Shown: one piece after another, positions 1 to 64,000 of the stretch
Layout: each line of letters begins with the position of its first letter
Position numbering within the stretch: position 1 is the stretch's first letter
The notes under the pieces: model-generated
Told to the model about the DNA's origin: nothing
The model's database searches: none
The model's input: only the letters and a program-made list of their open reading frames with translations
Made by a program: the position numbers and the translations under genes
From: Flavobacteriales bacterium
GTDB lineage: Bacteria; Bacteroidota; Bacteroidia; Flavobacteriales_F; PHOS-HE28
NCBI GenBank assembly: GCA_016713875.1
Contig: JADJOI010000003.1
Location: 437,092 to 501,091 of the forward strand
Length of the DNA: 64,000 nucleotides
Direction of reading: 5' to 3'

Positions 1-219
1 GCCATGGACCGGGGCTCATCGAACACGGGTCGGCCAGCCCAGGACCAACAGGCCAGCAGTACGACCATGGTAGCCAGGAAGGCCCGGCCCACAAGGGTTC
101 GAGCGCGCCTGGACAACTTGGGTCGGACGGGCGGCGTCATGCTGGTTGGAACACGTCGGGCCCGAAGATCCGTCGGAGTTCCGGGGGAACCTTATCTTCG
201 ACCGCCTTAACGAACCACG

Positions 220-3200
220 ATGCACCGTAAACTGCTGGCTCTGGCCGCCTTGGCCACTCTCTCCTGGCATGAAGCGAAGGCCACCCACGTCTCGGGTGGT
301 GAGATCATCTACGAATGCCTGGGGAACGGCGAATATGCGTTCACCCTGATCATCTACCGGGACTGCTTCGGGACCACGCTGGGCACCTCGTATGACCTGA
401 CGTTGGAGAGCCCCTGCGGCAATCAGACCGTGACGGTCACCCAGCAGAGCTTCACCGAGGTGAGCCAGCTCTGCCCGAACGAGCTGCAGAACAGCACTTG
501 CAACGGGGGCAACCTGCCCGGCTTGGAGCAGTACATCTTCACGGGCACGGCCACGGTCCCGCCCTGCGATTTCTGGACCGTGTCCTGGTCGTTGTGTTGC
601 CGCAATGACGCGATCGTGAACCTTCAGCAACCCGGCAACGTGGACGGCTATATCGAGACCACGTTCAATAACGCGGACTACCCCTGCGAGGATTCCCCGG
701 TGTTCACAAGCGCGCCGATCCCATACGTGTGCCTGAACCAGCCGGTGTTGTACAGCTACGGTGTGTATGACCCGGACGGGGACAGCCTGAGCTACGCGCT
801 TCATCCCGCGCTGGACTTCGGCGGTGTGCCCATCGGCTATGTGTTCCCCTACACGGCGAACGAGCCGATCACCGGCATCACCTTGGATCCGCTGACCGGC
901 CTGCTCTCCTTCACGCCCAATGCCATCGGCAACTTCGTGGTGGTGGTGGAGGTCACCCAGTATGATGAGGATGGGAACGTGATCGGTACGGTGATGCGCG
1001 ACATGCAGTTCGTGGTGATCCCCTGCACGAACCAGGCGCCTGACCCGATTTATTGCATTGGCAATTTCTCCGGCACCGCCGTCCAGGTCAGCTGCACGGA
1101 GATCGAGCTCTGCGAGTCGGACAACTTCTGTTTCGACGTGGTGATCGGTGATCCCGACCTCGGGGATACGCTGGTGGTGGAAAGCAACGTGCAGCAGAAC
1201 CTGCCCGGCTCCACGCTATCGTGGACCGGAACGAACCCGGTGACCATCACCGTGTGCTGGACGGCTCAGCCGGGGAACAGCGGATTCTATCCCTTCACCA
1301 TCACCGTGGAGGACCAGAACTGCCCCATCAGTGCGTTCCAGACCTATGTGTTCAACACGAACGTGCTTCAGCGGACGTCCGTCGGTCCTGACCAGACCAT
1401 CTGCGGCCCTCAGGTGGCGAACATCGAGGCCGATGGCGGTGCCAACTTCGTGTGGTCCATCCTGCCGGGCGGCGACCCCATCACCCCGCAGAACTTCATC
1501 TGCCTCGACCCGCCCTTCTGCTCGCAGGTGATCGCGGATCCCAACAGCACCACCACCTACGTGGTCGTGAGCGATCTGGCGGGCTCCTGCATCAACTCGG
1601 ATACGATCACGGTGGCCGTGGTCAGCGACTTCTCCTTCTCGCTCACCCAGAGCGACGATACGCTCTGTCTGGGCGAGACCGCCCAGATCAACGTGATCAC
1701 CAACCCTGCGTTGCCGGGCTACACCTTCGAGTGGACGCCGTCACTCGGTCTTTCCGCGGACGATATCGCGAACCCGATCGCCGGCTACAGCCAGCCGGGG
1801 TCCTATGACTACTCGGTGGAGGTCACCAGCCCTGACGGATGTACCAAGCGGGATTCCAGCCTGACGCTGGTCGTGCTGCCCGGGTTCGTGCCCGACTTCA
1901 CGGTCACGGTCGCTGACGATTCCTTCTGCGAGGGTCAGGGCACCACGTTCACGGTCGAGATCGATAACTCACCTCCGATCTATTGTGGACAGAACTTCGG
2001 AGGCTGTACCTCGGGCATCGTGGCCGACTTTGAGCTCGGAACGGGCACCGTGCAAGGCACGGCGACGTCCTACCCCGCGCCCTTCGGCAACTGGTACAAC
2101 AGCACCAAGCACCAGGTGCTGATCCGGGCCAGCGAGCTCCTCGCGCTGGGCTTCACCGGCGGTACCATCAACGAGCTGGCTTTGAACGTGGCCGCGGTCA
2201 ACGGTCTGGCGTTGTACCCGGGCTGGCAGATCCACATGGGCTGCACCACGCTCGATTCGTTGAACATCGACCAGGGCTTCGTCACCGGCCTGTTCCCCGT
2301 GTTCGGGCCCACGGATGTGCCGGTCACGGTGGGTTGGAACAACTTCGTGCTCAATCCGGGCTTCAACTGGGATGGCGTGTCGAACGTGGTGGTGGAGTTC
2401 TGCTTCAGCAACTACCCGAACGGCTTCACCCAGAACTCGCCGACCTTCGCCACCAACACGGGCTACACTTCGGTGATCTACAACTTCACCGATGGTGCCA
2501 ACCTGTGCGACACCATCCCGCCGCCCTTCTTCAACCAAGGGGAGAGCGCCGATCGTCCGAACATGCGCTTCCGGGTGTGCGCGGGCGTGAACGAGGACCT
2601 GCTCACCTTCAGCTGGTCGCCCACGGTGGGTCTCTCCGACCCGGACGGCGCCGTGACCAACGTGGTGCCCGTGACCTCTCCGGCGAGCTACACCGTGACG
2701 GTGGGTGACCCTGGCCTGGGCTGCTTCGGCACCGCCACGGTGACCACCACTTGGGATCCTCCCGCGGATGTGAGCTTCAACCCCCTGCCCAACGAGGGCG
2801 TGGCACCGCTGGACGTTTTCTTCGATAATACCTCTTCAGGGAACGTGGTGTCGTTCAACTGGAACTTCGGCGACACCACCGGAACGTCCACCGAGTTCGA
2901 GCCCACGTACACCTTCAACGACCCTGGCGTCTACATCATCACCTTGAACGGGGTGAGCGATCAGGGCTGCACTGGTTTTTACCAGGATACCGTGATCGTG
3001 CTTCCGGATCCCATCGTCATCATCCCCAACGTGTTCAGCCCGAACGGCGACGGCAACAACGATGCCTTCGAGTACGCCGACCTGCGCGGGTGGAAGAGCG
3101 TGGACATGACCATCTACGACCGCTGGGGCACCAAGGTGTACGCCGTGCCGCAGACCACGACCAACAAAGTGATCTGGAAGCCGAGCTCCAACATCTCCGA

Positions 3201-3285
3201 GGGGACGTACTACTGGGTGTTCGTCGGGGTCGGCAACGATGGCTCCGAAGTGAAGGAACAAGGTCATGTCACCCTGCTGAGGTGA
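220..3285 (+). CDS. Large secreted adhesin-like protein with PKD-like domain and T9SS type-B (gliding motility-associated, CHU_C-like) C-terminal sorting domain
   Basis: 1021-aa ORF with N-terminal signal peptide (MHRKLLALAALATLSWHEAKA). Cys-rich Ig-like repeats. PKD-like segment (FNWNFGDTTG...YTFNDPGVYIITLNGVSDQGC). C-terminal IPNVFSPNGDGNNDAFEY...WDRWG motif typical of T9SS type-B CTD. Confidence 0.8.
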   Translation: MHRKLLALAALATLSWHEAKATHVSGGEIIYECLGNGEYAFTLIIYRDCFGTTLGTSYDLTLESPCGNQTVTVTQQSFTEVSQLCPNELQNSTCNGGNLPGLEQYIFTGTATVPPCDFWTVSWSLCCRNDAIVNLQQPGNVDGYIETTFNNADYPCEDSPVFTSAPIPYVCLNQPVLYSYGVYDPDGDSLSYALHPALDFGGVPIGYVFPYTANEPITGITLDPLTGLLSFTPNAIGNFVVVVEVTQYDEDGNVIGTVMRDMQFVVIPCTNQAPDPIYCIGNFSGTAVQVSCTEIELCESDNFCFDVVIGDPDLGDTLVVESNVQQNLPGSTLSWTGTNPVTITVCWTAQPGNSGFYPFTITVEDQNCPISAFQTYVFNTNVLQRTSVGPDQTICGPQVANIEADGGANFVWSILPGGDPITPQNFICLDPPFCSQVIADPNSTTTYVVVSDLAGSCINSDTITVAVVSDFSFSLTQSDDTLCLGETAQINVITNPALPGYTFEWTPSLGLSADDIANPIAGYSQPGSYDYSVEVTSPDGCTKRDSSLTLVVLPGFVPDFTVTVADDSFCEGQGTTFTVEIDNSPPIYCGQNFGGCTSGIVADFELGTGTVQGTATSYPAPFGNWYNSTKHQVLIRASELLALGFTGGTINELALNVAAVNGLALYPGWQIHMGCTTLDSLNIDQGFVTGLFPVFGPTDVPVTVGWNNFVLNPGFNWDGVSNVVVEFCFSNYPNGFTQNSPTFATNTGYTSVIYNFTDGANLCDTIPPPFFNQGESADRPNMRFRVCAGVNEDLLTFSWSPTVGLSDPDGAVTNVVPVTSPASYTVTVGDPGLGCFGTATVTTTWDPPADVSFNPLPNEGVAPLDVFFDNTSSGNVVSFNWNFGDTTGTSTEFEPTYTFNDPGVYIITLNGVSDQGCTGFYQDTVIVLPDPIVIIPNVFSPNGDGNNDAFEYADLRGWKSVDMTIYDRWGTKVYAVPQTTTNKVIWKPSSNISEGTYYWVFVGVGNDGSEVKEQGHVTLLR

Positions 3286-3306
3286 TCCGATCGTCGTCCG
3301 CAATGC

Positions 3307-3336
3307 GAGGGGCCCCATGGGGCCCTTCGCCATTTC
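3307..3336. terminator. GC-rich palindrome (gaggggccccatggggccc) followed by T-rich tract, possible terminator of the upstream gene
   Basis: Inverted repeat ggggcccc/ggggccc immediately after the stop codon at 3283-3285, followed by ttcgccattt. Confidence 0.3.
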
Positions 3337-3342
3337 AGGGCC

Positions 3343-4980
3343 ATGGCCTGGGCCTGCCTATTTTCGTGCGAAATGCGCACGCTTCGCCGGGGGATCGGGG
3401 TCTGTGCCTGGATGGCAGCCGGAGTCGTTGGCCTGCACGCCCAGGAGCACAGCTCGATGCTGACCGTGCACACGGCTCCGTTCGTGGAGGAGGTGGCCTT
3501 GGCACTGGACTCCGCTGGGCGGGCCATCGGGCAGCCCCCGGCCTATGGGGTGGTGCTTCCCGTGGAGGAGCGGATCGGAACGGAGCTGACCCGGACCGGA
3601 GCAGGCCGGGTGCGGATCTGTTCGGATGGCGCCCTGGCCGTGGAACCCTTTCTGGTGGATGTGCGGCTCGGTCAGGGTGAGCGCCTGGTCCTGCGCGATG
3701 CGAACACGCTTGCCGAAGTGATCGGCATCGACCGGACCGAGGTGCCTGCCAGCGGTCGCGTGGCGCTTCCGCGCGTCTTCGGCCCGTGCTGCATCGTTGA
3801 GGTCATCGGGGGAGCGGATGGTGGAACGGTCGGCACGTTCACGGTGGCCGAAGTGGGCCACACCTTCCGTGAAGTGTCGTGGCAGAAGTCCGATCCGTGC
3901 GAGGTGGATGTGAACTGCACCGAGGGCCAGGCCTTTGCCGACCAGCGTGACGCCGTGGTGCGCGTGGGGGTCCGCGCGAACGGCGCGCTGATCTGGTGCT
4001 CGGGCACCTTGATGAACAATACGGCCCTGGACTGCCGTCCCTTCATCCTCACCGCCCTCCATTGCGGCCTGAACTCCACCGCAGCCGATCTGCAGGACTA
4101 CAAGTTCTACTTCGGGTACCAGCGCACGGGCTGCGGCAGCGGAGCGGCGGACCAGACCAAGTACATCACCGGCTGCCACCGCCGTGCGGACAGCAACGAT
4201 GGAGGCCTGAACGGGTCGGACTTCCTGCTGCTTGAAGCCTACACCAGTGTACCGGCCGGCTTCGATCCCTACTGGGCGGGTTGGGACGCCTCCAGCGCGC
4301 CGAGCGCCAGCGGGGTCACCATCCATCATCCCACGGGCAGCGAGAAGAAGGTGAGCACCTACGCCATGAACCTGCTCACCTCGCAGTGGATCGCAGGTGG
4401 GCCGTACAGCCACTGGTTCGTGAAGTGGACGGCCACGGCCAACGGACATGGCGTCACCGAACCCGGTTCTTCCGGGGCACCGTTGTTGGATACGTTCGGC
4501 CGGGTGATCGGCACATTGAGCGGAGGAACCAGTTGTTGCGTCGAGGATGGCTGTGGGCTGCCCGGTTCGGGCCCGGACCAGCCGGACTACTATGGCAAGA
4601 TGAGCTTCCACTGGACGCAGAACCCCAACACCGCCGCGCAGAAGCTCAAGGCGTGGCTCGATCCGCTCGTCCTGGGGGTGCTTGCCCTGGACGGATCCCG
4701 ATCACCCTGCGCCATCGGCATTGAAGAGCTCTTGGATGAAGACCTTCGCGTGCATCCTGTTCCGGCGCACGACCGGTTCACCGTACGGTGGGAGGCGCCC
4801 GATGAGGAGATGGACCTGGTGCTCTGGTCGGTGGGCGGGCGACCGTTGCGCCGCGTGCGGAGCCGGAACGGGGCGATAATGGAGGTCGGGGATCTGCCGG
4901 CAGGCAGCTACATCCTCACGCTGACAGGCGCTTCCGGTGGACGTGCCTCACACCCGGTGATCCTGGTCGGTACGCCATGA
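3343..4980 (+). CDS. S1-family trypsin-like serine endopeptidase (lysyl-endopeptidase-like) with T9SS type-A C-terminal sorting domain
   Basis: His-motif LTALHCG and Ser-motif GSSGAPLL match the TAAHC and GDSGGP equivalents. Signal peptide. C-terminal about 80 aa (VHPVPAHDRFTVRW...AGSYILTLTG) resembles Por/T9SS CTD. Start could be 3343 or the downstream Met at 3373. Confidence 0.75.
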   Translation: MAWACLFSCEMRTLRRGIGVCAWMAAGVVGLHAQEHSSMLTVHTAPFVEEVALALDSAGRAIGQPPAYGVVLPVEERIGTELTRTGAGRVRICSDGALAVEPFLVDVRLGQGERLVLRDANTLAEVIGIDRTEVPASGRVALPRVFGPCCIVEVIGGADGGTVGTFTVAEVGHTFREVSWQKSDPCEVDVNCTEGQAFADQRDAVVRVGVRANGALIWCSGTLMNNTALDCRPFILTALHCGLNSTAADLQDYKFYFGYQRTGCGSGAADQTKYITGCHRRADSNDGGLNGSDFLLLEAYTSVPAGFDPYWAGWDASSAPSASGVTIHHPTGSEKKVSTYAMNLLTSQWIAGGPYSHWFVKWTATANGHGVTEPGSSGAPLLDTFGRVIGTLSGGTSCCVEDGCGLPGSGPDQPDYYGKMSFHWTQNPNTAAQKLKAWLDPLVLGVLALDGSRSPCAIGIEELLDEDLRVHPVPAHDRFTVRWEAPDEEMDLVLWSVGGRPLRRVRSRNGAIMEVGDLPAGSYILTLTGASGGRASHPVILVGTP

Positions 4981-4981
4981 G

Positions 4982-5006
4982 AAAAGGCGCCCAGGGGCGC
5001 CTTTTC
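4982..5006. terminator. Bidirectional rho-independent terminator between convergent genes
   Basis: aaaa-ggcgccc-agg-ggcgcc-tttt: perfect GC stem flanked by an A-tract and a T-tract, located between the stop at 4980 (+) and the stop at 5031 (-). Confidence 0.7.
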
Positions 5007-5030
5007 GATCGGGGTCCGGGTGGTCCGGGC

Positions 5031-5348
5031 TCACTTGAGCTCCTTCACCGTGCGACCGCTCGCGCGGTACTTGGCGTCCATTTCGGCCCGGGCCTTCCGG
5101 GCATCCGCTTCGCTGGTGTGACGCACCACTTGCCAGCGCTGGGCGGGCACTGTGGCGGGCAGCTTGCCGAAGCGCGCCTTCACCGCATCGTTCGAAAGAT
5201 CGGCGTCCACGGCGATCACCTCCGTGACGATCACACGACCACCCTTCTCCTCACCCACGAGGAAGGCGGCTGTGGTGGGTTGCTGGGCCTGGGCGGCGAC
5301 GGTGATGATGGCGCAGGCGGCGGCGAGAGCAAGGCGTCGGAGGATCAT
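5031..5348 (-). CDS. Small secreted hypothetical protein (105 aa)
   Basis: ORF with cleavable signal peptide (MILRRLALAAACAIITVAAQAQQ). No recognisable domain. Confidence 0.45.
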   Translation of the reverse strand: MILRRLALAAACAIITVAAQAQQPTTAAFLVGEEKGGRVIVTEVIAVDADLSNDAVKARFGKLPATVPAQRWQVVRHTSEADARKARAEMDAKYRASGRTVKELK

Positions 5349-5391
5349 GGGCCGGTGTTCGTTCGTGCAATGATACGCATCGTCGGCAAGC

Positions 5392-8300
5392 TTACCAAGC
5401 CGCCCGTGGTTCGGCGCCCGGAGCGATCACCTGCACCGGCCCCCCCTTCGTCCGGGCATAGATCCGCGCATCGTACATGGCCTCCACCTGGGCGCCCGGG
5501 AAGTGGTATCGGCCGGTGTAGGCTGCGGTCACCCGCAGATGGAAGACGGCCTTTTGTCCGCGTGCCAGATCGAAGTAGGTCATCACCCGGTCGTCGCGCA
5601 CATCCTGGTAGGTGTAGGGGCTGTCGGTATGGACCTGCTCCAGACCTTCCATGCGAGCGTTCCGGATCTCCCATCCGGAGGGGAAGACCTGCGAGAGCGC
5701 CAGATTGCTGTAGAGGGGCTCGGTGCCCACATGGGTCACCTCCACGTTCACGAGCACATCCGTGCCCTGCGTGAGCACCGCCGGGTCCAACGTGCTGCCA
5801 TTGGTCCCTGTGAAGGTGGTGCGGATGCTGAGCCCATTGGATGACGCGTTCTCCTCGCCGTGACCGGGTGTGCCGTGCCGGGTGATCCGGGTGAAGACCA
5901 AGCCGGTGCCTTTGTTGACCAGATGTACGGTGTGCGGGCGGTCCGGCGTTCCAAGCGCCATGCGCCAGGTCGAACGGGCGCTTCGCACCGTGGTGGGTTT
6001 GCCGTCGATGGCGACGGTGAGGTCGAGACCGTTGCCCTGCCCGTTGGCGGCGGTGTAGCGGGCCACGGCCATCAACGCGAAGGCCGCGCTCTGTGTGCTG
6101 AGCCACTGATCGCTGCCAAGACGCTCGGCGATGCGGAGGACCACGGGGCCGGCCTCGGGAAGACGTCCGCTGCGCAGGAGGGTCAGGGCGATGAGGGCCT
6201 CATCGCGGACCGCGCTCCCAAAGGTGCCGCTCAGTTCGGCGTAGTCCGTGATCCCGGCGGAGATGCCCGTGGTCAAGGCGTTCGCTGCATCGGTCCGGCC
6301 GAGCTCGGCGTAGGCGGCGGCCAGGGTCCACCGGGCCATGGGTTCAAGGGTGGGGATCGACCGAAGACGGTTCATGGCGGCAGGCTCCTCGGCCCCGGCC
6401 AGGGCCAGGGCGAACAGGCGGTAGGCCTGCACGAAGGCCGAACGGCCTTCGGTGGCCGGTGACCACGCCCGGGCCGCGTTGCGCTGCGAAGCGGTCCATC
6501 CGGTGCGCATGGACCCGGGCACGGCGTGACCCAGTCGGGCGGCCTCCAACAGGAAGTGCCCGGCGTAGATGCTGCTCCAGTCGTCCGTATGCGTCCCTCC
6601 CGGCCAATAGCTGAAACGACCGTCACCACGCTGGAAGAACGCCAGCTTGCGGATGGCGGCCCCCACATCGGCCTGCACCTGCTCCTTCAGGGAAGGCGAA
6701 AGGTCAACGAGGCCGTCCAGGTAGAGCTGCGGGAAGGCCTTGGACACGGTCTGCTCGAGGCATCCGTGCGGGTAGCCCAACAGCTCCTGAAGGCGTCGCT
6801 CCAGACCGAGCGGTGGCAGGCTGGTGACCTCGATGACGGCCGAGTTGGTGCCACCGGCGCCGATGGGGACCACGGAGAGGTCCACCTGCCCACCCGCCTG
6901 CACCGCTCCATCCTCCGATCGGGTGATCGGCAACATGGGCGAGCGAACGCCGATGTCGATCCGCGTGGTGGCGCGCTCTGTGCCCGCCAGGGCGGTCACG
7001 TTCACCTGAGCGGCCCCTGTGCGGTCCCCGGCACGCAGCTGGAAACGGACCACCTGTTCCCCGGTGCCGTCGAACCGCACCGCCCGTTCAAGCGGGCCTT
7101 CGCCCGTGACCGCACCGGACAGGCCGACCTTGACCGTGACCTCGCGCAGCAGCTTGTCCATGGCGAACACGGTGACGGGAAGCTCCACCGTCTCGTCAGG
7201 CCCGAGCACACGGGGCAGGGTGGCCAGGACCATGAGCGGCTGGCGCACGGGCACGGCTTGTTCGGCATGACCATAGGCCCCGTCGGGGTGGCTGGCCACC
7301 ACCATCACCCGCACCCGGCCCACGTAGTTGTCGATGGTGAACCGATGGGTGCCGCGCTGGCCCGGAGCCAGGGAGAGGGGACCGGCGTGCAGTACCACGG
7401 GCTTGAACCGCCCGATGCGGGAGGGATCGACCGGCCCGCCACCATCGCTGCCCCCGACGGCCAGCACGCGGCCGGCCTCCACCCCGAAGGCGCCGATCAC
7501 CTGGTCGTACAGGTCGAAGCTGTGCACGCCGAGCGCTTCACGCGCGTAGAGCTGTGCCCAGGGGTCGGGTGTCCGGAAGCGCGTGAGGTCGAGAAGGCCC
7601 TCGTCCACCGCATACAGCATGTAGTGCATGGCACGTCCGCTCTTCTCCGCCACCGTGAGGGTGAACTCGCGCCCGGGCTTGATCTCCGACGGCGCCTCGA
7701 TCACGGGCTCCAGGCGGGTGGCCGGGTCCTCCACCAGGATGGGGACCACCCCATAGAGGCGGATGGGCAGGTCGTTGGCCACCTCACCGTGCGGTTGCAG
7801 CAGCGTGACATGCGCGTGGATGTTCGGCATCATGGCGGCAGTGGCCTTGAAGCGATGGGTGGTGCCGCCTTCGGTCAGTGCGATCCGCGTGATCTCCACC
7901 ACGCGGTGGCCGTTCTCGAGGCTCACGATCGCGGTGCCCTTGTGCGCGGATGGGATGGTGAGCTCCACCTCGTCGCCCGGGGCGTACCGCTCCCTGGCCG
8001 TGCCGATGGCCAGACGGGTGGCCGCGGGGTCCTTGCCGTGCTCCGCCGCATCGGACGTGCCGTCCGCTCCGAAGTGGAGGCTGACGACGGCCACATGGCC
8101 GCTGGCCGGATCCTCCGCGCGGACCAGGTACCGTCCGGTGGCGGCGGCCTCCACGCGCACATCCAGGGAACCACGGCCCTGGGGATCGGTAAGCACATCG
8201 TGCGAGGAGATCACCCGCAGGCCCTCGCCGGTGCGGCCGCTCGTGGGCCCATCCATCGCGCCATGCCACCATCGCTCCTCATCCACCTTCATCACCTGCA

Positions 8301-10965
8301 CCTTCAGCGGACGACCAGGTGCGGGCTTGCCCGCACCGTCCAGGCTCACCAGGTCGAAGCGGTGCGGCCGGCCGGCCAGGTAGGTGTCCCAGGCCCCGTC
8401 CGGTGAGGGAGGCCGCAGACCCGCGTAGGTGCGATAGGGGTGGAGCACCACCTCCTGCTGGTCCGTGCTGGCATCCCCGCCTGGATCGCTCACGCGGCTG
8501 ACGACCGTGAGCCGCAGTGCCGAAGGGGCGCCCGCCGATGGCTTCAGGTCGAAGGGGAAGACCGCGCGCCCCTGTGCGTCGGTGCGCCCCTCGAACACGA
8601 TGGTCTCGCCCTCGGTGAGCTGATGACCGATATCGTCGAACACGAAGTCGTCATGCCCTTTCGGCTTGAACTCGGCCCGGGCGAGGCCCACGGAGACCAC
8701 GACCGGCGCCTGAACGGCGGGAGCTCCATGCAGCCAGACCGCCTCGAGCCGGATAGCACGCGGAAGTTGATCCGCCAGCAGCGGACCGGTGCCGAGGTCG
8801 AGCGCGATCCGCATCCGGTTGGGTTTCACCGTCTCGATGCGCAGCGACCGATGGAAGGCGGCATCGCCCACCGTCACCCGCCCCAGCCAGAGGCCGGTGG
8901 GTGCATCCGGTGATGTGGCGCACGGGAATCCGTACTGGTCACCCACCGCCTGTCGACGCACGGCACGGTGCACGACCCGGCCGTTCGGGTCCATCAGTTC
9001 GAACACCACCGGATGGTCCTTGGGGAGGGCCTTGTCGCGGTCGTTCAGGATGAAGGCCAGATGGAGGGAGTCGCCGGGTCGCCACACGCCGCGCTCGCCG
9101 TAGAGGAAGCCCTTCAGGCCTTGAGGAAGCGCCTCCCCACCCACGTCGAACGCGCTTACATCGAGCGCCGAACCATCATCCACACGCAGGTAGCCGCGCT
9201 GTTCCTTCGATCGGGCCACCACCAGAAAGGGGGTATGCGCCGGGGCCGGCAGTGCGGCGAAACCCTGACCGTCGGTGGTCAGGTGGCCCAGGATGCGCAG
9301 TTGCGGATCGAGCACATCCACCTCCGCTCCGGGGATGGCTGCACCGCTCCGCAGGTCGCTCACCACCACCCGGAGGGCACCGTTCGCGTCGCGTTTGGCC
9401 AGCAGACCGAGGTCGCTGGAGAGCACATTGCGGCTGGTCTTGCGACGGCTGCCGTAATAGCTGGATGAGCAAGGGTTGTCGCGTTCCCGATGGTCATAGT
9501 CATCCGTATACCAGGAGTCGTCATAGTAGTAGTAGTAGCCCGCGCGGTCGAAGGCGCTGTCGTCCAGCGTCGGCGTTTCGGTGCGACCGTTCAGCCCCGC
9601 CTCGGGGGAGGGCGGAGTGCCGTCGCCGCACGGGAATGCGGACTGGTCCTGGCGGAAGCCGAGCTCCACCCGGTGGATGGCACCGGGTTCCGCGGAAATG
9701 AGCTTGTCGAGGTCGAGGAAATAGCGGTTCCATCGTCCGGGATCCGGGGTATCCGAGCTGATGAGGGGCACATCCTGTTCGGCCACCAGGCGCCCCACGC
9801 GGGCCAGCTCCTCGCCACCGGCCAGGTCGTTCACCTGCAGGAATTGCGGGATGTTGTCCGCGTGCACCCGGATGATCCGCACGGTCACCGCGCGCAGGTT
9901 GACGGCCTCGAAGGGGAGATTCCGGCCACCGGTGGTGGGCAGCACCACGCCATCGCCGACGAAACGCACCGCCGGGCCCGGTTCGGGGAAGCGCACACGG
10001 GTGGTCACATCCCGATCGAGGGTGAGGCCAGTGGCGGTCCGAAGGCCCGCAGCCGCGAACACGGTCTGCTCGCCGTGCTGCGGCTCGCTGGGATGAAGGA
10101 TCAGCGTGTTGCCCTCCACGGCGATGCGCATCGGTGGTTCGCCGGAGACGCCGGCCAGGCCGGTCAGGTCCTGGGCGGGGTCGGGCGGCTCGGAAAAGAG
10201 CAGGCGCACCTGCTGCTCTCCATCGAGCAGGGCGCGGGCGCTCAGCAGGGCGAAGCGTCCGGCCTCCGGCAGGTCGAGGCTCGTACGGCCCTCGTCCGCA
10301 CTGCCGATCGCCTCCGCGTCCCAGATCAGGTCCACCACGGTGGCGACGGGGCCTCTGCGCACACTATCGGCCACCACATCGTGCCGCAGCCGGTCCGGCG
10401 AGCTGCTGATGCGCAGCGGCACATCTCGACCGTCCTGCCTCGCGCTGAAGCAGGCCAACAACTGTTCCGCTCGGGCCTGATCGGCCGTGGTCACCTGCCA
10501 GGTGATGCTATGCATGCCGCCGCCGTCGCCGTCCAGCGGGGCCACGTCCTCAAGATCCACGGCGAGGTGTTGCTCGAGGGTGCGGAATCCGAAGCGGAAG
10601 GTGGACAAATGGTCGGGCAGTGACACGATGCCTCCGAGCTGAAAGGTGACCGCATGGTCGGTGCCCGGCCGCAGGGCTTCCTTGGGGACGAATGCGAGGG
10701 TGCGGGCATCGTGCCAGCGCACAGTACCCTCCACAGTGGGATCCAGATCGAAGAGGGAGGCCAGCTTCGTCGCGCTCGTGTCGGTGAGGGTGAGACCCTC
10801 CGCCAGGCGAACGAGCACGGGGGAGGAGGCTGAGACCGGCCCGGCCGTGAAGGCCGTGATGTACGGGGCGAAGGCCGGATCAGGGCGGGGGAGCGGAGGC
10901 CGGCTGCAGGCGGCGGTGAACAGGGCCAAGGAGAGGGCCGTGGGCCAGGACCAGGAACGGAGCAT
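5392..10965 (-). CDS. Bacterial alpha-2-macroglobulin family lipoprotein (YfhM-like, thioester-containing)
   Basis: About 1858-aa ORF. Lipobox LFTAAC near the N-terminus. Thioester motif GYPHGCLEQTV. MG-domain-like repeated beta-sandwich architecture and a C-terminal receptor-binding-like region. Start taken at MLRSWSW (10965) rather than the ORF-track Met at 11013. Confidence 0.85.
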   Translation of the reverse strand: MLRSWSWPTALSLALFTAACSRPPLPRPDPAFAPYITAFTAGPVSASSPVLVRLAEGLTLTDTSATKLASLFDLDPTVEGTVRWHDARTLAFVPKEALRPGTDHAVTFQLGGIVSLPDHLSTFRFGFRTLEQHLAVDLEDVAPLDGDGGGMHSITWQVTTADQARAEQLLACFSARQDGRDVPLRISSSPDRLRHDVVADSVRRGPVATVVDLIWDAEAIGSADEGRTSLDLPEAGRFALLSARALLDGEQQVRLLFSEPPDPAQDLTGLAGVSGEPPMRIAVEGNTLILHPSEPQHGEQTVFAAAGLRTATGLTLDRDVTTRVRFPEPGPAVRFVGDGVVLPTTGGRNLPFEAVNLRAVTVRIIRVHADNIPQFLQVNDLAGGEELARVGRLVAEQDVPLISSDTPDPGRWNRYFLDLDKLISAEPGAIHRVELGFRQDQSAFPCGDGTPPSPEAGLNGRTETPTLDDSAFDRAGYYYYYDDSWYTDDYDHRERDNPCSSSYYGSRRKTSRNVLSSDLGLLAKRDANGALRVVVSDLRSGAAIPGAEVDVLDPQLRILGHLTTDGQGFAALPAPAHTPFLVVARSKEQRGYLRVDDGSALDVSAFDVGGEALPQGLKGFLYGERGVWRPGDSLHLAFILNDRDKALPKDHPVVFELMDPNGRVVHRAVRRQAVGDQYGFPCATSPDAPTGLWLGRVTVGDAAFHRSLRIETVKPNRMRIALDLGTGPLLADQLPRAIRLEAVWLHGAPAVQAPVVVSVGLARAEFKPKGHDDFVFDDIGHQLTEGETIVFEGRTDAQGRAVFPFDLKPSAGAPSALRLTVVSRVSDPGGDASTDQQEVVLHPYRTYAGLRPPSPDGAWDTYLAGRPHRFDLVSLDGAGKPAPGRPLKVQVMKVDEERWWHGAMDGPTSGRTGEGLRVISSHDVLTDPQGRGSLDVRVEAAATGRYLVRAEDPASGHVAVVSLHFGADGTSDAAEHGKDPAATRLAIGTARERYAPGDEVELTIPSAHKGTAIVSLENGHRVVEITRIALTEGGTTHRFKATAAMMPNIHAHVTLLQPHGEVANDLPIRLYGVVPILVEDPATRLEPVIEAPSEIKPGREFTLTVAEKSGRAMHYMLYAVDEGLLDLTRFRTPDPWAQLYAREALGVHSFDLYDQVIGAFGVEAGRVLAVGGSDGGGPVDPSRIGRFKPVVLHAGPLSLAPGQRGTHRFTIDNYVGRVRVMVVASHPDGAYGHAEQAVPVRQPLMVLATLPRVLGPDETVELPVTVFAMDKLLREVTVKVGLSGAVTGEGPLERAVRFDGTGEQVVRFQLRAGDRTGAAQVNVTALAGTERATTRIDIGVRSPMLPITRSEDGAVQAGGQVDLSVVPIGAGGTNSAVIEVTSLPPLGLERRLQELLGYPHGCLEQTVSKAFPQLYLDGLVDLSPSLKEQVQADVGAAIRKLAFFQRGDGRFSYWPGGTHTDDWSSIYAGHFLLEAARLGHAVPGSMRTGWTASQRNAARAWSPATEGRSAFVQAYRLFALALAGAEEPAAMNRLRSIPTLEPMARWTLAAAYAELGRTDAANALTTGISAGITDYAELSGTFGSAVRDEALIALTLLRSGRLPEAGPVVLRIAERLGSDQWLSTQSAAFALMAVARYTAANGQGNGLDLTVAIDGKPTTVRSARSTWRMALGTPDRPHTVHLVNKGTGLVFTRITRHGTPGHGEENASSNGLSIRTTFTGTNGSTLDPAVLTQGTDVLVNVEVTHVGTEPLYSNLALSQVFPSGWEIRNARMEGLEQVHTDSPYTYQDVRDDRVMTYFDLARGQKAVFHLRVTAAYTGRYHFPGAQVEAMYDARIYARTKGGPVQVIAPGAEPRAAW

Positions 10966-11036
10966 GGTACAGGGATGTGCGGCAAAAGGTAGCCGCCATC
11001 GCCTCAACGACAAGAAGCTGCGGGGAATTGCCGGGA

Positions 11037-13106
11037 TCAGGGCTCCGCCATGAGGCGGTCGGCCTCGTCGGCGGTGATGACGCGGTCGCCCATGGCGCCC
11101 ACGGTGAAGGCATCGGAGAGGCCTTTCGCCTTCAACTGTTCCTTGGCGGCCTCGGCCTCGGCACGGGTGCGGAAATCGCCGTGGTAATAGCGCACCGCAT
11201 CCACGCTGGGCACGGGGGTCACGTTGCCGATCTCGATGTACTTGTCCATGATGTCCATCGGGACATTGCCCGCGAACGTGCCCACCTGCACCCGGTAGCG
11301 GATGAGGCTCTTATCGATGCCGCCCACGGCGGTGGTGCGCAGATCCTCCGGTCCGGTGAGGCGCGCTCCGGCCTCCTTGAGGCTCACCCGTTTTCCGTTC
11401 TTGAAGGCCACGAGGAACGCGCCCTTGAAGCCTTTCAGCAGCATGTCCACCTTATGCTTGGCGGCCGGGTTCACATCGGTGAAGCTGCCGGTGTAGTATC
11501 GCGTGAGACCATCCTCTCCTTCGATCACCACCAGGTCGGGGATGCCGGTGAAGATGTTCTTCGCGAGCTTGTTGCGGAAGGCGCCCAGCTGCACGCGCAC
11601 CACCACGCCCTCCGCGGAGGCCGGTCCACCGCTGCCATCAAGACCCGCACCGGCCCGGCGGACCTCCTCGTCGATGTCGATGAGCCTTCCGTCCTCCTCG
11701 GCCATCACCCGGCCGTCGATGCCTTTTCCGCTCAAGGACAGCTGCCGCCGCAATGCCTCGGGCAGCGCATCGTAGTTGCCCACCACATAGAAGGTGGTGT
11801 CGCCCTTCTCCAACGTGCGCACGTCCGGGATGCTCAGGATCTTCTGGATCAGGTCTTCGGGGATGCCTTCCATGTGCTCACCGACCTTCACCACGTAGGC
11901 CCGGCGTTTTGCGGCTGTAGCCGACCGTCCGCGAGGGCCGAAGGACTCGACCCGGGAGCTCAGCATGTTCACGTTCGCCGAGTCCTTGTAGTTCAGCCAG
12001 GCCTTCAGCAGCGCGTCATCGGTCAGGGTCACCCCGTCCGCATCCACAGCGGCGCCCGGTGCGGTGTTCAGCTCCAGGTCCAAATGGTCGGGCACGCCGT
12101 CGCCGTCGCCGTCCAGCGGACAGCCATGGGCATCCACGGGCACGCCGGACGGTGTTCCGGGGCATTGGTCGTTCCAATCCGTGACGCCGTCCCCGTCCTC
12201 GTCGTCGGCCAGGGCCAGCAGGTCCATCTCCTCGGTGGAAAGGGAGGGGCCTTCGCGATCGCGTGGCTTGCGCTGGCCGATGCCATAGTTCAGGGAGAAC
12301 GAACTGAACAGGAAACGGTCCATCCGAGCGTCGCCCTGGCGCTCCTCGCGGCTGTCCTGCGTCACACCGTCGATGAGGTCGGTGGAGGTGAAATGCATGG
12401 TCGTGCCGATGCGCAGATCGAACCGGCCGCCCAGATGCATGCGCGCACCGATGCCCACAGGGATCGCCCAGGTGAGCTCGGGGTATTTGCCGAAACCGTC
12501 GAGGTCGAGCTCGCGGATATCGCTTTCGTAGCTGTAGTCGCGTTGCAGCTGCACGGCATCGCCGGCCTGCGGGTCGTTCTCGGTCCGGTCCCGGATGGTA
12601 CCATCGCTCCAGTAGTGGTACATCCGTCCTTCAGCGTCCAGACGGTCCGTCTTGCTCAGGAACTCCACGGCCTCGACGCCGATGGAGAGGTACGGTTCCA
12701 CCCGGCGGCCGGGGTTCAGCAGCTGGTGGAAGTTGTAGGTGAACTGGACCCCACCCGTGGTGACACGGGATTCGAAGTTGAGGTTGCGGGTGATGCTGCG
12801 TTCGTTGGCGCCCATCCGGCCGTGCAGCGCGTAGAGCCCCACATCGAGCCAGGGTGTCAGCGGGGTGCCGGCCCTCAGCTCATAGCCCACACGGGTCAAC
12901 AATGGGCTGTAGCCCTTGTGTCCGTTCCCGATGTCGCCGAGGAAGGCGAACATGCCCACGCCGAGGCCGAAGGTGGGGCGGATGCTGTAGCGGCTGCTGT
13001 CCACATCTTGTGCGCAGGCACTGCCGGAGGGCGTGCAGAGCAGGGCCCCGAGCGCCACGGCGAGTGTCGTGCGCACGACGGGCCGGTGGCGAAGGTGGGT
13101 CAGCAT
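11037..13106 (-). CDS. Outer-membrane protein with thrombospondin type-3 (Ca-binding) repeats and two C-terminal SPOR peptidoglycan-binding domains
   Basis: Signal peptide. N-terminal beta-barrel-like region. DxDxDGxxDxxD repeats (DEDGDGVTDWNDQCPG, DGDGDGVPDHLD). Two SPOR-like modules (VVVRVQLGAFRNK...; YRVQVGTFAGN...). Confidence 0.7.
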   Translation of the reverse strand: MLTHLRHRPVVRTTLAVALGALLCTPSGSACAQDVDSSRYSIRPTFGLGVGMFAFLGDIGNGHKGYSPLLTRVGYELRAGTPLTPWLDVGLYALHGRMGANERSITRNLNFESRVTTGGVQFTYNFHQLLNPGRRVEPYLSIGVEAVEFLSKTDRLDAEGRMYHYWSDGTIRDRTENDPQAGDAVQLQRDYSYESDIRELDLDGFGKYPELTWAIPVGIGARMHLGGRFDLRIGTTMHFTSTDLIDGVTQDSREERQGDARMDRFLFSSFSLNYGIGQRKPRDREGPSLSTEEMDLLALADDEDGDGVTDWNDQCPGTPSGVPVDAHGCPLDGDGDGVPDHLDLELNTAPGAAVDADGVTLTDDALLKAWLNYKDSANVNMLSSRVESFGPRGRSATAAKRRAYVVKVGEHMEGIPEDLIQKILSIPDVRTLEKGDTTFYVVGNYDALPEALRRQLSLSGKGIDGRVMAEEDGRLIDIDEEVRRAGAGLDGSGGPASAEGVVVRVQLGAFRNKLAKNIFTGIPDLVVIEGEDGLTRYYTGSFTDVNPAAKHKVDMLLKGFKGAFLVAFKNGKRVSLKEAGARLTGPEDLRTTAVGGIDKSLIRYRVQVGTFAGNVPMDIMDKYIEIGNVTPVPSVDAVRYYHGDFRTRAEAEAAKEQLKAKGLSDAFTVGAMGDRVITADEADRLMAEP

Positions 13107-13130
13107 GCGGGGAAAGATAGCTTTCCCGGA

Positions 13131-14525
13131 CTATTGGACCCAGGTCTGACTGGAGAGCATCAGCGCCTCCTGCACAGAGATGCGCTCGCCGTTGTTGTAA
13201 GCCGTCACGAAGGGGCCCGGGAGCTCATGGCCGGCGGCCACCAGGGCGATGCGCTTGTCCCTGGCCTCGCGGTATTGACCGTAGGAGCCGGTGGTGTACT
13301 TGATCCAACCGTCGTGGCGCTCGATGCTGAACGGTTCGTTGAACCGGTGGCGGCCGGCGAAATACTCGCGTCCCACTTCGCGGTGCGCCGCGGTGATCTG
13401 GACCTTGTAAGCGATGCCTTTCTCCGGTGCCGGAACCCCTTTGGAAGGGGCGGGTCTCGTCGTGGCCGGCTTGCTGTCCTCGCTGGGCACCGCCTGTGCG
13501 GTCTCGGTCCTGGTCTCCTTGGCGGGCAGGTTGAGGCTGGTATCCTGGGCGTCCGTGGGGCTCATGCGGGCCTGGTCCTGATGCAGGGCGCTGAAGGCCA
13601 TGTCGCCGATGGTGAAGGTGGAGGCGCCCACGGCCACGCGCTGGGTCTCGTCGTTCAGCAGGTAGCCGAATTCACCGGAGACCGTGTAGTCGCCATCGGG
13701 CTGGCCGTTCGCACGCAGCTTGTAGGCCACTTTCAGTTCCTGGTCGGCGGGCAGATTGAGCCACACGAACTTGGCGATGCGGTCCTGCGTGGTGAAGATG
13801 GCCTGTGCGCTGCTCTTCTCCATCGCAGTGAACCCCGGGGGCAGGTTCTCCTGCAGCTTGCCGAAACCGCGGATATCGCCCTTCTTGACCATCACCTCCA
13901 CGAGGAGTTCGCTGGCGGAGACGAGGGTCACCTTCCGTTCCACGGCGACACCGCCCGGACCCTGGCCAGGGGTAGAAGGCACAGCGGGCGCTTCCTCGCT
14001 CGGCATCGGCACGGCACCTGCGGCCGTCACGATGTCGTTGGAGGCGTCCGTGGGCTGGGTGATGGGTGCAGCGGCAGGGGTTGCGGCGGCCACGGCGGGA
14101 TCGCCCATCACGGTCACCATGGCGGTGGCCAGGTCGTAAATGCGCCGTTCGTTGTCGAGGATGTAGCTGAAGCGGCCGTTGATGGGCATCTGCCCGCTCG
14201 CCGATGCGGAAGCGACCAGGTTGTACGACACTTTGAAGGACGGCTGGGTGGGCAGGGACATCCAGATGAACTTGGCCTTCTGGTCGCTGAAGGTGAAGGA
14301 GGCGCCTTTCGTTTCGATGGCGGTGCAGGTGAATCCCTCGGGGAGGTCGATCTGCAGTTTGGCGAACCCGCTGAGGTCGCCCTTCTCGACCGTCAAGGTC
14401 ACCTTGGTCTCGCTCCCCGGCATCACGGTGGCCGGCACATCCTGCGTGATCTTGATGTCGGTGAGGAGGAAGATCTCGATGAGGAGGACGCCGATGAGGT
14501 CGACGAGGATGAGCAGTTGGGCCAT
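13131..14525 (-). CDS. SPOR domain-containing protein with internally duplicated N-terminal domain
   Basis: N-terminal TM/signal anchor. Two homologous about 110-aa repeats (VTLTVEKGDLSGFAKLQIDLPEGF... versus VEVMVKKGDIRGFGKLQENLPPGF...). C-terminal SPOR-like domain (YKVQITAAHREV...WIKYTTGSYGQYREARD). Confidence 0.65.
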   Translation of the reverse strand: MAQLLILVDLIGVLLIEIFLLTDIKITQDVPATVMPGSETKVTLTVEKGDLSGFAKLQIDLPEGFTCTAIETKGASFTFSDQKAKFIWMSLPTQPSFKVSYNLVASASASGQMPINGRFSYILDNERRIYDLATAMVTVMGDPAVAAATPAAAPITQPTDASNDIVTAAGAVPMPSEEAPAVPSTPGQGPGGVAVERKVTLVSASELLVEVMVKKGDIRGFGKLQENLPPGFTAMEKSSAQAIFTTQDRIAKFVWLNLPADQELKVAYKLRANGQPDGDYTVSGEFGYLLNDETQRVAVGASTFTIGDMAFSALHQDQARMSPTDAQDTSLNLPAKETRTETAQAVPSEDSKPATTRPAPSKGVPAPEKGIAYKVQITAAHREVGREYFAGRHRFNEPFSIERHDGWIKYTTGSYGQYREARDKRIALVAAGHELPGPFVTAYNNGERISVQEALMLSSQTWVQ

Positions 14526-14649
14526 GGATCCGGAACGGTTTGCACGGCCCTTCGGTGGGCCTGAGCAAAACTACCCGGAGGCCTAGCGGCGCAAGGAGGT
14601 GAACACGCGCCCGTTGCGAACAGCGCCGTGTTGAGAAGGGGGTGCGGCC

Positions 14650-15402
14650 CTAGAAGTTCGGCTTCAGCAGGTACTTGCTGTAGAAGGCATCGATCGCGTC
14701 CACCGCCTCCTGCGCCGTGTCCACGGCCGTGATGAGGTCGAGGTCGACGGGGTTGATGTAGGCATTGCGGTCGCCCATGGTCTGCTTCACCCAATCGAGC
14801 AGGCCCTTCCAATAGGTGCGCCCGACAAGGATGATCGGGAAGCGGCCGATCTTCTGTGTCTGGATCAGGGTGAGGGCCTCGAAGAGCTCATCGAGCGTGC
14901 CGAAACCTCCAGGCAGCACGATGAATCCCTGGGAGTACTTGGTGAACATGACCTTTCGCACGAAGAAGTAGTCGAAGTGCAGGCTCTTCTCCTTGTCGAT
15001 GTAGGGGTTCGGCGCCTGCTCGAAGGGGAGCTCGATGTTGAGGCCCACGCTGGTGCCCCCGCCGCGTTGCGCACCCTTGTTGGCCGCCTCCATGATGCCC
15101 GGCCCGCCGCCGGTGATCACGCCATAGCCGTAACCGGTCAGCAGGAAGGCGATCTCCTCGGCGAGCTTGTACTCGGCGCGCTCGGGCGCGGTGCGGGCGC
15201 TGCCGAAGATGCTCACGCAGGGCCGGATGCGCTGCATGGCCTCGAAGCCTTCCACGAACTCGCTCATGATCTTGAAGATGGCCCAGCTGTCGTTGGCCTT
15301 CACCTCGCTCCAGCCCTTCCGTTTGAAGGCCTTCCGGATGCGGCGTTCGCTTTCTTCCTGTGCGTGCTGTGCCGGCACGGCCGGCTTGGGTGTGCGTTTC
15401 AT
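14650..15402 (-). CDS. LOG family protein (cytokinin riboside 5'-monophosphate phosphoribohydrolase-like, TIGR00730)
   Basis: GGGPGIMEA and PGGFGTLDEL motifs. True start is MKRTPKP (ATG at 15400-15402), overlapping the uvrA stop by ATGA. The 452-aa ORF-track extension is an upstream read-through. Confidence 0.85.
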   Translation of the reverse strand: MKRTPKPAVPAQHAQEESERRIRKAFKRKGWSEVKANDSWAIFKIMSEFVEGFEAMQRIRPCVSIFGSARTAPERAEYKLAEEIAFLLTGYGYGVITGGGPGIMEAANKGAQRGGGTSVGLNIELPFEQAPNPYIDKEKSLHFDYFFVRKVMFTKYSQGFIVLPGGFGTLDELFEALTLIQTQKIGRFPIILVGRTYWKGLLDWVKQTMGDRNAYINPVDLDLITAVDTAQEAVDAIDAFYSKYLLKPNF

Positions 15403-18287
15403 CGCAGTTCGTTGCTGAGGTAACGGGCGGTGTGGCCTCTCCCCATGCGCACGACCTCCTCGGGCGTGCCGCGGGCCACGATGCGTCCGCCGCCATCGCC
15501 GCCCTCGGGGCCCATGTCGATCACATGGTCGGCCACCTTGATGATGTCCATGTTGTGCTCCACGACGAGCACGGTATTCCCTTGGTCGACCAGCCGGTCG
15601 AGCACGGCGATCAGCTGCCGCACATCCTCGAAGTGAAGGCCGGTGGTGGGCTCGTCCAGGATGTAGAGCGTGCTGCCCGTGCCGCGACGGCCCAGCTCGC
15701 TGGCGAGCTTGATGCGCTGGGCCTCGCCCCCGCTGAGGGTGGTGCTGCTCTGCCCGAGGGTCACGTACCCGAGGCCGACGTCCATCAGGGTGCGCAGCTT
15801 CATGGCCAGCTGGGGCAGGTCGGCGAAGTGCTCCAAGGCTTCCTCCACGCTCATGTCCAGGACGTCGGCGATGCTCCGGCCCTTGAAGCGCACCTCGAGC
15901 GTCTCGCGGTCGTACCGTTTGCCACGGCATGTCTCGCAGGGCACGTCCACGTCCGGCAGAAAGTTCATGGCGATCGTGCGCACCCCGGCGCCCTTGCAGG
16001 TCTCGCAACGGCCACCGGCGGTGTTGAACGAGAAGCGGCCGGCCTTATAGCCGCGCACCTTCGCTCCGGGAAGCTGGGTGTATAGCTGGCGGATGGCGTC
16101 GAACAACCCTGTGTAGGTGGCCGGATTGCTACGCGGCGTTCGGCCGATCGGGCTCTGGTCCACTTCGATCACCTTGTCCAGGTGCGCGAGACCGTCCACC
16201 TTGCGGTAGCGCAGAGGCCGCGTGTCGGCGCGGTGGAAGTGGCGGGCCAGGATGGGGTACAGGGTGTCGCCGATGAGGGTGCTCTTGCCACTGCCGCTGA
16301 CGCCGGTGACGCAGATGAAGCTGCCGAGCGGAAGTACAAGGTCCACATCCTGCAGGTTGTGGCCCGAGGCACCGAGCACGGACAGGCGGTGCCCGTTGCC
16401 GGCGCGGCGCAGACGGGGCACGTCAATGGCCAGTTCGTTGCGCAGATAGCGGCCGGTGAGGCTGTCGGCCTTGCGGACCTCCGCGGGCGAGCCCTGGGCC
16501 ACGATGCGGCCGCCATGCTCGCCGGCCCCGGGCCCGATGTCGATCAGGTGGTCGGCCTGCAGCATCATCTCCTTATCATGCTCCACCACGATGACGCTGT
16601 TGCCACCGTCGCGCAGATGGCGCAGGCTGCCGATCAGCCGGTGGTCGTCGCGCTGGTGCAGGCCGATGCTGGGCTCGTCCAGGATGTACAGGACCCCGGT
16701 GAGCTGGCTGCCGATCTGGGTGGCCAGCCGGATGCGTTGGGCCTCACCACCGCTCAGCGTGCGGGCGCTGCGGTCGAGGGTGAGGTACTCCAGGCCCACA
16801 TCGAGGAGGAAGCGGGTGCGCGCGGTGATCTCCTTCACCACATCGCGGGCGATCAGGGCCTGGCGTCCCTGGAGGCGGTCCAGCAGCCCCTGGGTGTGCG
16901 CATGCAAACGGTCCAGTGGCAGGGAGGCGAGCTCGTGGATGTTGAGCCCGTCGAGGCGGAAGTGAAGGGCGGTGCGCTTCAGCCGGGTTCCCATGCACTC
17001 GGGGCAGGTCACCATGTGGGTGAACTGCTCGGCCCACTTCTGGGCCTGGGCCCCGCCTTCCTTCGCCTGCTCCAGGATGAAGGGGATGATGCCCTCGAAC
17101 TGCACGGTGCGGTCGCTCAACCCCACCTGGCTGCTCACGCGGAGCGGCTCATCCAGGCCGTTGAGCAGCGCGGCCACCACATCGTCGCCCATCTCCTCCA
17201 CGGGCGTGTCCAGATCATGCCCGAAGCCGGCGAGCACGGCCTCGACCTGGCGGAAGACCCAGGAGCTCTTGAAGCTGCCCAGCGGCAGGACGGCACCGCG
17301 CCGGATGCTCTTGCCGCGGTCCGGGATGATCTTGCCGATGGCCACGTCGGTGACCTGTCCGAGACCGCTGCACCGTGGGCACGCGCCATAAGGGCTGTTG
17401 AAGCTGAAGAGGTTCGGCTCCGGCTCCTCGTAGGCGATGCCGCTGGTGGGGCACATCAGGTGCCGGCTCAGGTAACGGGGCTGGGTGCCGTCCGGCGGCA
17501 GTGCCATCAGGTTGCCCTTCCCGAGCTTCAGGGCCAGGTCACAGGCATCGGCCAGGCGTTTCCGGCCGGCGCCGGCCTGCCCGGCGGCCGGCACCTTCAG
17601 CCGGTCGATCACCACCTCGATGTCGTGCACCTTGTAGCGGTCCAGGCGGGGGCGCGTGGTGAGGTCGATCACCTTGCCATCCACACGGGCGCGCAGGAAA
17701 CCCTGGCGCAGCAACTGCTCGAAGAGCTCCTTGTAGTGGCCCTTCCGACCTCGCACCACCGGTGCGAGCACGAGCAGCTCGCTGCCGGCATGCTCCTCCA
17801 TCAGCAGGTCCACGATGCGGGCATCGGTGTAGCGGACCATGCGCTCGCCTGTCACGTAGGAGTAGGCATCCGCCGCTCGGGCGTAGAGCAGGCGCAGCAG
17901 GTCGTAGATCTCCGTCACCGTGCCCACGGTGCTGCGCGGGTTGCGGCTGATGGTCTTCTGTTCGATGGCGATCACCGGGCTCAGCCCTGTGATCAGGTCC
18001 ACATCGGGGCGCTCGATACCTCCGAGGAATTGCCGTGCATAAGCGTTGAAGGTCTCGATATACCGGCGCTGCCCTTCGGCGTGCAGAGTGTCGAAGGCCA
18101 GGCTGCTCTTTCCGCTTCCGCTCAGGCCCGTGATCACCACGAGCTGATCGCGGGGGATGACCACGTCGATGTTCTTCAGGTTGTGCACCCGGGCGCCAAG
18201 CACCTCGATGGCGGCATCGCCGTTCGATGGTGCGGTGGCGCTTGCGGTGTCCGCAGCCTCACTGGTCCTGCGCACCTTCCGCGGCAT
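15399..18287 (-). CDS. uvrA: Excinuclease ABC subunit A
   Basis: 962 aa. Two ABC ATPase modules with Walker [11 protein letters not shown] and [13 protein letters not shown] signature LSGGEAQR twice. Zn-finger Cys pairs. Full-length. Confidence 0.95.
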
Positions 18288-19236
18288 CGAAATCAGCGGC
18301 AGGCAGCAGCAGCTCGTAGCGCCGGCCTGCGGGGTTGGACAGGCGCGTCTCGCGCAGCCAGGGGTTCAACAGCTTCAGCACCTTGTAGGAGGTGCCCTGC
18401 TCGGACCCGAAGGCGGCCAGGTCGTTCACGGGCCCGTCCACCACGTGGATCCGCACCTTGTAGGGCGCGTACAGGTCCTTGGAGCGGATGTGGAAGCCGT
18501 AGCGGCCGGGGTCGGCCATGATCTCCTTCATCGCAAGGGCGCGGAACACGTAGCGCGAGGTCTCCTCCGGCAGCAGCAGGTCGTAATAGTCCTTGGCGTT
18601 CTGCCGGCCGATCTGTTTGTCGAGCCCACCGACGCCCAGGTTGTACGAGGCCATGGCCATCGCCCAGGAGCCGTATCGCGCATACGCCTCCTTCAGGTAG
18701 CGGGCGGCGGCGCGTGTGCTCTTCACCACGTTGTAGCGCTCATCCACCTCGGTGTTCACCTCCAGGCCGTACCGCGGGGCGGTGTCCTTCATGAACTGCC
18801 AGAACCCCGCAGCGCCCATGGGGCTCACGGCGTTGGTGAAGCCGCTCTCGATGAGGGAGATGTACTTGAGGTCCTCGGGCACACCCTCTTCAAGCAGCAC
18901 CTGTTCGATGAGGGGGAACCAGCGTGCGGCCCGTTTATGGGCCAGGATGGAATTGCTCTGCCAGTAGGTGTTCACCAGCAGCTCGCGGTCCAGCCGTTCG
19001 CGCACATCGAGCTTCTCCAGCGGTACGCGTTCGCCGCACAGCTCCACGGTGTTCGGCAGGGTGAGGGAGAAGATCTTGTAGCTGTCGTTGAAGTGCCGCT
19101 GGTGGTCAAGGTCGTTGTGCTCCTCGATCACCGCGTACGTGAACAGGTTGGCGCCCAGGACACCCGCCAGCAGAAGGGCTCCCGCCCCGGCGATGCGCAG
19201 GGCATGGACGAGCGGTGTGCGGGGTTCAGTGGCCAT
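18259..19236 (-). CDS. Lytic transglycosylase (SLT domain) protein
   Basis: SLT catalytic motif LIESGFTNAVSPMGAAGFWQFM. N-terminal membrane anchor. Start taken at MATEPRT (19236), 5 bp after the upstream gene stop. Confidence 0.8.
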   Translation of the reverse strand: MATEPRTPLVHALRIAGAGALLLAGVLGANLFTYAVIEEHNDLDHQRHFNDSYKIFSLTLPNTVELCGERVPLEKLDVRERLDRELLVNTYWQSNSILAHKRAARWFPLIEQVLLEEGVPEDLKYISLIESGFTNAVSPMGAAGFWQFMKDTAPRYGLEVNTEVDERYNVVKSTRAAARYLKEAYARYGSWAMAMASYNLGVGGLDKQIGRQNAKDYYDLLLPEETSRYVFRALAMKEIMADPGRYGFHIRSKDLYAPYKVRIHVVDGPVNDLAAFGSEQGTSYKVLKLLNPWLRETRLSNPAGRRYELLLPAADFDAAEGAQDQ

Positions 19237-20338
19237 GTTCGGGGGGGGGAGTGGGTCGTGGGCGCCGGGTGGGCAGGTAGAGCAGCAGGAAGACCGCGAC
19301 GGCGTACAGAACGAAGATCGCCGTGTGAAGGTTCCGCCACACGCCCACGAAGCGCAGGACCGCAAAGTTAAGGAACACGCTGAGGGCCCCCAGCGCACCG
19401 AAGGTGAGGGCCACCTGGGCATCGCTCAGGCCCAGGTAGCTCAGGTGGTGGGTGGTGTGGTCACGGCCGCCCACGAACGGGCTTCGCCCACGCCCGATGC
19501 GGTTGATCGTCACGGTGGTGGTGTCCGCGATGGGCAGCAGGAACACCACGAGGGTCATGATCGCCTGCCTCCAGTGCTCGTCCGCACCGGTGACGGGGGA
19601 GGGGGCGTTCCAGAAGCAGCGGATGCCCACGTAGGCGAGGTAGACGCCCAGGAACTGGCTGCCGGTGTCGCCCATGAACATCCGGCTGGGGTTCCAGTTG
19701 TAGAACAGGAATCCGGCCAGCGCGGCGATGGTGCCCACCAGCAGCACCATGTGGACGCCCTCCACCGGGCCGAGCATCAGGTGCACCACGAGCCCGTTCA
19801 GCAGGATGAAGACGGAGACCACCGTGGTGATGGCGTCCATGTTGTCCAGCATGTTGATGGAGTTCATGATGCCGACGACCCACACGATCGTGAGGAGCAT
19901 ATCGGCCCAAGGCGCGTGGAAGAACCGGATGCCATTGCCCGAGGCGACGAGGAGGGCACCGCAGCCCACTTGGGCCAGGAACTTCAGAACGGGGCGTGTG
20001 TTGTAGGCGTCGTCGGCGAGGCCGAGCAGAAAACCGAGCGAGGTGGCGGCGATGAGGCCCAGGAGACCGGGTTGCCAGAGCGGGGCCAGCGCGGGGAAGA
20101 AGACACCGTTCACCGAGAAGGCGCCGAGGAAAACGATGAAGAAGGCGATGCCGCCGAAGGCCGGTTTATGCGTGGCGCTCCAGCGGACCAGGTCCGTGTT
20201 GTGTTCACGCGAGCCCAGCGTTCGGGCGAACCGCATGAACAGGGAGTTGATCAGGAGCGAGAAGAGGACCGCGGCGAAGAAGAGGCCGGAGTAGATGAGG
20301 AAGAGCTGGGCCGGGGTGTACATGGCCGGGCTAGGCAA
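19226..20338 (-). CDS. Undecaprenyl-phosphate sugar-1-phosphate transferase (MraY/WecA family)
   Basis: About 10 TM helices. Conserved DDxxN-like and NSINMLDNMD motifs of the polyprenyl-phosphate N-acetylhexosamine-1-P transferase family. Start could be 20338 or 20323. Confidence 0.8.
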   Translation of the reverse strand: MPSPAMYTPAQLFLIYSGLFFAAVLFSLLINSLFMRFARTLGSREHNTDLVRWSATHKPAFGGIAFFIVFLGAFSVNGVFFPALAPLWQPGLLGLIAATSLGFLLGLADDAYNTRPVLKFLAQVGCGALLVASGNGIRFFHAPWADMLLTIVWVVGIMNSINMLDNMDAITTVVSVFILLNGLVVHLMLGPVEGVHMVLLVGTIAALAGFLFYNWNPSRMFMGDTGSQFLGVYLAYVGIRCFWNAPSPVTGADEHWRQAIMTLVVFLLPIADTTTVTINRIGRGRSPFVGGRDHTTHHLSYLGLSDAQVALTFGALGALSVFLNFAVLRFVGVWRNLHTAIFVLYAVAVFLLLYLPTRRPRPTPPPEHGH

Positions 20339-20879
20339 GCGTGGGCAGAAGGTCCTTCAACGGAAGGCCGGCCTGGTCCTTGGCGTTCACGATGGGCCCG
20401 GTCACCCCCCAGTCGATCGCGAGGGCGGGGTCGTTCCACAGGAGGGTGCGTTCGGCCGCCGGGTCCCAATAACGGGAGCACTTGTACTGGAAGAGGGTGT
20501 TGTCCTCCAGCACCGCAAGGCCGTGGGCGAATCCCTCCGGGATGAACAGCATCACCGGTGCGCTCTCGTCGAGCCGGATGCTGAAGTGCCGACCCCGGGT
20601 GGGGCTGTCGGCACGCAGGTCCACGCATACATCGAGAACGGCGCCGCGCGCCACGCGCACGAGCTTGGCCTGGGCCGAGGCGCCCGTCTGCAGGTGCAGT
20701 CCACGCAGCACGTTCCGGCGCGATACCGATTCGTTGTCCTGTACGAAGCGCACGTTGAGCCCTGTGGACGCAGCGAAGGTCCGCTCGTTGAAGCTTTCCA
20801 GGAAGTGGCCCCGGTCGTCGCGGTGCACGGCAGGTCGCAGCACCAGCAGGCCATCAAGGGGAGTGGTCTCGATCCGCAT
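20331..20879 (-). CDS. rfbC: dTDP-4-dehydrorhamnose 3,5-epimerase
   Basis: 182 aa. Cupin-fold RmlC motifs (DDRGHFLESF, RGLHLQ, FIPEGFAHGL). Confidence 0.9.
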   Translation of the reverse strand: MRIETTPLDGLLVLRPAVHRDDRGHFLESFNERTFAASTGLNVRFVQDNESVSRRNVLRGLHLQTGASAQAKLVRVARGAVLDVCVDLRADSPTRGRHFSIRLDESAPVMLFIPEGFAHGLAVLEDNTLFQYKCSRYWDPAAERTLLWNDPALAIDWGVTGPIVNAKDQAGLPLKDLLPTLA

Positions 20880-23359
20880 CAGGCCCTGCCGGTGAGTTTG
20901 CCCAGAAGTCCCTTGCGGCGACCGCCCTTGCCGCCCTTCCGGTCGCCACGGTCCTCGTAATAGCCGTAGCCCGTGCCATAGCCGTGGCCATAGCCATAGC
21001 CGTAGCCGTAGCCATAGCCGTAGTTGTAGCCGTACTTATTGCGGTCGATGTCCACACCGTTCAGGATGGTGGTGATGCGGGTGATGCGGTTCTCGTTGAT
21101 CAGGCGGTCCACGTTGTGGATGAAGGCCTTCTTGCTGTAGTCCGAGCGGAAGATGTAGATGGGATAGTCCGCACGCTGGATCATGGCGATGCCGTCCGTG
21201 ACCAGGCCCACGGGCGGGTTGTCGATCAGGATCACGTCGTACGACTTCTTGAGCTCTTCGATGATGAGGTTCATGCGTTCACTGATCACCAGTTCCGACG
21301 GGTTGGGCGGGATGGGGCCGGCGGTGATGAAGTACAGGTTCTCGAGGGCGCTCTGCTGGATGCAGTTCTCCAGCGTGTCCTTGTTGATGAGCAGGGTGCT
21401 CATGCCGCGGATGTTGTCCACGCCGAAGCCCAGGTGGATCTTGGGTTTCCGCATGTCGAGGTCGAGCACGATGACGCGCTTTCCGCTGAACGCGATGATG
21501 CCTGCGAGGTTGATGGCCACGAAGGTCTTCCCCTCGCCGCTGATGGTGCTGGTGATGGCGATGAGCTTTGGCCCCGGGGTATTGTCCACGAACTGCATGT
21601 TCGTGCGCACGGTTCTGAAGCTCTCGGCGATGAGGCTCTTGGGGTTCTTATCCACGAGCAGCTGGCTGATGGGGATCTCCTTCTTGTACTTGGGGATCAT
21701 GCCCAGGATGCCGATGGACGCGCTGGAGGTCTTGGCGATGTCGTTCAGCGAGGTGATGTTGTCGTGAAGCACATAGCGCACCAGAACGATGAGGAAGCTG
21801 ATCACCAGCCCGGTGAGCAGGTAGGAGAACAACACCAGGTTGCGGTTGGGCGCCATCGGCATCGCAGGGATCACCGGTCGCTCGAGGACCTTGTTGTCCG
21901 GCACGAAGCCCGCACGGCTGATCCGGTACTCGATGTCCTTCTCCAGCAGCAGGGTATAGTACTTCTCGTTGATCTGGAACAGGCGGTCGATGCGGGCGAA
22001 CTCGAGCTCCTTCTCGGGAAGTGTGAGGAAGCGGGCCTCATGCTGGAGGATGATGTCCTCGTATTCCTTCACCTTGTCGGTGAGCCTCGAGCGCAGGCTC
22101 CGGATGCTGTTCACCACGAGGCCCTTCTGCACTTGGATGCGGTGCTCGACGTCGCGTACGGCCTGGTTGCTGGGCGTGGCCTCCAGGAAGAGCTCCTCAC
22201 GTTCGAGGAGCAGTTTCTGGAGCGATTCGATCATGGTGGTGAGCGAACGTTCGTAGGTGGTGCCGACGAGCAGGGGCATCAGATTGTAGACGTCGATGTC
22301 GCCCAGGGCTTTGTCCGTGGATTGCTCAATGGCGGAAAGCAGGTCCATCTCCACCCGCACTTCCACGATCCGGTCCTCGTACTCGCGCACCCGGTTCAGG
22401 TAGATCGGTGTCAGCTCGCTCATGTCGGACACCTTGTTCTCCATCTTGAAGGCCTGCATCCGGTACTCGGACTCGCGCAGCTTGTCGAACACGGTGTCCT
22501 TCTGCGATTCGATGAACCGCAGGATGCTCTCGGCGCTTTCGCGCATGCGCTCCACATCGTATCCGATGTAGGTCTCGGCCATGGCCTCGGCCAGGTCGCG
22601 GGCCAGCACGGGGTTGGCATCGCGGCAGTCAATGGCCACGGTCCGGGCATCGTTGTCCAGGATGCGGGCGTCGATCTGCTTGGAGTACTGGGCCACCAGG
22701 CTCGATGGACTGTTGATGCGGAAGAAGGTCGAGCCGTCCGCCTCCATGCGTTCCATCATCGCCACGTCATCAAGCCACACGCTGCAGCGGAAATGAGGAG
22801 TGGTGATGCGTTCGTTGAGGTCGAAGGTGAGGGTGAGCGGCTGGCCGGCCACGGCATAGGAGAAGGTGGCCTTTCCCTCGGTCTTCAGATCGATGAAGAT
22901 GGGCATGTCGCGCACCCGGGGATCGAGCACCTCCACATCCTCGATGCGGAAGAAGGTCCCGGTGTACAGCTCGTTGGTGAGGATCTGGCCCTTGTAGAAG
23001 TAACTGACCTCGAGCGGAAGCTTGCGCAGCGCCTTGTCGATGAAGAACTTCGAGCGGAGGAGCTCCACATCGGCCAGCAGGTTCTTGTCCTCCACGAACT
23101 GGTTCATTTCCAGCACCAGCTGGGCGTTGTTGCTCTCGCGGATCTGCAGGATGGCGCCGCTCTTGAAGGTGGGGGCGGTGTATCGCAGGTAGAGGTAGGC
23201 CGCGGCGCCCGACAGGATGATGCAGAGCATGATCCAGACGGACGATCGTTTGATGATGTACAGGAACAGCCCGAGGTCGAACTCGTTGCTGAAGTTCGTG
23301 ATCCGCTCCCGATAGCTGTCGAGGGTGATGTTCCGCTGGCTGACGTCCTCGTTCAGCAT
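20879..23359 (-). CDS. Polysaccharide co-polymerase / tyrosine autokinase (Wzc/BY-kinase family)
   Basis: N-terminal Wzz-like chain-length determinant region with 2 TM segments. C-terminal kinase with Walker A ISGEGKTFV. Tyr-rich C-terminal tail YGYNYGYGYGYGYGYGHGYGTGYGYY. Confidence 0.85.
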   Translation of the reverse strand: MLNEDVSQRNITLDSYRERITNFSNEFDLGLFLYIIKRSSVWIMLCIILSGAAAYLYLRYTAPTFKSGAILQIRESNNAQLVLEMNQFVEDKNLLADVELLRSKFFIDKALRKLPLEVSYFYKGQILTNELYTGTFFRIEDVEVLDPRVRDMPIFIDLKTEGKATFSYAVAGQPLTLTFDLNERITTPHFRCSVWLDDVAMMERMEADGSTFFRINSPSSLVAQYSKQIDARILDNDARTVAIDCRDANPVLARDLAEAMAETYIGYDVERMRESAESILRFIESQKDTVFDKLRESEYRMQAFKMENKVSDMSELTPIYLNRVREYEDRIVEVRVEMDLLSAIEQSTDKALGDIDVYNLMPLLVGTTYERSLTTMIESLQKLLLEREELFLEATPSNQAVRDVEHRIQVQKGLVVNSIRSLRSRLTDKVKEYEDIILQHEARFLTLPEKELEFARIDRLFQINEKYYTLLLEKDIEYRISRAGFVPDNKVLERPVIPAMPMAPNRNLVLFSYLLTGLVISFLIVLVRYVLHDNITSLNDIAKTSSASIGILGMIPKYKKEIPISQLLVDKNPKSLIAESFRTVRTNMQFVDNTPGPKLIAITSTISGEGKTFVAINLAGIIAFSGKRVIVLDLDMRKPKIHLGFGVDNIRGMSTLLINKDTLENCIQQSALENLYFITAGPIPPNPSELVISERMNLIIEELKKSYDVILIDNPPVGLVTDGIAMIQRADYPIYIFRSDYSKKAFIHNVDRLINENRITRITTILNGVDIDRNKYGYNYGYGYGYGYGYGHGYGTGYGYYEDRGDRKGGKGGRRKGLLGKLTGRA
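20958..21036 (-). repeat. Coding tandem repeat (gccata/gccgta units) encoding the GY-repeat tail of Wzc
   Basis: Visible 6-nt periodic repeat ccatagccgtagccgtagccatagcc in the sequence. Confidence 0.8.
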
Positions 23360-23366
23360 GCTGGTG

Positions 23367-24146
23367 CTATTGGAAGCCCCGGATGATGCCGATCACCAGC
23401 ACCACGCTGGTGAGCAGGGTGATGATCGGGGTGATGTCGGCGAGCACCTCGCGCACAAGCTCCGGGTTCGGTTCCACGTACACCACGTCGTCCGAGAACA
23501 TGACCATGTCCGCATGCCTCAGCCCTTCGATGTCCGTGAGGTCGAACTGGAAGATCTGCCTGCCCCCGGCGGGGTCGCGCCGGAAGACCTTCACCTTGTG
23601 GGCGTTGCCGCGCTTCGCCACCCCCCGTGCGCTCGCCAGCACCTCAAGCAGGGTGGTGTTCGCGTTCTCCAGAGGCACCACCACCGCATCGCCGCCCCCG
23701 CCCGGGAAGACGACCACACGGCGGTTGGTCACGCTCAACTGGACGAAAGGCCGGTTGTAGAACTCCATGTAGCGCTGTTCCAGCCAGGTCTCGGCCTCCC
23801 GAAGGGTCTTGCCCGATAGGGTGACGCGGCCGAGCAGCGGCAGCTTCACGTTGCCATCGGGCTCCACCAGGTAGTTGAACTGCAGGCGCTGCATGCTACG
23901 CGCATTATCCGCCCCGGTGCCGATGGACACCATGTCGATCATCTTGAACCCGTCGTTGGCGAAGAGCCGGAACTGCAGGTAATCGTTCGGCTGGATCTTG
24001 AACGCCAGGTCCACCGTGTCGGGTACCGAGTCGAACTGATAGCCCAGCGGTGTCTTGAACATGATGTCGCGGTTGATGGTGCAACCGCCGCCCATCAACA
24101 CCGCCACCGCCAACACCACCAAAGGCCCAAGACGTGCCGTTCGCAT
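23367..24146 (-). CDS. Polysaccharide export outer-membrane lipoprotein (Wza/Poly_export family)
   Basis: Lipoprotein signal (LMGGGC). Poly_export/SLBB-like sequence. C-terminal amphipathic TM helix (ITLLTSVVLVIGIIRGFQ). Start taken at MRTARLG. Confidence 0.8.
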   Translation of the reverse strand: MRTARLGPLVVLAVAVLMGGGCTINRDIMFKTPLGYQFDSVPDTVDLAFKIQPNDYLQFRLFANDGFKMIDMVSIGTGADNARSMQRLQFNYLVEPDGNVKLPLLGRVTLSGKTLREAETWLEQRYMEFYNRPFVQLSVTNRRVVVFPGGGGDAVVVPLENANTTLLEVLASARGVAKRGNAHKVKVFRRDPAGGRQIFQFDLTDIEGLRHADMVMFSDDVVYVEPNPELVREVLADITPIITLLTSVVLVIGIIRGFQ

Positions 24147-24175
24147 CGCGCAAAAGTAGCGTTCTGGCCCCACGG

Positions 24176-25402
24176 TCAGTTCAGCAGGGCATCGTACAGA
24201 CGGGCGGTATCGTCCACCAGGCGTGTGTAGTGGTAGCGCTGGCGCACGAAGTCCCATCCCTGCCCGCCCATCCGGCCCCGCAGCGCATCGTCCTCCACCA
24301 CACGCAGGATGGCCTCGGTCATCGTGGCCAGGTCGCCCGATGGGCTCAGCAACGCCGACCGGTCCGGCAGGACCACGTTCTCAACGCCGCCCACACGGGT
24401 GGTCACCACCGGCCGGTCCGAGGCCTGCGCCTCGATCAGGCTCACCGGTGTGCCCTCGTTCAGCGAGGTGAGGACCACGAGGTCGACACCGGCGTAGACG
24501 ATGTCCACCTCCTTGATCCAGGAGGTGAAGGTGATCGTGGCCTGGGGCACCACGGCACCTGACCCGGCGCCGTGGCCGAAGCCATGTCCGTTGAAGATGG
24601 GGCCCACGGCGTGGCTCAATCCGAGCTCCTTGACCCGCGCTTCCAAGTGGTCGCGTTCCTCACCGTCGCCCACGATGAACGCGCGCACACGCCGTTGGGT
24701 GCGTCGGGCGACCGCGGCCATGGCCTCCAGGAAGAGGTCGTGGTTCTTGATCGGGACGAGCCGGCCGACGATGGCGATGGCGATCTCGTCGTCGGCCACG
24801 CCGTAGACACTTCGGAAGAAGGCCCGCTTCTGTGCGCGGTCCTCCCGGAACCGGCTGAGGTCGAAGCCCAGGGGGATCACGCTCACCTTGTCCCCGGGAC
24901 AGATCCGGTGCTCGTCCACCAGTTCGTGCTTCTGCTTCTCGCTGATGGCGATGATGCGACTGCTGCGGCGGGCGAGGAAGCGCTCGATGTTCTTGTACAG
25001 CGCGGTACGCACCGGACCGAAGTAGCTGTGGAAGACGTGGCCGTGGAAGGTGTGGACGATGGCCTTCACGCCGAGGTCCGCGGCCGCCATGCGCCCTACC
25101 GCACCGGCCTTGGCGGCGTGGGTGTGCACGATGTCCGGCTTGAACTCGCGGATGAGCTGTTTGATGCGTCGGTAGGCGCCCCTGTCGCGCCAAGGGGCCA
25201 CCTCGCGCTGCAGCTCCGGCAGGATCATGGCCTCCACTCCGAGGGAACGGAGAATGTGATGGCTGCCTTCCTCGGTGGCCTCCTGGCTGCCCCCCACGAG
25301 CAGGGTCTCATAGTCCCCGGGCAGGTAGCGGGTCAGGTAGGCGGCGTTGTGCGTGGGCCCCCCGAGGTTGAAGCGGTTGATGATCCGGAGGATACGAGGC
25401 AT
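24176..25402 (-). CDS. Glycosyltransferase family 4 (GT-B, retaining)
   Basis: 408 aa with typical GT4 architecture and an EX7E-like C-terminal region (SLNEGTPVSLIEAQASDRPVV). Confidence 0.85.
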   Translation of the reverse strand: MPRILRIINRFNLGGPTHNAAYLTRYLPGDYETLLVGGSQEATEEGSHHILRSLGVEAMILPELQREVAPWRDRGAYRRIKQLIREFKPDIVHTHAAKAGAVGRMAAADLGVKAIVHTFHGHVFHSYFGPVRTALYKNIERFLARRSSRIIAISEKQKHELVDEHRICPGDKVSVIPLGFDLSRFREDRAQKRAFFRSVYGVADDEIAIAIVGRLVPIKNHDLFLEAMAAVARRTQRRVRAFIVGDGEERDHLEARVKELGLSHAVGPIFNGHGFGHGAGSGAVVPQATITFTSWIKEVDIVYAGVDLVVLTSLNEGTPVSLIEAQASDRPVVTTRVGGVENVVLPDRSALLSPSGDLATMTEAILRVVEDDALRGRMGGQGWDFVRQRYHYTRLVDDTARLYDALLN

Positions 25403-25439
25403 GGGCCGACGGCAAAGGTAACGGGGGCGCAGGAAGGGC

Positions 25440-27311
25440 TCAGGCCATGTACCGCCGCCACCACGTCAGATAGACGATGAGGGCATGCACGGTTGCCTGC
25501 GAACTTCCGGGCGAAGGGCCATGGAACCGGTTGAGCACCTGCCGGACGGCACCTGGCTCGAGGCCAGCGGCACGGAGCAGCTCGGTATCCGCACAGGTGG
25601 CCAGGCGGTCGGCCAATGGCCCTTTGAGCAGGGGGGTCAGCGGTACCTCGAAGCCGCGCTTGGCCCGGGTCAATGTGCCTTGGGGCAGCAGGTCCCCGAA
25701 GGCTTCGCGCAGCAGCTGCTTTCCCGAACCCTTGCGGAACTTGACCTCGGACGGAAGGGCGAAGGCCAGCTCCACCACACGCCGGTCCAGGAACGGGGTG
25801 CGTACCTCAAGGGCGTGCGCCATGCTGGTCAGGTCCACCTTGCGCAGCATGTCGTCGGGCAGCACGGTGTGCACATCCGCCCACAACAGGCCGTTGAGGT
25901 CGCGGTGCGCGGCCAGGGGGGCGGTGATCGCGGCCCGACGCTGCGCGAAGGCCCCTTCGTCGGATGCAGGATCCAGGAGGGTGGCGGCATCGAGCTCCTC
26001 GTCCCACGAGGCCAGGAGCAGGTATCGGTCCTCCGCGCTCAGCGCTGCGCTTCGTGCGAACCGGTCCAGCTGGCGCACTTTATCGGCCAGTGGGTGGTTG
26101 CGCGAACGGGGCAGTACCCTCCACAAGGGGGAGCCCAGCAGGGCCAGCCGCTCCACCGTCCCGGGTGCGCGAACGCGGAGCTCGGCCTGGTGTTTCCGGT
26201 ATCCGCCGAAGACCTCGTCCGCGCCATCACCGCTCAGGGCCACGGTCACTTGCTGCCGTGTGCGGGCGTTCAGCACGTAGCTGGGCAGGGCGCTCTGGTC
26301 CGCGAAGGGCTCGTCCAGCGCGGCCAGCAGATCGTCGTAGCTGGCGGCCAGGTCATCGTGCCCCAGGGTGAAGGTGGTGTGGTCGGTGCCCAGATGGCGC
26401 GCCACGGCCTCGGCGAAGGGGGTCTCGTCGTAGTACGCCTCGGTGTAGCCGATGCTGAAGGTGCGCAGGTCGGGTTTGTGGCGCCTGGCCAGTGCGCTCA
26501 CGATGCTGCTGTCCAGGCCGCCGCTGAGAAAGGTGCCCACGGGCACGTCGCTCACCAGCCGGATCCGCACGGCGTCATCCATCAGGTCGCGGAGCCGCTG
26601 CACGGGGTCCGAAGGCACGGGGGTCTTCGCCGCTTCGGCCTCCGCCTCGTACCAGCGGGCGGTGCGGATGCCCTGGGCATCCACCATCAGGCTGTGGCCG
26701 GGCCGCAGCTTGTGCACACCTTCCAGGATGGTGTGCGGCGCAGGGATGTAGTAGTGCGTGAAATAGGTGCGCAGTGACACGCGGTCCAGCCGGCGCGGAG
26801 CCCCCAGGGCCAGGAGGGCGCCCAGCTCGCTGGCGAACATCACCGTGTCCTCGTGCAGGCACCACAGCAGGGGCTTCACCCCGAACCGGTCGCGGGCCAG
26901 GAAGAGCGTGTCCTCCTGGGCATCGTGGATGGCCAGGGCGAAGAAACCATTGAGGTCGTGCAGGAAGGCCGGTCCTTTCAGGGCGAAGAGCCGCAGGGCC
27001 ACCTCGGTGTCAGTGCGGCTCTTGAAGCGGTGGCCCTGGGCTTCCAGCCTGGCGCGCAGCTCGGCGAAGTTGAACACCTCGCCATTGAAGACGATGGTAT
27101 ACCGGCCCTCCAGGTCGGTGAACGGCTGGTGCCCGGCGGCCGATGTGTCGATGATGCTCAGGCGACGGTGGCCGAGCACTGCGCGTCCCGCCCGGTGCAC
27201 GCCCTCGTCATCCGGCCCCCGATGGGCGATGCAGGCCAGCGCGGCCCGGATGCGCTCGTCCGACGGGGCCGGCCCGCCGCCCAGATGGTAGGTGCCGGCG
27301 ATGCCGCACAT
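25440..27311 (-). CDS. asnB: Asparagine synthase (glutamine-hydrolysing)
   Basis: N-terminal MCGIAG class-II amidotransferase nucleophile. PP-loop SGGLDSS in the synthetase domain. 623 aa. Confidence 0.9.
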   Translation of the reverse strand: MCGIAGTYHLGGGPAPSDERIRAALACIAHRGPDDEGVHRAGRAVLGHRRLSIIDTSAAGHQPFTDLEGRYTIVFNGEVFNFAELRARLEAQGHRFKSRTDTEVALRLFALKGPAFLHDLNGFFALAIHDAQEDTLFLARDRFGVKPLLWCLHEDTVMFASELGALLALGAPRRLDRVSLRTYFTHYYIPAPHTILEGVHKLRPGHSLMVDAQGIRTARWYEAEAEAAKTPVPSDPVQRLRDLMDDAVRIRLVSDVPVGTFLSGGLDSSIVSALARRHKPDLRTFSIGYTEAYYDETPFAEAVARHLGTDHTTFTLGHDDLAASYDDLLAALDEPFADQSALPSYVLNARTRQQVTVALSGDGADEVFGGYRKHQAELRVRAPGTVERLALLGSPLWRVLPRSRNHPLADKVRQLDRFARSAALSAEDRYLLLASWDEELDAATLLDPASDEGAFAQRRAAITAPLAAHRDLNGLLWADVHTVLPDDMLRKVDLTSMAHALEVRTPFLDRRVVELAFALPSEVKFRKGSGKQLLREAFGDLLPQGTLTRAKRGFEVPLTPLLKGPLADRLATCADTELLRAAGLEPGAVRQVLNRFHGPSPGSSQATVHALIVYLTWWRRYMA

Positions 27312-27393
27312 CGGAGAAAGCTGAAGGTTGAAAGCCGAAAGCTGAGAGCCGAAAGGACCGCCCGTTCAATGCTCAGCTCTCACGTTTCCCATG

Positions 27394-28782
27394 TCACAGA
27401 TGGATCACCTCGCCATAGGCGGCGGCGGCGGCCTCCATGATGGCCTCGCTCATGGTGGGGTGGGGGTGCACCGTCTTGATGATCTCGTGGCCGGTGGTCT
27501 CGAGCTTGCGGATGCTCACGCACTCGGCGATCATCTCGGTGACGTTGGCGCCGATCATGTGCGCGCCCAGGAGCTCGCCGTACTTGGCGTCGAAGATGAG
27601 CTTCACAAAGCCGTCCTTGTTGCCGCCTGCACTGGCCTTGCCACTGGCGGTGAAGGGGAACTTGCCCACCTTGATGGCCAGGCCCTTGTCCTTGCACTGC
27701 TTCTCGGTCAGGCCCACGCTGGCCACCTCGGGGCTGCAGTAGGTGCAGCCGGGGATGTTGCCGTAGTCGAGCGCCTCGGGGTGGTGCCCGGCGATCTTCT
27801 CCACGCAGATGATGCCTTCCGCGCTGGCCACGTGCGCCAGGGCCTGGCCGGGGGTCACGTCGCCGATGGCGTAGTAGCCGGGGATGTTGGTCTGGTAGTG
27901 CTCGTTCACCGTGATGCGGCCCTTGTCGGTGGCGATGCCCACCTCCTCCAGCCCGATGCCCTCGATGTTGGGGGCGATGCCCACGGCGCTGAGCACGATG
28001 TCGCACTCGATCACCTGCTCACCCTTGGCGCTCTTCACGGTCACCTTGCAGCCCTTGCCCGCGGTGTCCACCTTGGTCACCTCGGCGCCGGTCATCACGT
28101 CGATGCCCTGCTTCTTGAAGCTCTTCTCGAGCTGCTTGCTCACCTCCTCGTCCTCCACGGGCACCACGTTGGGCATGAACTCCACCAAGGTCACCTTGGT
28201 GCCGATGGCGTTGTAGAAGTAGGCGAACTCGCTGCCGATGGCGCCGCTGCCCACCACCACCATGCTCTTGGGCTGCTCGGCGAGCACCATGGCCTCGCGG
28301 TAGCCGATGATCTTCTTGCCGTCCTGGGGCAGGTTGGGCAGCACGCGGCTGCGTGCGCCTGTGGCGATGAGGATGTGCTTGGCCTCGAGCACCTGCTTCT
28401 TGCCGTCGGCGCCGGTGACCTCGAGCTTCTTTCCCGGCATCAGCTTGCCAGTGCCCATGATCACGTCGATCTTGTTCTTCTTCATCAGGAACTGCACGCC
28501 GTTGCTCATGCCCTTGGCCACGTCGCGGCTGCGCTGCACGATGGCCTTCATGTCGGGCGAGCCGCCGTTGACGGTGATGCCGTAGTCCTTGGCGTGGTGG
28601 ATGTACTCGAACACCTGGGCGCTCTTCAGCAGGGCCTTGGTGGGGATGCAGCCCCAGTTGAGGCAGATGCCGCCAAGGGCCTCGCGTTCCACGACGGCGG
28701 TCTTCAGGCCCAGCTGGCTGGCACGGATGGCGGCCACGTAGCCTCCGGGGCCACTGCCGAGGACGATCACATCATAGCTCAT
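27394..28782 (-). CDS. lpdA: Dihydrolipoyl dehydrogenase
   Basis: FAD-binding GSGPGGY. Redox-active disulfide GGICLNWGCIPTK. C-terminal dimerisation domain HPHPTMSEA. Start taken at MSYDVIVLG (28782), not the ORF-track Met at 28962. Confidence 0.9.
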   Translation of the reverse strand: MSYDVIVLGSGPGGYVAAIRASQLGLKTAVVEREALGGICLNWGCIPTKALLKSAQVFEYIHHAKDYGITVNGGSPDMKAIVQRSRDVAKGMSNGVQFLMKKNKIDVIMGTGKLMPGKKLEVTGADGKKQVLEAKHILIATGARSRVLPNLPQDGKKIIGYREAMVLAEQPKSMVVVGSGAIGSEFAYFYNAIGTKVTLVEFMPNVVPVEDEEVSKQLEKSFKKQGIDVMTGAEVTKVDTAGKGCKVTVKSAKGEQVIECDIVLSAVGIAPNIEGIGLEEVGIATDKGRITVNEHYQTNIPGYYAIGDVTPGQALAHVASAEGIICVEKIAGHHPEALDYGNIPGCTYCSPEVASVGLTEKQCKDKGLAIKVGKFPFTASGKASAGGNKDGFVKLIFDAKYGELLGAHMIGANVTEMIAECVSIRKLETTGHEIIKTVHPHPTMSEAIMEAAAAAYGEVIHL

Positions 28783-28876
28783 GAGGAAGGGGTGCGGGTT
28801 GAGGGGGCGAAGGTAGGGGCCATGGCCGATCGGCGACGGCGACGGTGGCACGCCCGCCGGTCCTACATTCGCCTCC

Positions 28877-29371
28877 ATGGCCACCACCTTCCTGCCGGAC
28901 GATTCCGGTTCCACCCAGCGCCCTGACATGCTCACGGGCCTCGGCATCCTGAGCTTCATCAACTGCGGGCTCTTTCTGCTGATCTACGGCTTGGGCCTGC
29001 TCTTCACCCTGGGTCTTCGGTCCGTGCCCGAGGAGGAGTTCATGGCGCAGATGAACGAGCAGATGGCCGGCATGAGCGACATGATGGGCGAGGAGGGCGT
29101 CGCGGCCTTCGAGGAGCTCGTGCCCCTGTTCTACCATGGCGGCGCCTTGCTGATGGGCCTGCTCCTGCTGCGTACCGTCGCCCGCTTCATCGGGGCGGTC
29201 AACATGTGGCGAGGCCGCCGCCAGGGCTTCTACCTCTACGCGGTGGCCCAGGTGGTGGGCATCTTCGTTCCGCATGCGGTGCTCCCGTGGAAGTACCTCG
29301 GGATCTTCGGCCCTTTCCTGGCCCTCGCGTTCGTGGCGCTGTACGGCAGCCAGTTGAAGCGCTTCAGCTGA
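28877..29371 (+). CDS. Hypothetical membrane protein
   Basis: 164-aa ORF with 3-4 predicted TM helices. No recognised motif. Divergent from lpd. Confidence 0.5.
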   Translation: MATTFLPDDSGSTQRPDMLTGLGILSFINCGLFLLIYGLGLLFTLGLRSVPEEEFMAQMNEQMAGMSDMMGEEGVAAFEELVPLFYHGGALLMGLLLLRTVARFIGAVNMWRGRRQGFYLYAVAQVVGIFVPHAVLPWKYLGIFGPFLALAFVALYGSQLKRFS

Positions 29372-29377
29372 AGGAGC

Positions 29378-29776
29378 GTGCGTATCGGGATGCCGATCCT
29401 GCTCGTCCTCGGACCGATGCTCGCGGGCTGTTTCACGGTCCGCAGCACGGACCGGTTCACCTACACCAAGGTCGATGCCGCCTCCTATGCGCGCCTGCTG
29501 GCGGACAGCACGGCCCGGGTGCTCGTGGACGTGCGCACCGCCGGGGAGCATGAGAAAGGTCACCTGCCGGGCGCCATCAACCGGAGCTTCCTCTCGTTCC
29601 GCTACGGCCGGCTGGTGCGCGACCTCGACCGTTCCACGCTCGTGTTCCTCTATTGCCAGACCTGCCACCGCAGCCCGCTCGCGGCACGGCGGATGAAACG
29701 GATGGGCTTTCGCCGGGTGGTGGACCTGGAGGGCGGATTTCAACGGTGGCCTGGGCCGATCACCACTGTTCCCTGA
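29378..29776 (+). CDS. Rhodanese-like domain lipoprotein (sulfurtransferase)
   Basis: Lipobox LAGC. Rhodanese fold with active-site Cys in YCQTCHRS. Confidence 0.75.
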   Translation: MRIGMPILLVLGPMLAGCFTVRSTDRFTYTKVDAASYARLLADSTARVLVDVRTAGEHEKGHLPGAINRSFLSFRYGRLVRDLDRSTLVFLYCQTCHRSPLAARRMKRMGFRRVVDLEGGFQRWPGPITTVP

Positions 29777-30603
29777 TGCGTGTTCTGTTGCCCATCAGTT
29801 GCTCCGGCCTGCTCCTGGCCCTGTCAGCCAGTGGACAGGTGCAGCGGTCCGCACCGCCTGCGCCCTTCACCTTGGGCGTGGTGGAGACCATTCGCAGCAC
29901 CACCCTCGCTGAGGACCGCGTCCTCAACATCGCCCTGCCGCAGGGCTACCACCCCGACAGCGCCGCGCGCTACCCGGTGATCTACCTGCTCGATGGAAGT
30001 GCCGATGAGGACTTCATCCATGTGACCGGCGCCGTGCAGTTCGCTTCGTTCCCGTGGGTGGATCGGGTGAAGCCGAGCATCGTGGTGGGCATCGCCAACG
30101 TGGACCGGAAGCGCGACCTCACCTTTCCCTCCACGGTGGCCAAGGACAAGGCTGACTTCCCGACCACCGGCGGAAGCGCCGCGTTCATGCGGTTCATCGC
30201 GAAGGAGATGATCCCCTTCATGGACGCCAACTACCGCACCACCCGGGAGCGCACCCTGATCGGCCAGAGCCTCGGCGGTCTCTTTGCGACGGAGCTGCTG
30301 TTGCGCATGCCCTACCTCTTTCAGCACTACATCATCGTAAGTCCCAGCCTGTGGTGGGACGATGGATCGGCCTTGGACATCCCGGCGGATGCCCTCAGCG
30401 CGCCCGACATCGGCGTGGCCTCGGTACACATCACCGTGGGCAAGGAGGGAAAGGCCATGGTGGGTCCGGCCCGCAAGCTCGCCGCCCTGGTGCGCAAGGC
30501 GCATGTGCCCCGCGTGGCCTTCCACCGCATCACCGACCTGGACCATGCCAACATCCTGCACGAGGCGGTGATGGAGGCGCTGCAGTGGCGCACGGACCGG
30601 TGA
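29776..30603 (+). CDS. Alpha/beta hydrolase, putative esterase family (enterochelin-esterase-like fold)
   Basis: Signal peptide MRVLLPISCSGLLLALSASG. YPVIYLLDG and GQSLGG (GxSxG) motifs. Start overlaps the rhodanese stop (TGATG). Confidence 0.75.
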   Translation: MRVLLPISCSGLLLALSASGQVQRSAPPAPFTLGVVETIRSTTLAEDRVLNIALPQGYHPDSAARYPVIYLLDGSADEDFIHVTGAVQFASFPWVDRVKPSIVVGIANVDRKRDLTFPSTVAKDKADFPTTGGSAAFMRFIAKEMIPFMDANYRTTRERTLIGQSLGGLFATELLLRMPYLFQHYIIVSPSLWWDDGSALDIPADALSAPDIGVASVHITVGKEGKAMVGPARKLAALVRKAHVPRVAFHRITDLDHANILHEAVMEALQWRTDR

Positions 30604-30634
30604 GTGTCCGAGCCGGGTCGGGATCGACCTCCGG

Positions 30635-31012
30635 TCACCCCTTCCAGGCCACCCCGCTGATCTCCACGTTCACCCCGCGCGGCAGGCCCTTTACGGCCAC
30701 GGCCTCGCGGGCGGGCGGCGTTTCGGTGAAGTAGGTGCCGTACACCTCGTTCACGGCGGCGTAGTGGGCCATGTCGCTCAGGAAGATGGTCACCTTCACC
30801 AGGTGCTCATAGCCCATGCCGGCGGCCTTCAAGAGGTTGCCCACGTTCTCCATCACCTTGTGCGTTTCGGTGGCGATATCGCCCATGTGCAGGTCCCCGT
30901 GTTCATCCAGCGCGATCTGGCCGCTGAGGTAGAGCGTGGGGCCGGCCTGGATGGCGGGCGTGTACGGGGCGAGGGGCTTGGCGGCGTTGGGCGGGAAGAT
31001 GGGCTGTTTCAT
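30635..31012 (-). CDS. ridA: RidA family protein (YjgF/TdcF reactive-intermediate deaminase)
   Basis: 125 aa MKQPIFPPNAAKPLAPYTPAIQAGPTLYLSGQIAL...: canonical RidA. The ORF-track 580-aa extension is rejected. Confidence 0.85.
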   Translation of the reverse strand: MKQPIFPPNAAKPLAPYTPAIQAGPTLYLSGQIALDEHGDLHMGDIATETHKVMENVGNLLKAAGMGYEHLVKVTIFLSDMAHYAAVNEVYGTYFTETPPAREAVAVKGLPRGVNVEISGVAWKG

Positions 31013-31102
31013 GTGTGCGAGTGCCCATGAGCACAAGGGCATCTGGGACGCGAAGATGGCGATCGAGCGGGCACGCCGGGTAGTTTTGCGCGCCGTCAGC
31101 CC

Positions 31103-32503
31103 ATGCTGTTCAATTCGGTCCACTACCTGTGGTTCCTGCCCACGGTGTTCGCGCTCTACTGGGGCGTGTTCCGGAGCCTGCGTGCGCAGAACCTGCTGCT
31201 GATCGTGGCCAGCTACGTGTTCTACGGCTGGTGGGACCCGCGCTTCCTCGCGCTGCTGTTCGTCAGCTCGTTCAGCGACTACTGGCTGGGCCTGTGGATC
31301 GACCGGAGCGGCGATGCGCGTGTCCGCAGGCGGGCCTTGGTGCTGAGCCTGGTCTTCAACCTGGGCATCCTGGCTTACTTCAAGTACAGCAACTTCTTCA
31401 TCGCCTCGGCGGTGGATGCGCTGCACGCCTTGGGCCTGCAGGCCAACATCGGCACCTTGAACGTGATCCTGCCGGTGGGGGTGAGCTTTTACACCTTCCA
31501 GAGCATCAGCTACACGATCGAGATCTACCGGCGCGAGATGCGACCGGTGCGCGATCCCATCGCCTACCTCGCGTTCGTCAGCTTCTTCCCGCACATGGTG
31601 GCCGGGCCTATCATGCGAGCGGTGGACCTGCTGCCCCAGATGACCGCGTCCCGGCGGTTCACCTATGCCAACGGCGTGAGCGGCCTGCGGCTCATCGTCC
31701 AGGGCCTGTTCAAGAAGGTGGTCATCGCCGACAGCCTGGCGCCCATGGTGGATCAGGTGTTCCGGCTGTATCCCTGGGAATCCGGGCCCGACCTCGCGCT
31801 GGGGGCGATCTACTTCGCCTTCCAGATCTACGGCGACTTCAGCGGCTACAGTGACATCGCCATCGGATCGGCGAAGCTCTTCGGCATCGAACTGATGACC
31901 AACTTCCGCACGCCGTATCTGGCCCGCGACATCGGCGACTTCTGGAAACGCTGGCACATCAGCCTCAGCACCTGGTTCCGCGATTTCCTGTACATCCCGC
32001 TGGGGGGCAACCGGGTGAGCCGCCCGCGGCGTGTGTTCAACACGCTGGTCACCTTCATCGCCAGCGGGTTCTGGCATGGCGCCAACTGGACCTTCCTGGC
32101 CTGGGGGGCGATCCACGGGCTGCTGTACGTCCCGCTGATCGGCAAGGCGGATGGGCCAGCGCGACCGGCCGGACAGGCGCGCATCCTCCTGTCCACGCTC
32201 CTGACCTTCGCCGGCGTCACGCTCGCTTGGGTCTTCTTCCGCGCCCGGAACATCGCTGAGGCCTTCGGCTACCTGAAGGGCATGTGCACCCAGGACGTCA
32301 TCAGCGTGCCCGACCGGCTGGACGGACTTCCTTTCGTGGGGGTCATGGTCCTGCTGGACCTGGTGAACCGGCATCACGTGCGTGATCCCTTCGGCCAGAT
32401 CACGACGCGGTGGGTGCGTTACGCCGTCTACTTCACCCTGGTGCTGGCCGTGGTGCTCTTCAGTCGGCGGAACGACGTGCAGTTCATCTACTTCCAGTTC
32501 TGA
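31103..32503 (+). CDS. MBOAT family O-acyltransferase (AlgI/DltB/PatA-like)
   Basis: 466 aa, multi-TM. Conserved MBOAT His region (FWHGANWTF, WRRWHISL). Confidence 0.85.
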   Translation: MLFNSVHYLWFLPTVFALYWGVFRSLRAQNLLLIVASYVFYGWWDPRFLALLFVSSFSDYWLGLWIDRSGDARVRRRALVLSLVFNLGILAYFKYSNFFIASAVDALHALGLQANIGTLNVILPVGVSFYTFQSISYTIEIYRREMRPVRDPIAYLAFVSFFPHMVAGPIMRAVDLLPQMTASRRFTYANGVSGLRLIVQGLFKKVVIADSLAPMVDQVFRLYPWESGPDLALGAIYFAFQIYGDFSGYSDIAIGSAKLFGIELMTNFRTPYLARDIGDFWKRWHISLSTWFRDFLYIPLGGNRVSRPRRVFNTLVTFIASGFWHGANWTFLAWGAIHGLLYVPLIGKADGPARPAGQARILLSTLLTFAGVTLAWVFFRARNIAEAFGYLKGMCTQDVISVPDRLDGLPFVGVMVLLDLVNRHHVRDPFGQITTRWVRYAVYFTLVLAVVLFSRRNDVQFIYFQF

Positions 32504-32505
32504 CC

Positions 32506-33408
32506 ATGCGCCCGTTCCTGTGGAAGACCCTGATGGCCGCCGCGCTCTGCGCCCTGGTGGCGGTGGTGCTGGACCTGGCGCTCACCCGGCGGGCCGCCGG
32601 CCGGCAGTTCGAGCGGTACGCGGACCTGCACGTGATCCGCGCGGGAAAGGCGGAGGCCGAGGTGGTGGTGATCGGCAATTCACGCGCCCGGTACCACTAC
32701 GATGCCCAGGTGATCGCCGAGCGGTTGAGGCGCCCGTGCTACAACCTGGGTATGATCGGGTATCCGCTGCTGGACCAGTTGGGCAAGCTGCGCTACTACT
32801 TGGAGCACGCGCCGGAGCCAGCGCTGGTGGTGGTGAACGTCGACGCCGCATCGTGGAGGCCGCTGGCCCGGGATACCATCATCCAGTACGAGCAGTTCCT
32901 GGATGATATCCGTGACCCTGCCGTGCTGGACATCGTGCGGCACAAGACCGGGTTCCGTCCGCTGGACCTACTTCCATGGGCGCGGTACGCAGGATTCCCG
33001 GAGTACGTGCTGAAGATCGCGACCTTGGACACAGTGACGAACGTGCACGCGGGCTTCGTGGCTTCCACGGAGGTGCTCGATCCCAAGCGTGCCCGCCAGG
33101 TCAGCCTGCCAGCGGATGCGCTGAACGGGCTGGACGGGTATCTCGAGGCCTTGCGTGCGCATCGTCGCCGGCATTGGCCCCATGCGCGGGTGGCGTTCGT
33201 GGAGACCCCCTTCCATGGCTCGGACAGCCTTTGGATCCTGCGGGCCCTGGAGCCGCGGTTGGACCGGGCGACCGAGATCGTGGTGCCGGTGGACCTGAGC
33301 TGGACGGGCGACCCCACGCTGTTCATGAACCGCACCCACTTGAACGCCAAGGGGGCCGCGCACTTCAGCGCCCTGGTGGCTGATTCCCTGCGGGCGAAGG
33401 GCTGGTGA
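32506..33408 (+). CDS. Putative periplasmic partner of the MBOAT acyltransferase (DltD/AlgJ/PatB-like, SGNH-like fold?)
   Basis: Immediately downstream (3-bp gap) of the MBOAT gene. N-terminal TM anchor then soluble domain. Start MRPFLWK at 32506. The fold assignment is an inference from synteny, not from a clear motif. Confidence 0.5.
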   Translation: MRPFLWKTLMAAALCALVAVVLDLALTRRAAGRQFERYADLHVIRAGKAEAEVVVIGNSRARYHYDAQVIAERLRRPCYNLGMIGYPLLDQLGKLRYYLEHAPEPALVVVNVDAASWRPLARDTIIQYEQFLDDIRDPAVLDIVRHKTGFRPLDLLPWARYAGFPEYVLKIATLDTVTNVHAGFVASTEVLDPKRARQVSLPADALNGLDGYLEALRAHRRRHWPHARVAFVETPFHGSDSLWILRALEPRLDRATEIVVPVDLSWTGDPTLFMNRTHLNAKGAAHFSALVADSLRAKGW

Positions 33409-33459
33409 TCCCGGTTCCCGTGGCAGGTCCGAGCGCGTGGATGGGTAGTTTCGCGGCCC

Positions 33460-34239
33460 ATGGAGCACCGACCGCTGATCCTGGTCACCAACGACGATGG
33501 CATCTTCGCCCCGGGCATCCGCGCCCTGGTGGAGGAGGTCCGCGCCTTCGGTCGCGTGATGGTGGTGGCCCCGGACAAGCCCCAGAGCGCCATGGGGCAC
33601 GCCATCACCATCCACAGCTTCCTGCGCCTGAACAAGGTGGCCTACCTGGACGACCTGGACGCTTGGAGCTGCAGCGGCACACCGGTGGACTGTGTGAAGC
33701 TGGCCATCTACAAGCTGCTGGAAGGGCGCAAGCCCGACCTGCTGGTCAGCGGCATCAACCACGGCGCGAACATCAGCATCAACGTGCTGTACAGCGGCAC
33801 CATGAGCGCGGCGGTGGAGGGGGCCATGGAAGGCATCCCGAGCGTGGGCTTCAGCCTGATGGACCACAGCATGGAGGCCGATTTCGCACCGGTGCGGCCG
33901 GTGGTGCGGAGCGTGGTGTCCAACGTCCTGCGCCACGGCCTTTCCCAGGGGGCGTGCCTCAATGTGAACGTGCCCCGCACCCGCGGCGAGGCCCTCAAGG
34001 GCATGCGCGTGTGCCGTCAGGCCAAGGCCAACTGGGAGGACGAGTTCGAGACGCGGCTCGATCCCGGCAAGCGCGAGTACTACTGGTTGAAGGGGGAGTT
34101 CAAGAGCGAGGACCACGGACAGGACACCGATGTGTGGGCCGTGAACAACGGCTACGTCAGCATCGTGCCCACCCAGTTCGACATGACGGCGCACCACGCC
34201 ATCGCCGACCTGAACACCTGGGACCATGGCCTGGAATGA
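33460..34239 (+). CDS. surE: 5'/3'-nucleotidase SurE
   Basis: N-terminal LILVTNDDGI motif and overall SurE sequence. 259 aa. Confidence 0.9.
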   Translation: MEHRPLILVTNDDGIFAPGIRALVEEVRAFGRVMVVAPDKPQSAMGHAITIHSFLRLNKVAYLDDLDAWSCSGTPVDCVKLAIYKLLEGRKPDLLVSGINHGANISINVLYSGTMSAAVEGAMEGIPSVGFSLMDHSMEADFAPVRPVVRSVVSNVLRHGLSQGACLNVNVPRTRGEALKGMRVCRQAKANWEDEFETRLDPGKREYYWLKGEFKSEDHGQDTDVWAVNNGYVSIVPTQFDMTAHHAIADLNTWDHGLE

Positions 34240-34525
34240 CCGCACGGTCGGCCTGGTGGGCGGGTTGCTGGCGCCCGCGGCCGGTTTTCTCGTGTATGCC
34301 CTGATCTACGTCAACCTGATCCGGCCCCACAACGACCTGGGCTGGTTCGTGCAGGACCTGTTCCTGGGCACCCGCCGCTACCAGGCCCCGGTACTGAGCC
34401 TGTCCCTGCTGGCCGACGTGCCGCTGTTCTTCTGGTTCGACCGCAAGGGCCGCGTGGAGGCCATGCGCGGCGTGCTGATGGCGGTGTTCATCCACGGTGC
34501 GGTGATCGTGGCCCTTTGGATATGA
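34226..34525 (+). CDS. Small hypothetical membrane protein (99 aa)
   Basis: Three hydrophobic helices. Overlaps the surE end and the lpxB start. Confidence 0.4.
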   Translation: MAWNDRTVGLVGGLLAPAAGFLVYALIYVNLIRPHNDLGWFVQDLFLGTRRYQAPVLSLSLLADVPLFFWFDRKGRVEAMRGVLMAVFIHGAVIVALWI

Positions 34526-35640
34526 GCCGGCGCGTGTACCTCATCGCCGGCGAGGCCAGCGGCGACCTGCATGCGGCCAACCTCGTGAAGGCGCTTCGCC
34601 GCGAGCACCCGGAGGTGGAGCTGCGTGGCTGGGGTGGCGACCGCATGGCGGCGGCCGGGGTGCAGGTGGTGAAGCACATCCGTGAGCTGGCCTTCATGGG
34701 CTTCGCCGAGGTGCTCCTGAACCTGCGTACCATCCTCGGCAACATCGTGGCGTGCAAGGCGGACATCGCCGCATGGCGCCCCGATGCGATCGTGCTGGTG
34801 GACTACCCGGGCTTCAACCTGCGCATCGCGACCTATGCACGCACGCTCGGCATCCCCGTGTTCTACTACATCAGTCCGCAGGTGTGGGCCTGGAAGGCCG
34901 GCCGGGTGAAGCGCATCCGCCGCGACGTCACCGAGCTCTGCGTCATCCTGCCCTTCGAGCAGGAGTGGTACGCCGAGCGCGGCATGGACGTCACCTTCGT
35001 GGGGCACCCGCTGCTGGACGCCATCGCCGAGGAGAACGACCATCCGCCGACGCCGTTGCCGGGTGCGGACGGGCGACCGGTGATCGCCCTGCTCCCGGGC
35101 AGCCGCCGCCAGGAGGTGGAGCGCATGCTGCCGGTGATGCTGGAGGCCACCGCCGGCTTCACCGACCATCAATGCGTGGTGGCCGCGGCGCCCGCGCTCG
35201 ATGATGCGGTGTACGCGCCGTTCCTCCGGAACAGCTCCGCTCTGGTGGTGCGTGAACGCACCTACGGCCTCCTGCGGCAGGCCCGGGCGGCCTTGGTCAC
35301 CAGTGGCACCGCCACGCTCGAGACGGCGCTCTTCGGGGTGCCCGAGGTGGTGTGCTACGGGGGCAGTGCCGTGAACGTGTGGCTGGCCCGGCGGCTGGTG
35401 AACGTCCGGTTCATCTCCCTGGTGAACCTGATCATGGGGCGCGAGGTGGTGCGGGAGATGATCCAGCAGGACCTGACGCCGGAGGCCCTGAACGCCGAGG
35501 TGCATAGGCTGCTGCACGATGCGCCCTACCGGGCCGCGATGCTGGACGACCTGGCCCGGCTGCGGGAACGACTGGGTGGCCCCGGGGCCAGTGCGAAAGC
35601 GGCGTCGCGCTTGTGGAAAATTCTGGTCCAGCGCTCCTGA
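34516..35640 (+). CDS. lpxB: Lipid-A-disaccharide synthase
   Basis: GT19 family: N-terminal IAGEASGDLH. 374 aa. Confidence 0.9.
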   Translation: MDMSRRVYLIAGEASGDLHAANLVKALRREHPEVELRGWGGDRMAAAGVQVVKHIRELAFMGFAEVLLNLRTILGNIVACKADIAAWRPDAIVLVDYPGFNLRIATYARTLGIPVFYYISPQVWAWKAGRVKRIRRDVTELCVILPFEQEWYAERGMDVTFVGHPLLDAIAEENDHPPTPLPGADGRPVIALLPGSRRQEVERMLPVMLEATAGFTDHQCVVAAAPALDDAVYAPFLRNSSALVVRERTYGLLRQARAALVTSGTATLETALFGVPEVVCYGGSAVNVWLARRLVNVRFISLVNLIMGREVVREMIQQDLTPEALNAEVHRLLHDAPYRAAMLDDLARLRERLGGPGASAKAASRLWKILVQRS

Positions 35641-35672
35641 CCGCCCTGTCGGGCGCGGGTACTTTCGCCGCC

Positions 35673-36836
35673 ATGCGCCTCCACCTTACTGCGTGGGCCC
35701 TGGTCGCGGCCGGCTGGGTCGGTGCCCAGTTCCAGGAAGTGCAGGTGGCGGTGCTCCATGGGAAAGGCGTCACCAGCGCCACACTGATGGGCACCCGCGG
35801 CGCCATGGCCGTGCTGACCGATGGCCGGCAGGTGGGCGAGCTCGCACCCAATGACGGGCTGCGGGTAGCCTTGGAGGACGGACGCATCGTGGGCCGGTCC
35901 TTGAGCGCGACGTGGACGGCCCGCGAGCGGATCACGCTTCGAGCGGCCTCTGGAGGTGGCGTGCGGCTGCGCGCCGTGGTGCCCAAGCTCGCCGAACGCG
36001 TGTACAGCGGGTCCATCGACATCCGTCGGGCGGGCGCCGAACTGCGCTTCGTGAACGAAGTGAAGCTGGAGGATTACGTGGCCGGGGTGGTCGAGAGCGA
36101 GGCCGGAGCGCAGCAGGCACCGGAGTACTACAAGTTGCAGGCGGTGGGCTGCAGGACCTATGCGCTGGCGAACGCGCGGAAGCATGCGCCGGAAGGCTTC
36201 GAGCTCTGCGACCAAGTGCATTGCCAGGTGTACAAGGGAAAGGCCACCCATGGACCGATCACCGAGGCCGCACAAGCCACCCGCGGCATGGTGGTGGTGG
36301 ATGCTGGGATCAGGCTGATCCAGGCCACCTTCCATAGCAACTGCGGGGGAGAGACGCTCAACGCGGAGGACATCTGGAGCAAGTCCGAACCCTATCTGCA
36401 GGCCACCACTGACAGCTTCTGCATCGAACAGCCCCATGCCACCTGGGCCATGACCATCCCCAAGGCCGACTGGCTCGGCTATATGGAAAGAAAGCATGGG
36501 CTGCGCACTGCGGATGCGGCCGTGCGCGCGGAACTCCTTGCCCACGAACCCCAATGCCGTGGCCTCTACCTCAATACCACCAAGCCGCTCGTGCCGCTGA
36601 AGCAACTACGGGAGGACTGGAAGTTGCGGAGCACCTATTTCACCGTGCGCACCGCCGGCGACCAGGTGGTGCTGGACGGTCGCGGCTTCGGACATGGCGT
36701 GGGGCTCTGTCAGGAAGGGGCCATGGAGATGGCGAGGCGTGGGATCCCCTTCATGGACATCCTGCATCACTACTACCGCGATGTGCACCTGGTGGACCTC
36801 AGTAGCCTCGAGTTCTTCCGCGACGAGGGGCAATGA
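35673..36836 (+). CDS. SpoIID/LytB domain protein (amidase enhancer / lytic transglycosylase-like)
   Basis: Signal peptide. Conserved SpoIID block (QVYKG, FHSNCGGET, core region). Start at MRLHLTA (35673). Confidence 0.8.
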   Translation: MRLHLTAWALVAAGWVGAQFQEVQVAVLHGKGVTSATLMGTRGAMAVLTDGRQVGELAPNDGLRVALEDGRIVGRSLSATWTARERITLRAASGGGVRLRAVVPKLAERVYSGSIDIRRAGAELRFVNEVKLEDYVAGVVESEAGAQQAPEYYKLQAVGCRTYALANARKHAPEGFELCDQVHCQVYKGKATHGPITEAAQATRGMVVVDAGIRLIQATFHSNCGGETLNAEDIWSKSEPYLQATTDSFCIEQPHATWAMTIPKADWLGYMERKHGLRTADAAVRAELLAHEPQCRGLYLNTTKPLVPLKQLREDWKLRSTYFTVRTAGDQVVLDGRGFGHGVGLCQEGAMEMARRGIPFMDILHHYYRDVHLVDLSSLEFFRDEGQ

Positions 36837-36923
36837 GGCCGGCCCCGCAGACCGGTCGTCGAAAGAAGTTGACGACGCTCGATGAATGGTCTATTTTTGT
36901 CGACGAACACCGAATCCAACCGC

Positions 36924-38984
36924 ATGGAGAAGTTCCTTACCCTGCTTGTTCCCGCTTTCCTGCTCTCGGCACCGGTCCACGCCCAGGTCGCCATCGGCCT
37001 GAACGAGATGCCGGCTGCCGGGGATGAACTGCGGTTGACCCAGGCCAACTTGAACCTCTTCATCAACTACGCGCAGACGGGTCCGGGCTTCACCTGGAAC
37101 TACACCAACCTGCAGGCGGTGAGCGAGGACACCACGACCTACCAGACGGTGGCCTCCACGAACATCGTCTACGCGCTGGTCTATGCGGACATCTTCTTCA
37201 ATCCGAACCGGGCCAACCATGCCACGGCCGGTGTGGACATCCCGTTCAACCAGCTGCTGCCCATCGCCGACCCGTACACGTTCCTGTACCGGAGCAATTC
37301 CCAGTACAAGAAGATCGGCTTCGGCGCGGAGCTCGCGGGCATTCCGGTGCCGATCATCTTCAGCCAGCAGGATGTGATCTATGAGCTGCCGCTGGACTAC
37401 GGCGACGCGAGCGTGTCCAGCTCGGCCTGGAACGTCAGCCTGCCGACCCTGGCGTACTACGGCTACCAGCAGACCCGCACCAATGAGGTGGACGGCTGGG
37501 GTACCATCAACACACCGGCGGGGAGCTTCAGTGCCCTGCGGGTGAAGACCACGCTGGCCGGTCGCGACACGATCAACGTGGATACGCTGGGCATCGGGTT
37601 CGCCATAGAGCGGCCCGTGGTGCGGGAGTACAAGTGGCTCACACCGGGGTTGCGCGTTCCAGTGCTTCAAGTGAACACCACGCAGATCTTCGGCTTCGAG
37701 GTGGTGTCCGCCATCTACTTCTACGACGTGCCGCGCAGCATCACGGTGGAACAACCGCTTTCCGCCAGCATCTGCCCGGGTTCCACCCTGGACATCACCT
37801 ACAGCGAGACCGGTGTGTTCAACAGCGGTGGCCTGCTCATCGACGCGAACGACTTCATCGTGCAGTTGAGCGACGCCAACGGCGACTTCAGCAATGCGGT
37901 GGACATCGGGCAGGTGACGGCCACTACGGCAGGCACCATCCCGGTGACGATCCCGGCGAACACCCCTCCAGGTACCGGTTATCGGATCCGGATCGTGTCC
38001 ACCAGTCCCGCGTTCACGGGCGAGGACAACGGCTTCGACATCACGATCGACAACACGCCGCCGGTAGCCGTTGTCTCCGCCAATGGCCCCACGACCTTCT
38101 GTGCGGGCGGAAGCGTCACCCTTGATGGGACCTCTGGTGGCGGTCTGGCCTACCAGTGGCAGTTGGACGCCTCGGACATACCGGGCGCCACGTCAGCGAC
38201 CCTGGTGGCCGATGCCCCGGGCAACTACACGGTGATCGTGTCCAGCGCGTGCGGAGTGGACGATTCGGACCCGGTGCTTGTGATCGTGAATGACCTGCCG
38301 CAGGCACCGGCCGTCCTGGCCTCGGATACCACGGTGTTCTGCGACGGTGGCTCGGTGATCCTTGTGGCCGACCTCTTCCCCGGTGTCACCTACATGTGGA
38401 GCGTCGACGGTCAGGTGATCCCCAACGCGGACACCGAGCAGCTCAACGTCACCACCGGTGGAAGCTACACGGTTGCGGTAACTGATGGCCTTGGCTGTAG
38501 CAGCGCATCGGCCGATACGCTCGCCATCACGGTCAACGCCCCGCCGGCCGAACCGGTGATCACGCAGGTGGTGGATACGCTCTTCGCCTCGGGTGCAGGA
38601 ACGTTCCAATGGTTCGTGGACGGGCAACCGATCCCGGGCGCCATGGACAGCTGGTACGTGCCCACGGCGAGCGGGGCCTACACCGTGACCATCACCGATG
38701 CCAACGGATGCACGAGCACCTCGCAGCCCTATGCGTACATCTTCACCTTGATCGGGACAGGGCATGTGGCCGACCTGCGCGCTTGGCCCAACCCCACGTC
38801 CGGGCAGCTCTGGCTGGATGGGGCGGAGGGTGAGCGGTACATGGTGACGGACGCCAGCGGTCGACTGCTGATGCAGGGCCTGGCCACAGGTCGTCCGGCG
38901 CTGGTCGACCTTGGCGGGCTGGCACCGGGCCTGTATGAACTGCGGATCGAACAGGGTTCCGTCCTGCGGGTCGTGCGTCAGTGA
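36924..38984 (+). CDS. Secreted protein with tandem Ig-like domains and T9SS type-A C-terminal sorting domain
   Basis: Signal peptide MEKFLTLLVPAFLLSAPVHAQ. Repeated Cys-containing Ig-like modules (TTFCAGGSVTL..., TTVFCDGGSVIL...). C-terminal LRAWPNPTSGQLWLD...LAPGLYELRI CTD. Confidence 0.7.
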   Translation: MEKFLTLLVPAFLLSAPVHAQVAIGLNEMPAAGDELRLTQANLNLFINYAQTGPGFTWNYTNLQAVSEDTTTYQTVASTNIVYALVYADIFFNPNRANHATAGVDIPFNQLLPIADPYTFLYRSNSQYKKIGFGAELAGIPVPIIFSQQDVIYELPLDYGDASVSSSAWNVSLPTLAYYGYQQTRTNEVDGWGTINTPAGSFSALRVKTTLAGRDTINVDTLGIGFAIERPVVREYKWLTPGLRVPVLQVNTTQIFGFEVVSAIYFYDVPRSITVEQPLSASICPGSTLDITYSETGVFNSGGLLIDANDFIVQLSDANGDFSNAVDIGQVTATTAGTIPVTIPANTPPGTGYRIRIVSTSPAFTGEDNGFDITIDNTPPVAVVSANGPTTFCAGGSVTLDGTSGGGLAYQWQLDASDIPGATSATLVADAPGNYTVIVSSACGVDDSDPVLVIVNDLPQAPAVLASDTTVFCDGGSVILVADLFPGVTYMWSVDGQVIPNADTEQLNVTTGGSYTVAVTDGLGCSSASADTLAITVNAPPAEPVITQVVDTLFASGAGTFQWFVDGQPIPGAMDSWYVPTASGAYTVTITDANGCTSTSQPYAYIFTLIGTGHVADLRAWPNPTSGQLWLDGAEGERYMVTDASGRLLMQGLATGRPALVDLGGLAPGLYELRIEQGSVLRVVRQ

Positions 38985-38999
38985 CCGACGGTCCCGAAT

Positions 39000-39037
39000 G
39001 CAAGCGCCCCCGGCCAGTAGTGGTCGGGGGCGCTTGC
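39000..39037. terminator. Strong GC hairpin downstream of the T9SS protein gene (putative terminator)
   Basis: gcaagcgcccccg-(12 nt loop)-cgggggcgcttgc: 13-bp perfect stem 16 bp after the stop. No clear U-tract. Confidence 0.4.
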
Positions 39038-39139
39038 GTTCCAGGCCTCTTGCACGATCGGCGGTTGACGATCGGTCCGGAATTCGCAGGAGCGCGGCAC
39101 ACGGTTTTCATTCCTTGGTGCGTTCGAGCATCACGCCAC

Positions 39140-40327
39140 ATGTCCATCCGCACGATCGCCGCCAGTCTGTGCCTCTTCCAGGGAGGTGTCCACGCTCAGC
39201 CGGCCAATTTCGATCCGGCCCTGGTGCGCGACCTGAGCGCCTTGTGCGCCACGCACACCTTCCGCGACCTCTATGGTTCGGACGCGGCGATCATGCCCGA
39301 GGGGTACGAACTGGTGCACACGTCCACGCCCCGCGGCATGGACAACCTGTTCCAGGTGTTCCGAAAGGGGGCGATGGGGATCATCGAGGTCCGTGGGTCC
39401 ACCGCCGACCCGTTGAGCTGGATGGAGAACATCCACGCGGCGATGCTTCCCGCCAAGGGCACGGTGGTGGTGGATGGCCGGCCCTTCGACTACCACTTCA
39501 CGGACGATACCGCGGCGGCGGTACATGCCGGCTACACCCTGGGCGTTTCCTTCCTCGCCGATGAGGTGGTGGGCCAGCTCCGCCTGCTGGACCAGCAGGG
39601 GGTGCATGACATCGTGATCACCGGGCACAGCCAGGGGGGCGCCTTGGCCCACCTGCTTCGGGCGCACCTCGAGCACCTGCCCACCACCCGGGTGTCCGCC
39701 CGTCTGCGCTTCCGTACGTACGCGTTCGCCAACCCCATGGTGGGCAACGCCGCGTTCGCGAAGTGGTATGGTGAGGCCTACTGCAGCGCGGGCACGAGCT
39801 TCAGCATCATCAATCCGGAGGACCCGGTGCCCGGGATGCCGCTGGCCTATCACGACCATCGCATTTTCTCGTCGGGCACGCTGAACGGGATGGTCTCCGG
39901 CGAGGAAGGCTATGATGTGAGGAGCGTGGCACGGAGCGCGTTGTTCCGCATGTTCCGCGGGACGCTCACCGATCTGGCGCACTACACATCGGCCTCCGTG
40001 GAGAAACGCATCGCGAAGCCGGTGGGCGAGGTGCGGCTGCCCCCGTACCGCAGCGAGATGAACTATGCGGTGATGCCGGAACGGGTGTTGCTGGACCCGT
40101 TCCCTTACCCGCTGATCCTGCGGGACAGCACCATCCTGTCGAACGATTCGATCATGCGGGCCAACCCGCGCGATGCGAACGGGGTGTTCTTGAACAAGGC
40201 GCTGTACCGCAAAGCGCCGGGCTTCTTTCAGCACAAGCCGTACAACTACTTCGTCGCCATCCTGCGGCGTTGGTTCCCGGAGCGGTACGAAGCGTTGCGC
40301 GTGAAGGTGCTGCCGGAGAATCTCTAG
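39140..40327 (+). CDS. Class 3 lipase family alpha/beta hydrolase (secreted)
   Basis: Signal peptide. Lipase_3 nucleophile elbow VITGHSQGGALAHL. Confidence 0.75.
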   Translation: MSIRTIAASLCLFQGGVHAQPANFDPALVRDLSALCATHTFRDLYGSDAAIMPEGYELVHTSTPRGMDNLFQVFRKGAMGIIEVRGSTADPLSWMENIHAAMLPAKGTVVVDGRPFDYHFTDDTAAAVHAGYTLGVSFLADEVVGQLRLLDQQGVHDIVITGHSQGGALAHLLRAHLEHLPTTRVSARLRFRTYAFANPMVGNAAFAKWYGEAYCSAGTSFSIINPEDPVPGMPLAYHDHRIFSSGTLNGMVSGEEGYDVRSVARSALFRMFRGTLTDLAHYTSASVEKRIAKPVGEVRLPPYRSEMNYAVMPERVLLDPFPYPLILRDSTILSNDSIMRANPRDANGVFLNKALYRKAPGFFQHKPYNYFVAILRRWFPERYEALRVKVLPENL

Positions 40328-41055
40328 CCGGGCGCTCCGGAGCGGATCACGTGATACCGCAGCATCACCGCCGTTCGCTGGGTGCGCTCGCCGGAGGTCC
40401 GGGCGTCCCGCATGGGTGCCGGTGCGCTCCATTCGAGGTCCTTGTCCGTGGGTGATGGCGCCAGGCCGTCGAGGTCGAACGCCAGCCAGGTGTGGTCCTC
40501 GATGCCCAGGCTGAGGATGCGACGGGCCGATCTCGAGTTCAGGTCGGCCACGGCGGTCACCAGCAGATGGCCCTCCGCCTCGCGGAAGCGGTCGCGGTCG
40601 ATGCGCGCGTAGTGGTTGTCCTTGTCGCCAGCGTACAGGCTCATGCGGACCTGGTCGGGTTCGCGGGTGCGCGGGCCCACCAGGGCGAGCGGCAGCCGAA
40701 CCTCCACTTCCAGCGCAAGGGCTTCACCGTTCAGCAGGGGAGGACGGGGAACGGAAAGCAGGCCGAGGCCGGCGATGGCGAACAAACTGCCCTGGGCCAT
40801 CACGACCGCCAGCGCTGCGGCCTTCCAGAAGCCGGACCAATCGATCGCACCGGCCAGCTTGGTGCCCAGCAGTCCGGCCAGGAAACCACCGACGAATCCT
40901 GCAGGGATGAAGAAGAACGCGATCGCGAAGCCGCGTTTGCCCTCGAAGTCGCTCACTCCCATCCGCTTCGTCACCCGATCGGACACGGGTACGGTGACCA
41001 TGGCGGTGGCGATGCCGTTCAACAGAGCGACCAAGAGAGCGACCTTCCAGGACAT
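40324..41055 (-). CDS. Hypothetical membrane protein (243 aa)
   Basis: N-terminal 4 TM helices plus soluble C-terminal domain. No motif recognised. Confidence 0.45.
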   Translation of the reverse strand: MSWKVALLVALLNGIATAMVTVPVSDRVTKRMGVSDFEGKRGFAIAFFFIPAGFVGGFLAGLLGTKLAGAIDWSGFWKAAALAVVMAQGSLFAIAGLGLLSVPRPPLLNGEALALEVEVRLPLALVGPRTREPDQVRMSLYAGDKDNHYARIDRDRFREAEGHLLVTAVADLNSRSARRILSLGIEDHTWLAFDLDGLAPSPTDKDLEWSAPAPMRDARTSGERTQRTAVMLRYHVIRSGAPG

Positions 41056-41188
41056 GGGGCGTGGTGTTCGTCAGGGATGTTCCATCATCTCGAACGTGCC
41101 GAGGCGGTTGCGGGTAAAGGTGGTGAAGCGGTCCATCATAAGCTCCTTCTCCGCATCGGTCAACGGCCCTTTCCTCCGCCGGTCCTTG

Positions 41189-41476
41189 TCATACCAGGAT
41201 GGCGGTGACGCCCTCGATGGCATCCTTCAGCTTCTCACAGGCGCGGATGGTGTCCGCGACCCGCTCCGGTCGTGGCGTCAGGGTGTTCTCGCGCAGGTTG
41301 TCCACACCGGTCACCAAGGCGGTGCAACGGCTGTCGCCGGCGATGCCACGTTCCATGTGGGATTCGATGTCGGCCAGAAGGCCATCGTCCAGCCGCCCGT
41401 GGCGCAGCTCGGTCTCCAGCATGTGGGTGGTCCGTCGAAGGCTGCGCAGCGCACGGGCCAGTTCCAGATCGGTCAT
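41189..41476 (-). CDS. Small hypothetical protein (95 aa)
   Basis: ORF MTDLELARALRSLRR... The upstream ORF-track extension is not supported. A 52-aa overlapping ORF (41071..41226, -) follows in another frame. Confidence 0.35.
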   Translation of the reverse strand: MTDLELARALRSLRRTTHMLETELRHGRLDDGLLADIESHMERGIAGDSRCTALVTGVDNLRENTLTPRPERVADTIRACEKLKDAIEGVTAILV

Positions 41477-41624
41477 GGGGTGCAAAGATCGGGGCGCCGA
41501 GACAACGCCGCAGGCTGGTATTCGCGCTTTGCTCCCGCACCTGTCGGGAACGGATCCTGTCCAGGGTGAGGCCCTGAGCGGACGTTCTGCTCTGAAGTGC
41601 CATCTTGCAGGCCCGTCGCTGCGC

Positions 41625-43943
41625 ATGCTCAAGAACGTCCTCCTTCTCCAAAGCGCAGTGCTCATCTTGAGCAGCGGCCTGCACGCCCAGTGCTGCGATC
41701 ACATCCTGCAGATGACCGACAGCTATGGTGATGGCTGGAACGGTGGTTCGTTGGAGGTGCTGGTCAACGGAACGTCCATCGGCACGTTCGCAGCTACTGG
41801 AGCCGGGAGCACCGAGACGTTCACCGTGTGCACGGGGGATGACGTGGAGCTCATCTACACCCCGCAGGACTGGGAAAGCGAGAACAGCTACGTGCTGTTC
41901 GACCAGTGGGGTAATGTGGTCTTCGCCGATGGCCCGACCCCTGCTACGGGATCAGTGTTCATCGGCCTGGGCGATTGCACGATGGTGCCGCCACCGGGCA
42001 GCACGCCCTGTTCCGCCTGGCCGATCGACACCACAGCGTGCGTGATCGCTGATAACACAACGGCCCTTGGCACCGGCATCGACCCGGGCTGCGCGAACTA
42101 CAACGGGGGCGATATCTGGTATACGATGCCCGTACCTCCTTCCGGTAACCTGGTGGTGAGCACGGCCAGCGCCGGTGACCTGAACGACACGGGTATCGCG
42201 CTTTGGGTCGGGCCGGATTGCTTCAACCGGGCGCTCGTGACCTGCGACGATGACAACGGACCGGACTATTTCTCGATGATCCTCGCCAGTGAACTCCTGG
42301 TCGGTGACACGCTCTGGATCCAGGCGTACGGCTACGGTGGCGGCACCGGAGCGTTCGAACTCTGCGTCGCTGACCCTGGCACCGTGGTGCTGGACAGTTC
42401 CGAGATCCCCATCGTGCTGATCAACACCCTGGGGCAGGAGATCGTGGATGAGCCCAAGATCGATGCGCTCATGGAGATCAAGTACAACGGTCCTGGCACG
42501 ATCACCTACCTCACCGACCCCTCGAACGTGTACAACGGCCACATCGGCATCGAGATCCGCGGAGGTTCGTCGCAGGGTTACCCGCAACAGCCCTTTGGAT
42601 TTGAGACACGCGACCCGCTCGGCGCGAACCTTGACGTTCCGTTGCTCAGCATGCCGGCCGAGAACGACTGGGTGCTGTTATCGAACTACAATGACCGGTC
42701 CCTGATCCGGAACCAGCTCGCGTTCCGGATCTCTGCGGGCATGGGTCAATATGCGCCTCGCACGCATCTGTGCGAGGTGCTGATCGACAGCGTGTACAGG
42801 GGCATCTATCTGTTCGGCGAGAAGATCAAGCGTGACAGCGGGCGTGTGGACATCGCCAAGCTTACCGGCACGGAGAACTCCGGCGACGACCTTACCGGTG
42901 GATACATCCTGGAGCAGAACTACTGGGATGCGGACAACAGCTTCGAGTCGGATCACTCCCCCATCGATCACCCGGGCTTCGATGTGCACTTCCTCTACGC
43001 GTACCCCGAGCCGGATACCATCACCGTCCAGCAGAAGGCCTACATCGCCGCTTTCGTCGACAGCCTGGAGACCGCGCTATACAGCAGCATGTTCAACGAT
43101 CCCGCCACCGGCTACCGGAAGTACCTGGACGTGAAGTCCTTCATCGACTACTTCCTGGTGAACGAAGTGGCGCGCAGCAACGATGGCTTCAAGAAAAGCG
43201 TGTTCTGGCACAAGGACAAGGACAGCAAGGGTGGCAAGCTGAAGGCTGGACCCATCTGGGATTTCGATTGGGCCTGGAAGAACATTGCGAGCTGCTCCAT
43301 TTTCGGAGCGACCGATGGTTCGGGCTGGGCGCATCTCATCAACGACTGCTTCACGGATAACTACTCCTGCGGTTGGTACGTGCGCTTGCTGCAGGACAGC
43401 ACCTTCAACAACGAGCTTCGCTGCGCCTATGAGGAGTACCGCACCACCGTGCTGGACACCACGTTCATCTTCCACACCATCGACAGCATCGGCGACCGCG
43501 TGCAGAACGCACAGGCGCGGCACTTCCAGAAGTGGCCCATCCTCGGCATGAGCGGGCCTGCTCCTGACGTTGGACCGGTGGCGACCACCTATGCCGCCGA
43601 GCTCGATTCCTTGAAGGCCTGGATCGCCCTCCGTCTGGCCTGGCTCGATGCCAACATCCCCGGGGTGTGCAGGGGCCTGGGAGGGAATGGACCCGAGCGG
43701 AACGACCTTCTGTCGTGCTATCCGAACCCGAGCACCGGAACGTTCCACTTCCAAGGCGCTGTTGACGGCGACGGTCCTTTCCTACTTCGCATCCTTGATG
43801 TGGCCTGGCGGGAAGTGGACCGCGTGAGCCTATTGCCAGGACAGGTCTCCCTGGACCGCACGATCACGCGAAGCGGTACATACTTCTTCACTGTGACTGC
43901 GGGAGGCCACCTGTTGCAGAAGGGGAAGCTGGTGGTGTTCTAG
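41625..43943 (+). CDS. CotH kinase-family protein with N-terminal Cys-rich DGWNGG domain and T9SS type-A C-terminal sorting domain
   Basis: Signal peptide MLKNVLLLQSAVLILSSGLHAQ. CotH-like core (IEIRGGSSQGYPQQP, YILEQN, WDFDWAW). C-terminal LSCYPNPSTGTFHFQ...GTYFFTV CTD. Confidence 0.75.
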   Translation: MLKNVLLLQSAVLILSSGLHAQCCDHILQMTDSYGDGWNGGSLEVLVNGTSIGTFAATGAGSTETFTVCTGDDVELIYTPQDWESENSYVLFDQWGNVVFADGPTPATGSVFIGLGDCTMVPPPGSTPCSAWPIDTTACVIADNTTALGTGIDPGCANYNGGDIWYTMPVPPSGNLVVSTASAGDLNDTGIALWVGPDCFNRALVTCDDDNGPDYFSMILASELLVGDTLWIQAYGYGGGTGAFELCVADPGTVVLDSSEIPIVLINTLGQEIVDEPKIDALMEIKYNGPGTITYLTDPSNVYNGHIGIEIRGGSSQGYPQQPFGFETRDPLGANLDVPLLSMPAENDWVLLSNYNDRSLIRNQLAFRISAGMGQYAPRTHLCEVLIDSVYRGIYLFGEKIKRDSGRVDIAKLTGTENSGDDLTGGYILEQNYWDADNSFESDHSPIDHPGFDVHFLYAYPEPDTITVQQKAYIAAFVDSLETALYSSMFNDPATGYRKYLDVKSFIDYFLVNEVARSNDGFKKSVFWHKDKDSKGGKLKAGPIWDFDWAWKNIASCSIFGATDGSGWAHLINDCFTDNYSCGWYVRLLQDSTFNNELRCAYEEYRTTVLDTTFIFHTIDSIGDRVQNAQARHFQKWPILGMSGPAPDVGPVATTYAAELDSLKAWIALRLAWLDANIPGVCRGLGGNGPERNDLLSCYPNPSTGTFHFQGAVDGDGPFLLRILDVAWREVDRVSLLPGQVSLDRTITRSGTYFFTVTAGGHLLQKGKLVVF

Positions 43944-43990
43944 GCATCTCGCTCGAATACGGGGCTCTTTCGCTCGGCTCTCTCGCTGGC

Positions 43991-44767
43991 ATGGATCGGC
44001 TAGAGTTGGGATCGTACACGCTACCTGGATCGATGTTCGAACTTCGTCGAATGCAGGGTGTACAGCGCATCATGGGTCAACATCTTCTGGTGGTCACGGT
44101 CATCCTGTCGCTGGCTGTCTGCCGCACAGAGGGCTCTTCCGCCCAACAACAGGATGAGAGTAGCTGCGCGGTCCCGGACGCGTTCGTTCAACACGTGGGC
44201 CTCGTGCTCTCCGATACCACTGGCCGCTTCTTCAACGACTACCCCGCTCCCACTCCGCTTACCTGCGAACTGCTCGGCATGCTTCAAGATGAATTGAAGG
44301 ACGACAGCGTGCGCTACCACTTCGAGCATTTGCATCAACGCTTCGATGATCCGCGTGCGAACGCAGCGTTCACCTACATCAGGCGGCATAACAACTTCCA
44401 CCTCGCCATGGCGCTCACCACGCATTGGAACCCCGATACGCGCATCGAAGCGGTGAATGCAGTGGACAACTACCGCCGCATACGGCCGATGGTGTGCGCG
44501 ACAAAGGAGCACTATGGCCGCTTGGAGGAACAGGATCGCGCGGCCGTGCGTTACTTCATCAAGGTGATGGAGACCACTCCGCTATGGATCAGCGGCAGCG
44601 AGAACGCCACCATCCACAGCGTGTACATGAGCGAAGTGGTGCATGCCTTGGATCGGTTCACCGGACAAGAGCACAGTACAACGGGTGATATGCGCAGGAC
44701 ATTCGACATGCCCGAGGCCCGACTTCAACAGGCCTTGACCGATTGGCGCAACTGGTTGGAGCAATGA
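43991..44767 (+). CDS. Hypothetical protein (possibly secreted; start may be an internal Met near 44051-44075)
   Basis: ORF only. Internal hydrophobic signal-like segment MGQHLLVVTVILSLAVC. Lower GC than surroundings. Confidence 0.4.
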   Translation: MDRLELGSYTLPGSMFELRRMQGVQRIMGQHLLVVTVILSLAVCRTEGSSAQQQDESSCAVPDAFVQHVGLVLSDTTGRFFNDYPAPTPLTCELLGMLQDELKDDSVRYHFEHLHQRFDDPRANAAFTYIRRHNNFHLAMALTTHWNPDTRIEAVNAVDNYRRIRPMVCATKEHYGRLEEQDRAAVRYFIKVMETTPLWISGSENATIHSVYMSEVVHALDRFTGQEHSTTGDMRRTFDMPEARLQQALTDWRNWLEQ

Positions 44768-45279
44768 GGGCCGCGCTGTGCTGCTTGCTGCTGCTACCGA
44801 TCGCGCTTTGCGCGCAGGATGCGCAACGCTTCCAACGGGCGTTGCGCACCGGCAATGTGCATGCGCTGGACCGTTGGATGAAGCAGGAAGTACACCGCAT
44901 GCTCAAGGGCCAGGTCCACGGGGCGCCGCAAGCGGTATACATGGGTCACGACAACAGTTACGATACGCTGGTGGCATTCCTGCGCCGCCAGCCCGGCGTG
45001 CAGGATGCGGCTTGGGATAAGTACCTGGCCAAAGCTGCCATCTGGCCGGGCCACAGTACCATCGGTATGCGCTGGCAGAAGGATGATCGGATCCACGAGC
45101 GTTGCTGGAGCGTACAGGAAGGCGTCCCCCGCACCATCAACATTTTCGGCTGGCGCCCGCGGGTGCGCGAGGACAGGCAGAATTTGAGATACGAGAACGC
45201 AAGAGATTGCCCCGGTTTCGTTGAGCAGCAGAGGAAATATCCCGAACATGGAAGGCACCAAGCGCCTGCGTATCCCTGA
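44743..45279 (+). CDS. Hypothetical secreted protein
   Basis: Signal peptide MRAALCCLLLLPIALCAQ (Met at 44764). Overlaps the previous gene's end. Confidence 0.4.
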   Translation: MAQLVGAMRAALCCLLLLPIALCAQDAQRFQRALRTGNVHALDRWMKQEVHRMLKGQVHGAPQAVYMGHDNSYDTLVAFLRRQPGVQDAAWDKYLAKAAIWPGHSTIGMRWQKDDRIHERCWSVQEGVPRTINIFGWRPRVREDRQNLRYENARDCPGFVEQQRKYPEHGRHQAPAYP

Positions 45280-45302
45280 TCATGGACGATCTCCGACCCG
45301 CA

Positions 45303-45815
45303 CTACTTCATGCCCTTCTTGATCAGCTTCAGCGCCCAGTCGTAGTGACTTGATGTCGCTCCGACCAAATAGGCGCCCAGCGAAGTGCTGCCCGTCCACG
45401 GATAACGCTTCTTCGTGAAGAGTTCGGCGTCGCTATGCCGTTCGATCAGGGCTACCACATCGGCGTGCGAGCGCTCGAACAGTGCGCGCACCTTCTTCAA
45501 CGGGATATCACTGTACTTGCGGTGGATCCATCGGTTCAGCTCCGGTGTTGCAGCCCAGGTGTAGCCCTTTGCCGGCATGTCCGGCTTGCCACCCTTCATG
45601 CCCACCGCATACCAGCCGAGCATGAACGTGTGCCAGTGGTGCAGGTGGCCCAGCACATCGCGGATGTTCCGGTTCATGGTGCCGGGTCTGAACGCGCGGT
45701 CGCGGTCGGCCGGGGAGAGGCCGACGATGAATGCGTTCAACGCTTCATATCTGGAGCGGCCTTGCGCGAGCAGGTCCTTCTTGTTCGTCGGGCGGGGCAT
45801 TCTTGTGGATCCCAT
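45303..45815 (-). CDS. ClbS/DfsB family four-helix-bundle protein (DUF1706, DinB-like)
   Basis: About 170 aa ...DLLAQGRSRYEALNAFI...LGHLHHWHTFMLGWY...: characteristic ClbS/DfsB sequence. The ORF-track 548-aa extension is rejected. Confidence 0.7.
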   Translation of the reverse strand: MGSTRMPRPTNKKDLLAQGRSRYEALNAFIVGLSPADRDRAFRPGTMNRNIRDVLGHLHHWHTFMLGWYAVGMKGGKPDMPAKGYTWAATPELNRWIHRKYSDIPLKKVRALFERSHADVVALIERHSDAELFTKKRYPWTGSTSLGAYLVGATSSHYDWALKLIKKGMK

Positions 45816-45931
45816 CGAAAGATGAGGTGAGGCCTGAAGATGTGCATTGATGAATGTCAACTTGCCATGGATGCTGGTCCGGTGCGATCGAAAGGACCGG
45901 CGTAGCGGCACTCTGACCGGGTACCCGAGAC

Positions 45932-47104
45932 TCACAGGTAGCTCAGCCACCATTTCTCCCGGTGCGCGGCGCGGTAGGTCCCGAACCATCGGCAGGGCAG
46001 GTACAACACGAGCACCACGCCGATCCAGACGAGGTACACCACCCACAATGGAAAACCGTTGTCGGCATAGGCCGCCGGGTCGACCGTGGCCGTGAGCACC
46101 GTCTCCCGGATCGGTTGCCCTTGCAGCACCAGGGCCACTGTGGCCAGTGCATGGATCAGGTAGATGTGCAGCATGTAGTAGAAGAAGGGCACGCGGCCGA
46201 AGGCGATGAAGGGTGCGCTCCAGCGAAGCCGTCGGCCATCCGCCCAGGCCAGGAAGAGCAGGGCCGGACCCAGGGTCATGCACAGGTAGAGGAGGGAGGG
46301 CGGATACTTCTGCGTGTTGAGGATGGACAGCAGGTCGAAGAGCGGTGTGGGCTGTTCCGTCCACGGTTGCGGATCGCCATAGAGGTTCCACCCGCGCAGC
46401 ACCACGAAGAGCGCGAGCGCCGCAACGCCGAGGCGGGCCAGGGTGCGGGTGCGGAGCGCCGGTGCCACTTCGGGGGTGAACAGGCGGCCCAACGCGTAGC
46501 CCAGCGCCATGGTGCCGATCCACGGTAGCACGGGATAGGCGAACACGATGATGCGTCCTGTGGCCGGTTCCAGCGAACCACGCCGGTGTAGCGCATCGAA
46601 CAGGGTGCCCGCGATGCCGCCCTCCCGGATGTGGACGTGGTCCAGCAGGTTGTGGCCGAACACGATCACGAGCCCGATGCCCAGGACCCAGCGCCACGGA
46701 AGTCGCACAAGCACGGCCAGCGCGATCATGCTGACGCCGATGGCCCAGAACACGGCGAGCATGGTGAAGGTGAACCGCGGATCGAACTGCCAGCCGAAGG
46801 CCACGATGACCACTTCCGCCACGATCATCCATGCGCCACGCGTCCAGAGGAAGCGGCTCAGTTGCGCGGGTGTGCGGGTGCGGCCGTAGAGGAACGCGCT
46901 GGTCCCTGCCAGGAACACGAACACCGGCGCACAGAAATGGGTGATCCACCGGGTGAGGAAGAGCGCGGGCGTGGTGGTGCTGAGGTCGGTGGGGTCGGGC
47001 CCGAACAGGAGCCCGTGGTGGAAGAAGTCACGCACGTGGTCAAGGGCCATGACCACCATGACCAGCCCGCGCAGCAGGTCGAGCGAAGTGATACGCTGGT
47101 TCAA
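45932..47104 (-). CDS. DUF1624 / heparan-alpha-glucosaminide N-acetyltransferase-like membrane acyltransferase
   Basis: N-terminus NQRITSLDLLRGLVMVVMALDHVRDFF matches the family signature. About 10 TM helices. No in-frame ATG upstream, so a TTG start at 47102-47104 is assumed. The 741-aa ORF-track N-terminal extension is antisense of the redoxin gene. Confidence 0.6.
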   Translation of the reverse strand: MNQRITSLDLLRGLVMVVMALDHVRDFFHHGLLFGPDPTDLSTTTPALFLTRWITHFCAPVFVFLAGTSAFLYGRTRTPAQLSRFLWTRGAWMIVAEVVIVAFGWQFDPRFTFTMLAVFWAIGVSMIALAVLVRLPWRWVLGIGLVIVFGHNLLDHVHIREGGIAGTLFDALHRRGSLEPATGRIIVFAYPVLPWIGTMALGYALGRLFTPEVAPALRTRTLARLGVAALALFVVLRGWNLYGDPQPWTEQPTPLFDLLSILNTQKYPPSLLYLCMTLGPALLFLAWADGRRLRWSAPFIAFGRVPFFYYMLHIYLIHALATVALVLQGQPIRETVLTATVDPAAYADNGFPLWVVYLVWIGVVLVLYLPCRWFGTYRAAHREKWWLSYL

Positions 47105-47302
47105 GGCGGAAAAGTAGGATACGCGGAACAGCGCGTTCGTCCGCGTGCCCTGAACGCAGGTTGTTGGGCCGTTCCGTTGCCGGGGACGGTGCTTGGGACC
47201 ACCGGAATGGTCGTGGATCGGTCCGCCGGTCGGATCGGACACGAGGTACTTTGCCGTGGAAACCCACGTTCCACCCTCCGCGGGTGACCAGCCAAGACCT
47301 CC

Positions 47303-48079
47303 ATGAGACCGACCCTCGTACTGACGCTGATCCTGAGCGGCCCGACCGCCCTCGCGCAACTGCCCAACGGGAGCGTGGCCCCGGACTTCACGCTGACCGA
47401 CCTGAACGGCACCCCGCATACCCTTTCCAGCTATCTGGATGCGGGCAGGACGGTGTTCCTGGAGATCTTCGCCGCGCACTGCCCCACCTGTTGGGGTTAT
47501 CATCAGACCCACAGGCTGAAGGACCTGTACGAACAATATGGGCCCGACGGCACGAATGAACTGATGGTGCTGGCCTTGGAGTACGATCAGTGGAACGGCA
47601 TGAACGAGCTCATGGGCATCGGGGACCCTTGGGTGACGGCGGGGGATTGGCTGACGGGCACGCCATACCCCATCTTCAATGTGGAGGATCCCGACCGGGG
47701 CGTGTTCACGGACTACAACGTCACCTTCTATCCGGCCATCTATCGCATCTGCCCGGACCGCATCGTGCAACAGGTGTTCACCTCCCAAACGGAGGCGCAG
47801 CTCCTCCAGATGCTTCAGGACTGCCAGGCCGTCCTGAACGTTGGCGAAGAGGAGGACCTGGGCGATGTATGGTTCGACACGCGTTCTCGCGCCCTGATGC
47901 TTGCCCGCCCAGCGCAGGTCCGCCAGGTGGAGGTGATCGACCTGCATGGACGGGTCGTGCTGAATGTCAGCGGCCCCATGGGACACAGGGTCGGGCTCGG
48001 GGAGCTCTCCGCAGGTGTGTGGCTCGTTCGCATCGTGACGGCATCCGGATCGCACGTGCGGCGCTTGTACGTGGAGTAG
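47303..48079 (+). CDS. Thioredoxin-fold (redoxin/AhpC-TSA-like) protein with T9SS C-terminal sorting domain
   Basis: Signal peptide. CPTC redox motif in FAAHCPTCW. C-terminal about 70 aa (...VEVIDLHGRVVLNV...GVWLVRIV...) CTD-like. Confidence 0.65.
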   Translation: MRPTLVLTLILSGPTALAQLPNGSVAPDFTLTDLNGTPHTLSSYLDAGRTVFLEIFAAHCPTCWGYHQTHRLKDLYEQYGPDGTNELMVLALEYDQWNGMNELMGIGDPWVTAGDWLTGTPYPIFNVEDPDRGVFTDYNVTFYPAIYRICPDRIVQQVFTSQTEAQLLQMLQDCQAVLNVGEEEDLGDVWFDTRSRALMLARPAQVRQVEVIDLHGRVVLNVSGPMGHRVGLGELSAGVWLVRIVTASGSHVRRLYVE

Positions 48080-48104
48080 GCGGACGCGCGCTGCACTTCC
48101 CCGG

Positions 48105-49634
48105 GTGCCGAATGATCCGTACCGTTGGGGTCCCATGCGACCATCCGTCAGCATCACCGAGGACGGCCGTTCCGGCCATGTCGTCTACAACCAAGGCCTG
48201 CGGTCCATCACCGGGTATTGGGAGTTCGGTGGCCACGACGTGGTGACCATCGTGAGCATGGGGACGCGCGCGGAGTGGGATCGTGCACACGGTTGGGCCG
48301 TAGAGCGGCGGGCGGAGATCCTGCGCTTCGTGGCCGATGAGGTGGTGCGGCAGCGGGCGCCATCGTGCACGGCGGAGATCGATCCGGAGCGTGGCGACAT
48401 CCACATCTTGCTCGGGCCGGGCCCAGGTGCTCGCAAGACCGCCGGGGTGCCTTCGCCGCAGGCCAGGTCAGCAGCGTTCGTGCGCCGGTATTCCAACCTG
48501 AAAGCCATGGTCGGACTCGGGATCCTTGTCGCGACGGTCCTCATCGGCGGCGTGCTCTGGCTCGGCAAGAAGGCGCTCACCGTGTCGCCGGTGAGCGGTG
48601 TGCCGCTGAACGACTGCGTGCGCACGGACACGCACATCGCCTCGCTCATCCAGACCACCGATCCGCATATGGTGGAGATCAGCGGACGCGGCGGCAACAC
48701 CACCACCAGCCTCAGCATCCTGCTCATTCCGCTTGATGGCACGGAACCCTTCGTGGTGCCTTTCGCCCGGGAGGTCGACGGCAACGGCTACACCCTGTCG
48801 CGCATCCTGGGCAGCGACGGGCGCACGCTCTGGTTCGACTGCATGGGCCTGCACGGTGTTCACCTGCGCGACGGCACGCTCGTGACGGCGGATGACCTGA
48901 CGACCGCGAACCCGGGCTTGCCGCCGCGCTGGTGGGAGGATGCCCGCGGCACGGACATCGTGGACGGGAAGTTGCACCTGATCAACGACGACCGCAGCGC
49001 GGCCATGGACCTGGACCCTGATACCTGGAAGGCCACGCCGGTGGCGCCCAAGCCGTCCAACGACCGCTTCCAGCGCCACGAACCCACCGACCAGCTGGCG
49101 TCCGGCCTGATCACTCCGGGCGGCACCTGGCTTGGCCTGCACGCCCCGGAAGAGCTCGAAAGCAACTTCAAGGTGGGCCAGTGGGTGCGCCGGGTGGAGA
49201 ACGCCGAGGATGCCAAGCGCGAGCGGCGGTTGTGCCGTGGGGAGCTGGAGCGCGGGTCCGACGCCGATCACTTCCGCATCCGCGGCATCGCGCCCCTCGG
49301 TGACAGTGCGTACCTGAACGCGGCCTTCCTGCGCCTGCATGCCAGGGCGGAGCCGTTGCGCCTCTCCGACCCCGAGAGCGTGCTGATGGTGCATACGGAC
49401 AAGCCGGGCCTGGGCGGCCGGCTCATCGTGTCGCGCGTGGACCTGGACGGAAAGGCGATCTGGCGCACGGAGACCGCTCTGGACCGCTACACCGTTTCCC
49501 AGATCCTGCCCGGCGCCGCGGCCTTCGCCTTTGTGGGCACACGGCCACCCGTGGAAGGCAAGTTGAGCGAGCCTTTCGTGGTGCTGGTGGACAACGCCAC
49601 CGGGAGGTTGACGGTGCATTCGCTGTGGCGCTGA
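48105..49634 (+). CDS. Hypothetical membrane-anchored protein (cytoplasmic N-domain, single TM, large extracytoplasmic domain)
   Basis: 509-aa ORF. TM helix MVGLGILVATVLIGGVLWLG about residue 145. No motif recognised. Confidence 0.45.
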   Translation: MPNDPYRWGPMRPSVSITEDGRSGHVVYNQGLRSITGYWEFGGHDVVTIVSMGTRAEWDRAHGWAVERRAEILRFVADEVVRQRAPSCTAEIDPERGDIHILLGPGPGARKTAGVPSPQARSAAFVRRYSNLKAMVGLGILVATVLIGGVLWLGKKALTVSPVSGVPLNDCVRTDTHIASLIQTTDPHMVEISGRGGNTTTSLSILLIPLDGTEPFVVPFAREVDGNGYTLSRILGSDGRTLWFDCMGLHGVHLRDGTLVTADDLTTANPGLPPRWWEDARGTDIVDGKLHLINDDRSAAMDLDPDTWKATPVAPKPSNDRFQRHEPTDQLASGLITPGGTWLGLHAPEELESNFKVGQWVRRVENAEDAKRERRLCRGELERGSDADHFRIRGIAPLGDSAYLNAAFLRLHARAEPLRLSDPESVLMVHTDKPGLGGRLIVSRVDLDGKAIWRTETALDRYTVSQILPGAAAFAFVGTRPPVEGKLSEPFVVLVDNATGRLTVHSLWR

Positions 49635-49698
49635 CCATCACCCTGGATAACGGCGTGGTCATCGTGTACGTCACAGTTCTCTCCGTGAACGAACGACC

Positions 49699-50925
49699 GT
49701 GAAGGCCCTCGCGAACGCATATCGCTTCTACGCAGGCTCCTTCGCCGGCTTCAGCCGTTCGATCTGGCTGCTCACGTTCGCCACCTTCGTGAACCGTGCA
49801 GGCACCATGGTAGTGCCCTTCCTGTCGCTCTACCTCACCAAGGACATGGGGCTCTCGCTGGAGGAGGTGGGCTGGATCATGAGCTGCTTCGGTGCGGGAT
49901 CTGTGGTGGGGTCCTGGCTCGGCGGCCGGTTGACGGATCGCATGGGCCACCATCCGGTGATGGTGGGCGCCCTGGTCACCTCGGGCCTGGCCTTCATCGG
50001 GCTGCAGTACGTGAAGGGCTTCATGCCGTTCTGTGCGGGCGTTTTCGTCCTCATGGTGCTCAGCGATGCCTTCCGCCCGGCGCTGTTCGTGGCCATTCGC
50101 CACTACGCTGCTCCTGAGCAGCGCACACGCGCCGTCACGCTCATCCGCCTGGCCATCAACCTGGGCTTCAGCCTGGGCCCGGCGCTGGGGGGCTTCATCA
50201 TCGCCCACGGGGGCTTCAGCGGGCTCTTCTGGGTGGATGCGCTCACCTGCCTGGCCGCGGCCCTTATCCTGTGGACAGGGCTGCCGCGCGTGATCATGGA
50301 CGCAAAGGCGGCCGGTGTCGACGGGAAGGCCGTCGGGTCGCCCTATCGCGATGGGCCCTACCTCTTCTTTCTGTTCATCGTGGCGCTCATCAGCATCCCT
50401 TTCCTGCAATACTTCAGCAGCGTACCGCTGTTCTACAGCCAGGGGCATGGGCTCAGCGAGGAGACCATCGGATTGCTCCTCGGCAGCAACGGTCTGCTCA
50501 TCTTCCTCACCGAGATGCCGCTGGTGCGCTATTGCGAGGACCGCCGCTTCCATGTGCACACCATCCTGCGGGTGGGCGTGCTGCTCCCCGCCATCAGCTT
50601 CGCGGTCCTCAACCTGCTGCCCACGGTGGCCTTCCTGTGGGTCGGGATGATGTTCATGACCGTGGGGGAGATGCTCTTCTTCCCCTTCACGAACCGCATG
50701 GCGAACGAGCGCGCGGACCGTGGCCGGCCCGGGACCTACATGGCCCTGTACACCATCGCGTGGAGCATGGCGCACATCGTCGGCCACAGCCTCGGGCTCA
50801 ACCTCATCGCGTGGGCGGGCTACTCGAGCACGTGGTGGATCTGTGCCGTGGTGTTGGTGGGGTGCGTGGGCATGCTGTACGTGTTGGAGCGGATGATGCG
50901 GCGTGAGCCGGGGGTCAGCACCTGA
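49699..50925 (+). CDS. MFS transporter
   Basis: 12 TM helices. MFS signature-like GGRLTDRMG between TM2 and TM3. Confidence 0.85.
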   Translation: MKALANAYRFYAGSFAGFSRSIWLLTFATFVNRAGTMVVPFLSLYLTKDMGLSLEEVGWIMSCFGAGSVVGSWLGGRLTDRMGHHPVMVGALVTSGLAFIGLQYVKGFMPFCAGVFVLMVLSDAFRPALFVAIRHYAAPEQRTRAVTLIRLAINLGFSLGPALGGFIIAHGGFSGLFWVDALTCLAAALILWTGLPRVIMDAKAAGVDGKAVGSPYRDGPYLFFLFIVALISIPFLQYFSSVPLFYSQGHGLSEETIGLLLGSNGLLIFLTEMPLVRYCEDRRFHVHTILRVGVLLPAISFAVLNLLPTVAFLWVGMMFMTVGEMLFFPFTNRMANERADRGRPGTYMALYTIAWSMAHIVGHSLGLNLIAWAGYSSTWWICAVVLVGCVGMLYVLERMMRREPGVST

Positions 50926-51117
50926 GTTCTGCGAAGCACGGCACCGCGTGTGAAAGTGCCTTTGCTACGGGCCCAGTGCACAGCGCCGGTGGACTTGTCA
51001 GTGCTGCACGATGAAACGGCGCCTCAGGTTGTCAGGGAGGCCAAGTGCCACGGCAACATAGCTGCCGTCGGGCACGCGAGGATGCACTGGCCGGCCTTTG
51101 GTAATAGCACGTTCCTG

Positions 51118-51150
<33 letters not shown>

Positions 51151-51316
51151 GGCCATGCGCGTTGTCACTCCGGGCTTGACCTGGAGGCGCGTCCGGGCTG
51201 TATCGCTGGATGCCTCCGGCTCGCTTCTGATAGTGTGCATCAGACAGGTTCCATCACGTAAGGAGCGGGAATCGGAAGTGGGCGGATACGACCTGCGCGC
51301 CTGCTTGCCGGAGGCG

Positions 51317-51385
51317 GGGGACCTCGAACCCGCCGACTGCCTCCAGCAGGTATATGCGCCAGAGCCTGAAGGAACGCCGCCAAGT
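51317..51385. repeat. Copy of a short intergenic repeat element related to 61363-61435
   Basis: acctcgaacccgccgactgcctccagcaggtatatgcgccagagcctgaaggaacgccgccaagtga versus acctcgaaaccgccgcctgcctccggcaggtaaatgcgccagaagctggtgaccaacgccgccaagta: about 80% identity over about 68 nt. Confidence 0.6.
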
Positions 51386-51514
51386 GATCGCTACGTTCAT
51401 GGAAAAGGCGTAGGGTATGGCGGCATCATCATCCGTGTGGCTCGCTCCCACTCCATGCGGCACCGAACTGATCGGTGTCATAGGTCCGGCTTCAGTCCAC
51501 TCGGAACATTTGAT

Positions 51515-53419
51515 ATGAACTACTGCTTCATGCGCTCATCACGTCCCCCCCTTCTCGCGTTCCTGCTGCTCGCCTCGGCGATGCCTGCCCATGCCCAACT
51601 CACCGAATCCGAACCGAACAACGATTTCGCAACCGCCAACTTTCTTCCGGCAGACACCGTTCTCAGCGGGGTTACATGCGCTGCTCCGGAGACGGACTAC
51701 CTCTACATTGTTCCACCGAGCGATGGGGTGATGCGGATCATCACGAGCATCAGCGCCAACACACCCTCTCCGATCCCGAATGACCTGCTCATCCAGGTGA
51801 TCTCCGATGAGATCCACCACTATGGGGACGGCATTCCCTTGGTGGGTGCGAACGGTGTGCCCATCACGGACACGTCGACCTGGACGTGCATAGCGGCCGA
51901 TACGGTGTTCTTCGTGGTGCACAACAGCACGATGTTCAACGGGTATTGCTACACCTATGAGGTGCGCTACGAAATGACAGCACCGCATTTCAGTGCGGAT
52001 GTGGAACCCAACAACTCCCTGGCCGAGGCCGTGGAGCTGCCGCACGCCACCGATGTGGAGGGACACCTGGGCTTCATCACCGATCCGGCTTATGGTGGCA
52101 GCGATATCTACGACTACTACCGGATCGTGCCTCTTGAGGATGGCGTGCTTCGCGTGATCGTGGAGTCCGAGAACACCGGCGTGCTCGTGAACCCGGTGAA
52201 CATGCACCTGGAGGAGTTCAATGCCCAGACTTTCGAGGTGGGCTTGAACAGTGTGCCGCTGGCCGATACGCTCTACTGGACCTGTCTGCGCGCCGACACC
52301 TTCCATCTGCGCTTCGCCATGCCCACCTTCACCGACTGCGGCATCAGTTACCGCCTGCGGTACGACATTCTGCCGGGGCTCTTCACCACGGAGCAGGAGC
52401 CGAACAATAGCATCGCCGAAGCCGTTGTTCTCCCTCTCGGCACGGATCAGGAAGGCCATCTGGGTTTCCTCCTTGGTCCGTTGAACACCGATTGGTACGA
52501 CTACTACCACATCGTGCTACCGGATAACGGCGATCTGCGCGTGATCATCGGATCGGAGAACGCCGGCACCGTGAGCAACACGGTGAACCTTTCGTTGGAA
52601 GGGGTTTACGAGCAGCCCATCGACATGGGTGTGAACGGGGCGCTATTCACCGATACGTTGTACTGGAACTGCCTCACCCCGGGCTCCTATCACCTGAAGT
52701 TCGCCATGCCTACCGCCACCGATTGCGGCATCACCTACCGCATGCGCTGCGATCTGCTGGCCCCGGTGTATGCCAACGATCCGGAGCCGAACGGCGTGAT
52801 CCCTCAGGCCGTTCCCGCCACAATGGGTGTGCCCGTGGATGGCCATCTGCAGCATGGATGACTCACGAGCGACAACAACGACTACTTCCGCGTGGTGAAG
52901 TCCGATACCGGCCACTTCCGCATCGTTAGCGAAGCCTACTCCCTGCAGGCCGCAGCGCAGCAATTGAACTTGGAGATCGCCGATCACACCTGGACACCGA
53001 TCGCCAATTTCACCGCGCTGATGGGCAGCAACGGAATAGTGTTGACCGATACCAGTACCATCCTCAATGCGCCCGTCGATACGCTGTACATCCGTGTGTC
53101 CATGCAGCCGGGTGCCTGTGGCGCCTACCGATTGTGGTTCACTACGGTCTCAACCGTGGGCATTGCCGAAGCGGAACAGGCGCCGCTCCTTGAGGTGTTC
53201 CCGAACCCGACCGACGGCCACGTCCGGATCAGTTGGCCGGAGGTAGGAGAGGGTACCTTGGAGTTGCACGATGCTACTGGCCGTGTGGTGCTGCAACGCA
53301 ATGTGCGGGCCGATGCCCGGAGCATCGAGCTCGACCTGTCCGGCCTGTCGCTGGGTACCTATGCCTGCATGGTGCGCAATACGGACACCCGGCATTGGGC
53401 GCGCATCTTGCGGGAGTAG
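51515..53419 (+). pseudogene. T9SS-sorted protein with four about 135-aa tandem repeat domains, interrupted by an in-frame TGA at 52859-52861
   Basis: Signal peptide MNYCFMRSSRPPLLAFLLLASAMPAHAQ. Four homologous repeats (EPNN..A..LP...D.EGHLGF.....DYY.IV....G.LR.I). ORF 52892..53419 is in the same frame and supplies the missing end of repeat 4 plus a T9SS CTD (LEVFPNPTDGHVRISW...GTYACMV). Confidence 0.6.
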
Positions 53420-53746
53420 CGCTGTGTTCGCAGTGCGCGTTCCGGCGCCGCAGGGTGGCCGGAGGAAGTCGGATCATCGGCGACCGGCCTCCTCGATCAT
53501 GAAGGCTTAGTGGCTGTGCGGGCAGATGATCTCGCTCATGCGGATGGGCTGGGGTCTGTTGTGTGGGCTTATCGCGGTCATGTCAAGACTAGAGCGCATC
53601 TCAAAAATGCCCTTTGGGCTCCGCGAGGGTCTTTCGCGCCCATGCGTCGCTGTCGAAGCCCTCACAAAGTACCCGACTATGCTCGGGTTCGACGCCTCGC
53701 CTGAACGCGAGATCCCGCTCGCTCGCTACCAAAAGCAATTTTAGAT

Positions 53747-54280
53747 GTGCTCTGGCCTTCGTGTTGCGAGCGCCGTTGTTTCAGCGACGGCGAGCTGTGG
53801 AAGTTGTGGTACACCACCATGCCGTCGGCGGAGGAAATGCGCGCCGAGATCGACCGGCGCCCTGTGCTGTTCCAACAAGGCACCGTGCTATCCTGGGCCG
53901 TGCGCGACCTCACTTCCGGCAAGGTGGTGGGCATGACCACCTTCATGAACATCGAGGCGGAGAAGCCCCGCGTGGAGATCGGTTCCACCTGGTACGCGCG
54001 CTCCGTGCAGCGCACCGCGCTGAACACCGAGTGCAAGTTGCTGCTGCTCACGCACGCGTTCGACACGCTCGGCTGCATCGCGGTGGAGTTCCGCACCAGC
54101 TTCTTCAACTTCCAGGGCCGCCGCGCCATCGAACGCCTTGGCGCCAAGCCCGATGGGATCCTGTGCAACCACATGCGCATGCCTGACGGTACGATTCGCG
54201 ACACCTGCGTGTACTCCAGCCTTCTTCACGAATGGACGGCGGTGCAGGAGAACCTGCTGTTCAAGTTGGGGCGCACTTGA
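53747..54280 (+). CDS. GNAT family N-acetyltransferase (RimJ/RimL-like)
   Basis: Acetyltransf_3-like core (VVGMTTFMNIEAEKPRVEIGSTWYARSVQRTALNTECKLLLLTHAFDTLGCIAVEF). Start uncertain (GTG at 53747 or ATG at 53819). Confidence 0.65.
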   Translation: MLWPSCCERRCFSDGELWKLWYTTMPSAEEMRAEIDRRPVLFQQGTVLSWAVRDLTSGKVVGMTTFMNIEAEKPRVEIGSTWYARSVQRTALNTECKLLLLTHAFDTLGCIAVEFRTSFFNFQGRRAIERLGAKPDGILCNHMRMPDGTIRDTCVYSSLLHEWTAVQENLLFKLGRT

Positions 54281-54344
54281 GCGCGGATCGCTGTTCTGGT
54301 CACAACGGCCTACATTCGGACCACATCCACTCCATACACACCCC

Positions 54345-54899
54345 ATGATCGCCCTCATCATCGGAGCCGTTCTCCTGCTCCTTGTGTTCTACGCCATCGG
54401 CATCTACAACAAGCTGGTGAAGTTGAAGAACCTGGTGGCCGAGGCGTGGAGCGGCATTGATGTGCAGTTGAAGAAGCGCTACGACCTGATCCCCAACCTG
54501 GTGGAAACGGTGAAGGGCTACGCCGCGCATGAGAGGGAGACCTTCGAGAGCGTGACCCGAGCGCGCGCCGCCGCACAGCAGGCCACCACGGTGGAGGGCC
54601 ATCAGGCCGCCGAGAAGCAGCTGAGCAGCGCTCTCATGAACCTGATCGCCGTCGCCGAGCGCTACCCCGAGCTGAAGGCCAATACCAACTTCCTGGAGCT
54701 GCAGACCACCCTGGCGCAGATCGAAGGTGATCTCGAGAAGTCCCGCCGCTACTACAACGGCAACGTACGCGAGCAGAACACCCTCATCGAGAGCTTCCCC
54801 AGCAACCTCATCGCCAACGCGTTCGGCTTCGTGAAGTCGGTGTTCTTCGAACTGGAGAACCCCGCGGAGAAGCAGAACCCACAGGTCAAGTTCTCGTGA
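54345..54899 (+). CDS. lemA: LemA family protein
   Basis: N-terminal TM. Conserved LemA sequence (YNKLVKLKNLVAEAWSGIDVQLKKRYDLIPNLVETVKGYAAHE...RRYYNG). Confidence 0.85.
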   Translation: MIALIIGAVLLLLVFYAIGIYNKLVKLKNLVAEAWSGIDVQLKKRYDLIPNLVETVKGYAAHERETFESVTRARAAAQQATTVEGHQAAEKQLSSALMNLIAVAERYPELKANTNFLELQTTLAQIEGDLEKSRRYYNGNVREQNTLIESFPSNLIANAFGFVKSVFFELENPAEKQNPQVKFS

Positions 54900-56611
54900 T
54901 GCGCCGCTGGCTGTTGCTGGCTTCGCTGGTGGGCGGGATGCATGCCCACGGCCAGACCGAGAAGATCAACGCGTGGCACACGGACCTCACCGTGGCGCCC
55001 GACGGGCGGCTCACGGTCACTGAGGCGATCAACGTACACGTGGAGGGCGTCGAGTTCAAGCGCGGCATCGTACGGAAGTTGCCGCTCCGCTTCACGGACC
55101 ACAACGGTCGCACGCACCACGTGAAGTACGACCTGCAGGCGGTACAGGTGTTCGGCGCCACCAGTCCGTACCACACCGCCACCGAGGGCGACGACTTCGT
55201 GGTTTACGTGGGCAGCGAGGGCAACTTCCTACAGCCCGGCGACTATCCATACACCCTTACGTACACCACCAAGGGCCAGCTCGGCTTCTTCCCCGACTTC
55301 GATGAGATCTACTGGAACGTGAACGGGAATGGGTGGGCCTTCACGGTGGACAGCATCTCGGCGCTGATCCACCTGCCTTCACCTGCGAATGTCAAGAAGA
55401 CGGCCTGTTACACGGGTGTGCTTGGTTCCACGGAGAACGCGTGCCGCGACAGCGCGATCGATGCGCACACGGTGTACTTCACCGGCCGCGCCCTGGACAT
55501 GTACGAAGGTCTTACCGTGGCCGTGGGCTTCCAGAAGGGCGTGGTGGTCGAGCCGCCACGGCCCACCTTCTGGGAGGAGCACGCCATTCCGCTGGTCGGA
55601 GGGGGCATCACCCTCTTGCTGCTGATCTACTACCTCATCACGTGGATCCGCTTCGGCCGCGATCCCGACACGCCGACGGTGATCCCTTTGTTCGAGGCGC
55701 CTGACGGCCTTTCTCCCGCCTCGGTGGCCATGGTGATGAAGGGCGGTGAGGACAACGACCAGATCACACCGGCCATGATCCATCTGGCCGTGAAGGGGTA
55801 CGTCCGCATCGAGGAGAAGAAGGAGGATGTGCTGCTGGGCCTGTTCTCCAAACGGACCTACACCATCCGGAAGCTTAAGGGAGGATCAGGCTTGCCGAAG
55901 GAAGAACAGGCGCTGCTGAACAGCATGTTCGGCTCCGGACGGGACCGCTTCGAGTTCGATGGCTCGTACGATCCCAGCGTACAGTCCATGGCCAGTTCCT
56001 TCCGGTCCTCCCTGCGCCACCAGTGGCATGGCTTTTTGAACGCGGGCAAGAACCTGCGCTTCTGGTGGATCCCCATCCTCACGGTGGTGGTGTGCGGCGT
56101 CGCGCTGCTCGTGCTCTATGCCAGCTCATGGGGCGACAACGATGGGCTCTACATCGCGGCCTTCCTCGTGGCCAATCTGGTGCTCTTCTTGTTGTACCAG
56201 TACCTCATCCGCAAGCCTAGCGTGGAGAAACTGGCCCTGCGTGCGCGCTTGCGCGGTTTCCGGATGTACCTGAGCGCCGCGGAGGAGAGGCAGCTCCAGC
56301 ACTTCAACCCGCCCGCCATGACACCGGAAGTGTTCGAGCACTGCCTGCCCTACGCCATCGCCTTCGGCGTGGAGGAGGTCTGGGGCGAGCGCTTCCAGTC
56401 GATGATCGACAAGGCACTGGTTGATCCCAACTACCGCACCACGTGGTACAGCGGCTCCGTGATGAATTATGGATCCTTCTCGCACAGCATGAGCAGTTCG
56501 TTCTCCCGCAGTGTGCAGAGCAGCAGTACGCCGCCCAGCAAGAGCGGGGGCTCCGGTGGCGGCGGTTCGTCCGGTGGCGGCGGCGGCGGCGGTGGGGGCG
56601 GGGGCTGGTAG
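54896..56611 (+). CDS. DUF2207 domain membrane protein (LemA partner) with Gly-rich C-terminal tail
   Basis: Signal peptide. Extracytoplasmic DUF2207-like N-domain, TM helices, then C-terminal SGGSGGGGSSGGGGGGGGGGGW. Start overlaps the lemA stop. Confidence 0.75.
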   Translation: MMRRWLLLASLVGGMHAHGQTEKINAWHTDLTVAPDGRLTVTEAINVHVEGVEFKRGIVRKLPLRFTDHNGRTHHVKYDLQAVQVFGATSPYHTATEGDDFVVYVGSEGNFLQPGDYPYTLTYTTKGQLGFFPDFDEIYWNVNGNGWAFTVDSISALIHLPSPANVKKTACYTGVLGSTENACRDSAIDAHTVYFTGRALDMYEGLTVAVGFQKGVVVEPPRPTFWEEHAIPLVGGGITLLLLIYYLITWIRFGRDPDTPTVIPLFEAPDGLSPASVAMVMKGGEDNDQITPAMIHLAVKGYVRIEEKKEDVLLGLFSKRTYTIRKLKGGSGLPKEEQALLNSMFGSGRDRFEFDGSYDPSVQSMASSFRSSLRHQWHGFLNAGKNLRFWWIPILTVVVCGVALLVLYASSWGDNDGLYIAAFLVANLVLFLLYQYLIRKPSVEKLALRARLRGFRMYLSAAEERQLQHFNPPAMTPEVFEHCLPYAIAFGVEEVWGERFQSMIDKALVDPNYRTTWYSGSVMNYGSFSHSMSSSFSRSVQSSSTPPSKSGGSGGGGSSGGGGGGGGGGGW

Positions 56612-56631
56612 CTCCGAGGACCTTCTACGCC

Positions 56632-57705
56632 CTACTGCCCCCAACCCTCCACCAAACGGTCCATATCCGCCGTGGTGTTGTAGAAGTGGATCCCCACCCG
56701 CACACCCGCACTGCGGAAGGCCACTTTCACGCCGTGCTGCTCCAGGTGCTTCACCTGGGCCTCATCGCCCTGCAGCACCAGGATGCCCGCACGCTGGTCC
56801 GCACGCCGGCCGTGCAGCACCGTGATCCCGGCTGCATCGAAGCGGTCGACCGCGTAGGTGCACAGAGCGCTCACATGCGCAGCGATGCGCTCCGGACCGA
56901 TGGCCGCGATCCGCTGCAACGCATCCTGCAGCCGCGTCAGGGCCACGGGATCGCGGTGCCCGGCGTTCAGCATGGGGATGGGATCCACGCCATGGCGCTC
57001 CTTCATTTCCGCACGTACGGCTTCGGACAGGTGCATGAATCCGTTGCCGAAGCCCGCCAGCGGCCACTTGTACCCGCTGGCTCCGACGATATCCACGCCC
57101 GCGGCCTGCACGTCCAGCGGCACCGCGCACCACGACTGGGTGATGTCCACCACCGACCAGGCGCCGAACGCACGGCACAACGAGGCCACGGCGTAGAGGT
57201 CGATGCGGAACCCCGTCAGCCACTGCACCGCGCTGATCGCCACCAACTGTGGCCGCTCACGTTCCATGGCGCCGCGCACGGTGTCGAGGGAGATGGTCCC
57301 GTCCGCTTCCGGAGGCACCACCACGCGCTCGGAACCGGGCAGGGCGAAGGGTGCATGCAGGGTGGGGTAGTCGTGTCCGATCAGGAGCACCTTCGGTCGG
57401 TGCTTCAGCAACGGCGCCAGTTGGGCCAGGCCCACGGTGAAGTTCTGCACCAGGGCCGTGCCGGGTCCGGTGCCATTGATGCTCGCCGCTATGGTGCGTG
57501 CCACCTCGGTATTGCCGCCGAACATCCAATGGAAGAACCGCACGCTCCCTTCGCGCATCAACCGCTCGTGCTCGAGCTGCGCAGCCTGCACCGTGCACCC
57601 GGCCATCAGGCCCATGGACGAGGTGTCCAGGTAGCAGAGGTCGGCGAAGGCGGGGTAGGCGGCGCGAATGCGGTCGTGCTCCGGCAGAAGGCTGGGGGAG
57701 GGCAT
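56632..57705 (-). CDS. Class V aminotransferase (cysteine desulfurase / IscS-SufS-like fold)
   Basis: 357 aa. PLP-lysine region VDIVGASGYKWPLAGFG. Start at MPSPSLL (57705). The ORF-track 484-aa extension is rejected. Confidence 0.75.
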   Translation of the reverse strand: MPSPSLLPEHDRIRAAYPAFADLCYLDTSSMGLMAGCTVQAAQLEHERLMREGSVRFFHWMFGGNTEVARTIAASINGTGPGTALVQNFTVGLAQLAPLLKHRPKVLLIGHDYPTLHAPFALPGSERVVVPPEADGTISLDTVRGAMERERPQLVAISAVQWLTGFRIDLYAVASLCRAFGAWSVVDITQSWCAVPLDVQAAGVDIVGASGYKWPLAGFGNGFMHLSEAVRAEMKERHGVDPIPMLNAGHRDPVALTRLQDALQRIAAIGPERIAAHVSALCTYAVDRFDAAGITVLHGRRADQRAGILVLQGDEAQVKHLEQHGVKVAFRSAGVRVGIHFYNTTADMDRLVEGWGQ

Positions 57706-57847
57706 GGGGCGAAGAGAGTGGCGCAAAGGTCGCTTGCGCCACGAAGGTGGAACGCGCCGCGAAAGGTGGCTGTCCGTGCTATCCGGGTCCGCGGCATAGG
57801 CTACTTTCGGCAGTATCCTCCTTACCTCTCTCCCAGCTTCCCCGCGA

Positions 57848-58852
57848 ATGAACCCCTCCACATTGCAACAGATCACCGGCACCATCAGCGCCGGTCTCGC
57901 CACGCTGCTTTTCTTCCTACGACTTCTGCCATTCCTAGCTGAATGGGTCAACAAGGAGACGAACAGCGACCGATGGGCGGCACCCGCCGTGAACATCCTC
58001 GCATCCATCTGGGGGCTGATGATGGTCGCGCTGCTCTGCATGACCGCCAGCGGTGGTTTCGACTGGATCCGACTGGGACGCGGCAAGCTCTACCTGCTCA
58101 CCGTAGCTGCTTCGTTCGCGCTGGCGTGCGCTTCCTACCTGTTCATCGGCCTGTATCTCCGCCCCGGCTTCACGCCGCGCGGCCTCTACAGTCCGTTCCT
58201 CTACCTCATCCTGTTCACCACCGTGCTGCTGGTGGTGGTGAGCTTGAACCAGAAGCTCGTGCCCGGAGTGTCCGTGCAATGGTTGCTTCGGCCATGGACG
58301 TGGTTCACCGCCTTGAGCCTTGTGGGCAGCCTGATCTTCTCCGGCAAATGGGTCATCAACAACAGCGGTCGCGGTCTGGCCGACGTCACCACGCGGATCA
58401 TCGTCCTCTTGCCAGCGACCAAAGAAGAGCTCGCCGAGATCGAACGGCTCGATCCGAAGAACGATCTCGAAAAGCTGGTCTGGAAGGCGAGCCTTGTTGA
58501 GAAACCGGCCGTGTGCGAGGCTGCCACGGCTCGCCTGCGTTCGGATCCGGAGTTCCTGGAGCGAATGGCCGCCATGCTGGATTCAGGCTACGCGGAACCT
58601 GCGCTGGCGTTCGTGCGCGATGCGGAGTTGACACCCGAGGAAACATCCCGCTTTGCTCGCCCCACGCTGAACGCCTTGGGGCGCTGGGTGAACAGTGCAG
58701 CCGCGCCCAACTTCACGACGTCGGAGAACCTGAAGCGTACGCGGCGTTGGGGCGATGAGATGTTCCAGGTCCTCCCCGAGAAGTTCGCCGGCACCGGCGT
58801 TGACTTCTCCGAGCTGCAGGGGTGGTACAAGGAGAAGATGGAATTGGAATAG
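57848..58852 (+). CDS. Hypothetical integral membrane protein (5-6 TM N-terminal, about 150-aa soluble C-terminal domain)
   Basis: ORF with clear TM segments. No recognisable motif. First gene of a two-gene cassette. Confidence 0.5.
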   Translation: MNPSTLQQITGTISAGLATLLFFLRLLPFLAEWVNKETNSDRWAAPAVNILASIWGLMMVALLCMTASGGFDWIRLGRGKLYLLTVAASFALACASYLFIGLYLRPGFTPRGLYSPFLYLILFTTVLLVVVSLNQKLVPGVSVQWLLRPWTWFTALSLVGSLIFSGKWVINNSGRGLADVTTRIIVLLPATKEELAEIERLDPKNDLEKLVWKASLVEKPAVCEAATARLRSDPEFLERMAAMLDSGYAEPALAFVRDAELTPEETSRFARPTLNALGRWVNSAAAPNFTTSENLKRTRRWGDEMFQVLPEKFAGTGVDFSELQGWYKEKMELE

Positions 58853-58871
58853 TGGATCCACGCACGGACCG

Positions 58872-60026
58872 ATGACGACCGCCGATCCCTTCCGCCAGCA
58901 GCTCGCGGAATTCCCTGCGCCCTTGCGCGAACTCGTGGAAGCTGAGATCCAGGCAGGCAACAGCATCGTGGCCATCGAGAACGGCTTTCCCGCTGCGCCG
59001 TGCGGAGCTTCCGTGAAACTGGCGAAGGCCGTCCAGGAGGAACACCGGCGATCGATAGGAGAGGTGCGATTCTACGCGCGCAACAACTCCTCCTACGCGG
59101 GCGAATTCACCACCGAGCAACGGCACTTCTTCGTGCTGGAGCCGCCGCTGCCGCCGGAGCCACCGCCGGACATGGACGCCATCCGCAAGGCGCTGCAGCC
59201 GAACCCGGACGTGTTATCTACCTTGTCCCAGCGGGAAGCAGGCTCGGGGGTGGAGTTCGGTAGGGCACTGTTGGATGAGCGCATGGCGGAACAAAAAGCG
59301 AACGCACGGGCACGCGCACTGTCGATCACGGAAACCGCCACCAGCGCGAAACGCCTGCTGCATTTCAACGACCATCGCGCACCGCACGAGATCCAGTTCG
59401 CGCTGGAGCGGGACCTCATGACGCTCTTCGACGCCGCCATGAAGGACGACCGCCTGATCATGACGGCCAGTTCCAAGGTGGTCGGTTCGTGGCATCACTT
59501 CACGCTGCGCTTCGAGGCGGCGATGCCCAACACCAATTGCTATTCGTTGTGCGTGGAGACCTCCTGGGCCGATGCGGCGGCCACGCACCACGACTATTAC
59601 CGGCACACGGCAGGAACGTGGTTCGAGCACTGGACGCGCGATCTCCAGCCCGCCGAACCGCCCGAAGCCGATGAAGGATCAGCCGAGCGCTACCAGAAGA
59701 TCTGCGCCGCATCGATGAACGCCGAAGCACATCTCGATACCGTACCCGCGATCCAACGAACGATCGTGGCGGCAATGAAAAGCGGCGCACGGTTCACCAC
59801 CTCGCACAAGGAGGGTGGCACGAACATCACGTGGAACCATGAGCGTTTCGTGCGCTCCGACTACGGCGATTACCCGGATCACATCACCTACGCGAGCGAG
59901 GCGCACTTCTTGGAAGCGCTGCGGAAATTCTACGACTGGGAGACCTCGCAGAACGTGTACCCGGAAAAGGTCTCGGAGCTGGTGGCGTGGAGGCTGATGC
60001 TAAGGTTGATGCGGGGGTTGCGTTGA
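58872..60026 (+). CDS. Hypothetical soluble protein (385 aa)
   Basis: ORF 19 bp downstream of the membrane protein gene. No motif recognised. Start at MTTADPF. Confidence 0.5.
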   Translation: MTTADPFRQQLAEFPAPLRELVEAEIQAGNSIVAIENGFPAAPCGASVKLAKAVQEEHRRSIGEVRFYARNNSSYAGEFTTEQRHFFVLEPPLPPEPPPDMDAIRKALQPNPDVLSTLSQREAGSGVEFGRALLDERMAEQKANARARALSITETATSAKRLLHFNDHRAPHEIQFALERDLMTLFDAAMKDDRLIMTASSKVVGSWHHFTLRFEAAMPNTNCYSLCVETSWADAAATHHDYYRHTAGTWFEHWTRDLQPAEPPEADEGSAERYQKICAASMNAEAHLDTVPAIQRTIVAAMKSGARFTTSHKEGGTNITWNHERFVRSDYGDYPDHITYASEAHFLEALRKFYDWETSQNVYPEKVSELVAWRLMLRLMRGLR

Positions 60027-60085
60027 CCATTGGGGGGCACAACGGCAGATCGATCCAACTATCTTTGAGCAACACACGAACGAAT

Positions 60086-60337
60086 ATGTCCTTCACCAAT
60101 AAACCCTCGGTGGCCCTCACGCTCGATCAAGTGATGGAGATCGTGGACCAGCTATCCCCGGCTGATACGCTGAAGGTGGCCAAGCACATCAAGAAGAAGA
60201 ACAAGGATGCGGACCTTGATGATCTGATCGCGATCTTCAGCAAGGTGAAGATGAGCGAGAAGGAAATGACGGCTATCGTAGAGGACGTCCGAGCTGAACG
60301 CTATGCCCGCGAGAAAGCGCGTTACGCTGGTCGTTGA
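60086..60337 (+). CDS. Putative antitoxin of the PIN toxin (83 aa)
   Basis: Small basic protein immediately upstream of and overlapping the PIN gene. AT-richer codon usage than the host average. Confidence 0.5.
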   Translation: MSFTNKPSVALTLDQVMEIVDQLSPADTLKVAKHIKKKNKDADLDDLIAIFSKVKMSEKEMTAIVEDVRAERYAREKARYAGR

Positions 60338-60725
60338 TGTCAATGTGTTGGTGAGCATGCTCATCAACCATGACACCGCAGGGATCAAGTGGTTGTTCAA
60401 CAAGCAAGCCTTCCGGGTGATGGTCTCATCCGGATTGTTGGGTGAGTTGGAAGAAGTCCTGATGCGACCGCAGTTCAGGCGCTACCTCACGTTGGCTGAA
60501 GCCGATCGGGCCGTGGATCGGATAGCGAACCGGTCAAGCCTGGTAGAGACTGCCTTCCAAGTGCGCCCCATCTGCCGCGACCCGAAGGACGACTACTTGC
60601 TCGCGCTGGCCAAGAAGGGCAAAGCCGACTTCCTGATCACCGGCGATGACGATCTACTCGTGCTGAAGAAACACGGCAAGACCCGGATCCTGAAACCTGC
60701 TGCATTCAGGAAGGAGTTCTTGTGA
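60303..60725 (+). CDS. PIN-domain toxin (type II toxin-antitoxin system, VapC-like ribonuclease)
   Basis: VVDVNVLVSML N-terminal acidic motif. Conserved Asp residues (DPKDDYL, ITGDDD) of the PIN fold. 140 aa. Confidence 0.75.
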   Translation: MPARKRVTLVVDVNVLVSMLINHDTAGIKWLFNKQAFRVMVSSGLLGELEEVLMRPQFRRYLTLAEADRAVDRIANRSSLVETAFQVRPICRDPKDDYLLALAKKGKADFLITGDDDLLVLKKHGKTRILKPAAFRKEFL

Positions 60726-60744
60726 GCGCCCATGATCAGCGACC

Positions 60745-61470
60745 AACCCGTGCCTTCGGCAGGCAGGTGCGCGATGAGCTGCTGACCTTCTCGCCTTTGC
60801 GTAGCCGCTTCGGCGGAGCAAGGCCGCAAGGAGCCACGACAAGACGCCCTTCCACAACCTGCGGACGCACTCCACGAGCAGCAGCCCCGGGCGGCGACCC
60901 GGGGGAAGCCGCCGAGCGCGGGGTGCCACGGCCAACCTCGTTCCGGCGGCATCGTCCCGGCGCGTCGGGACGACCCTGCGGGCGAGCGTCCTCGTTCGGC
61001 CATCCGGCTCCCGCTGTGTCGGGATGAAACAGTTGCTCCTCGATCGGAGACTTCGCTCCAGTATCCTCACTCGTCGCGCCCCTGCCTGCGGCAGGCAGGT
61101 TGGCTGGCCGAACGATCACCGCTCGTGCCATCCGTTCGAGGTTGGCCGAGGCACCCTTGGAGCACACCCAATGGGCCAAGGATGCCGACCTGCTGCGCCT
61201 TCGCGTAGCCGCTTCGGCGGAGCAAGGCCCACCCTTGCCGCCGAGCATCGACCCCCGGTCCACGAACCGGGGCTGGCCGAGGAGATGGCCGACATTGCAG
61301 GCCGCAGAACTGTCACGTCGGGCGGAGCCGAGACGTACCTCGCACATGACCTGCACGTGGACCTCGAAACCGCCGCCTGCCTCCGGCAGGTAAATGCGCC
61401 AGAAGCTGGTGACCAACGCCGCCAAGTACCCCGTGCCTCGCCAAGCCGTAGCTTCAGCGAAGGCTGGGAA
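60745..61470. repeat. Non-coding repeat-rich region: dispersed short direct repeats and palindromic cctgcc-N1-3-ggcagg hairpins
   Basis: gcgtagccgcttcggcggagcaaggcc at 60800 and 61203. cggcaggcaggt at 60755 and 61088. Perfect 19-nt palindrome cctgcctgcggcaggcagg at 61081-61099. cctgcctccggcagg at 61376-61390. No protein-like ORF. Confidence 0.6.
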
Positions 61471-61586
61471 AAGGCGAAGGGCGTGGCGACGAAGTGGGAT
61501 CGGTTGTAGGTCTTATCGTTCAAGTGTTGGTAAAAGGCTTTCGTCGTTTGATTAGATAGTTCTATACTTGCACAACACATTGTGCG

Positions 61587-61898
61587 TTGGAAGTACATAT
61601 CGATGACAAGAACCTGCTGAAGTTGTACTCCGGGGAGACTCCCAAGAAGCTGCGCGGATTGCCGCCGCAGGTCGTGGAGAAGTTCTTTGCCGCAGTGCAG
61701 GTCCTCATGGCATCCAACAGCATCACCGACATCTGGAAGTTCCCCAGCTACAATTTCGAGAAGCTCAAGACCAAGGGCATCTGTTCAATGCGACTCTCCG
61801 GCAAGTATCGGTTGGAGATGACCGTGCAGTGGACCAACCCCGAGCAGACCATCGGCATCTTCACCCTTACAGCCATCAGCAACCACTACGGCGACTGA
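61587..61898 (+). CDS. higB: HigB-like toxin (RelE/ParE superfamily, 'plasmid maintenance system killer')
   Basis: 103 aa. Pattern K.L.KLY...P......V.....L.AS.I.D........EKLK.KG..S.R....YRL......N.....I....H is characteristic of the HigB family. Immediately upstream of the HTH-XRE gene. Confidence 0.65.
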   Translation: MEVHIDDKNLLKLYSGETPKKLRGLPPQVVEKFFAAVQVLMASNSITDIWKFPSYNFEKLKTKGICSMRLSGKYRLEMTVQWTNPEQTIGIFTLTAISNHYGD

Positions 61899-61937
61899 CC
61901 AGCCTTCCGCAACCACGCATCCCGAACCCTCCGCACC

Positions 61938-63047
61938 ATGGCCAACCTCACCAACATCCGCCCGGCACAGGTCTTTCCACCTGGGTACTTCATCAAGGAC
62001 CAACTGGAACAGCGCCAATGGAATCAGAACGAACTGGCCGAAGTACTGGGCATTACTCCTCGCCATCTAAGCCAAGTGATGAACGGCGAAGCACCGCTCA
62101 ACTACGACCTGGCCATCCAACTCGGACAAGTCTTCGATACCAGCCCGCAGCTTTGGTCGAACCTCTATCTGAGCTATGCAATGTGGAACGAAGAAGCAGA
62201 AGAGGAAGCCAGTGCTACGGAAGTCAAGGCGGGCATCTACGAGCGCATGCCGATCCGCGACATGGTGAAGAAGGGCTGGCTGAAGGAGCCCAAGAATTTG
62301 AAGGATCTCGGGCAGCAAGTGGCCAAGTTCTGGGGAAAGGATGACGCTGACCTGTCCTTCATAGATACGGAGTACTCGCCCTGCCTGAATAGGAGCACCA
62401 CCTCTAAGGCGAACCAGTACAACACCAGCTATGCGCTGACGTGGTACCGCAAGGCGAGCATGTGCGCGGAGAAACGGGAAGTACCTACCTACAACAAGAA
62501 GAAGCTGGAAAGCCTGTATGACAACCTCTACTCGTACACCGCCAAGACAGCGAGCATCAAAGTCTATCTGGAGAAACTTAACGAGTGTGGTGTCAAGTTC
62601 CTCGTGCTGCCCCACTTGGAGAAGACCTATCTCGATGGCGCAGCCTTCAAGCAAGGGAGCAACCCGGTAGTGGTGTATACGGCCCGTTATAAGCGCATCG
62701 ACAGCTTCTGGTTCACGTTGGCGCATGAGATCGCGCATGTGCTGTTGCATCTCGACAAGCAACGCCCGATCATTCTGGATGATCTGCACGAAGGAGAAGC
62801 GACCGAGATGGAGAAGGAAGCGAACGAGTTAGCTGGGGAGAAGCTCCGCCACGCGGAGATCGCAGCCCGCTTCCGTGATTCAGGACAAGTACACCCGAAG
62901 CGGATCGAGGCCTGCGCGCAGCTCTATGGCGTACATCCATCCATCGTAGCGGGCAAGCTGGCACATGATGGATTGGCTGGGTATCGCGTGGTGCAGCGGT
63001 ATAGTGAGGATGTGCTGGGGCATATCCCAAGAAGCTACTTGAACTAG
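61938..63047 (+). CDS. higA: HigA-like antitoxin: N-terminal XRE-family HTH fused to ImmA/IrrE (M78) zinc metallopeptidase domain
   Basis: HTH (QNELAEVLGITPRHLSQVMNGE). HExxH zinc motif in WFTLAHEIAHVLLH. 369 aa. Confidence 0.8.
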   Translation: MANLTNIRPAQVFPPGYFIKDQLEQRQWNQNELAEVLGITPRHLSQVMNGEAPLNYDLAIQLGQVFDTSPQLWSNLYLSYAMWNEEAEEEASATEVKAGIYERMPIRDMVKKGWLKEPKNLKDLGQQVAKFWGKDDADLSFIDTEYSPCLNRSTTSKANQYNTSYALTWYRKASMCAEKREVPTYNKKKLESLYDNLYSYTAKTASIKVYLEKLNECGVKFLVLPHLEKTYLDGAAFKQGSNPVVVYTARYKRIDSFWFTLAHEIAHVLLHLDKQRPIILDDLHEGEATEMEKEANELAGEKLRHAEIAARFRDSGQVHPKRIEACAQLYGVHPSIVAGKLAHDGLAGYRVVQRYSEDVLGHIPRSYLN

Positions 63048-63049
63048 GA

Positions 63050-63477
63050 AGCCGTCACGGGCATCCTCGATGCCGCGCTGGTTACCGCCCACGCTGAAAG
63101 GCTGGCACGGTGGACCACCGATCACGATGTCTGCCTGCGGAAAGTCGAAGCCGACCTCGAGTTTAACAGCGTAGCACTCGCTGCCCAAGTTGTGGCGGCA
63201 GCTGGCGGCCGCCGAGCCTGCCCCGGCCCCAGAGCCGGGGTTCATCTCGAAGCCGATGGTCTTGTAGCCAGCGTCCGCCGTACGGCGGACCAAGGCCAAG
63301 CCACCGCAGCCATGCCTACGCTGAAGCTTCGGCAGGCAGGCCCGCGAACAGGTCCAGCACCACCCGGCCTTTCTCTTCAGTAAGGCGTTGTCTTGGATAG
63401 GCCTCCTCCTCGGTAGGCGCGCCTGCCTGCCGAAGGCAGGGCACCAACAACTCATTGATCTCCTCGATATATCCCAT
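63050..63477 (-). pseudogene. DNA (cytosine-5)-methyltransferase remnant: frameshifted in motif I and truncated after motif IV
   Basis: Motif I is split between two frames (RVVLDLFAG| in one, |CGGLALV in the other, separated by about 31 nt containing cctgcctgccgaag). Motif IV GGPPCQPFSVGGNQRGIEDARDGF is intact. Similarity ends at about 63050, exactly at the 3' end of the higA gene. Confidence 0.6.
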
Positions 63478-63600
63478 CACACGCTGCCAATCTTTTCTTA
63501 GCCGCCATAGCGCTTTGGCGAAGGCGGCTTGGCGATCGGCGTGGTGACAAAGTAAGCTCCGTTGAGATCCATCAACGTTGAGCACCTTTCTTTGAGGAAC

Positions 63601-64000
63601 ATGAAGTTCTGGGCCGGCGTCACCGACAACGATTGGTACACCTTCCTCTCCGCACGCGGGTTGGATGAGGTGAACTTCTGGCGGCCATCGCCGGGGCCTT
63701 ACTTCACGGGCTTGCCAGCGGGAACGCCGTTCCTGTTCAAGTTGAAGGCTCCGAACAACCACATCGCGGGTGGCGGCTTCTTCGTGCAGTACTCATCGCT
63801 TCCGTTGGAAATGGCGTGGGATGCGTTCGGGGAGAAGAACGGTATGCCCACGTTCCGCGACTTCGATCGGAAGATCCGTGATTACCGGAAGCTGCCCAAG
63901 GGACCATTGGAGATGGGTTGCAATGTGCTGGTGCAGCCGTTCTTCTTTCCGAGGGAACGGTGGATCGAATTGCCGACGTGGCCCAAGGCGGTGGTGCAGG
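63601..64000 (+). CDS. Partial ORF (5' part; runs off the window), hypothetical, possibly restriction-associated
   Basis: ATG at 63601. Translation MKFWAGVTDNDWYTFLSARGLDEVNFWRPSPGPYF... stays open to the window end. Divergent from the methyltransferase remnant. Confidence 0.4.
   Translation, partial: MKFWAGVTDNDWYTFLSARGLDEVNFWRPSPGPYFTGLPAGTPFLFKLKAPNNHIAGGGFFVQYSSLPLEMAWDAFGEKNGMPTFRDFDRKIRDYRKLPKGPLEMGCNVLVQPFFFPRERWIELPTWPKAVVQ

Follow-up and report, generated by a model that had tools for sequence, protein, structure and literature searches.

Results

A predicted T9SS cargo gene interrupted by an in-frame TGA

Between an MFS transporter gene (49699-50925) on its upstream side and genes encoding GNAT, LemA and DUF2207 proteins on the other, the window (the whole stretch of 64,000 nucleotides that was analysed) carries two ORFs that share one reading frame and are separated by a TGA codon. 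Direct translation from the ATG at 51515 to the TAG at 53417-53419 gives 634 codons in a single frame across the TGA at 52859-52861, which is codon 449. The upstream ORF, which begins at that ATG, ends with ...VPVDGHLQHG; beyond the stop the same frame reads LTSDNNDYFRVV, includes a GTG at 52892, and is open up to the TAG. Direct reading thus reproduced the coordinates and the common frame of the two ORFs given in a preliminary description of this DNA. The features are collected in Table 1.

The fused translation contains four repeats, with EPN at their starts (residues 33, 164, 295 and 424), and the stop falls 25 residues into the fourth. Residues 561-626 score above the cut-offs of both models of the type A sorting domain, PF18962 (34.9 bits vs a cut-off of 27) and TIGR04183 (26.9 bits vs 23), and this domain is present only downstream of the TGA. 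At the N-terminus, inspection and homology to the N-termini of two related proteins, P0002 and P0004, point to a putative signal peptide, MNYCFMRSSRPPLLAFLLLASAMPAHA, with Q as the next residue. As judged from its sequence, the reconstructed 634-residue protein is a predicted T9SS type A cargo with a signal peptide, four modules and a C-terminal sorting domain (CTD), which agrees with the four-repeat cargo, CTD after the stop, of the preliminary description. In the TGA allele the signal peptide and the CTD are not on one polypeptide, the split being at codon 449. The window holds a further CTD-bearing T9SS cargo ORF, with PKD and CHU_C domains, at 220-3285.

Table 1. Features of the interrupted gene and its upstream region (window coordinates).
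Feature	Position	Strand	Description
(CA)15 dinucleotide microsatellite	51119..51148	.	Intergenic (region of 590 nt), with the start codon 366 nt downstream; found with TRF
Upstream ORF	51515..52861	+	Signal peptide, repeats 1-3 (aa 33-163, 164-294, 295-423), first 25 residues of repeat 4, premature TGA; a separate hypothetical protein (P0018) in NCBI MAGs
Putative Sec-type signal peptide codons	51515..51595	+	MNYCFMRSSRPPLLAFLLLASAMPAHA, then Q; homologous to RSLRPLILLVLF...SGSAQ in P0002 and P0004
Poly-C run in signal-peptide codons	51545..51551	+	C7 in the window; C8, a frameshift, in other strains
Repeat 4, PPC/collagen-binding-domain-like beta-sandwich, split by the stop	52784..53167	+	aa 424-551; repeat alignment, AlphaFold2, Foldseek
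Premature stop TGA, codon 449	52859..52861	+	From TGG (Trp) by G>A at 52861; codon-level alignment
Peptide across the stop site in the full-length product			VPVDGHLQHGWLTSDNNDYFR
Post-stop continuation	52862..53419	+	Rest of repeat 4, linker, type A T9SS CTD, native TAG
175-aa ORF	GTG 52892 (start set by gene callers)	+	'T9SS type A sorting domain-containing protein' in many assemblies
T9SS C-terminal sorting domain	53195-53392 (aa 561-626)	+	PF18962, TIGR04183

The repeat modules resemble collagen-binding and PPC domains

The fourth repeat was modelled with AlphaFold2 from an alignment of eight repeats, and the result was an all-beta sandwich (pLDDT 88.2, pTM 0.81). Its best Foldseek match was the collagen-binding domain (CBD) of ColH (3jqw_A; TM 0.65/0.70, 25% identity), and further matches included the PPC domain of the Bacillus anthracis collagenase (5sv5) as well as 1nqd and 5iku. 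When a profile of the repeats was compared with PDB sequences, the tandem CBD of ColG was recovered at a weak E of 0.018, with the EPN..A...G.L...D.DY motif aligned. PF04151 was not detected in the fused sequence at E <= 1; it is carried by the distant homologues P0006 and P0014-P0016.

The model and these matches indicate that the modules have the predicted PPC-type beta-sandwich fold. What they have in common with PPC domains (PF04151) and with the clostridial CBDs (ColH 3jqw, ColG 1nqd/5iku) is the beta-sandwich and an N-terminal EPN[ND]...A...G.L....D.DY motif. Unlike those domains, the modules described here are longer (~130 aa), occur in four tandem copies without a catalytic domain, and escape detection by PF04151. 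On this structural model, the intact protein would be secreted or attached to the surface and would present four putative binding modules in an array, with no catalytic domain.

The stop codon replaces a tryptophan codon

The fused sequence served as the query in a search of 5.8 billion protein clusters. Its relatives include P0002, a protein of 641 residues from a Flavobacteriales MAG that is 56% identical at 97% coverage and is continuous across the stop; P0003, a partial sequence with 72% identity to the fused sequence; and P0004, a three-repeat form. At the stop site, these continuous relatives read ...VPVDGHLR[HY]GW[LQ]T.... Codon-level alignment placed TGG at the orthologous codon in two other species (L004, 72% amino acid identity; L005-L008, 56%). 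TGG is also found in the same-species loci L010, L011 and L012, and TGA in the window and in L001-L003 and L013-L023. Because every continuous relative has TGG, the TGA is accounted for by a single G>A transition at 52861. Among GTDB species representatives, in which the species of the window is not represented, a homology search returned the genome of the 56% orthologue alone, and an exact-pattern scan of JGI metagenome contigs that allowed either allele gave no match.

These comparisons bear on the central claim of the preliminary description, that the two ORFs are one gene. The alignment of P0002 covers 97% of the fused sequence and runs across the stop, and two same-species proteins described below, P0029 and P0030, read through the site with Trp. 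The orthologues are continuous and do not uniformly terminate at this point. A recent inactivating mutation, which was one of three explanations offered there, is supported by TGG in all of the continuous relatives and in the same-species alleles.

The TGA is present in independent assemblies

Another of those explanations was a sequencing or assembly error, in which the true codon is TGG and TGA is a consensus error of the window assembly. At least 12 other, independent assemblies from different samples have the identical TGA; they comprise both short-read and long-read data and were built with different assemblers. TGA-bearing assemblies include MEGAHIT assemblies of wastewater (PRJEB8087), a SPAdes assembly, Logan contigs, a 49.6-kb ENA scaffold and two NCBI MAGs, GCA_963853025.1 (on a 2.9-Mb contig) and GCA_016703685.1. 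Fourteen retrieved loci, with 98.7-100% identity to the window, have the TGA without exception. The products of the split are also widely indexed: the truncated upstream ORF corresponds to the P0001 cluster, found in many public assemblies, and the 175-aa downstream ORF (P0026) appears in 46 database blocks. Wastewater metagenomes have yielded this population repeatedly, and Flavobacteriales is the label of the source MAGs.

The window does have a private homopolymer difference from 12 other assemblies, T4 instead of T5 at 53735-53738, so its consensus is not flawless. The TGA, however, is unaffected, being a substitution and not a homopolymer indel. Because the same substitution recurs across platforms and assemblers, we reject an assembly error, to which we give practically no chance.

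TGA functions as a stop codon in this genome

The third explanation, a rare recoding event, takes several forms. In the programmed forms, UGA would encode Trp or Gly genome-wide (codes 4 or 25) or selenocysteine at this site, and the Trp of the orthologues is indeed the residue that code 4 would supply. Stop usage argues against a change of code: of 39 ORFs in the window with a coding-like GC1/GC2/GC3 signature, 27 end in TGA, 11 in TAG and one in TAA, and the window ORFs of 750-1024 codons contain no internal TGA. A six-frame scan for same-frame ORF pairs with coding-like GC1/2/3 on both sides of a stop identified two further pairs split by TGA (29369 and 33406). After these stops begin complete Pfam domains, rhodanese in one case and SurE (covered at positions 1-188 of 189) in the other, and both pairs are therefore separate genes. 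The G+C content of the window (~65%) is, to our knowledge, unlike that of the known code-4 and code-25 lineages. As for selenocysteine, the orthologues have Trp and not Cys or Sec, the predicted RNA fold at 52850-52930 (81 nt) was no better than that of shuffled sequences as a stimulatory or SECIS-like structure (z = 0.15), and Rfam gave no match at E <= 1 over 50800-53800. A scan of the 64-kb window with ARAGORN gave no tRNA. We consider programmed recoding, by either route, to be exceedingly improbable; what is left of the recoding proposal is unprogrammed, near-cognate read-through at a low level.

The nucleotide context of the stop was considered separately. Context was examined for 34 ORFs, in which 23 TGA stops were checked; 7 of these are TGA-C, the context at 52859-52861. 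Since TGA-C is no less frequent than other contexts at genuine stops in the window, a special stop context was rejected.

Unprogrammed read-through would make the TGA a leaky stop, as in a 'pseudo-pseudogene'. Termination by RF2 at UGA-C would be incomplete, the near-cognate Trp-tRNA(CCA) would occasionally decode the codon, and a little full-length protein would still be secreted, so that the mutation would strongly down-regulate the gene without knocking it out. According to PMC9122581, it is UGA, of the stop codons, that tRNA-Trp is known to misread, and misreading of codon 449 would restore exactly the ancestral residue. That report also gives low-level protein evidence for 101 of 161 Salmonella pseudogenes, and in-frame stops in bacterial genes are described as widespread and often under purifying selection in PMC7918605. 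In keeping with this scenario, the downstream frame and the CTD are undamaged in all TGA alleles examined. However, no stimulatory structure follows the stop, TGA-C is an everyday context for termination here, and the four substitutions that the TGA clade has acquired within the gene are all non-synonymous. Moreover, a frameshift knocks out the sister alleles, which argues that the species does without the protein. Basal read-through would supply at most a small fraction of normal protein levels. We regard a leaky stop as quite unlikely.

TGG alleles of the same species carry a frameshift in a poly-C run

The 90% cluster of the downstream ORF includes two proteins, about 99% identical, that are not broken at the stop site: P0029 (NCBI MBK8948431.1, from MAG GCA_016720105.1) and P0030 (from two Logan contigs). 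Both read HLQHGWLTSDNN there, with Trp in place of the stop, and neither begins at the true N-terminus. The TGG loci have the same gene order as the window and are closely similar to it, with identities of 99.7% over 9.7 kb (L010), 98.5% (L011) and 99.1% (L012). Since TGG alleles survive in the same species, the nonsense mutation is younger than ~0.3% divergence.

The signal-peptide codons contain a poly-C run. This run is C7 in the window and in L001, L003, L014, L015, L017 and L020-L023, and C8 in L010, L011, L012, L016 and L019. Thus, the three TGG alleles all have C8, as do two TGA loci (L016 and L019), which share two private SNPs. The ancestral frame is that of C7, in which RSSRPPLLAFLL... 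aligns with RSLRPLILLVLF... of P0002; the orthologue has CGC CCG CTC at this site and no run. In the C8 alleles the frame of the gene has a stop just upstream, and ATG, GTG and TTG are absent before Met23. Because there is no start codon before Met23, the signal peptide is lost in these alleles.

Neither of the two protein clusters, with 16 members between them, includes a lesion-free 634-aa allele, and neither the first homology search nor a second one, for which the C-terminal 235 aa served as query, gave a further cluster above 90% identity. Each sampled allele carries at least one disabling lesion, and L016 and L019 carry both. These alleles are consensus assemblies, in which mixtures of C7 with C8 or of TGA with TGG within a population would be hidden. 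The state of the poly-C run has changed at least twice on any tree, within no more than 1.5% divergence. Simple parsimony weakly favours C8 as ancestral to the sampled strains, in which case the TGA would be a second hit on an already frameshifted gene; the inference is weak because the tract is slippage-prone.

The same data bear on a functional gene fission, in which a periplasmic three-module protein and a separately initiated CTD fragment, translated from the GTG at 52892, would both be useful products. Gene callers and NCBI do list two proteins in many assemblies. However, the 175-aa fragment begins partway through a beta-sandwich module and lacks a signal peptide, so that it cannot reach the T9SS, which draws on the periplasm. 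The orthologues, in addition, are all continuous, and the split is younger than 0.3% sequence divergence. A fission is, in our view, very unlikely.

Length variation in the poly-C and (CA)n tracts

The dinucleotide array upstream of the gene is the sole period-2 array detected by TRF in the 64-kb window. It is 30 nt long in the window, 32 nt in L015, 34 nt in L001, L014, L016, L017 and L023, and 24 nt with interruptions in L011. Both the (CA)n and the poly-C tracts are absent from the orthologous locus (L005). Runs of seven or more C or G number only three in the window. A G9 run at 19241, considered as the site of another frameshift, lies between two different genes, SLT and Glycos_transf_4. 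The Bacteroidetes -7 motif TAnnTTTG was not found in the intergenic region that contains (CA)n.

In simple-sequence contingency loci, homopolymer or dinucleotide tracts switch surface-protein genes on and off (Moxon et al. 2006, as cited in PMC9122581). One could envision that the poly-C run, and possibly also (CA)n, toggles the surface protein by slipped-strand mispairing and that the TGA is a 'locked-off' variant that has spread, for example, under pressure from phages or grazers. The C7/C8 difference does provide a coding-region tract whose length changes the frame. It distinguishes strains that are 98.5-99.9% identical and is homoplastic with respect to both the SNPs and the TGA, with at least two changes; (CA)n, for its part, has at least four length states, and the rarity of such runs and arrays in the window, together with the lack of both tracts in the orthologue, points the same way. 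Against this, with 7-8 C the run is barely long enough for slippage to be efficient, and the data are consensus sequences. (CA)n lies 366 nt from the start codon in a region without TAnnTTTG. Among the TGA alleles, C8 is restricted to one subclade sharing two SNPs, which fits rare ordinary indels, and the TGA itself would still be a nonsense mutation. A contingency locus therefore seems to us a fairly unlikely explanation.

The resemblance to the contingency loci of Neisseria, Haemophilus and Campylobacter consists of a homopolymer in the 5' coding region with frame-changing lengths among near-identical strains and of a polymorphic dinucleotide repeat upstream of the gene. Unlike those loci, the tract described here is only 7-8 nt long and the host is a free-living wastewater organism; with consensus sequences in hand, the likeness is one of resemblance only.

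Substitution pattern in the gene

Across the haplotypes, the gene has accumulated 11 non-synonymous and 4 synonymous substitutions, which corresponds to a dN/dS of ~0.87 (1442 non-synonymous and 457 synonymous sites). The ratio of 11:4 compares with 28:31 in the flanking genes, a difference that is not significant with such small counts (Fisher p = 0.089). The pattern is compatible with relaxed constraint at that non-significant level. In the TGA clade, at most one substitution (V632L) lies downstream of the stop, where 185 codons are without a further lesion. Such an intact downstream frame is expected of a very young pseudogene.

Discussion

We conclude that the TGA is a genuine and widespread nonsense mutation, in which Trp449 (TGG) was changed to TGA by G>A, and that the gene is most likely a young pseudogene. 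T9SS cargo crosses the inner membrane by the Sec pathway and is then recognised in the periplasm through its CTD. In the predicted architecture, the stop cuts the signal peptide and three modules off from most of module 4 and the CTD. From T9SS biology, the 448-aa product could still cross the inner membrane via Sec but would lack the T9SS tag. The 175-aa downstream fragment would have the CTD but no signal peptide, and would begin within a beta-sandwich. Since neither fragment should be deliverable to the surface or the medium, the TGA allele is presumably null with respect to the normal location of the protein.

The independent +1 frameshift (C8 vs C7) in the TGG strains, together with the lack of a lesion-free allele, indicates that this wastewater Flavobacteriales species can dispense with the gene, or that the gene is under adverse selection or switched off there. 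Since assemblies of the TGA lineage far outnumber the others, the lesion at least does no harm. One observation stands against a pseudogene: the downstream frame is perfectly open and the CTD scores above its cut-offs, and a gene kept functional by read-through would be expected to look the same.

The event is of an ordinary kind; what is mildly unusual is the second lesion, in the poly-C run, and the polymorphic (CA)15-17 upstream. It resembles the bacterial nonsense pseudogenes described in two reports (the 'pseudo-pseudogenes' of Salmonella, PMC9122581; in-frame stops, PMC7918605) in being a strain-level polymorphism with intact relatives, in consisting of a single G>A, a mutation class given as typical in PMC9122581, and in having an open frame downstream with the two halves annotated as two ORFs. 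It differs in that the population in which the allele is dominant is uncultured and environmental, as opposed to a host-restricted pathogen, and in that the sister alleles bear a second, independent lesion. Compared with T9SS type A cargo in general (signal peptide, passenger and Por_Secre_tail CTD; TIGR04183/PF18962), the reconstructed 634 residues have the full architecture and the orthologues are so annotated, but the TGA allele has its signal peptide on one ORF and its CTD on another, which breaks up the arrangement that defines such cargo.

One could combine the alternatives and suppose that a contingency locus switches a T9SS-delivered, adhesin-like protein, the dominant TGA being either a locked-off variant selected under pressure from phages or predators or a leaky stop at which tRNA-Trp restores the wild-type residue and allows a trickle of protein. 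We hold this to be unlikely. If it were true that poly-C and (CA)n constitute a switch, contingency loci would be extended to environmental Bacteroidota.

The case matters mainly for annotation: the 'hypothetical protein' and the 'T9SS type A sorting domain-containing protein' annotated in several MAGs are best handled as a single disrupted gene. It also illustrates how alleles from public assemblies, once compared, can decide the nature of a stop that resembles recoding and has Trp at its homologous site. For the organism, the gene is a modest example of the within-species loss of a predicted secreted binding protein by two independent lesions, and it hints at selection against, or indifference to, a predicted surface protein in activated sludge.

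Repeat variation in and around the cargo gene

A poly-C run lies within the signal-peptide codons of the T9SS type A cargo gene, and its length differs among alleles. The window and most alleles carrying the premature TGA are in the C7 state, and C8 was found in all three same-species alleles with Trp at that codon (TGG alleles, loci L010 to L012) as well as in L016 and L019. C8 is a frameshift and costs the allele its signal peptide. Among the sampled alleles, we found none free of both the TGA at codon 449 and C8.

Upstream of the cargo gene, a perfect (CA)15 microsatellite occupies part of the intergenic region; the 64-kb window has no other dinucleotide array. The tract is 30, 32 or 34 nt long across assemblies that are 99.9% identical, and it is 24 nt long and interrupted in the TGG-allele Logan contig L011; the tract is absent from L005, the locus of an orthologue with 56% identity. 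A search of this intergenic region for a Bacteroidetes −7 promoter motif near the tract found none. Many of the differences between L011 and the window fall between the MFS gene and the cargo gene, and the MFS gene in L011 is called as 518 aa versus 408 aa.

At 53735-53738 the window reads TTTT, against TTTTT in 12 further assemblies from its strain group. This 1-nt deletion, private to the window, puts the GNAT (Acetyltransf_3) gene out of frame over its first approximately 20 codons, as judged against the gene as called (200 aa) in L010, L015 and L023. A consensus error at this homopolymer in the window's assembly may account for it.

Features of the window and of fetched loci
Feature	Sequence	Coordinates	Strand	Remarks
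Second T9SS cargo gene	window	220-3285		1021 aa; PKD domain, CHU_C type B sorting domain
Bacterial alpha-2-macroglobulin gene	window	5392-11013	minus	MG2, MG3, MG5, MG6, bait-region and MG10 domains
SLT transglycosylase open frame	window	18259-19425	minus	
Glycos_transf_4 open frame	window	19226-20356	minus	
Perfect (CA)15 microsatellite	window	51119-51148		intergenic, upstream of cargo gene
Poly-C run	window	51545-51551		C7; signal-peptide codons
MFS gene adjoining cargo gene	L011	2124-3680		
P0003 orthologue	L004	2-1633		72% identity

Other genes and the orthologue at L004

The longest homopolymer of the window, G9 (19241-19249), lies inside the approximately 200-nt overlap between the SLT and Glycos_transf_4 open frames. 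The second T9SS cargo gene is intact, with TGA as its stop codon. The ORF after it (3343-4980) is in the same reading frame and matches Trypsin_2 weakly. The alpha-2-macroglobulin gene is very large (1873 aa) and is the only one of the window's coding-like ORFs with a TAA stop.

The partial orthologue P0003 extends beyond its sorting domain by approximately 90 low-complexity, Arg/His-rich residues, and its 3′ end overlaps the following gene, CDP-OH_P_transf. This run-on and overlap suggest that the L004 copy has undergone stop loss or a frameshift at its 3′ end.

Follow-up and report, generated by a model that had tools for sequence, protein, structure and literature searches.

Genes A and B of this Flavobacteriales genome form what we take, at a probability of roughly 60%, to be a co-transcribed backbone pair, the reduced version of a membrane-associated gene cluster that other phyla carry as an operon of about ten genes. 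The two genes occupy positions 57848..58852 and 58872..60026 of the 64,000-nucleotide stretch of contig JADJOI010000003.1 analysed here, hereafter the window. Both encode proteins of undescribed families. A first-pass annotation, which worked from the letters of the window alone, had read them as a two-gene cassette at the edge of an island of toxin-antitoxin (TA) and methyltransferase genes and, from this setting, had nominated them as a candidate defence or abortive-infection (Abi) system. Does a neighbourhood of this kind say anything about the genes that border it?

Both ORFs were confirmed, co-directional on the plus strand and 19 bp apart, at the coordinates first assigned to them. Gene A encodes 334 residues; gene B encodes 384 residues plus a stop codon, and not the 385 originally counted. 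A longer alternative ORF for B opens at 58755, yet all 48 aligned homologues (48/48) begin at the residue equivalent to 58872. A and B are genuine genes and not chance ORFs, since they have 262 and 489 database relatives (for B, 509 clusters at 50% identity) and evolve with dN/dS ratios of 0.2–0.5 and 0.15–0.26, respectively. The 19-nt gap between them holds no terminator-like site. Could the two be functionally unrelated conserved hypothetical genes, neighbours by chance? In several phyla B is found in the absence of A, and the physical interaction of A with B is one that we infer. The roughly 11 loci of other phyla that have B and no A, together with one in which A is truncated, mean that A is not an obligate partner of B. 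Against a chance arrangement, A and B are neighbours in 20 of the 37 non-redundant loci whose B is full-length, which takes in essentially all Flavobacteriales loci, usually with gaps of 23–31 nt; across about 25 Flavobacteriales genomes the adjacency persists, at 19–31 nt, down to 54% identity for A. Even in other phyla A and B share one operon, there with genes X1 and X2 between them. We find a chance neighbourhood scarcely credible.

Gene A encodes a polytopic membrane protein. Its AF2 model (pLDDT 75) consists of five long helices (residues 5–172) followed by an all-helical soluble domain (176–331). The first-pass annotation had given A five to six N-terminal helices and a soluble tail; the tail is there, and the count was slightly high, as hydropathy yields four strong TM segments and a weaker fifth. 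We delimit the membrane domain, from AF2 helices, hydropathy and loop charges, at 57860..58363 (residues 5–172) and the C-terminal domain at 58373..58849 (residues 176–334), both on the plus strand. The loop between TM3 and TM4 carries the invariant motif RPGFTPRG, with invariant alignment columns P106-G107-F108-T109-P110. The positive-inside rule leaves the orientation of A ambiguous, so that the C-domain may lie on either side of the membrane; should the fifth helix be membrane-spanning, the helical domain would be periplasmic and thus face away from B. Resemblance of this domain to helical repeats was noted (HEAT/ARM-type repeats were considered). We also asked whether it is homologous to the helical "Hc" domain that is joined to the N-terminal module of B in other phyla, a Rosetta-stone link that was rejected (hhalign probability 0.9%). 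All-against-all hhalign among the cluster members revealed no hidden kinship beyond a weak hint between the C-terminal domains of A and X2 (probability 14%, E 0.002). The consensus of the Bacteroidota -7 promoter box is TAnnTTTG, and a low-confidence candidate box, TACTTTCG, read by eye with one mismatch, lies at 57802..57809 (plus strand), 38 nt 5' of the A ATG. A sigma-70 promoter scan, a type of scan ill-suited to Bacteroidota, gave no match.

Gene B encodes a soluble protein of three modules (AF2 pLDDT 81). It lacks a hydrophobic N-terminus, in keeping with the earlier view that it has no signal peptide. The alpha/beta N-module (58872..59195, residues 1–108) bears the motifs GFPAAPCGA and YxRN..GEFT..R.FFVLEP. 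A Pro/Ala-rich linker follows (59196..59318, residues 109–149), predicted to be disordered (pLDDT below 50 for residues 109–145) and aligning in variable, gapped columns. The M+C module (59319..60023, residues 150–384) comprises two alpha+beta sub-domains, modelled at pLDDT above 90, with the motifs HF.D.RPP.E..LER, WF..WTR, HKEGG and DYG[DE]. All three features are on the plus strand. Aligned over 15 kb with the near-identical genome L089, the window shows 68 differences, of which 31 fall at 59030..59354 (plus strand) and mark a recombination tract inside B.

The modules of B are found in several other settings. The N-module occurs alone or joined to other C-terminal domains, such as Hc; the M+C module occurs free-standing, tail-anchored, or joined to a TM helix and a domain resembling the protein family PA2928. 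In P0270, P0303, P0315, P0304 and P0376 the C-module is followed by one or two TM helices, and in P0244, P0266, P0297, P0307 and P0333 by a TM helix and the domain of gene X3. A Pfam scan of the fusion partners returned one informative case only, AIG2/GGACT in P0331. Among cultured isolates, Paludibaculum fermentans T20B24 (L063) and Aquabacterium humicola RJY3 (L085) carry a relative of the B C-module.

Homology searches assigned neither protein to a family. A and B gave no match in Pfam, NCBIfam, PADLOC or PHROGs, which agrees with the earlier statement that they have no recognisable catalytic motifs; against PADLOC-DB v2.0 they hit 0 families at E≤1. PDB sequence-profile searches with the complete A and B proteins and with the two B modules returned noise only, and a Pfam scan of 36 diverse C-module proteins found no match, including to DUF1795, Imm and SUKH families. 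The predicted folds of A and B have generic structural matches only, the M+C module falling weakly into the YwmB/DUF1795/PsbP-like class. This likeness admits a reading in which B serves segments of membrane proteins as a chaperone or holdase, similar to Eag/DUF1795 proteins, and binds TM helices ahead of insertion, be they those of A or those of X1/X2/X3. B is indeed always encoded next to polytopic membrane proteins. The structural matches are weak, however, KA1, SRPBCC, PsbP and TBP-like folds serving equally well, no DUF1795 HMM matches B, and the module can be fused directly to a TM anchor, unlike the soluble Eag chaperones. We consider such an activity highly improbable.

Where in the genome do A and B belong? 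Upstream of the pair are genes for LemA and DUF2207 proteins (54345..56611, plus strand; Pfam), syntenic neighbours that serve as backbone markers. Synteny of LemA-DUF2207 with A-B holds in at least 10 genomes, one of them a closed 4.48-Mb chromosome (loci L001, L008, L011, L016, L017, L020, L021, L024, L086, L087, L089 and L093), and is almost confined to Flavobacteriales; a literature search for LemA and DUF2207 together found no relevant report. B diverges in parallel with DUF2207 (72–86% versus 70–89% identity) at similar dN/dS. A-B sits at the syntenic site in all Flavobacteriales loci examined, while the flanking cargo varies.

On the 3' side of B the picture is reversed. The first cargo of the island, outside A-B, is a putative antitoxin gene with a PIN_3 toxin gene (60080..60725, plus strand; Pfam), which starts 53 nt after the B stop codon; among the compared loci it is common only to L021, and it is also present in the near-identical L089. 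The downstream context described in the first-pass annotation was recovered: PIN_3, a HigB-like toxin, HTH_3 with Peptidase_M78, and a fragment of a C5 DNA-methylase. The true TA modules (PIN_3, HigB/HTH-M78) thus begin 3' of B. This region differs in every genome, with TA modules, methylases, Mrr, rve, BsuBI/PstI, HNH and TIR genes. In six loci (L007, L015, L019, L024, L086 and L088) a diverged copy of the B 3' end lies beyond the first inserted genes; four aligned copies are 76–93% identical, and in the four loci read the genes between B and the copy are TA cassettes. The window downstream of B and the first 10 kb of L089 yielded no such copy, the signature being known only from other genomes. 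There is no tRNA or tmRNA as island target within 10 kb, and the sequence beside the small cassettes revealed no integrase. As the genes 3' of B vary by genome and diverged 3'-end copies lie beyond the inserts, we read the 3' end of B as the border of an integration hotspot. A-B is then very likely vertically inherited chromosomal backbone, the flank of the hotspot and not its cargo.

This result bears directly on the proposal that sees in A-B an undescribed defence or Abi pair directed against phages. Here soluble B would sense infection and membrane-bound A would act as effector, in the manner of Kiwa, a two-gene defence system made up of a multi-TM protein (KwaA) and a soluble one (KwaB). 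TA, restriction-modification or defence genes adjoin A-B in every Flavobacteriales genome examined, the architecture of a TM protein with a multi-domain soluble protein suits the idea, and the identity between phyla (50–70%, with the proviso that some MAG contig taxon labels may be binning errors) suggests horizontal transfer, which is commoner for accessory functions such as defence and immunity. Since B marks the hotspot edge, however, the neighbourhood is weak evidence about A-B: the accumulation of TA and defence genes at a hotspot bordered by the B 3' end explains the surroundings noted earlier, with the defence genes as the variable part and A-B as the invariant flank. Neither A nor B contains a nuclease, NTPase, TIR, Sir2, protease or similar effector or sensor domain, and PADLOC matches are lacking for both and for the partner proteins tested. 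No TA Pfam domain was found in A (334 aa) or B (384 aa), which places the pair outside the type II TA/Abi definition. Relatives of B are absent from plasmids, phages and IMG/VR, and those of A from plasmids and IMG/VR; the genes evolve under purifying selection in parallel with their neighbours; and in other phyla they belong to a ten-gene operon among housekeeping genes. The step from the setting to the nomination therefore does not stand, and we judge a defence role quite improbable. Of the two observations that would have spoken for an ordinary cellular function, conserved non-defence neighbourhoods in other genomes were found and homology to known housekeeping proteins was not, the latter agreeing with a defence role as well. 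The earlier reading of a two-gene cassette at the edge of a TA/methyltransferase island was, by contrast, correct, and the two genes do co-occur in other genomes.

What, then, are A and B part of? In Verrucomicrobiota and several other phyla they lie within an operon of about ten genes in the order G1-G2-G3-G4-A-X1-X2-B(-X3). At least 12 loci, drawn from several phyla, preserve this order; housekeeping genes flank the operon, and there are no recognised defence genes. Parts of the cluster are present in Bacteroidota, Verrucomicrobiota, Planctomycetota, Gemmatimonadota, Acidobacteriota and Burkholderiales. No member of the extended cluster matches a Pfam family, and G1, G2 (two forms), G3, G4, X1, X2, the N-module/Hc fusion, X3 and the X3-like ORF of the window matched 0 PADLOC-DB v2.0 families at E≤0.1. 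Opitutaceae loci have tandem paralogous genes for the B N-module, and repeated modules or tandem paralogues occur in L067, L076 and L078.

Such repetition invites comparison with polyimmunity loci directed against interbacterial toxins. B would then be a fusion of three immunity-like domains, with A, X1 and X2 as membrane immunity proteins against membrane-targeting effectors. The three modules of B, which occur apart and in varied fusions, the tandem N-module paralogues of Opitutaceae, the small alpha+beta domains devoid of catalytic motifs, a weak fold likeness to DUF1795/Eag proteins of T6SS loci and a phyletic spread resembling horizontal transfer would all fit. Gene order, however, is conserved across phyla, which argues for one multi-subunit unit rather than for immunity genes selected one by one. 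The annotated neighbourhoods contain no gene for a toxin, Rhs, PAAR or T6SS/T9SS effector, no Imm or SUKH Pfam family is matched, and polar motifs (HKEGG, D.RPP.E) are strongly conserved. We consider polyimmunity unlikely.

Does the window retain other parts of the cluster? ORF 48105..49634 (plus strand) encodes a 509-aa protein with a 130-residue N-terminal domain that lacks a Pfam match, a TM helix and an X3/PA2928-like domain. It is 32% identical to X3 (tblastn, E 2e-43) and matches the NCBIfam model NF041516 (PA2928_fam) with 56.8 bits (E 2.4e-15), X3 itself scoring 47 bits (E 2.3e-12); both scores are below the 70-bit cut-off, and the matches span model positions ~95–372 of 376. By sequence comparison, X3 and this ORF are significant but distant relatives of PA2928, below the threshold of the family. 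The ORF is probably a functional partner of A-B, because other phyla have B modules with this type of domain attached. A second ORF, at 40324..41055 on the minus strand, encodes a 243-aa membrane protein that has no Pfam match and is weakly akin to the N-terminal half of X2 (tblastn, 24% identity, E 1.5e-10); it is possibly a remnant of the extended cluster. For PA2928, an otherwise uncharacterised protein, a literature search found passing mention only, in a review that cites an altered colistin MIC of a mutant. The colistin phenotype and the linkage to LemA/DUF2207 are faint hints at a role in the envelope.

We propose the following for A-B as a reduced backbone pair. The Flavobacteriales genes would be the small form of the widespread cluster G1-G2-G3-G4-A-X1-X2-B(-X3), transcribed together, and their products, like those of the cluster, would on balance form a membrane-associated complex. 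B may act as a cytoplasmic, non-enzymatic adaptor of three separable modules, placed on the inner side of the cytoplasmic membrane. Membrane attachment of its M+C module would come, in other lineages, from a C-terminal TM anchor of its own or from a TM helix leading to a periplasmic PA2928-like domain; in the present lineage polytopic A would supply the membrane element in trans, and the PA2928-like domain would be encoded separately at 48105..49634. An envelope-related role, structural or sensing, would suit this complex best, an assignment that we regard as rather doubtful for now. The 3' end of B would double as the fixed border of the hotspot at which TA and defence genes gather. More broadly, A-B with G1–G4, X1, X2 and X3 may constitute an undescribed, horizontally spread multi-subunit membrane system of about ten proteins, with A-B as the minimal core in Flavobacteriales. 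Such a system may be an envelope machine or a sensing apparatus of a new type or, with lower probability, a novel kind of immunity system. This wider proposal is tentative, and we give it somewhat less than even odds.

These findings indicate that guilt by association misleads when the gene in question is the fixed border of a defence island, and that border genes should be detected by genome comparison before they are nominated as defence candidates. They also connect A-B with a conserved operon, about ten genes long and distributed over at least five phyla, that has no Pfam match and passes no curated family cut-off. Its newness lies in the lack of any assignable family and not in a demonstrated new mechanism. 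Should the operon work as one machine, a substantial part of the envelope biology of abundant wastewater and freshwater bacteria would still be unexplored. The hotspot at the B 3' end, in turn, can be used as a marker to collect TA and defence cargo from these uncultured Flavobacteriales.

How does A-B compare with known systems? Like Kiwa-type pairs, it combines a polytopic protein with a soluble partner, encoded by close, co-directional genes beside defence genes. Unlike them, it is syntenic and conserved instead of patchy, belongs elsewhere to a ten-gene operon with housekeeping flanks, and has no PADLOC match, a difference to be read with care as the library may lack KwaA/KwaB models. With the class of YwmB (B. 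subtilis, PDB 2fpn), DUF1795, PsbP-Mog1 and TBP-like proteins (SciW/Eag, DcrB, PA0094), B shares no sequence or HMM kinship; TM-scores reach at most 0.44, KA1 and SRPBCC folds do equally well, and B has an N-module and a linker in addition. T6SS effectors with TM helices at the N-terminus (Rhs/PAAR), as would accompany DUF1795/Eag proteins, are absent from every Pfam-annotated neighbourhood. X3 and the ORF of the window share with the PA2928 family (NF041516) the layout of a TM helix and a domain of ~340 residues, a likeness that belongs to the partner domain and not to A or B.

The closest parallel to the genomic setting is offered by defence-carrying mobile elements that, as reported by Hochhauser, Millman & Sorek 2023 (PMC10121019), integrate at dedicated hotspots with cargo differing among strains. 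Like the core-gene-flanked hotspots of that account, the site described here has a fixed chromosomal position and changing defence and TA cargo. It differs from them, as far as they are portrayed there, in that short diverged duplications lie beyond small cassettes, with no adjoining integrase or nearby tRNA, and in that a protein-coding gene of an undescribed family forms the border with its 3' end.

Do genes A and B belong to the island that follows them, or to the chromosome? The two open reading frames, A (57848-58852, forward strand, 334 aa) and B (58872-60026, forward strand, 384 aa), are co-directional and 19 nt apart, as the first-pass annotation had described, although B is one residue shorter than the 385 aa reported there. 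No terminator-like hairpin was found in the 19-nt gap, and a weak candidate Bacteroidota-type -7 box, TACTTTCG, lies at 57802-57809, 38 nt upstream of the A start. The methionine encoded at 58872 is the start in 48/48 aligned homologues, which disfavours a longer B frame from 58755 that overlaps A. Neither protein matched any model in Pfam, PADLOC, NCBIfam or PHROGs, in line with the initial impression that both lack recognisable catalytic motifs.

A large protein database holds 489 relatives of B and 262 of A. Named matches come almost throughout from Flavobacteriales MAGs, many with adjacent locus tags, and locus L089 (GCA_016720105.1, contig JADJXU010000006.1) shares 99.55% identity with the window over 15 kb. 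The first-pass annotation had staked its pairing on co-occurrence elsewhere. Among 37 non-redundant loci with full-length B, 20 have A directly upstream of B and another 5 have it at a different place in the locus; in two Flavobacteriales loci of the remainder (L087, L088) the A gene call is merely split or shortened, and in one locus (L003/L004) A is cut down to an 88-aa remnant. That the two genes are neighbours by chance is very improbable given this conservation. In at least 10 genomes, one of them a closed 4.48-Mb chromosome, LemA-DUF2207 lies upstream of A-B across a variable spacer of 0.2 to 5.6 kb. B identity (72-86%) runs in step with that of DUF2207 (70-89%); the dN/dS ranges are 0.15-0.26 (B), 0.2-0.5 (A), 0.13-0.26 (DUF2207) and 0.06-0.15 (LemA). 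A and B are real, paired genes, and we estimate at roughly 85% the probability that they belong to the chromosomal backbone rather than to the island cargo.

The two partners differ in one respect. Compared with the window, copies of A form two identity classes, ~77-83% and ~54-65% (L012, L014, L020, L021 and L024 versus the rest), with dN/dS of up to ~0.5 in the divergent class, whereas B shows no such split. The two classes may stem from allelic replacement, or from selection on A that is relaxed or diversifying. One MAG carries two A-B copies (L011 and L028, JADKHI01 contigs 1 and 2); the second has apparent frameshifts in both genes, which may reflect pseudogenes or indels in the long-read assembly.

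How far does the pair extend beyond the Flavobacteriales? Searching one genome per species, we found B relatives in Verrucomicrobiota, Planctomycetota, Gemmatimonadota, Acidobacteriota, Burkholderiales and an 'Armatimonas' MAG, with matches that cover only the N-module, only the M+C module or only the C sub-domain. Some environmental MAGs are probably mislabelled, for example as 'Akkermansia muciniphila' or 'Bifidobacterium', so this phyletic breadth is approximate. At these loci A and B are part of an operon whose genes all point the same way, in the consensus order G1-G2-G3-G4-A-X1-X2-B (or a B-N variant), often followed by X3, and this order is present in at least 12 loci. The further members are G1 (142 aa), G2 (171-399 aa), G3 (~233 aa), G4 (~92 aa, three TM helices), X1 (~434 aa), X2 (~422 aa) and X3 (~376 aa, a TM helix plus a ~340-aa domain); none of the cluster's members matched Pfam or PADLOC. 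Partial clusters occur in Bacteroidota: L029 (G2-G3-G4-A-B), L022 (G4-A-B) and L071. The flanks are housekeeping genes, e.g. dnaN, rsgA, mraW, purH and leuS. An immunity-type locus would fit the shuffling of B modules and the tandem B-N paralogues; the gene order is conserved, however, and no toxin gene appeared in the annotated neighbourhoods, and we consider such a locus rather unlikely. In the 'Armatimonas' locus B is directly followed by a 200-aa ORF (L005:11168-11770) whose D...E-A-K motif looks, on visual inspection, like that of a PD-(D/E)xK nuclease.

The DNA downstream of B differs in each genome examined. In the window, the genes that the first-pass annotation had listed there are present: a putative antitoxin with a PIN_3 toxin, a HigB-like toxin, an HTH_3+Peptidase_M78 protein and a C5 DNA methylase fragment. 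L089 carries antitoxin/PIN, HigBA, HNH, radical-SAM, CAP12-type TIR, methylase and ParB genes; L086, AraC, a PIN TA module, methylase and HATPase; L087, rve, a BsuBI/PstI restriction enzyme, HNH and MazG; L088, a RelE TA module, Mrr and AAA_15/DUF3696; L001, a TA module, Mrr and RlaP; and L093, RelE, DUF433, PIN and ParE TA modules, an N6/N4 methylase and IS110. Within one multi-locus comparison the window's antitoxin-PIN module was common only to L021, and L089 has antitoxin/PIN too.

Past the first inserted genes, a fragment matching the 3' end of B was found in six loci: L007, L015, L019, L024, L086 (~13669) and L088 (~11780). We read the insert contents in the first four (L007:11147-11848, L015:2673-3643, L019:11153-14039, L024:11129-12590). 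Small TA cassettes, encoded on the other strand, are present in these inserts (DUF433-like with PIN-like, HicAB, RelE-like with an antitoxin), L019 having further ORFs as well, and each insert ends in a divergent duplicate of the last 90-570 nt of B (76-93% identity). This arrangement suggests cassette capture through recombination at the 3' end of B. Of the 68 differences that separate the window from L089 over 15 kb, 31 lie within 325 nt of B (59030-59354, the N-module end and linker, with 8 amino-acid changes), which looks like an imported recombination tract. No tRNA was found near the island. The changing downstream DNA and the 3'-end copies past the inserts together indicate, at the level of sequence comparison, that the 3' end of B is the fixed border of a recombination hotspot, with A-B as its flank.

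GC-rich short repeats and palindromes, e.g. CTTCGGCAGGCAGG, occupy 60744-61401 and 63327-63441, including a 34-nt repeat at 60792 and 61196 (97% identity). They fill the spacer downstream of the PIN gene, turn up again where the methylase is broken, and look like REP or MITE elements. On the reverse strand, 62880-63762 holds two overlapping ORFs, one matching Pfam DNA_methylase at positions 54-95 only, including the GGPPCQPF motif IV, and the matching stretch of L089 is mostly without gene calls; both are consistent with a decayed C5 methyltransferase.

The first-pass annotation had moved from this neighbourhood to a candidate defence or abortive-infection pair. Position at the island and signs of horizontal transfer speak for that proposal. 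Yet A and B stay together as a constant flank while the defence genes after B change from genome to genome, no PADLOC match or other defence or effector domain was found, gene contexts in other lineages are housekeeping rather than defence, and searches returned no relatives of B in phages, plasmids or IMG/VR and none of A in plasmids or IMG/VR. The step does not hold, and a defence role is unlikely. The island neighbourhood carries little information on what A and B do.

What, then, might the backbone pair A-B do? The AF2 model of A, built from a 46-sequence alignment (pLDDT 75), shows five long helices (residues 5-172) and, after them, a soluble domain built entirely of helices (176-331, pLDDT 80-92). 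By hydropathy, four TM segments are strong and a fifth (148-168) is weaker, so the proposed multi-TM N-terminal part and soluble tail stand, with fewer firm helices than the 5-6 first counted. Loop charges did not decide between the two orientations; the RPGFTPRG loop between TM3 and TM4 is invariant in the alignment. B (predicted model, overall pLDDT 81) comprises an alpha/beta N-module (1-108), a disordered Pro/Ala-rich linker (109-149) and an M+C module of two tightly predicted alpha+beta sub-domains (150-384, pLDDT >90). Weak fold matches are the basis for regarding B as an Eag-like chaperone, which we find quite improbable.

X3 is a distant member of the NCBIfam 'PA2928 family' (E 2e-12). 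In P0244, P0266, P0297, P0307 and P0333, B or its modules form the N-terminal part of a fusion with X3. Frequently, too, the C-module has only one or two TM helices after it (P0270, P0303, P0304, P0315, P0376). In the window, an X3-type protein (48105-49634, forward strand, 509 aa) consists of a ~130-aa N-terminal domain without a Pfam match, followed by a TM helix and then the PA2928-like domain found joined to B modules in other phyla. A 243-aa membrane protein (40324-41055, reverse strand) is a weak relative of the X2 N-terminal half (24% identity, E 1.5e-10); similar matches are present in L008 and L024. Adjacent ORFs at 43991-44767 (258 aa) and 44743-45279 (178 aa), both forward, had no Pfam match at E<=0.1. 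Translation of the ORF that begins at 51098 gives ...CHTHTHTHTHTP... (~51110-51150), which implies a short (CA)n-type dinucleotide repeat either at the beginning of a secreted-protein gene or upstream of it.

B has no signal peptide, as first noted, and its modules lie N-terminal to the TM helix in fusions; we therefore take them to be cytoplasmic and membrane-proximal. In the lineage of the window, B has no anchor of its own, yet is always encoded beside polytopic A. A split arrangement is proposed, in which A would supply the membrane element, B would act from the inner face as a non-enzymatic adaptor, and a separate gene would encode the periplasmic PA2928-like domain. A, B and the PA2928-like protein may form an envelope-associated structural or sensing complex. 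The sequence comparisons show directly that B is modular, that its modules occur in fusions, that the operon and the synteny exist and that the genes are under selection; contact between A and B, their topology and the envelope role are inferences.

Neither A nor B shows any defining feature of a known family. The pair is assignable to no described kind and is new in that limited sense, not as a mechanism; its worth lies in an operon of undescribed proteins that is conserved across several phyla, and in the clear border that it gives the island. The sole family-level link, a distant one, is to the PA2928 family, by way of the partner domain X3 rather than A or B. In the part of the literature available to us, PA2928 of P. 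aeruginosa is an uncharacterised protein known only through a mutant with altered colistin MIC. The border at the 3' end of B, with its changing cargo, is comparable to the dedicated integration hotspots at which defence-carrying mobile elements insert in E. coli, as described in PMC10121019.

Follow-up and report, generated by a model that had tools for sequence, protein, structure and literature searches.

The window analyzed here is a stretch of 64,000 nt from a Flavobacteriales bacterium. Near its right end, two toxin-antitoxin modules are separated by DNA that the first-pass annotation had described as a non-coding spacer of ~800 bp upstream of higB. As judged from sequence comparison, most of this DNA (60732-61509, + strand) is instead what remains of a paralogue of a 114-aa MazG-like gene, i.e., a pseudogene and not a non-coding RNA (ncRNA); it is referred to here as copy A. 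Gene pieces and inserts tile copy A without gaps (Table 1), with at least nine short insertions and with insert DNA accounting for 58% of the total. When the gene pieces were concatenated, positions 1-323 matched positions 1-345 of an intact gene (L024:340-684) with 80.8% identity in one BLAST HSP (E = 1e-69), and the insert-free alignment to an intact homologue runs from end to end. Moreover, a reconstructed protein, taken mostly from the related copy B (see below) with one stretch from copy A, matched the MazG-like Pfam family PF12643 at 34.4 bits (cutoff 27) and retrieved 337 homologues, the best of which are intact, 114 aa long and up to 76% identical at 100% coverage; a search of this protein against NCBIfam gave no match. 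PF12643 was matched only once the inserts had been removed. Since the nine inserts shift the frame repeatedly and the unedited ORFs lack a Pfam match, copy A is considered to be a pseudogene and not a gene.

The earlier statement that this DNA contains no credible ORF is correct in that no intact gene is present, but the DNA is gene-derived. A decayed coding gene with homologues, which the first-pass annotation itself had named as the finding that would speak against its reading, is what the alignments revealed. Only the DNA at 61510-61586 is true higB upstream sequence, and carrying this sequence is probably the sole function of the host region. No sigma-70-like or terminator-like sites were found in 60726-61586; the sole promoter-like match of the scanned stretch lies inside higB.

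Table 1. Features of the pseudogene copies, their inserts and the neighboring methyltransferase fragment. A slash in an empty site marks the insertion point.
Feature	Position	Strand	Basis and remarks
Copy C, diverged 3' fragment of the same pseudogene lineage	51319-51425	+	84% over 69 nt; alignments
Copy A, MazG-like pseudogene, ATG to TAG	60732-61509	+	10 gene pieces (323 nt) and 9 inserts (455 nt)
i1, 20-nt P-family hairpin CCGTGCCTTCGGCAGGCAGG	60748-60767	+	missing from copy B and intact genes
i2, E2 element, 34 nt	60791-60824	+	missing from copy B and intact genes; matches phylum-wide E2 family
iQ1, Q-family hairpin CCCCGGG-CGGCGA-CCCGGGG	60881-60904	+	alignment to intact genes; perfect 7-bp stem; family pattern
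i3, 236-nt MITE, terminal inverted repeats GGGTGCC(A)CGGCCAACCTCG / CGAGGTTGGCCGAGGCACCC	60921-61156	+	repeat arms; BAC5 homology
P-family perfect palindrome CCTGCCTGC-G-GCAGGCAGG, nested in i3	61081-61099	+	missing from BAC5 MITE copies
i4, second E2 element, 35 nt	61192-61226	+	in copies A and B, not in intact genes; empty site GACCT/GCCC
iQ2, Q-family hairpin CCCCGGT-CCACGA-ACCGGGG, net +15 nt	61252-61272	+	alignment, stem, family pattern
i6, 34-nt insert, no family assigned, in place of ~10 nt of gene sequence	61299-61332	+	alignment
i7, P-family hairpin CCTGCCTCCGGCAGG plus TAAA, 19 nt	61376-61394	+	in copies A, B and C
i8, 32-nt hairpin CCAAGCC-GTA-GCTTCAGC-GAA-GGCTGG	61435-61466	+	empty site CCCGT/GGA in intact genes and L082
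higB upstream region, AT-richer	61510-61586	+	sequence; no other part of the "spacer" is plausibly original intergenic DNA
C5 DNA methyltransferase gene, 5' fragment (DLFAG, PCQ motifs)	63048-63477	-	alignment to variant contig L019
Methyltransferase event, 33 nt for 12 nt; holds most of Q hairpin 63221-63240	63207-63239		versus L019
Methyltransferase event, 18-nt perfect palindrome, net +6 nt	63273-63290		versus L019
Methyltransferase event, +31 nt, directly after DLFAG	63312-63342		versus L019
Methyltransferase event, +39 nt	63366-63404		versus L019
Methyltransferase event, +18 nt, P family	63422-63439		versus L019
Methyltransferase event, +33 nt, upstream of ATG	63495-63527		versus L019

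Related copies and neighboring genes

In related Flavobacteriales, the MazG-like gene is conservedly paired with an HNH_2 nuclease gene, the order being HNH_2 then MazG-like in loci L020-L023, L026 and L027. A cognate copy of the pseudogene, copy B, is located 3.4 kb downstream of copy A, just past the end of the window; it is likewise dead and is 96.4% identical to copy A over 364 nt. Its frame happens to be uninterrupted between the MazG start and stop codons (156 aa), and the only homologues of this 156-aa form represent the same pseudogene (P0043). A 68-nt element that had been reported to have a second copy within the window does have one (61359-61427 versus 51319-51385; 84%, E = 9e-13), but it is not a repeat in its own right. 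The similarity continues with gaps to ~51425, and more faintly back to ~51270, and the second copy represents the 3' part of the pseudogene (copy C), which already carries a degenerate hairpin insert, i7. Copies C, A and B, whether partial or complete, are all in direct orientation, and the suggestion that the region carries scars of recombination in a defense island was therefore partly right. A comparison of five near-identical assemblies was uninformative, as these differ only by 1-3-nt indels and showed no presence/absence polymorphism of hairpins.

The methyltransferase gene fragment in the neighborhood is truncated at the 3' end of higA. The variant in contig L019, which has an uninterrupted frame, provided the reference for six hairpin insertions or replacements in this fragment (Table 1), while substitutions amount to only ~5% in the stretch that bears them. 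This fragment was struck by the same insert families as copy A.

Inserts, empty sites and repeat families

Further analysis of the inserts showed that the empty sites of all nine can be read in the intact genes; those of i1 and i2 are also found in copy B, and those of i7 and i8 in L082. The insertions are precise, with no recognizable target-site duplication (none longer than 1-2 nt readable at the junctions). The empty site of i1 is clean (CCAAC/TGCGCG) and shows no target-site duplication, the empty site of i2 (GCCTTC/CGCAAGG) is itself a small palindrome, and the empty site of i7 (ACCGCCG/TGCGCC) is present in intact genes and in L082:3516-3616, with flanks that are 96-98% identical. iQ1 takes the place of ~8 nt of gene sequence, and no further copies of i6 were found in any sampled locus. 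Single inserts fold into hairpins with modest z-scores (-0.2 to -2.3), and fold energy alone therefore does not set them apart. The architecture of i8 (-10.2 kcal/mol, z-score -2.3) resembles that of E2 by eye only, as the descriptor search for the E2 architecture did not pick it up.

The repeats and hairpins listed in the first-pass annotation were all found at the positions given for them or no more than a few bases away, and are non-random when compared to shuffled sequences. GCGTAGCCGCTTCGGCGGAGCAAGG occurs twice exactly (60799-60823 and 61203-61227; 0.00 expected from 100 shuffles), with the similarity around the two copies reaching 47 nt at 91%, and GGCAGGCAGG occurs four times, always within 60758-63431 (0.44 expected). 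The pattern CCTGCC-N(1-7)-GGCAGG, found at 61081-61099 (a 19-nt palindrome), 61376-61390 and 63422-63440 (0.23 expected), belongs to the P family (CCTGCC..GGCAGG, 15-20 nt). An additional family not listed earlier, Q (CCCCGGN..NCCGGGG, ~20 nt), has exact copies of CCCCGGN-N6-NCCGGGG only at 60885, 61253 and 63221. Exact P, Q and E2 motifs are confined to 60.7-63.5 kb of the window, far above the shuffle expectation. P and Q hairpins of the same sequence recur at independent sites, both here and in other genomes. Elements may also be nested; a P palindrome lies inside i3, and in other genomes E2 is located at the exact tip of a P palindrome, which is empty in L071 and L099 and filled by E2 in L046, L118 and L141.

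Two longer inserts have the properties of a MITE, being 70-300 bp in length, flanked by terminal inverted repeats, non-coding and repeated. One is i3 (236 nt, repeats of 20-31 nt), whose arms (60921-60951 and 61126-61156) are 81% complementary and which is homologous to a repeated element of the Flavobacteriales MAG BAC5 (loci L035/40/42/75/124/139). The other is a different MITE of 163 nt, with terminal inverted repeats of 18-20 nt, which splits the HNH_2 gene, a gene that is otherwise 83-90% conserved. The BAC5 alignment led to the rejection of two other possibilities, namely that the left arm of i3 is an inverted copy of the flanking gene (the arm is part of the MITE itself, being its terminal inverted repeat) and that i3 was never present in copy B (copy B retains the last 11 nt of i3 only, following a 250-nt deletion). 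No parent insertion sequence for either MITE was found in the sampled DNA.

The E2 family in the Bacteroidota

On the evidence of its sequence, E2 belongs to a family that is spread throughout the phylum Bacteroidota and whose fold is conserved. In the conserved core, as found in i2 (CGCCTTTGC-GTA-GCCG-CTT-CGGC-GGA-GCAAGG), a 7-bp outer stem containing a single bulged C is followed by a 3x3 internal loop (GTA / RRA), a GCCG/CGGC inner helix and a CTT or CTA triloop. Across variants, pairing is 97-100% in both the outer and the inner helix, and the latter includes a series of changes from G:C to G:T to A:T; by comparison, a register shifted by one base is 56-98% paired. The inner hairpin CCGC-TTCG-GCGG, with a UUCG tetraloop, was rejected since the variants favor the register GCCG-CTT-CGGC.

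The exact E2 core was found in more than 120 genome loci, representing Bacteroidales, Flavobacteriales, Cytophagales and Chitinophagales, and in more than 120 metagenome contigs with GC contents of 33 to 64%. E2 is multi-copy, with seven of the 8-kb stretches listed originating from one contig. Its copies are mostly intergenic (80 of 97), show no orientation bias relative to neighboring genes and are often located at the tip of longer palindromes; complementary outer flanks of at least 8 nt were found for 41 of 116 copies, as compared to ~11 expected. Three copies are known from the scanned DNA of the source organism, all within pseudogenes, and a descriptor search found the same three only. 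E2 is absent from Rfam, and no description was found in the literature on the E2 and P sequences or on REP and MITE work in Bacteroidota; the family therefore appears to be undescribed.

Mobility and alternative explanations

The best reading of these data is that small non-autonomous palindromic mobile elements, similar to REPs or MITEs, accumulate in dead defense-island genes, and it is very probable that the locus as a whole represents a MazG-like pseudogene invaded by such miniature elements. REP/MITE-like elements had been among the options raised by the first-pass annotation, and this option is borne out by inserted palindromic elements, by the empty sites that a paralogue and other genomes provide, and by related copies far beyond this genome. 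The inserts would represent non-autonomous DNA that is moved in trans. As a tentative first choice, the mover may be a structure-recognizing single-strand DNA enzyme of the HUH/Y1 (REP-RAYT-like) type; some other hairpin-specific recombinase could act instead. A regular expression for the HUH-Y1 motif found no match in six-frame translations of the window and of 1.53 Mb of E2-centered loci, a sample and not whole genomes. Similarly, the surroundings of the sampled E2 copies yielded no RAYT-type (REP-associated) transposase, and clustering of the ORFs of 120 loci revealed no protein family common to them. The elements may pile up here because dead defense-island genes are among the very few stretches of a tightly packed genome that tolerate insertion without harm, and because a fresh hairpin target would be created with every hairpin inserted. 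For E2 itself, it is conceivable, with a chance not far short of even, that this undescribed phylum-wide hairpin of ~35 nt, near-invariant in sequence and fold (outer stem, GTA/RRA internal loop, GCCG/CGGC helix, CTT triloop), is copied precisely and without target duplication into hairpin tips and unconstrained DNA by a putative enzyme and that, together with P and Q, it represents a main route by which dead genes are eroded and long nested palindromes are built. Not every event need represent transposition, since several are replacements and certain inserts were found only once (i6, the methyltransferase insert of 39 nt and the perfect palindrome of 18 nt).

An unlikely alternative is that E2 is a selected host cis-element, i.e., a binding site or a DNA or RNA structural signal for a conserved Bacteroidota protein, which has been spread and kept by selection. 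Its sequence shows hardly any variation within a phylum whose GC content ranges from 33 to 64%, essentially no decayed copies (up to 6 mismatches) were found in 890 kb of sampled loci, and E2 is absent from IMG/VR viral contigs, GenBank phages and PLSDB plasmids. The near-absence of diverged copies fits selection or homogenization better than selfish insertion followed by decay. In addition, the GTA/RRA internal loop presumably resembles protein-binding loop motifs. However, E2 copies within dead genes cannot serve those genes, E2 is found in both orientations, and new copies with clean empty sites need a copying mechanism in any case. Because of the latter, a role as a host cis-element would complement mobility rather than replace it.

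It is improbable that the hairpins are local mutational products that arose in unconstrained DNA through template switching, fold-back replication errors or palindrome-generating repair. Several replacements do create perfect palindromes (e.g., GTCCGCCGTACGGCGGAC in place of GGCTTCGAGGCC), singletons such as i6 exist, two insertion sites are mini-palindromes themselves and hairpin insertions are very numerous relative to substitutions. Local events would not explain, however, why hundreds of unrelated loci from different bacterial orders share an identical E2, or why P and Q hairpins appear with unchanged sequence at sites that are independent of one another; moreover, classical terminal inverted repeats bound i3 and the HNH_2 insert, and none of the inserts matches the reverse complement of adjacent sequence.

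A functional structured ncRNA (toxin-antitoxin-associated, retron-like or other), transcribed between the two toxin-antitoxin modules, is very improbable, even though the region contains many stable hairpins and the E2 fold is conserved with base-pair-preserving changes across metagenomes. Rfam 15 covariance models gave no match at gathering thresholds in the whole window; at E <= 10 the region itself was counted as without a match, 60600-63600 giving two matches at chance level. The retron-like RNA considered by the first-pass annotation is not supported either, as the window lacks a reverse transcriptase, none of the genes called from 51.6 to 71.9 kb encodes a reverse transcriptase, and no retron RNA family was matched. 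The region resolves fully into pieces of a protein-coding gene and unrelated inserts, E2 copies elsewhere lack an orientation bias relative to genes, and terminator-like T tails are missing. Finally, a real protein-coding gene, either the 161-aa ORF at 61024-61509 (+) or the 229-aa ORF at 60736-61425 (-), can be practically dismissed: gene callers annotate both in public assemblies and the frame of copy B is open, but these two ORFs, the longest of the region, lack a Pfam match, ORFs alternate in and out of the MazG frame and cross hairpin inserts, the 156-aa form has no homologues other than the same pseudogene, and third-codon-position GC periodicity is absent in every frame from 60631 to 61651, the longest such stretch in the window.

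Implications

With the locus read as an invaded MazG-like pseudogene, an "intergenic" stretch of 800 bp and two publicly called ORFs are to be annotated as one pseudogene, and the nearby methyltransferase and HNH_2 genes represent similar cases, suggesting that defense islands of this lineage decay by hairpin insertion. Ordinary pseudogene finders would miss such decay, as the surviving MazG homology is broken into pieces of 16-56 nt. E2 is an unusually small and unusually conserved repeat, with a core shared across orders, nesting in hairpin tips, no phage or plasmid copies and no linked transposase; a protein that mobilizes or binds E2 could be searched for by co-occurrence analysis across Bacteroidota genomes. 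A hairpin-riddled locus would also explain why short-read assemblies of these organisms break here.

Comparison with known systems

The GC clusters and "byp" elements of yeast mitochondria are short GC-rich mobile hairpins found in intergenic and coding DNA; in the case of byps, the ribosome passes over them and the genes remain functional. The inserts described here similarly pepper the DNA with short hairpins, but the yeast elements are eukaryotic and organellar, and nothing here suggests ribosome skipping. Insertion sequences that target REP hairpins, i.e., IS1397/ISKpn1 and the IS110/IS1111 group, aim at the loop or center of an existing palindrome. While this resembles the location of E2 at the tip of a P palindrome, these elements are full-length and encode their own transposase, whereas E2 is 35 nt long and non-coding. 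Rickettsia palindromic elements (RPEs) are also small palindromic repeats located in protein-coding genes, sometimes with several per gene. RPEs are in frame and their genes are functional, whereas the inserts found here shift the frame and their host genes are dead.

Bacterial MITEs, such as Correia/NEMIS, RUP and Nezha, resemble i3 and the HNH_2 insert, both of which have terminal inverted repeats, are non-coding, interrupt genes and have related copies in another genome. They differ in that no clear target-site duplication and no parent insertion sequence were identified here, and they are far larger than the P, Q and E2 units (15-35 nt). MITE clusters are usually genus-specific (PMC11602168).

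REP/REPIN sequences, which are mobilized by RAYT (TnpA-REP, HUH-Y1) transposases, are imperfect palindromes of 20-40 nt that carry GTAG; E2, at 34-35 nt, shares these features, is inserted without target duplication and, in other Bacteroidota, is also multi-copy, mostly extragenic and present in either orientation. In REPs, GT[AG]G is located 0-2 nt 5' of the hairpin foot and the basal stem is 7-20 bp (PMC6006769). In E2, by contrast, GTAG lies between the outer 7-bp stem and the 4-bp inner helix, where GTA contributes one strand of the 3x3 internal loop and the following G is the first base of the inner helix. REP families are normally species- or genus-specific and the cognate RAYT is typically flanked by repeats (REPtron), whereas the E2 core is identical across orders and no RAYT is found near the sampled copies. 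For Bacteroidetes, only CGTC-type and no GTAG-type repeats were listed in one survey (PMC3733652), while RAYT subclasses 2.4 and 2.6 occur in Bacteroidetes with "atypical" hairpins (PMC6006769). GTAG repeats have also been reported to be nested in other palindromes and occasionally to be located inside genes (PMC3733652), as is the case for the elements described here.

A decayed MazG-like gene between the PIN toxin gene and higB

The interval between the PIN toxin gene and higB had been annotated in a first pass as a non-coding spacer rich in repeats and hairpins, possibly encoding a structured RNA. Both readings fail, since 60732-61509 (+) holds one of three copies (A, here; B and C, below) of a MazG-like pseudogene, and has been eroded by miniature palindromic elements. 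While none of the raw ORFs of the region matched in a Pfam search, a test protein assembled from the recognisable gene pieces matched PF12643 (MazG-like; 34.4 bits, Pfam cutoff 27) and retrieved 337 homologues, the best being intact 114-aa "nucleotide pyrophosphohydrolases" of Flavobacteriales MAGs (at most 76% identity, full coverage). The decisive test was alignment with the intact gene: the concatenated gene pieces (1-323) aligned with positions 1-345 in one HSP (80.8% identity, E 1e-69), whereas the unedited region gave merely a chain of alignments of at most 44 nt. The region is therefore a decayed gene plus insertions. Taken alone, the pseudogene part is ordinary.

Local BLAST against fetched relatives found a second copy of 61146-61509 (copy B; 96.4% identity) 3.4 kb downstream, just outside the window end, at L014:13413-13774, within a called 156-aa ORF (L014:13304-13774). 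In an alignment of copies A and B, the latter begins ATGATCAGCGACCAAC TGCGCGATGAACTGCTGGCCTTC CGCAAGGAG... (translation MISDQLRDELLAFRKERDWEQFHN); the window reads the same from 60732 onwards, except where CCGTGCCTTCGGCAGGCAGG and a 34-nt GTAG hairpin interrupt it. In six loci of relatives (L020-L023, L026 and L027), the MazG-like gene lies directly 3' of a 307-aa HNH_2 gene, and HNH_2 also precedes copy B in the source genome; copy A, located between the PIN stop codon and higB, is thus a displaced duplicate. Copy C (51319-51425) holds a degenerate form of insert i7 and part of i6, which makes it an older remnant of this pseudogene lineage. The hairpin at 61376-61390 had been placed in a 68-nt element, but this is not an independent element: the supposed second copy (61359-61427 versus 51319-51385; 84% identity, E 9e-13) is this fragment.

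Two local features were also observed. Within gene piece g3, a 15-17-nt patch at 60834-60850 reads CACGACAAGACGCCC versus GCGACTGGGAGCAG in copy B and the intact genes; nearly every base is changed between near-identical flanks, and no insert family accounts for the scrambling. About 170 nt upstream of copy C, a perfect intergenic (AC)15 microsatellite (51120-51149), upstream of a secreted-protein gene starting near 51514, could be slippage-prone.

Recurring repeat families and their empty sites

All of the repeats named in the first-pass annotation were found. The 25-mer GCGTAGCCGCTTCGGCGGAGCAAGG occurs at 60799 and 61203 (chance expectation 0.00), GGCAGGCAGG occurs four times, always within 60758-63431 (expected 0.44), and there are three distinct CCTGCC-N-GGCAGG hairpins (P family; expected 0.23). 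A further family (Q), CCCCGGN-N6-NCCGGGG, has exact copies only at 60885, 61253 and 63221. The remaining ~60 kb of the window, dense in coding sequence, had no exact motif of P, Q or E2 (a GTAG hairpin). As perfect stems of at least 7 bp are merely ~3-fold enriched here, the unusual feature is the recurrence of families rather than hairpin density alone.

The window sequence is carried by a 2.9-Mb contig of a wastewater Flavobacteriales-type MAG (GCA_963853025.1), and is near-identical in Danish activated-sludge MAGs (GCA_016703685, GCA_016720105 and GCA_016717445). Third-codon-position GC periodicity is missing over 60631-61651, the longest such stretch in the window. Many short-read contigs from other samples stop inside this stretch (at 60841, 60925, 60962, 61100, 61213 and 61233), as expected of palindromic or repeated DNA.

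Alignment of intact gene DNA (L024, L020) with copies B, A and C divided copy A, without gaps, into 323 nt of gene and 455 nt of insert (Table).

Table. Pieces and inserts of copy A and of the neighbouring genes.
Feature	Position	Description
g1	60732-60747	gene
i1	60748-60767	P hairpin
g2	60768-60790	gene
i2	60791-60824	E2
g3	60825-60880	gene
iQ1	60881-60904	Q hairpin
g4	60905-60920	gene
i3	60921-61156	MITE
g5	61157-61191	gene
i4	61192-61226	E2
g6	61227-61251	gene
iQ2	61252-61272	Q hairpin
g7	61273-61298	gene
i6	61299-61332	unknown family
g8	61333-61375	gene
i7	61376-61394	P hairpin
g9	61395-61434	gene
i8	61435-61466	E2-like
g10	61467-61509	gene; last codon TAG
Methyltransferase insert	63495-63527	+33 nt vs L019
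Methyltransferase insert	63422-63439	P family; +18 nt vs L019
Methyltransferase insert	63366-63404	+39 nt vs L019
Methyltransferase insert	63312-63342	+31 nt vs L019; right behind DLFAG motif
Methyltransferase palindrome	63273-63290	perfect, 18 nt; vs L019
Methyltransferase replacement	63207-63239	33 nt replacing 12 nt of L019; most of Q hairpin inside
HNH_2 MITE	64039-64201 (window-equivalent)	L014:12453-12615; 39 nt past window end

None of the nine inserts is present in the intact genes. Inserts i1 and i2 are missing from copy B, with clean junctions (CCAAC/TGCGCG and GCCTTC/CGCAAGG, respectively), and i7 and i8 are missing from L082:3516-3616, a 3' MazG fragment carried by a different Flavobacteriales MAG (flanks 96-98% identical). 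No target-site duplication of more than 1-2 ambiguous bases was found at any of the junctions. The MITE i3 has terminal inverted repeats (60921-60951 and 61126-61156) and is homologous to a repeated element in the Flavobacteriales MAG BAC5; a 19-nt P palindrome, a nested insertion, is extra in the window copy. Copy B formerly contained i3: it still has the final 11 nt of the right terminal repeat as well as the initial half of iQ1, and the intervening 250 nt have been lost.

Neighbouring dead genes and possible defence genes

The same process has affected the methyltransferase fragment and the HNH_2 gene. An uninterrupted version of the former (63048-63477, -), MGYIEEINELLVPRHTEEAVVLDLFAGCGGLALGFEAAGYKTIGFEMNEPASASYRHNLG..., is found in a wastewater metagenome contig (L019; ERZ965218 k127_484731), compared to which the window shows six insertions or replacements, all forming hairpins, within ~330 nt; alignable flanks differ by ~5%. 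L019:2064-3332 is 99.9% identical to the window as far as 63206; beyond this point, the 5' part of the methyltransferase is uninterrupted in L019 and the gene upstream is a different one of 422 aa, which places a recombination breakpoint at ~63206. In HNH_2 (starting at 63601; otherwise 83-90% protein identity to intact homologues), codons 146 and 147 are separated by a 163-nt MITE, whose terminal inverted repeats are 18-20 nt long (AGAGCGCATCTCAGAATGAC) and whose centre is a GTAGCC-GGT-GGCTAC hairpin.

Among other genes, the 369-aa "HigA" (61938-63047, +; HTH_3 and Peptidase_M78) matched the PADLOC model PD-Lambda-2_B (E 4.9e-49), suggesting that higB/higA may belong to a PD-lambda-2-like defence system, not a plain toxin-antitoxin module. 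Outside the window (L014/L015 13877-15922; window-equivalent 65463-67508), a radical-SAM protein with a prokaryotic-viperin-like PADLOC match adjoins a TIR-domain effector. One assembly gives the TIR gene a length of 337 aa, against a called length of just 193 aa in the source genome, so this gene may be decaying too. In some relatives (L024-L026), the intact MazG-like gene is followed after ~460 nt by a 507-aa reverse transcriptase gene (RVT_1), suggesting that HNH_2 and its MazG-like partner are part of a more extensive defence cassette associated with an RT; the window has no RT gene. Elsewhere, a 163-nt direct repeat (15453-15615 and 16476-16638; 72% identity, 1023 nt spacing), accompanied by a second in-register pair (15633/16656; 89%), resembles a duplication within a gene of two domains (ABC-ATPase-like).

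The E2 family across Bacteroidota

A scan of 185,579 species genomes with the 23-mer GTAGCCGCTTCGGCGGAGCAAGG found E2 at 120 loci or more, the listed matches being in Bacteroidales, Flavobacteriales, Rikenellaceae, Cyclobacteriaceae, Chitinophagaceae and Chryseobacterium MAGs; seven of these 8-kb stretches represent one contig, and one 8-kb locus has three copies. The conserved block spans ~35 nt (C-T-N-CGCCTTCGC-GTAG-CCGCTTCGGCGG-A-GCAAGG). Flanks are mutually unrelated between copies, yet often complementary to each other, and among the matches listed an outer stem of at least 8 nt was present in 41 of 116 copies versus ~11 with shuffled flanks.

In a metagenome scan that left the inner 12 nt unconstrained (listed contigs spanning 33-64% GC), the GCCG/CGGC helix was 97-100% paired among the matches listed, with a G:C, G:T or A:T closing pair, compared to just 56-98% for the alternative register CCGC/GCGG. 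In the same matches, the 3' side of the internal loop, facing GTA, was AGA (53), GGA (46) or GAA (17), and the triloop was CTT (84) or CTA (31). Among listed loci of at most 55% GC, 80 of 97 copies were intergenic, and the four classes of neighbour gene orientation (19, 15, 14 and 13) showed no bias, which favours a DNA-level element.

The P palindrome is empty (CCTGCCTGCCGGCAGGCAGG) at two loci (L071, L099) and has E2 exactly at its centre at L046, L118, L141 and in many metagenome matches, so the two motifs of the first-pass annotation are parts of one nesting system. A long palindrome, GAAAATCAATTTACTCCCCCCT-E2-TTGGGGATGGGGTAAATAAATTGATTTTC, is repeated in many unrelated samples with differing E2 internal-loop variants (L052, L110, L113, L119, L178, L194, L199, L218, L259 and L260) and represents a composite element that diverged in place. 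E2 was not found in 2.9 million viral contigs, PLSDB plasmids or GenBank phages, had no match in Rfam, and a literature search found no paper printing its sequence.

Proposed mobilization and relationship to REP elements

The inserts enter precisely and without duplication, nest at hairpin tips, recur as families and build up in dead genes. Such inserts would be mobilised in trans. An HUH enzyme is a tentative candidate for the mover, somewhat more doubtful than probable; neither a Y1/HUH gene nor any gene in common was found near 240 E2 copies. Some of the singleton and replacement events may instead represent palindrome-generating replication errors rather than transposition. Simple selfish spread does not explain why E2 is so extremely uniform and why decayed copies are lacking; selection acting on the element may do so, as may repeated copying from a source under constraint.

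These families, E2 above all, represent a new form of REP/MITE-type element, unusual in conservation and nesting. The nearest known model for their mobilization is that of REP/REPIN elements with their RAYT transposases, and one point of agreement is that these elements are palindromes tagged with GTAG. REP-type GTAG repeats insert into palindromes and at times into genes (PMC3733652), as the inserts do here. The model also suits the existence in Bacteroidetes of RAYT subclasses with atypical hairpins (PMC6006769). E2 does not conform to the REP definition in its strict form: GTAG occupies an internal position, and the inner stem has only 4 bp.
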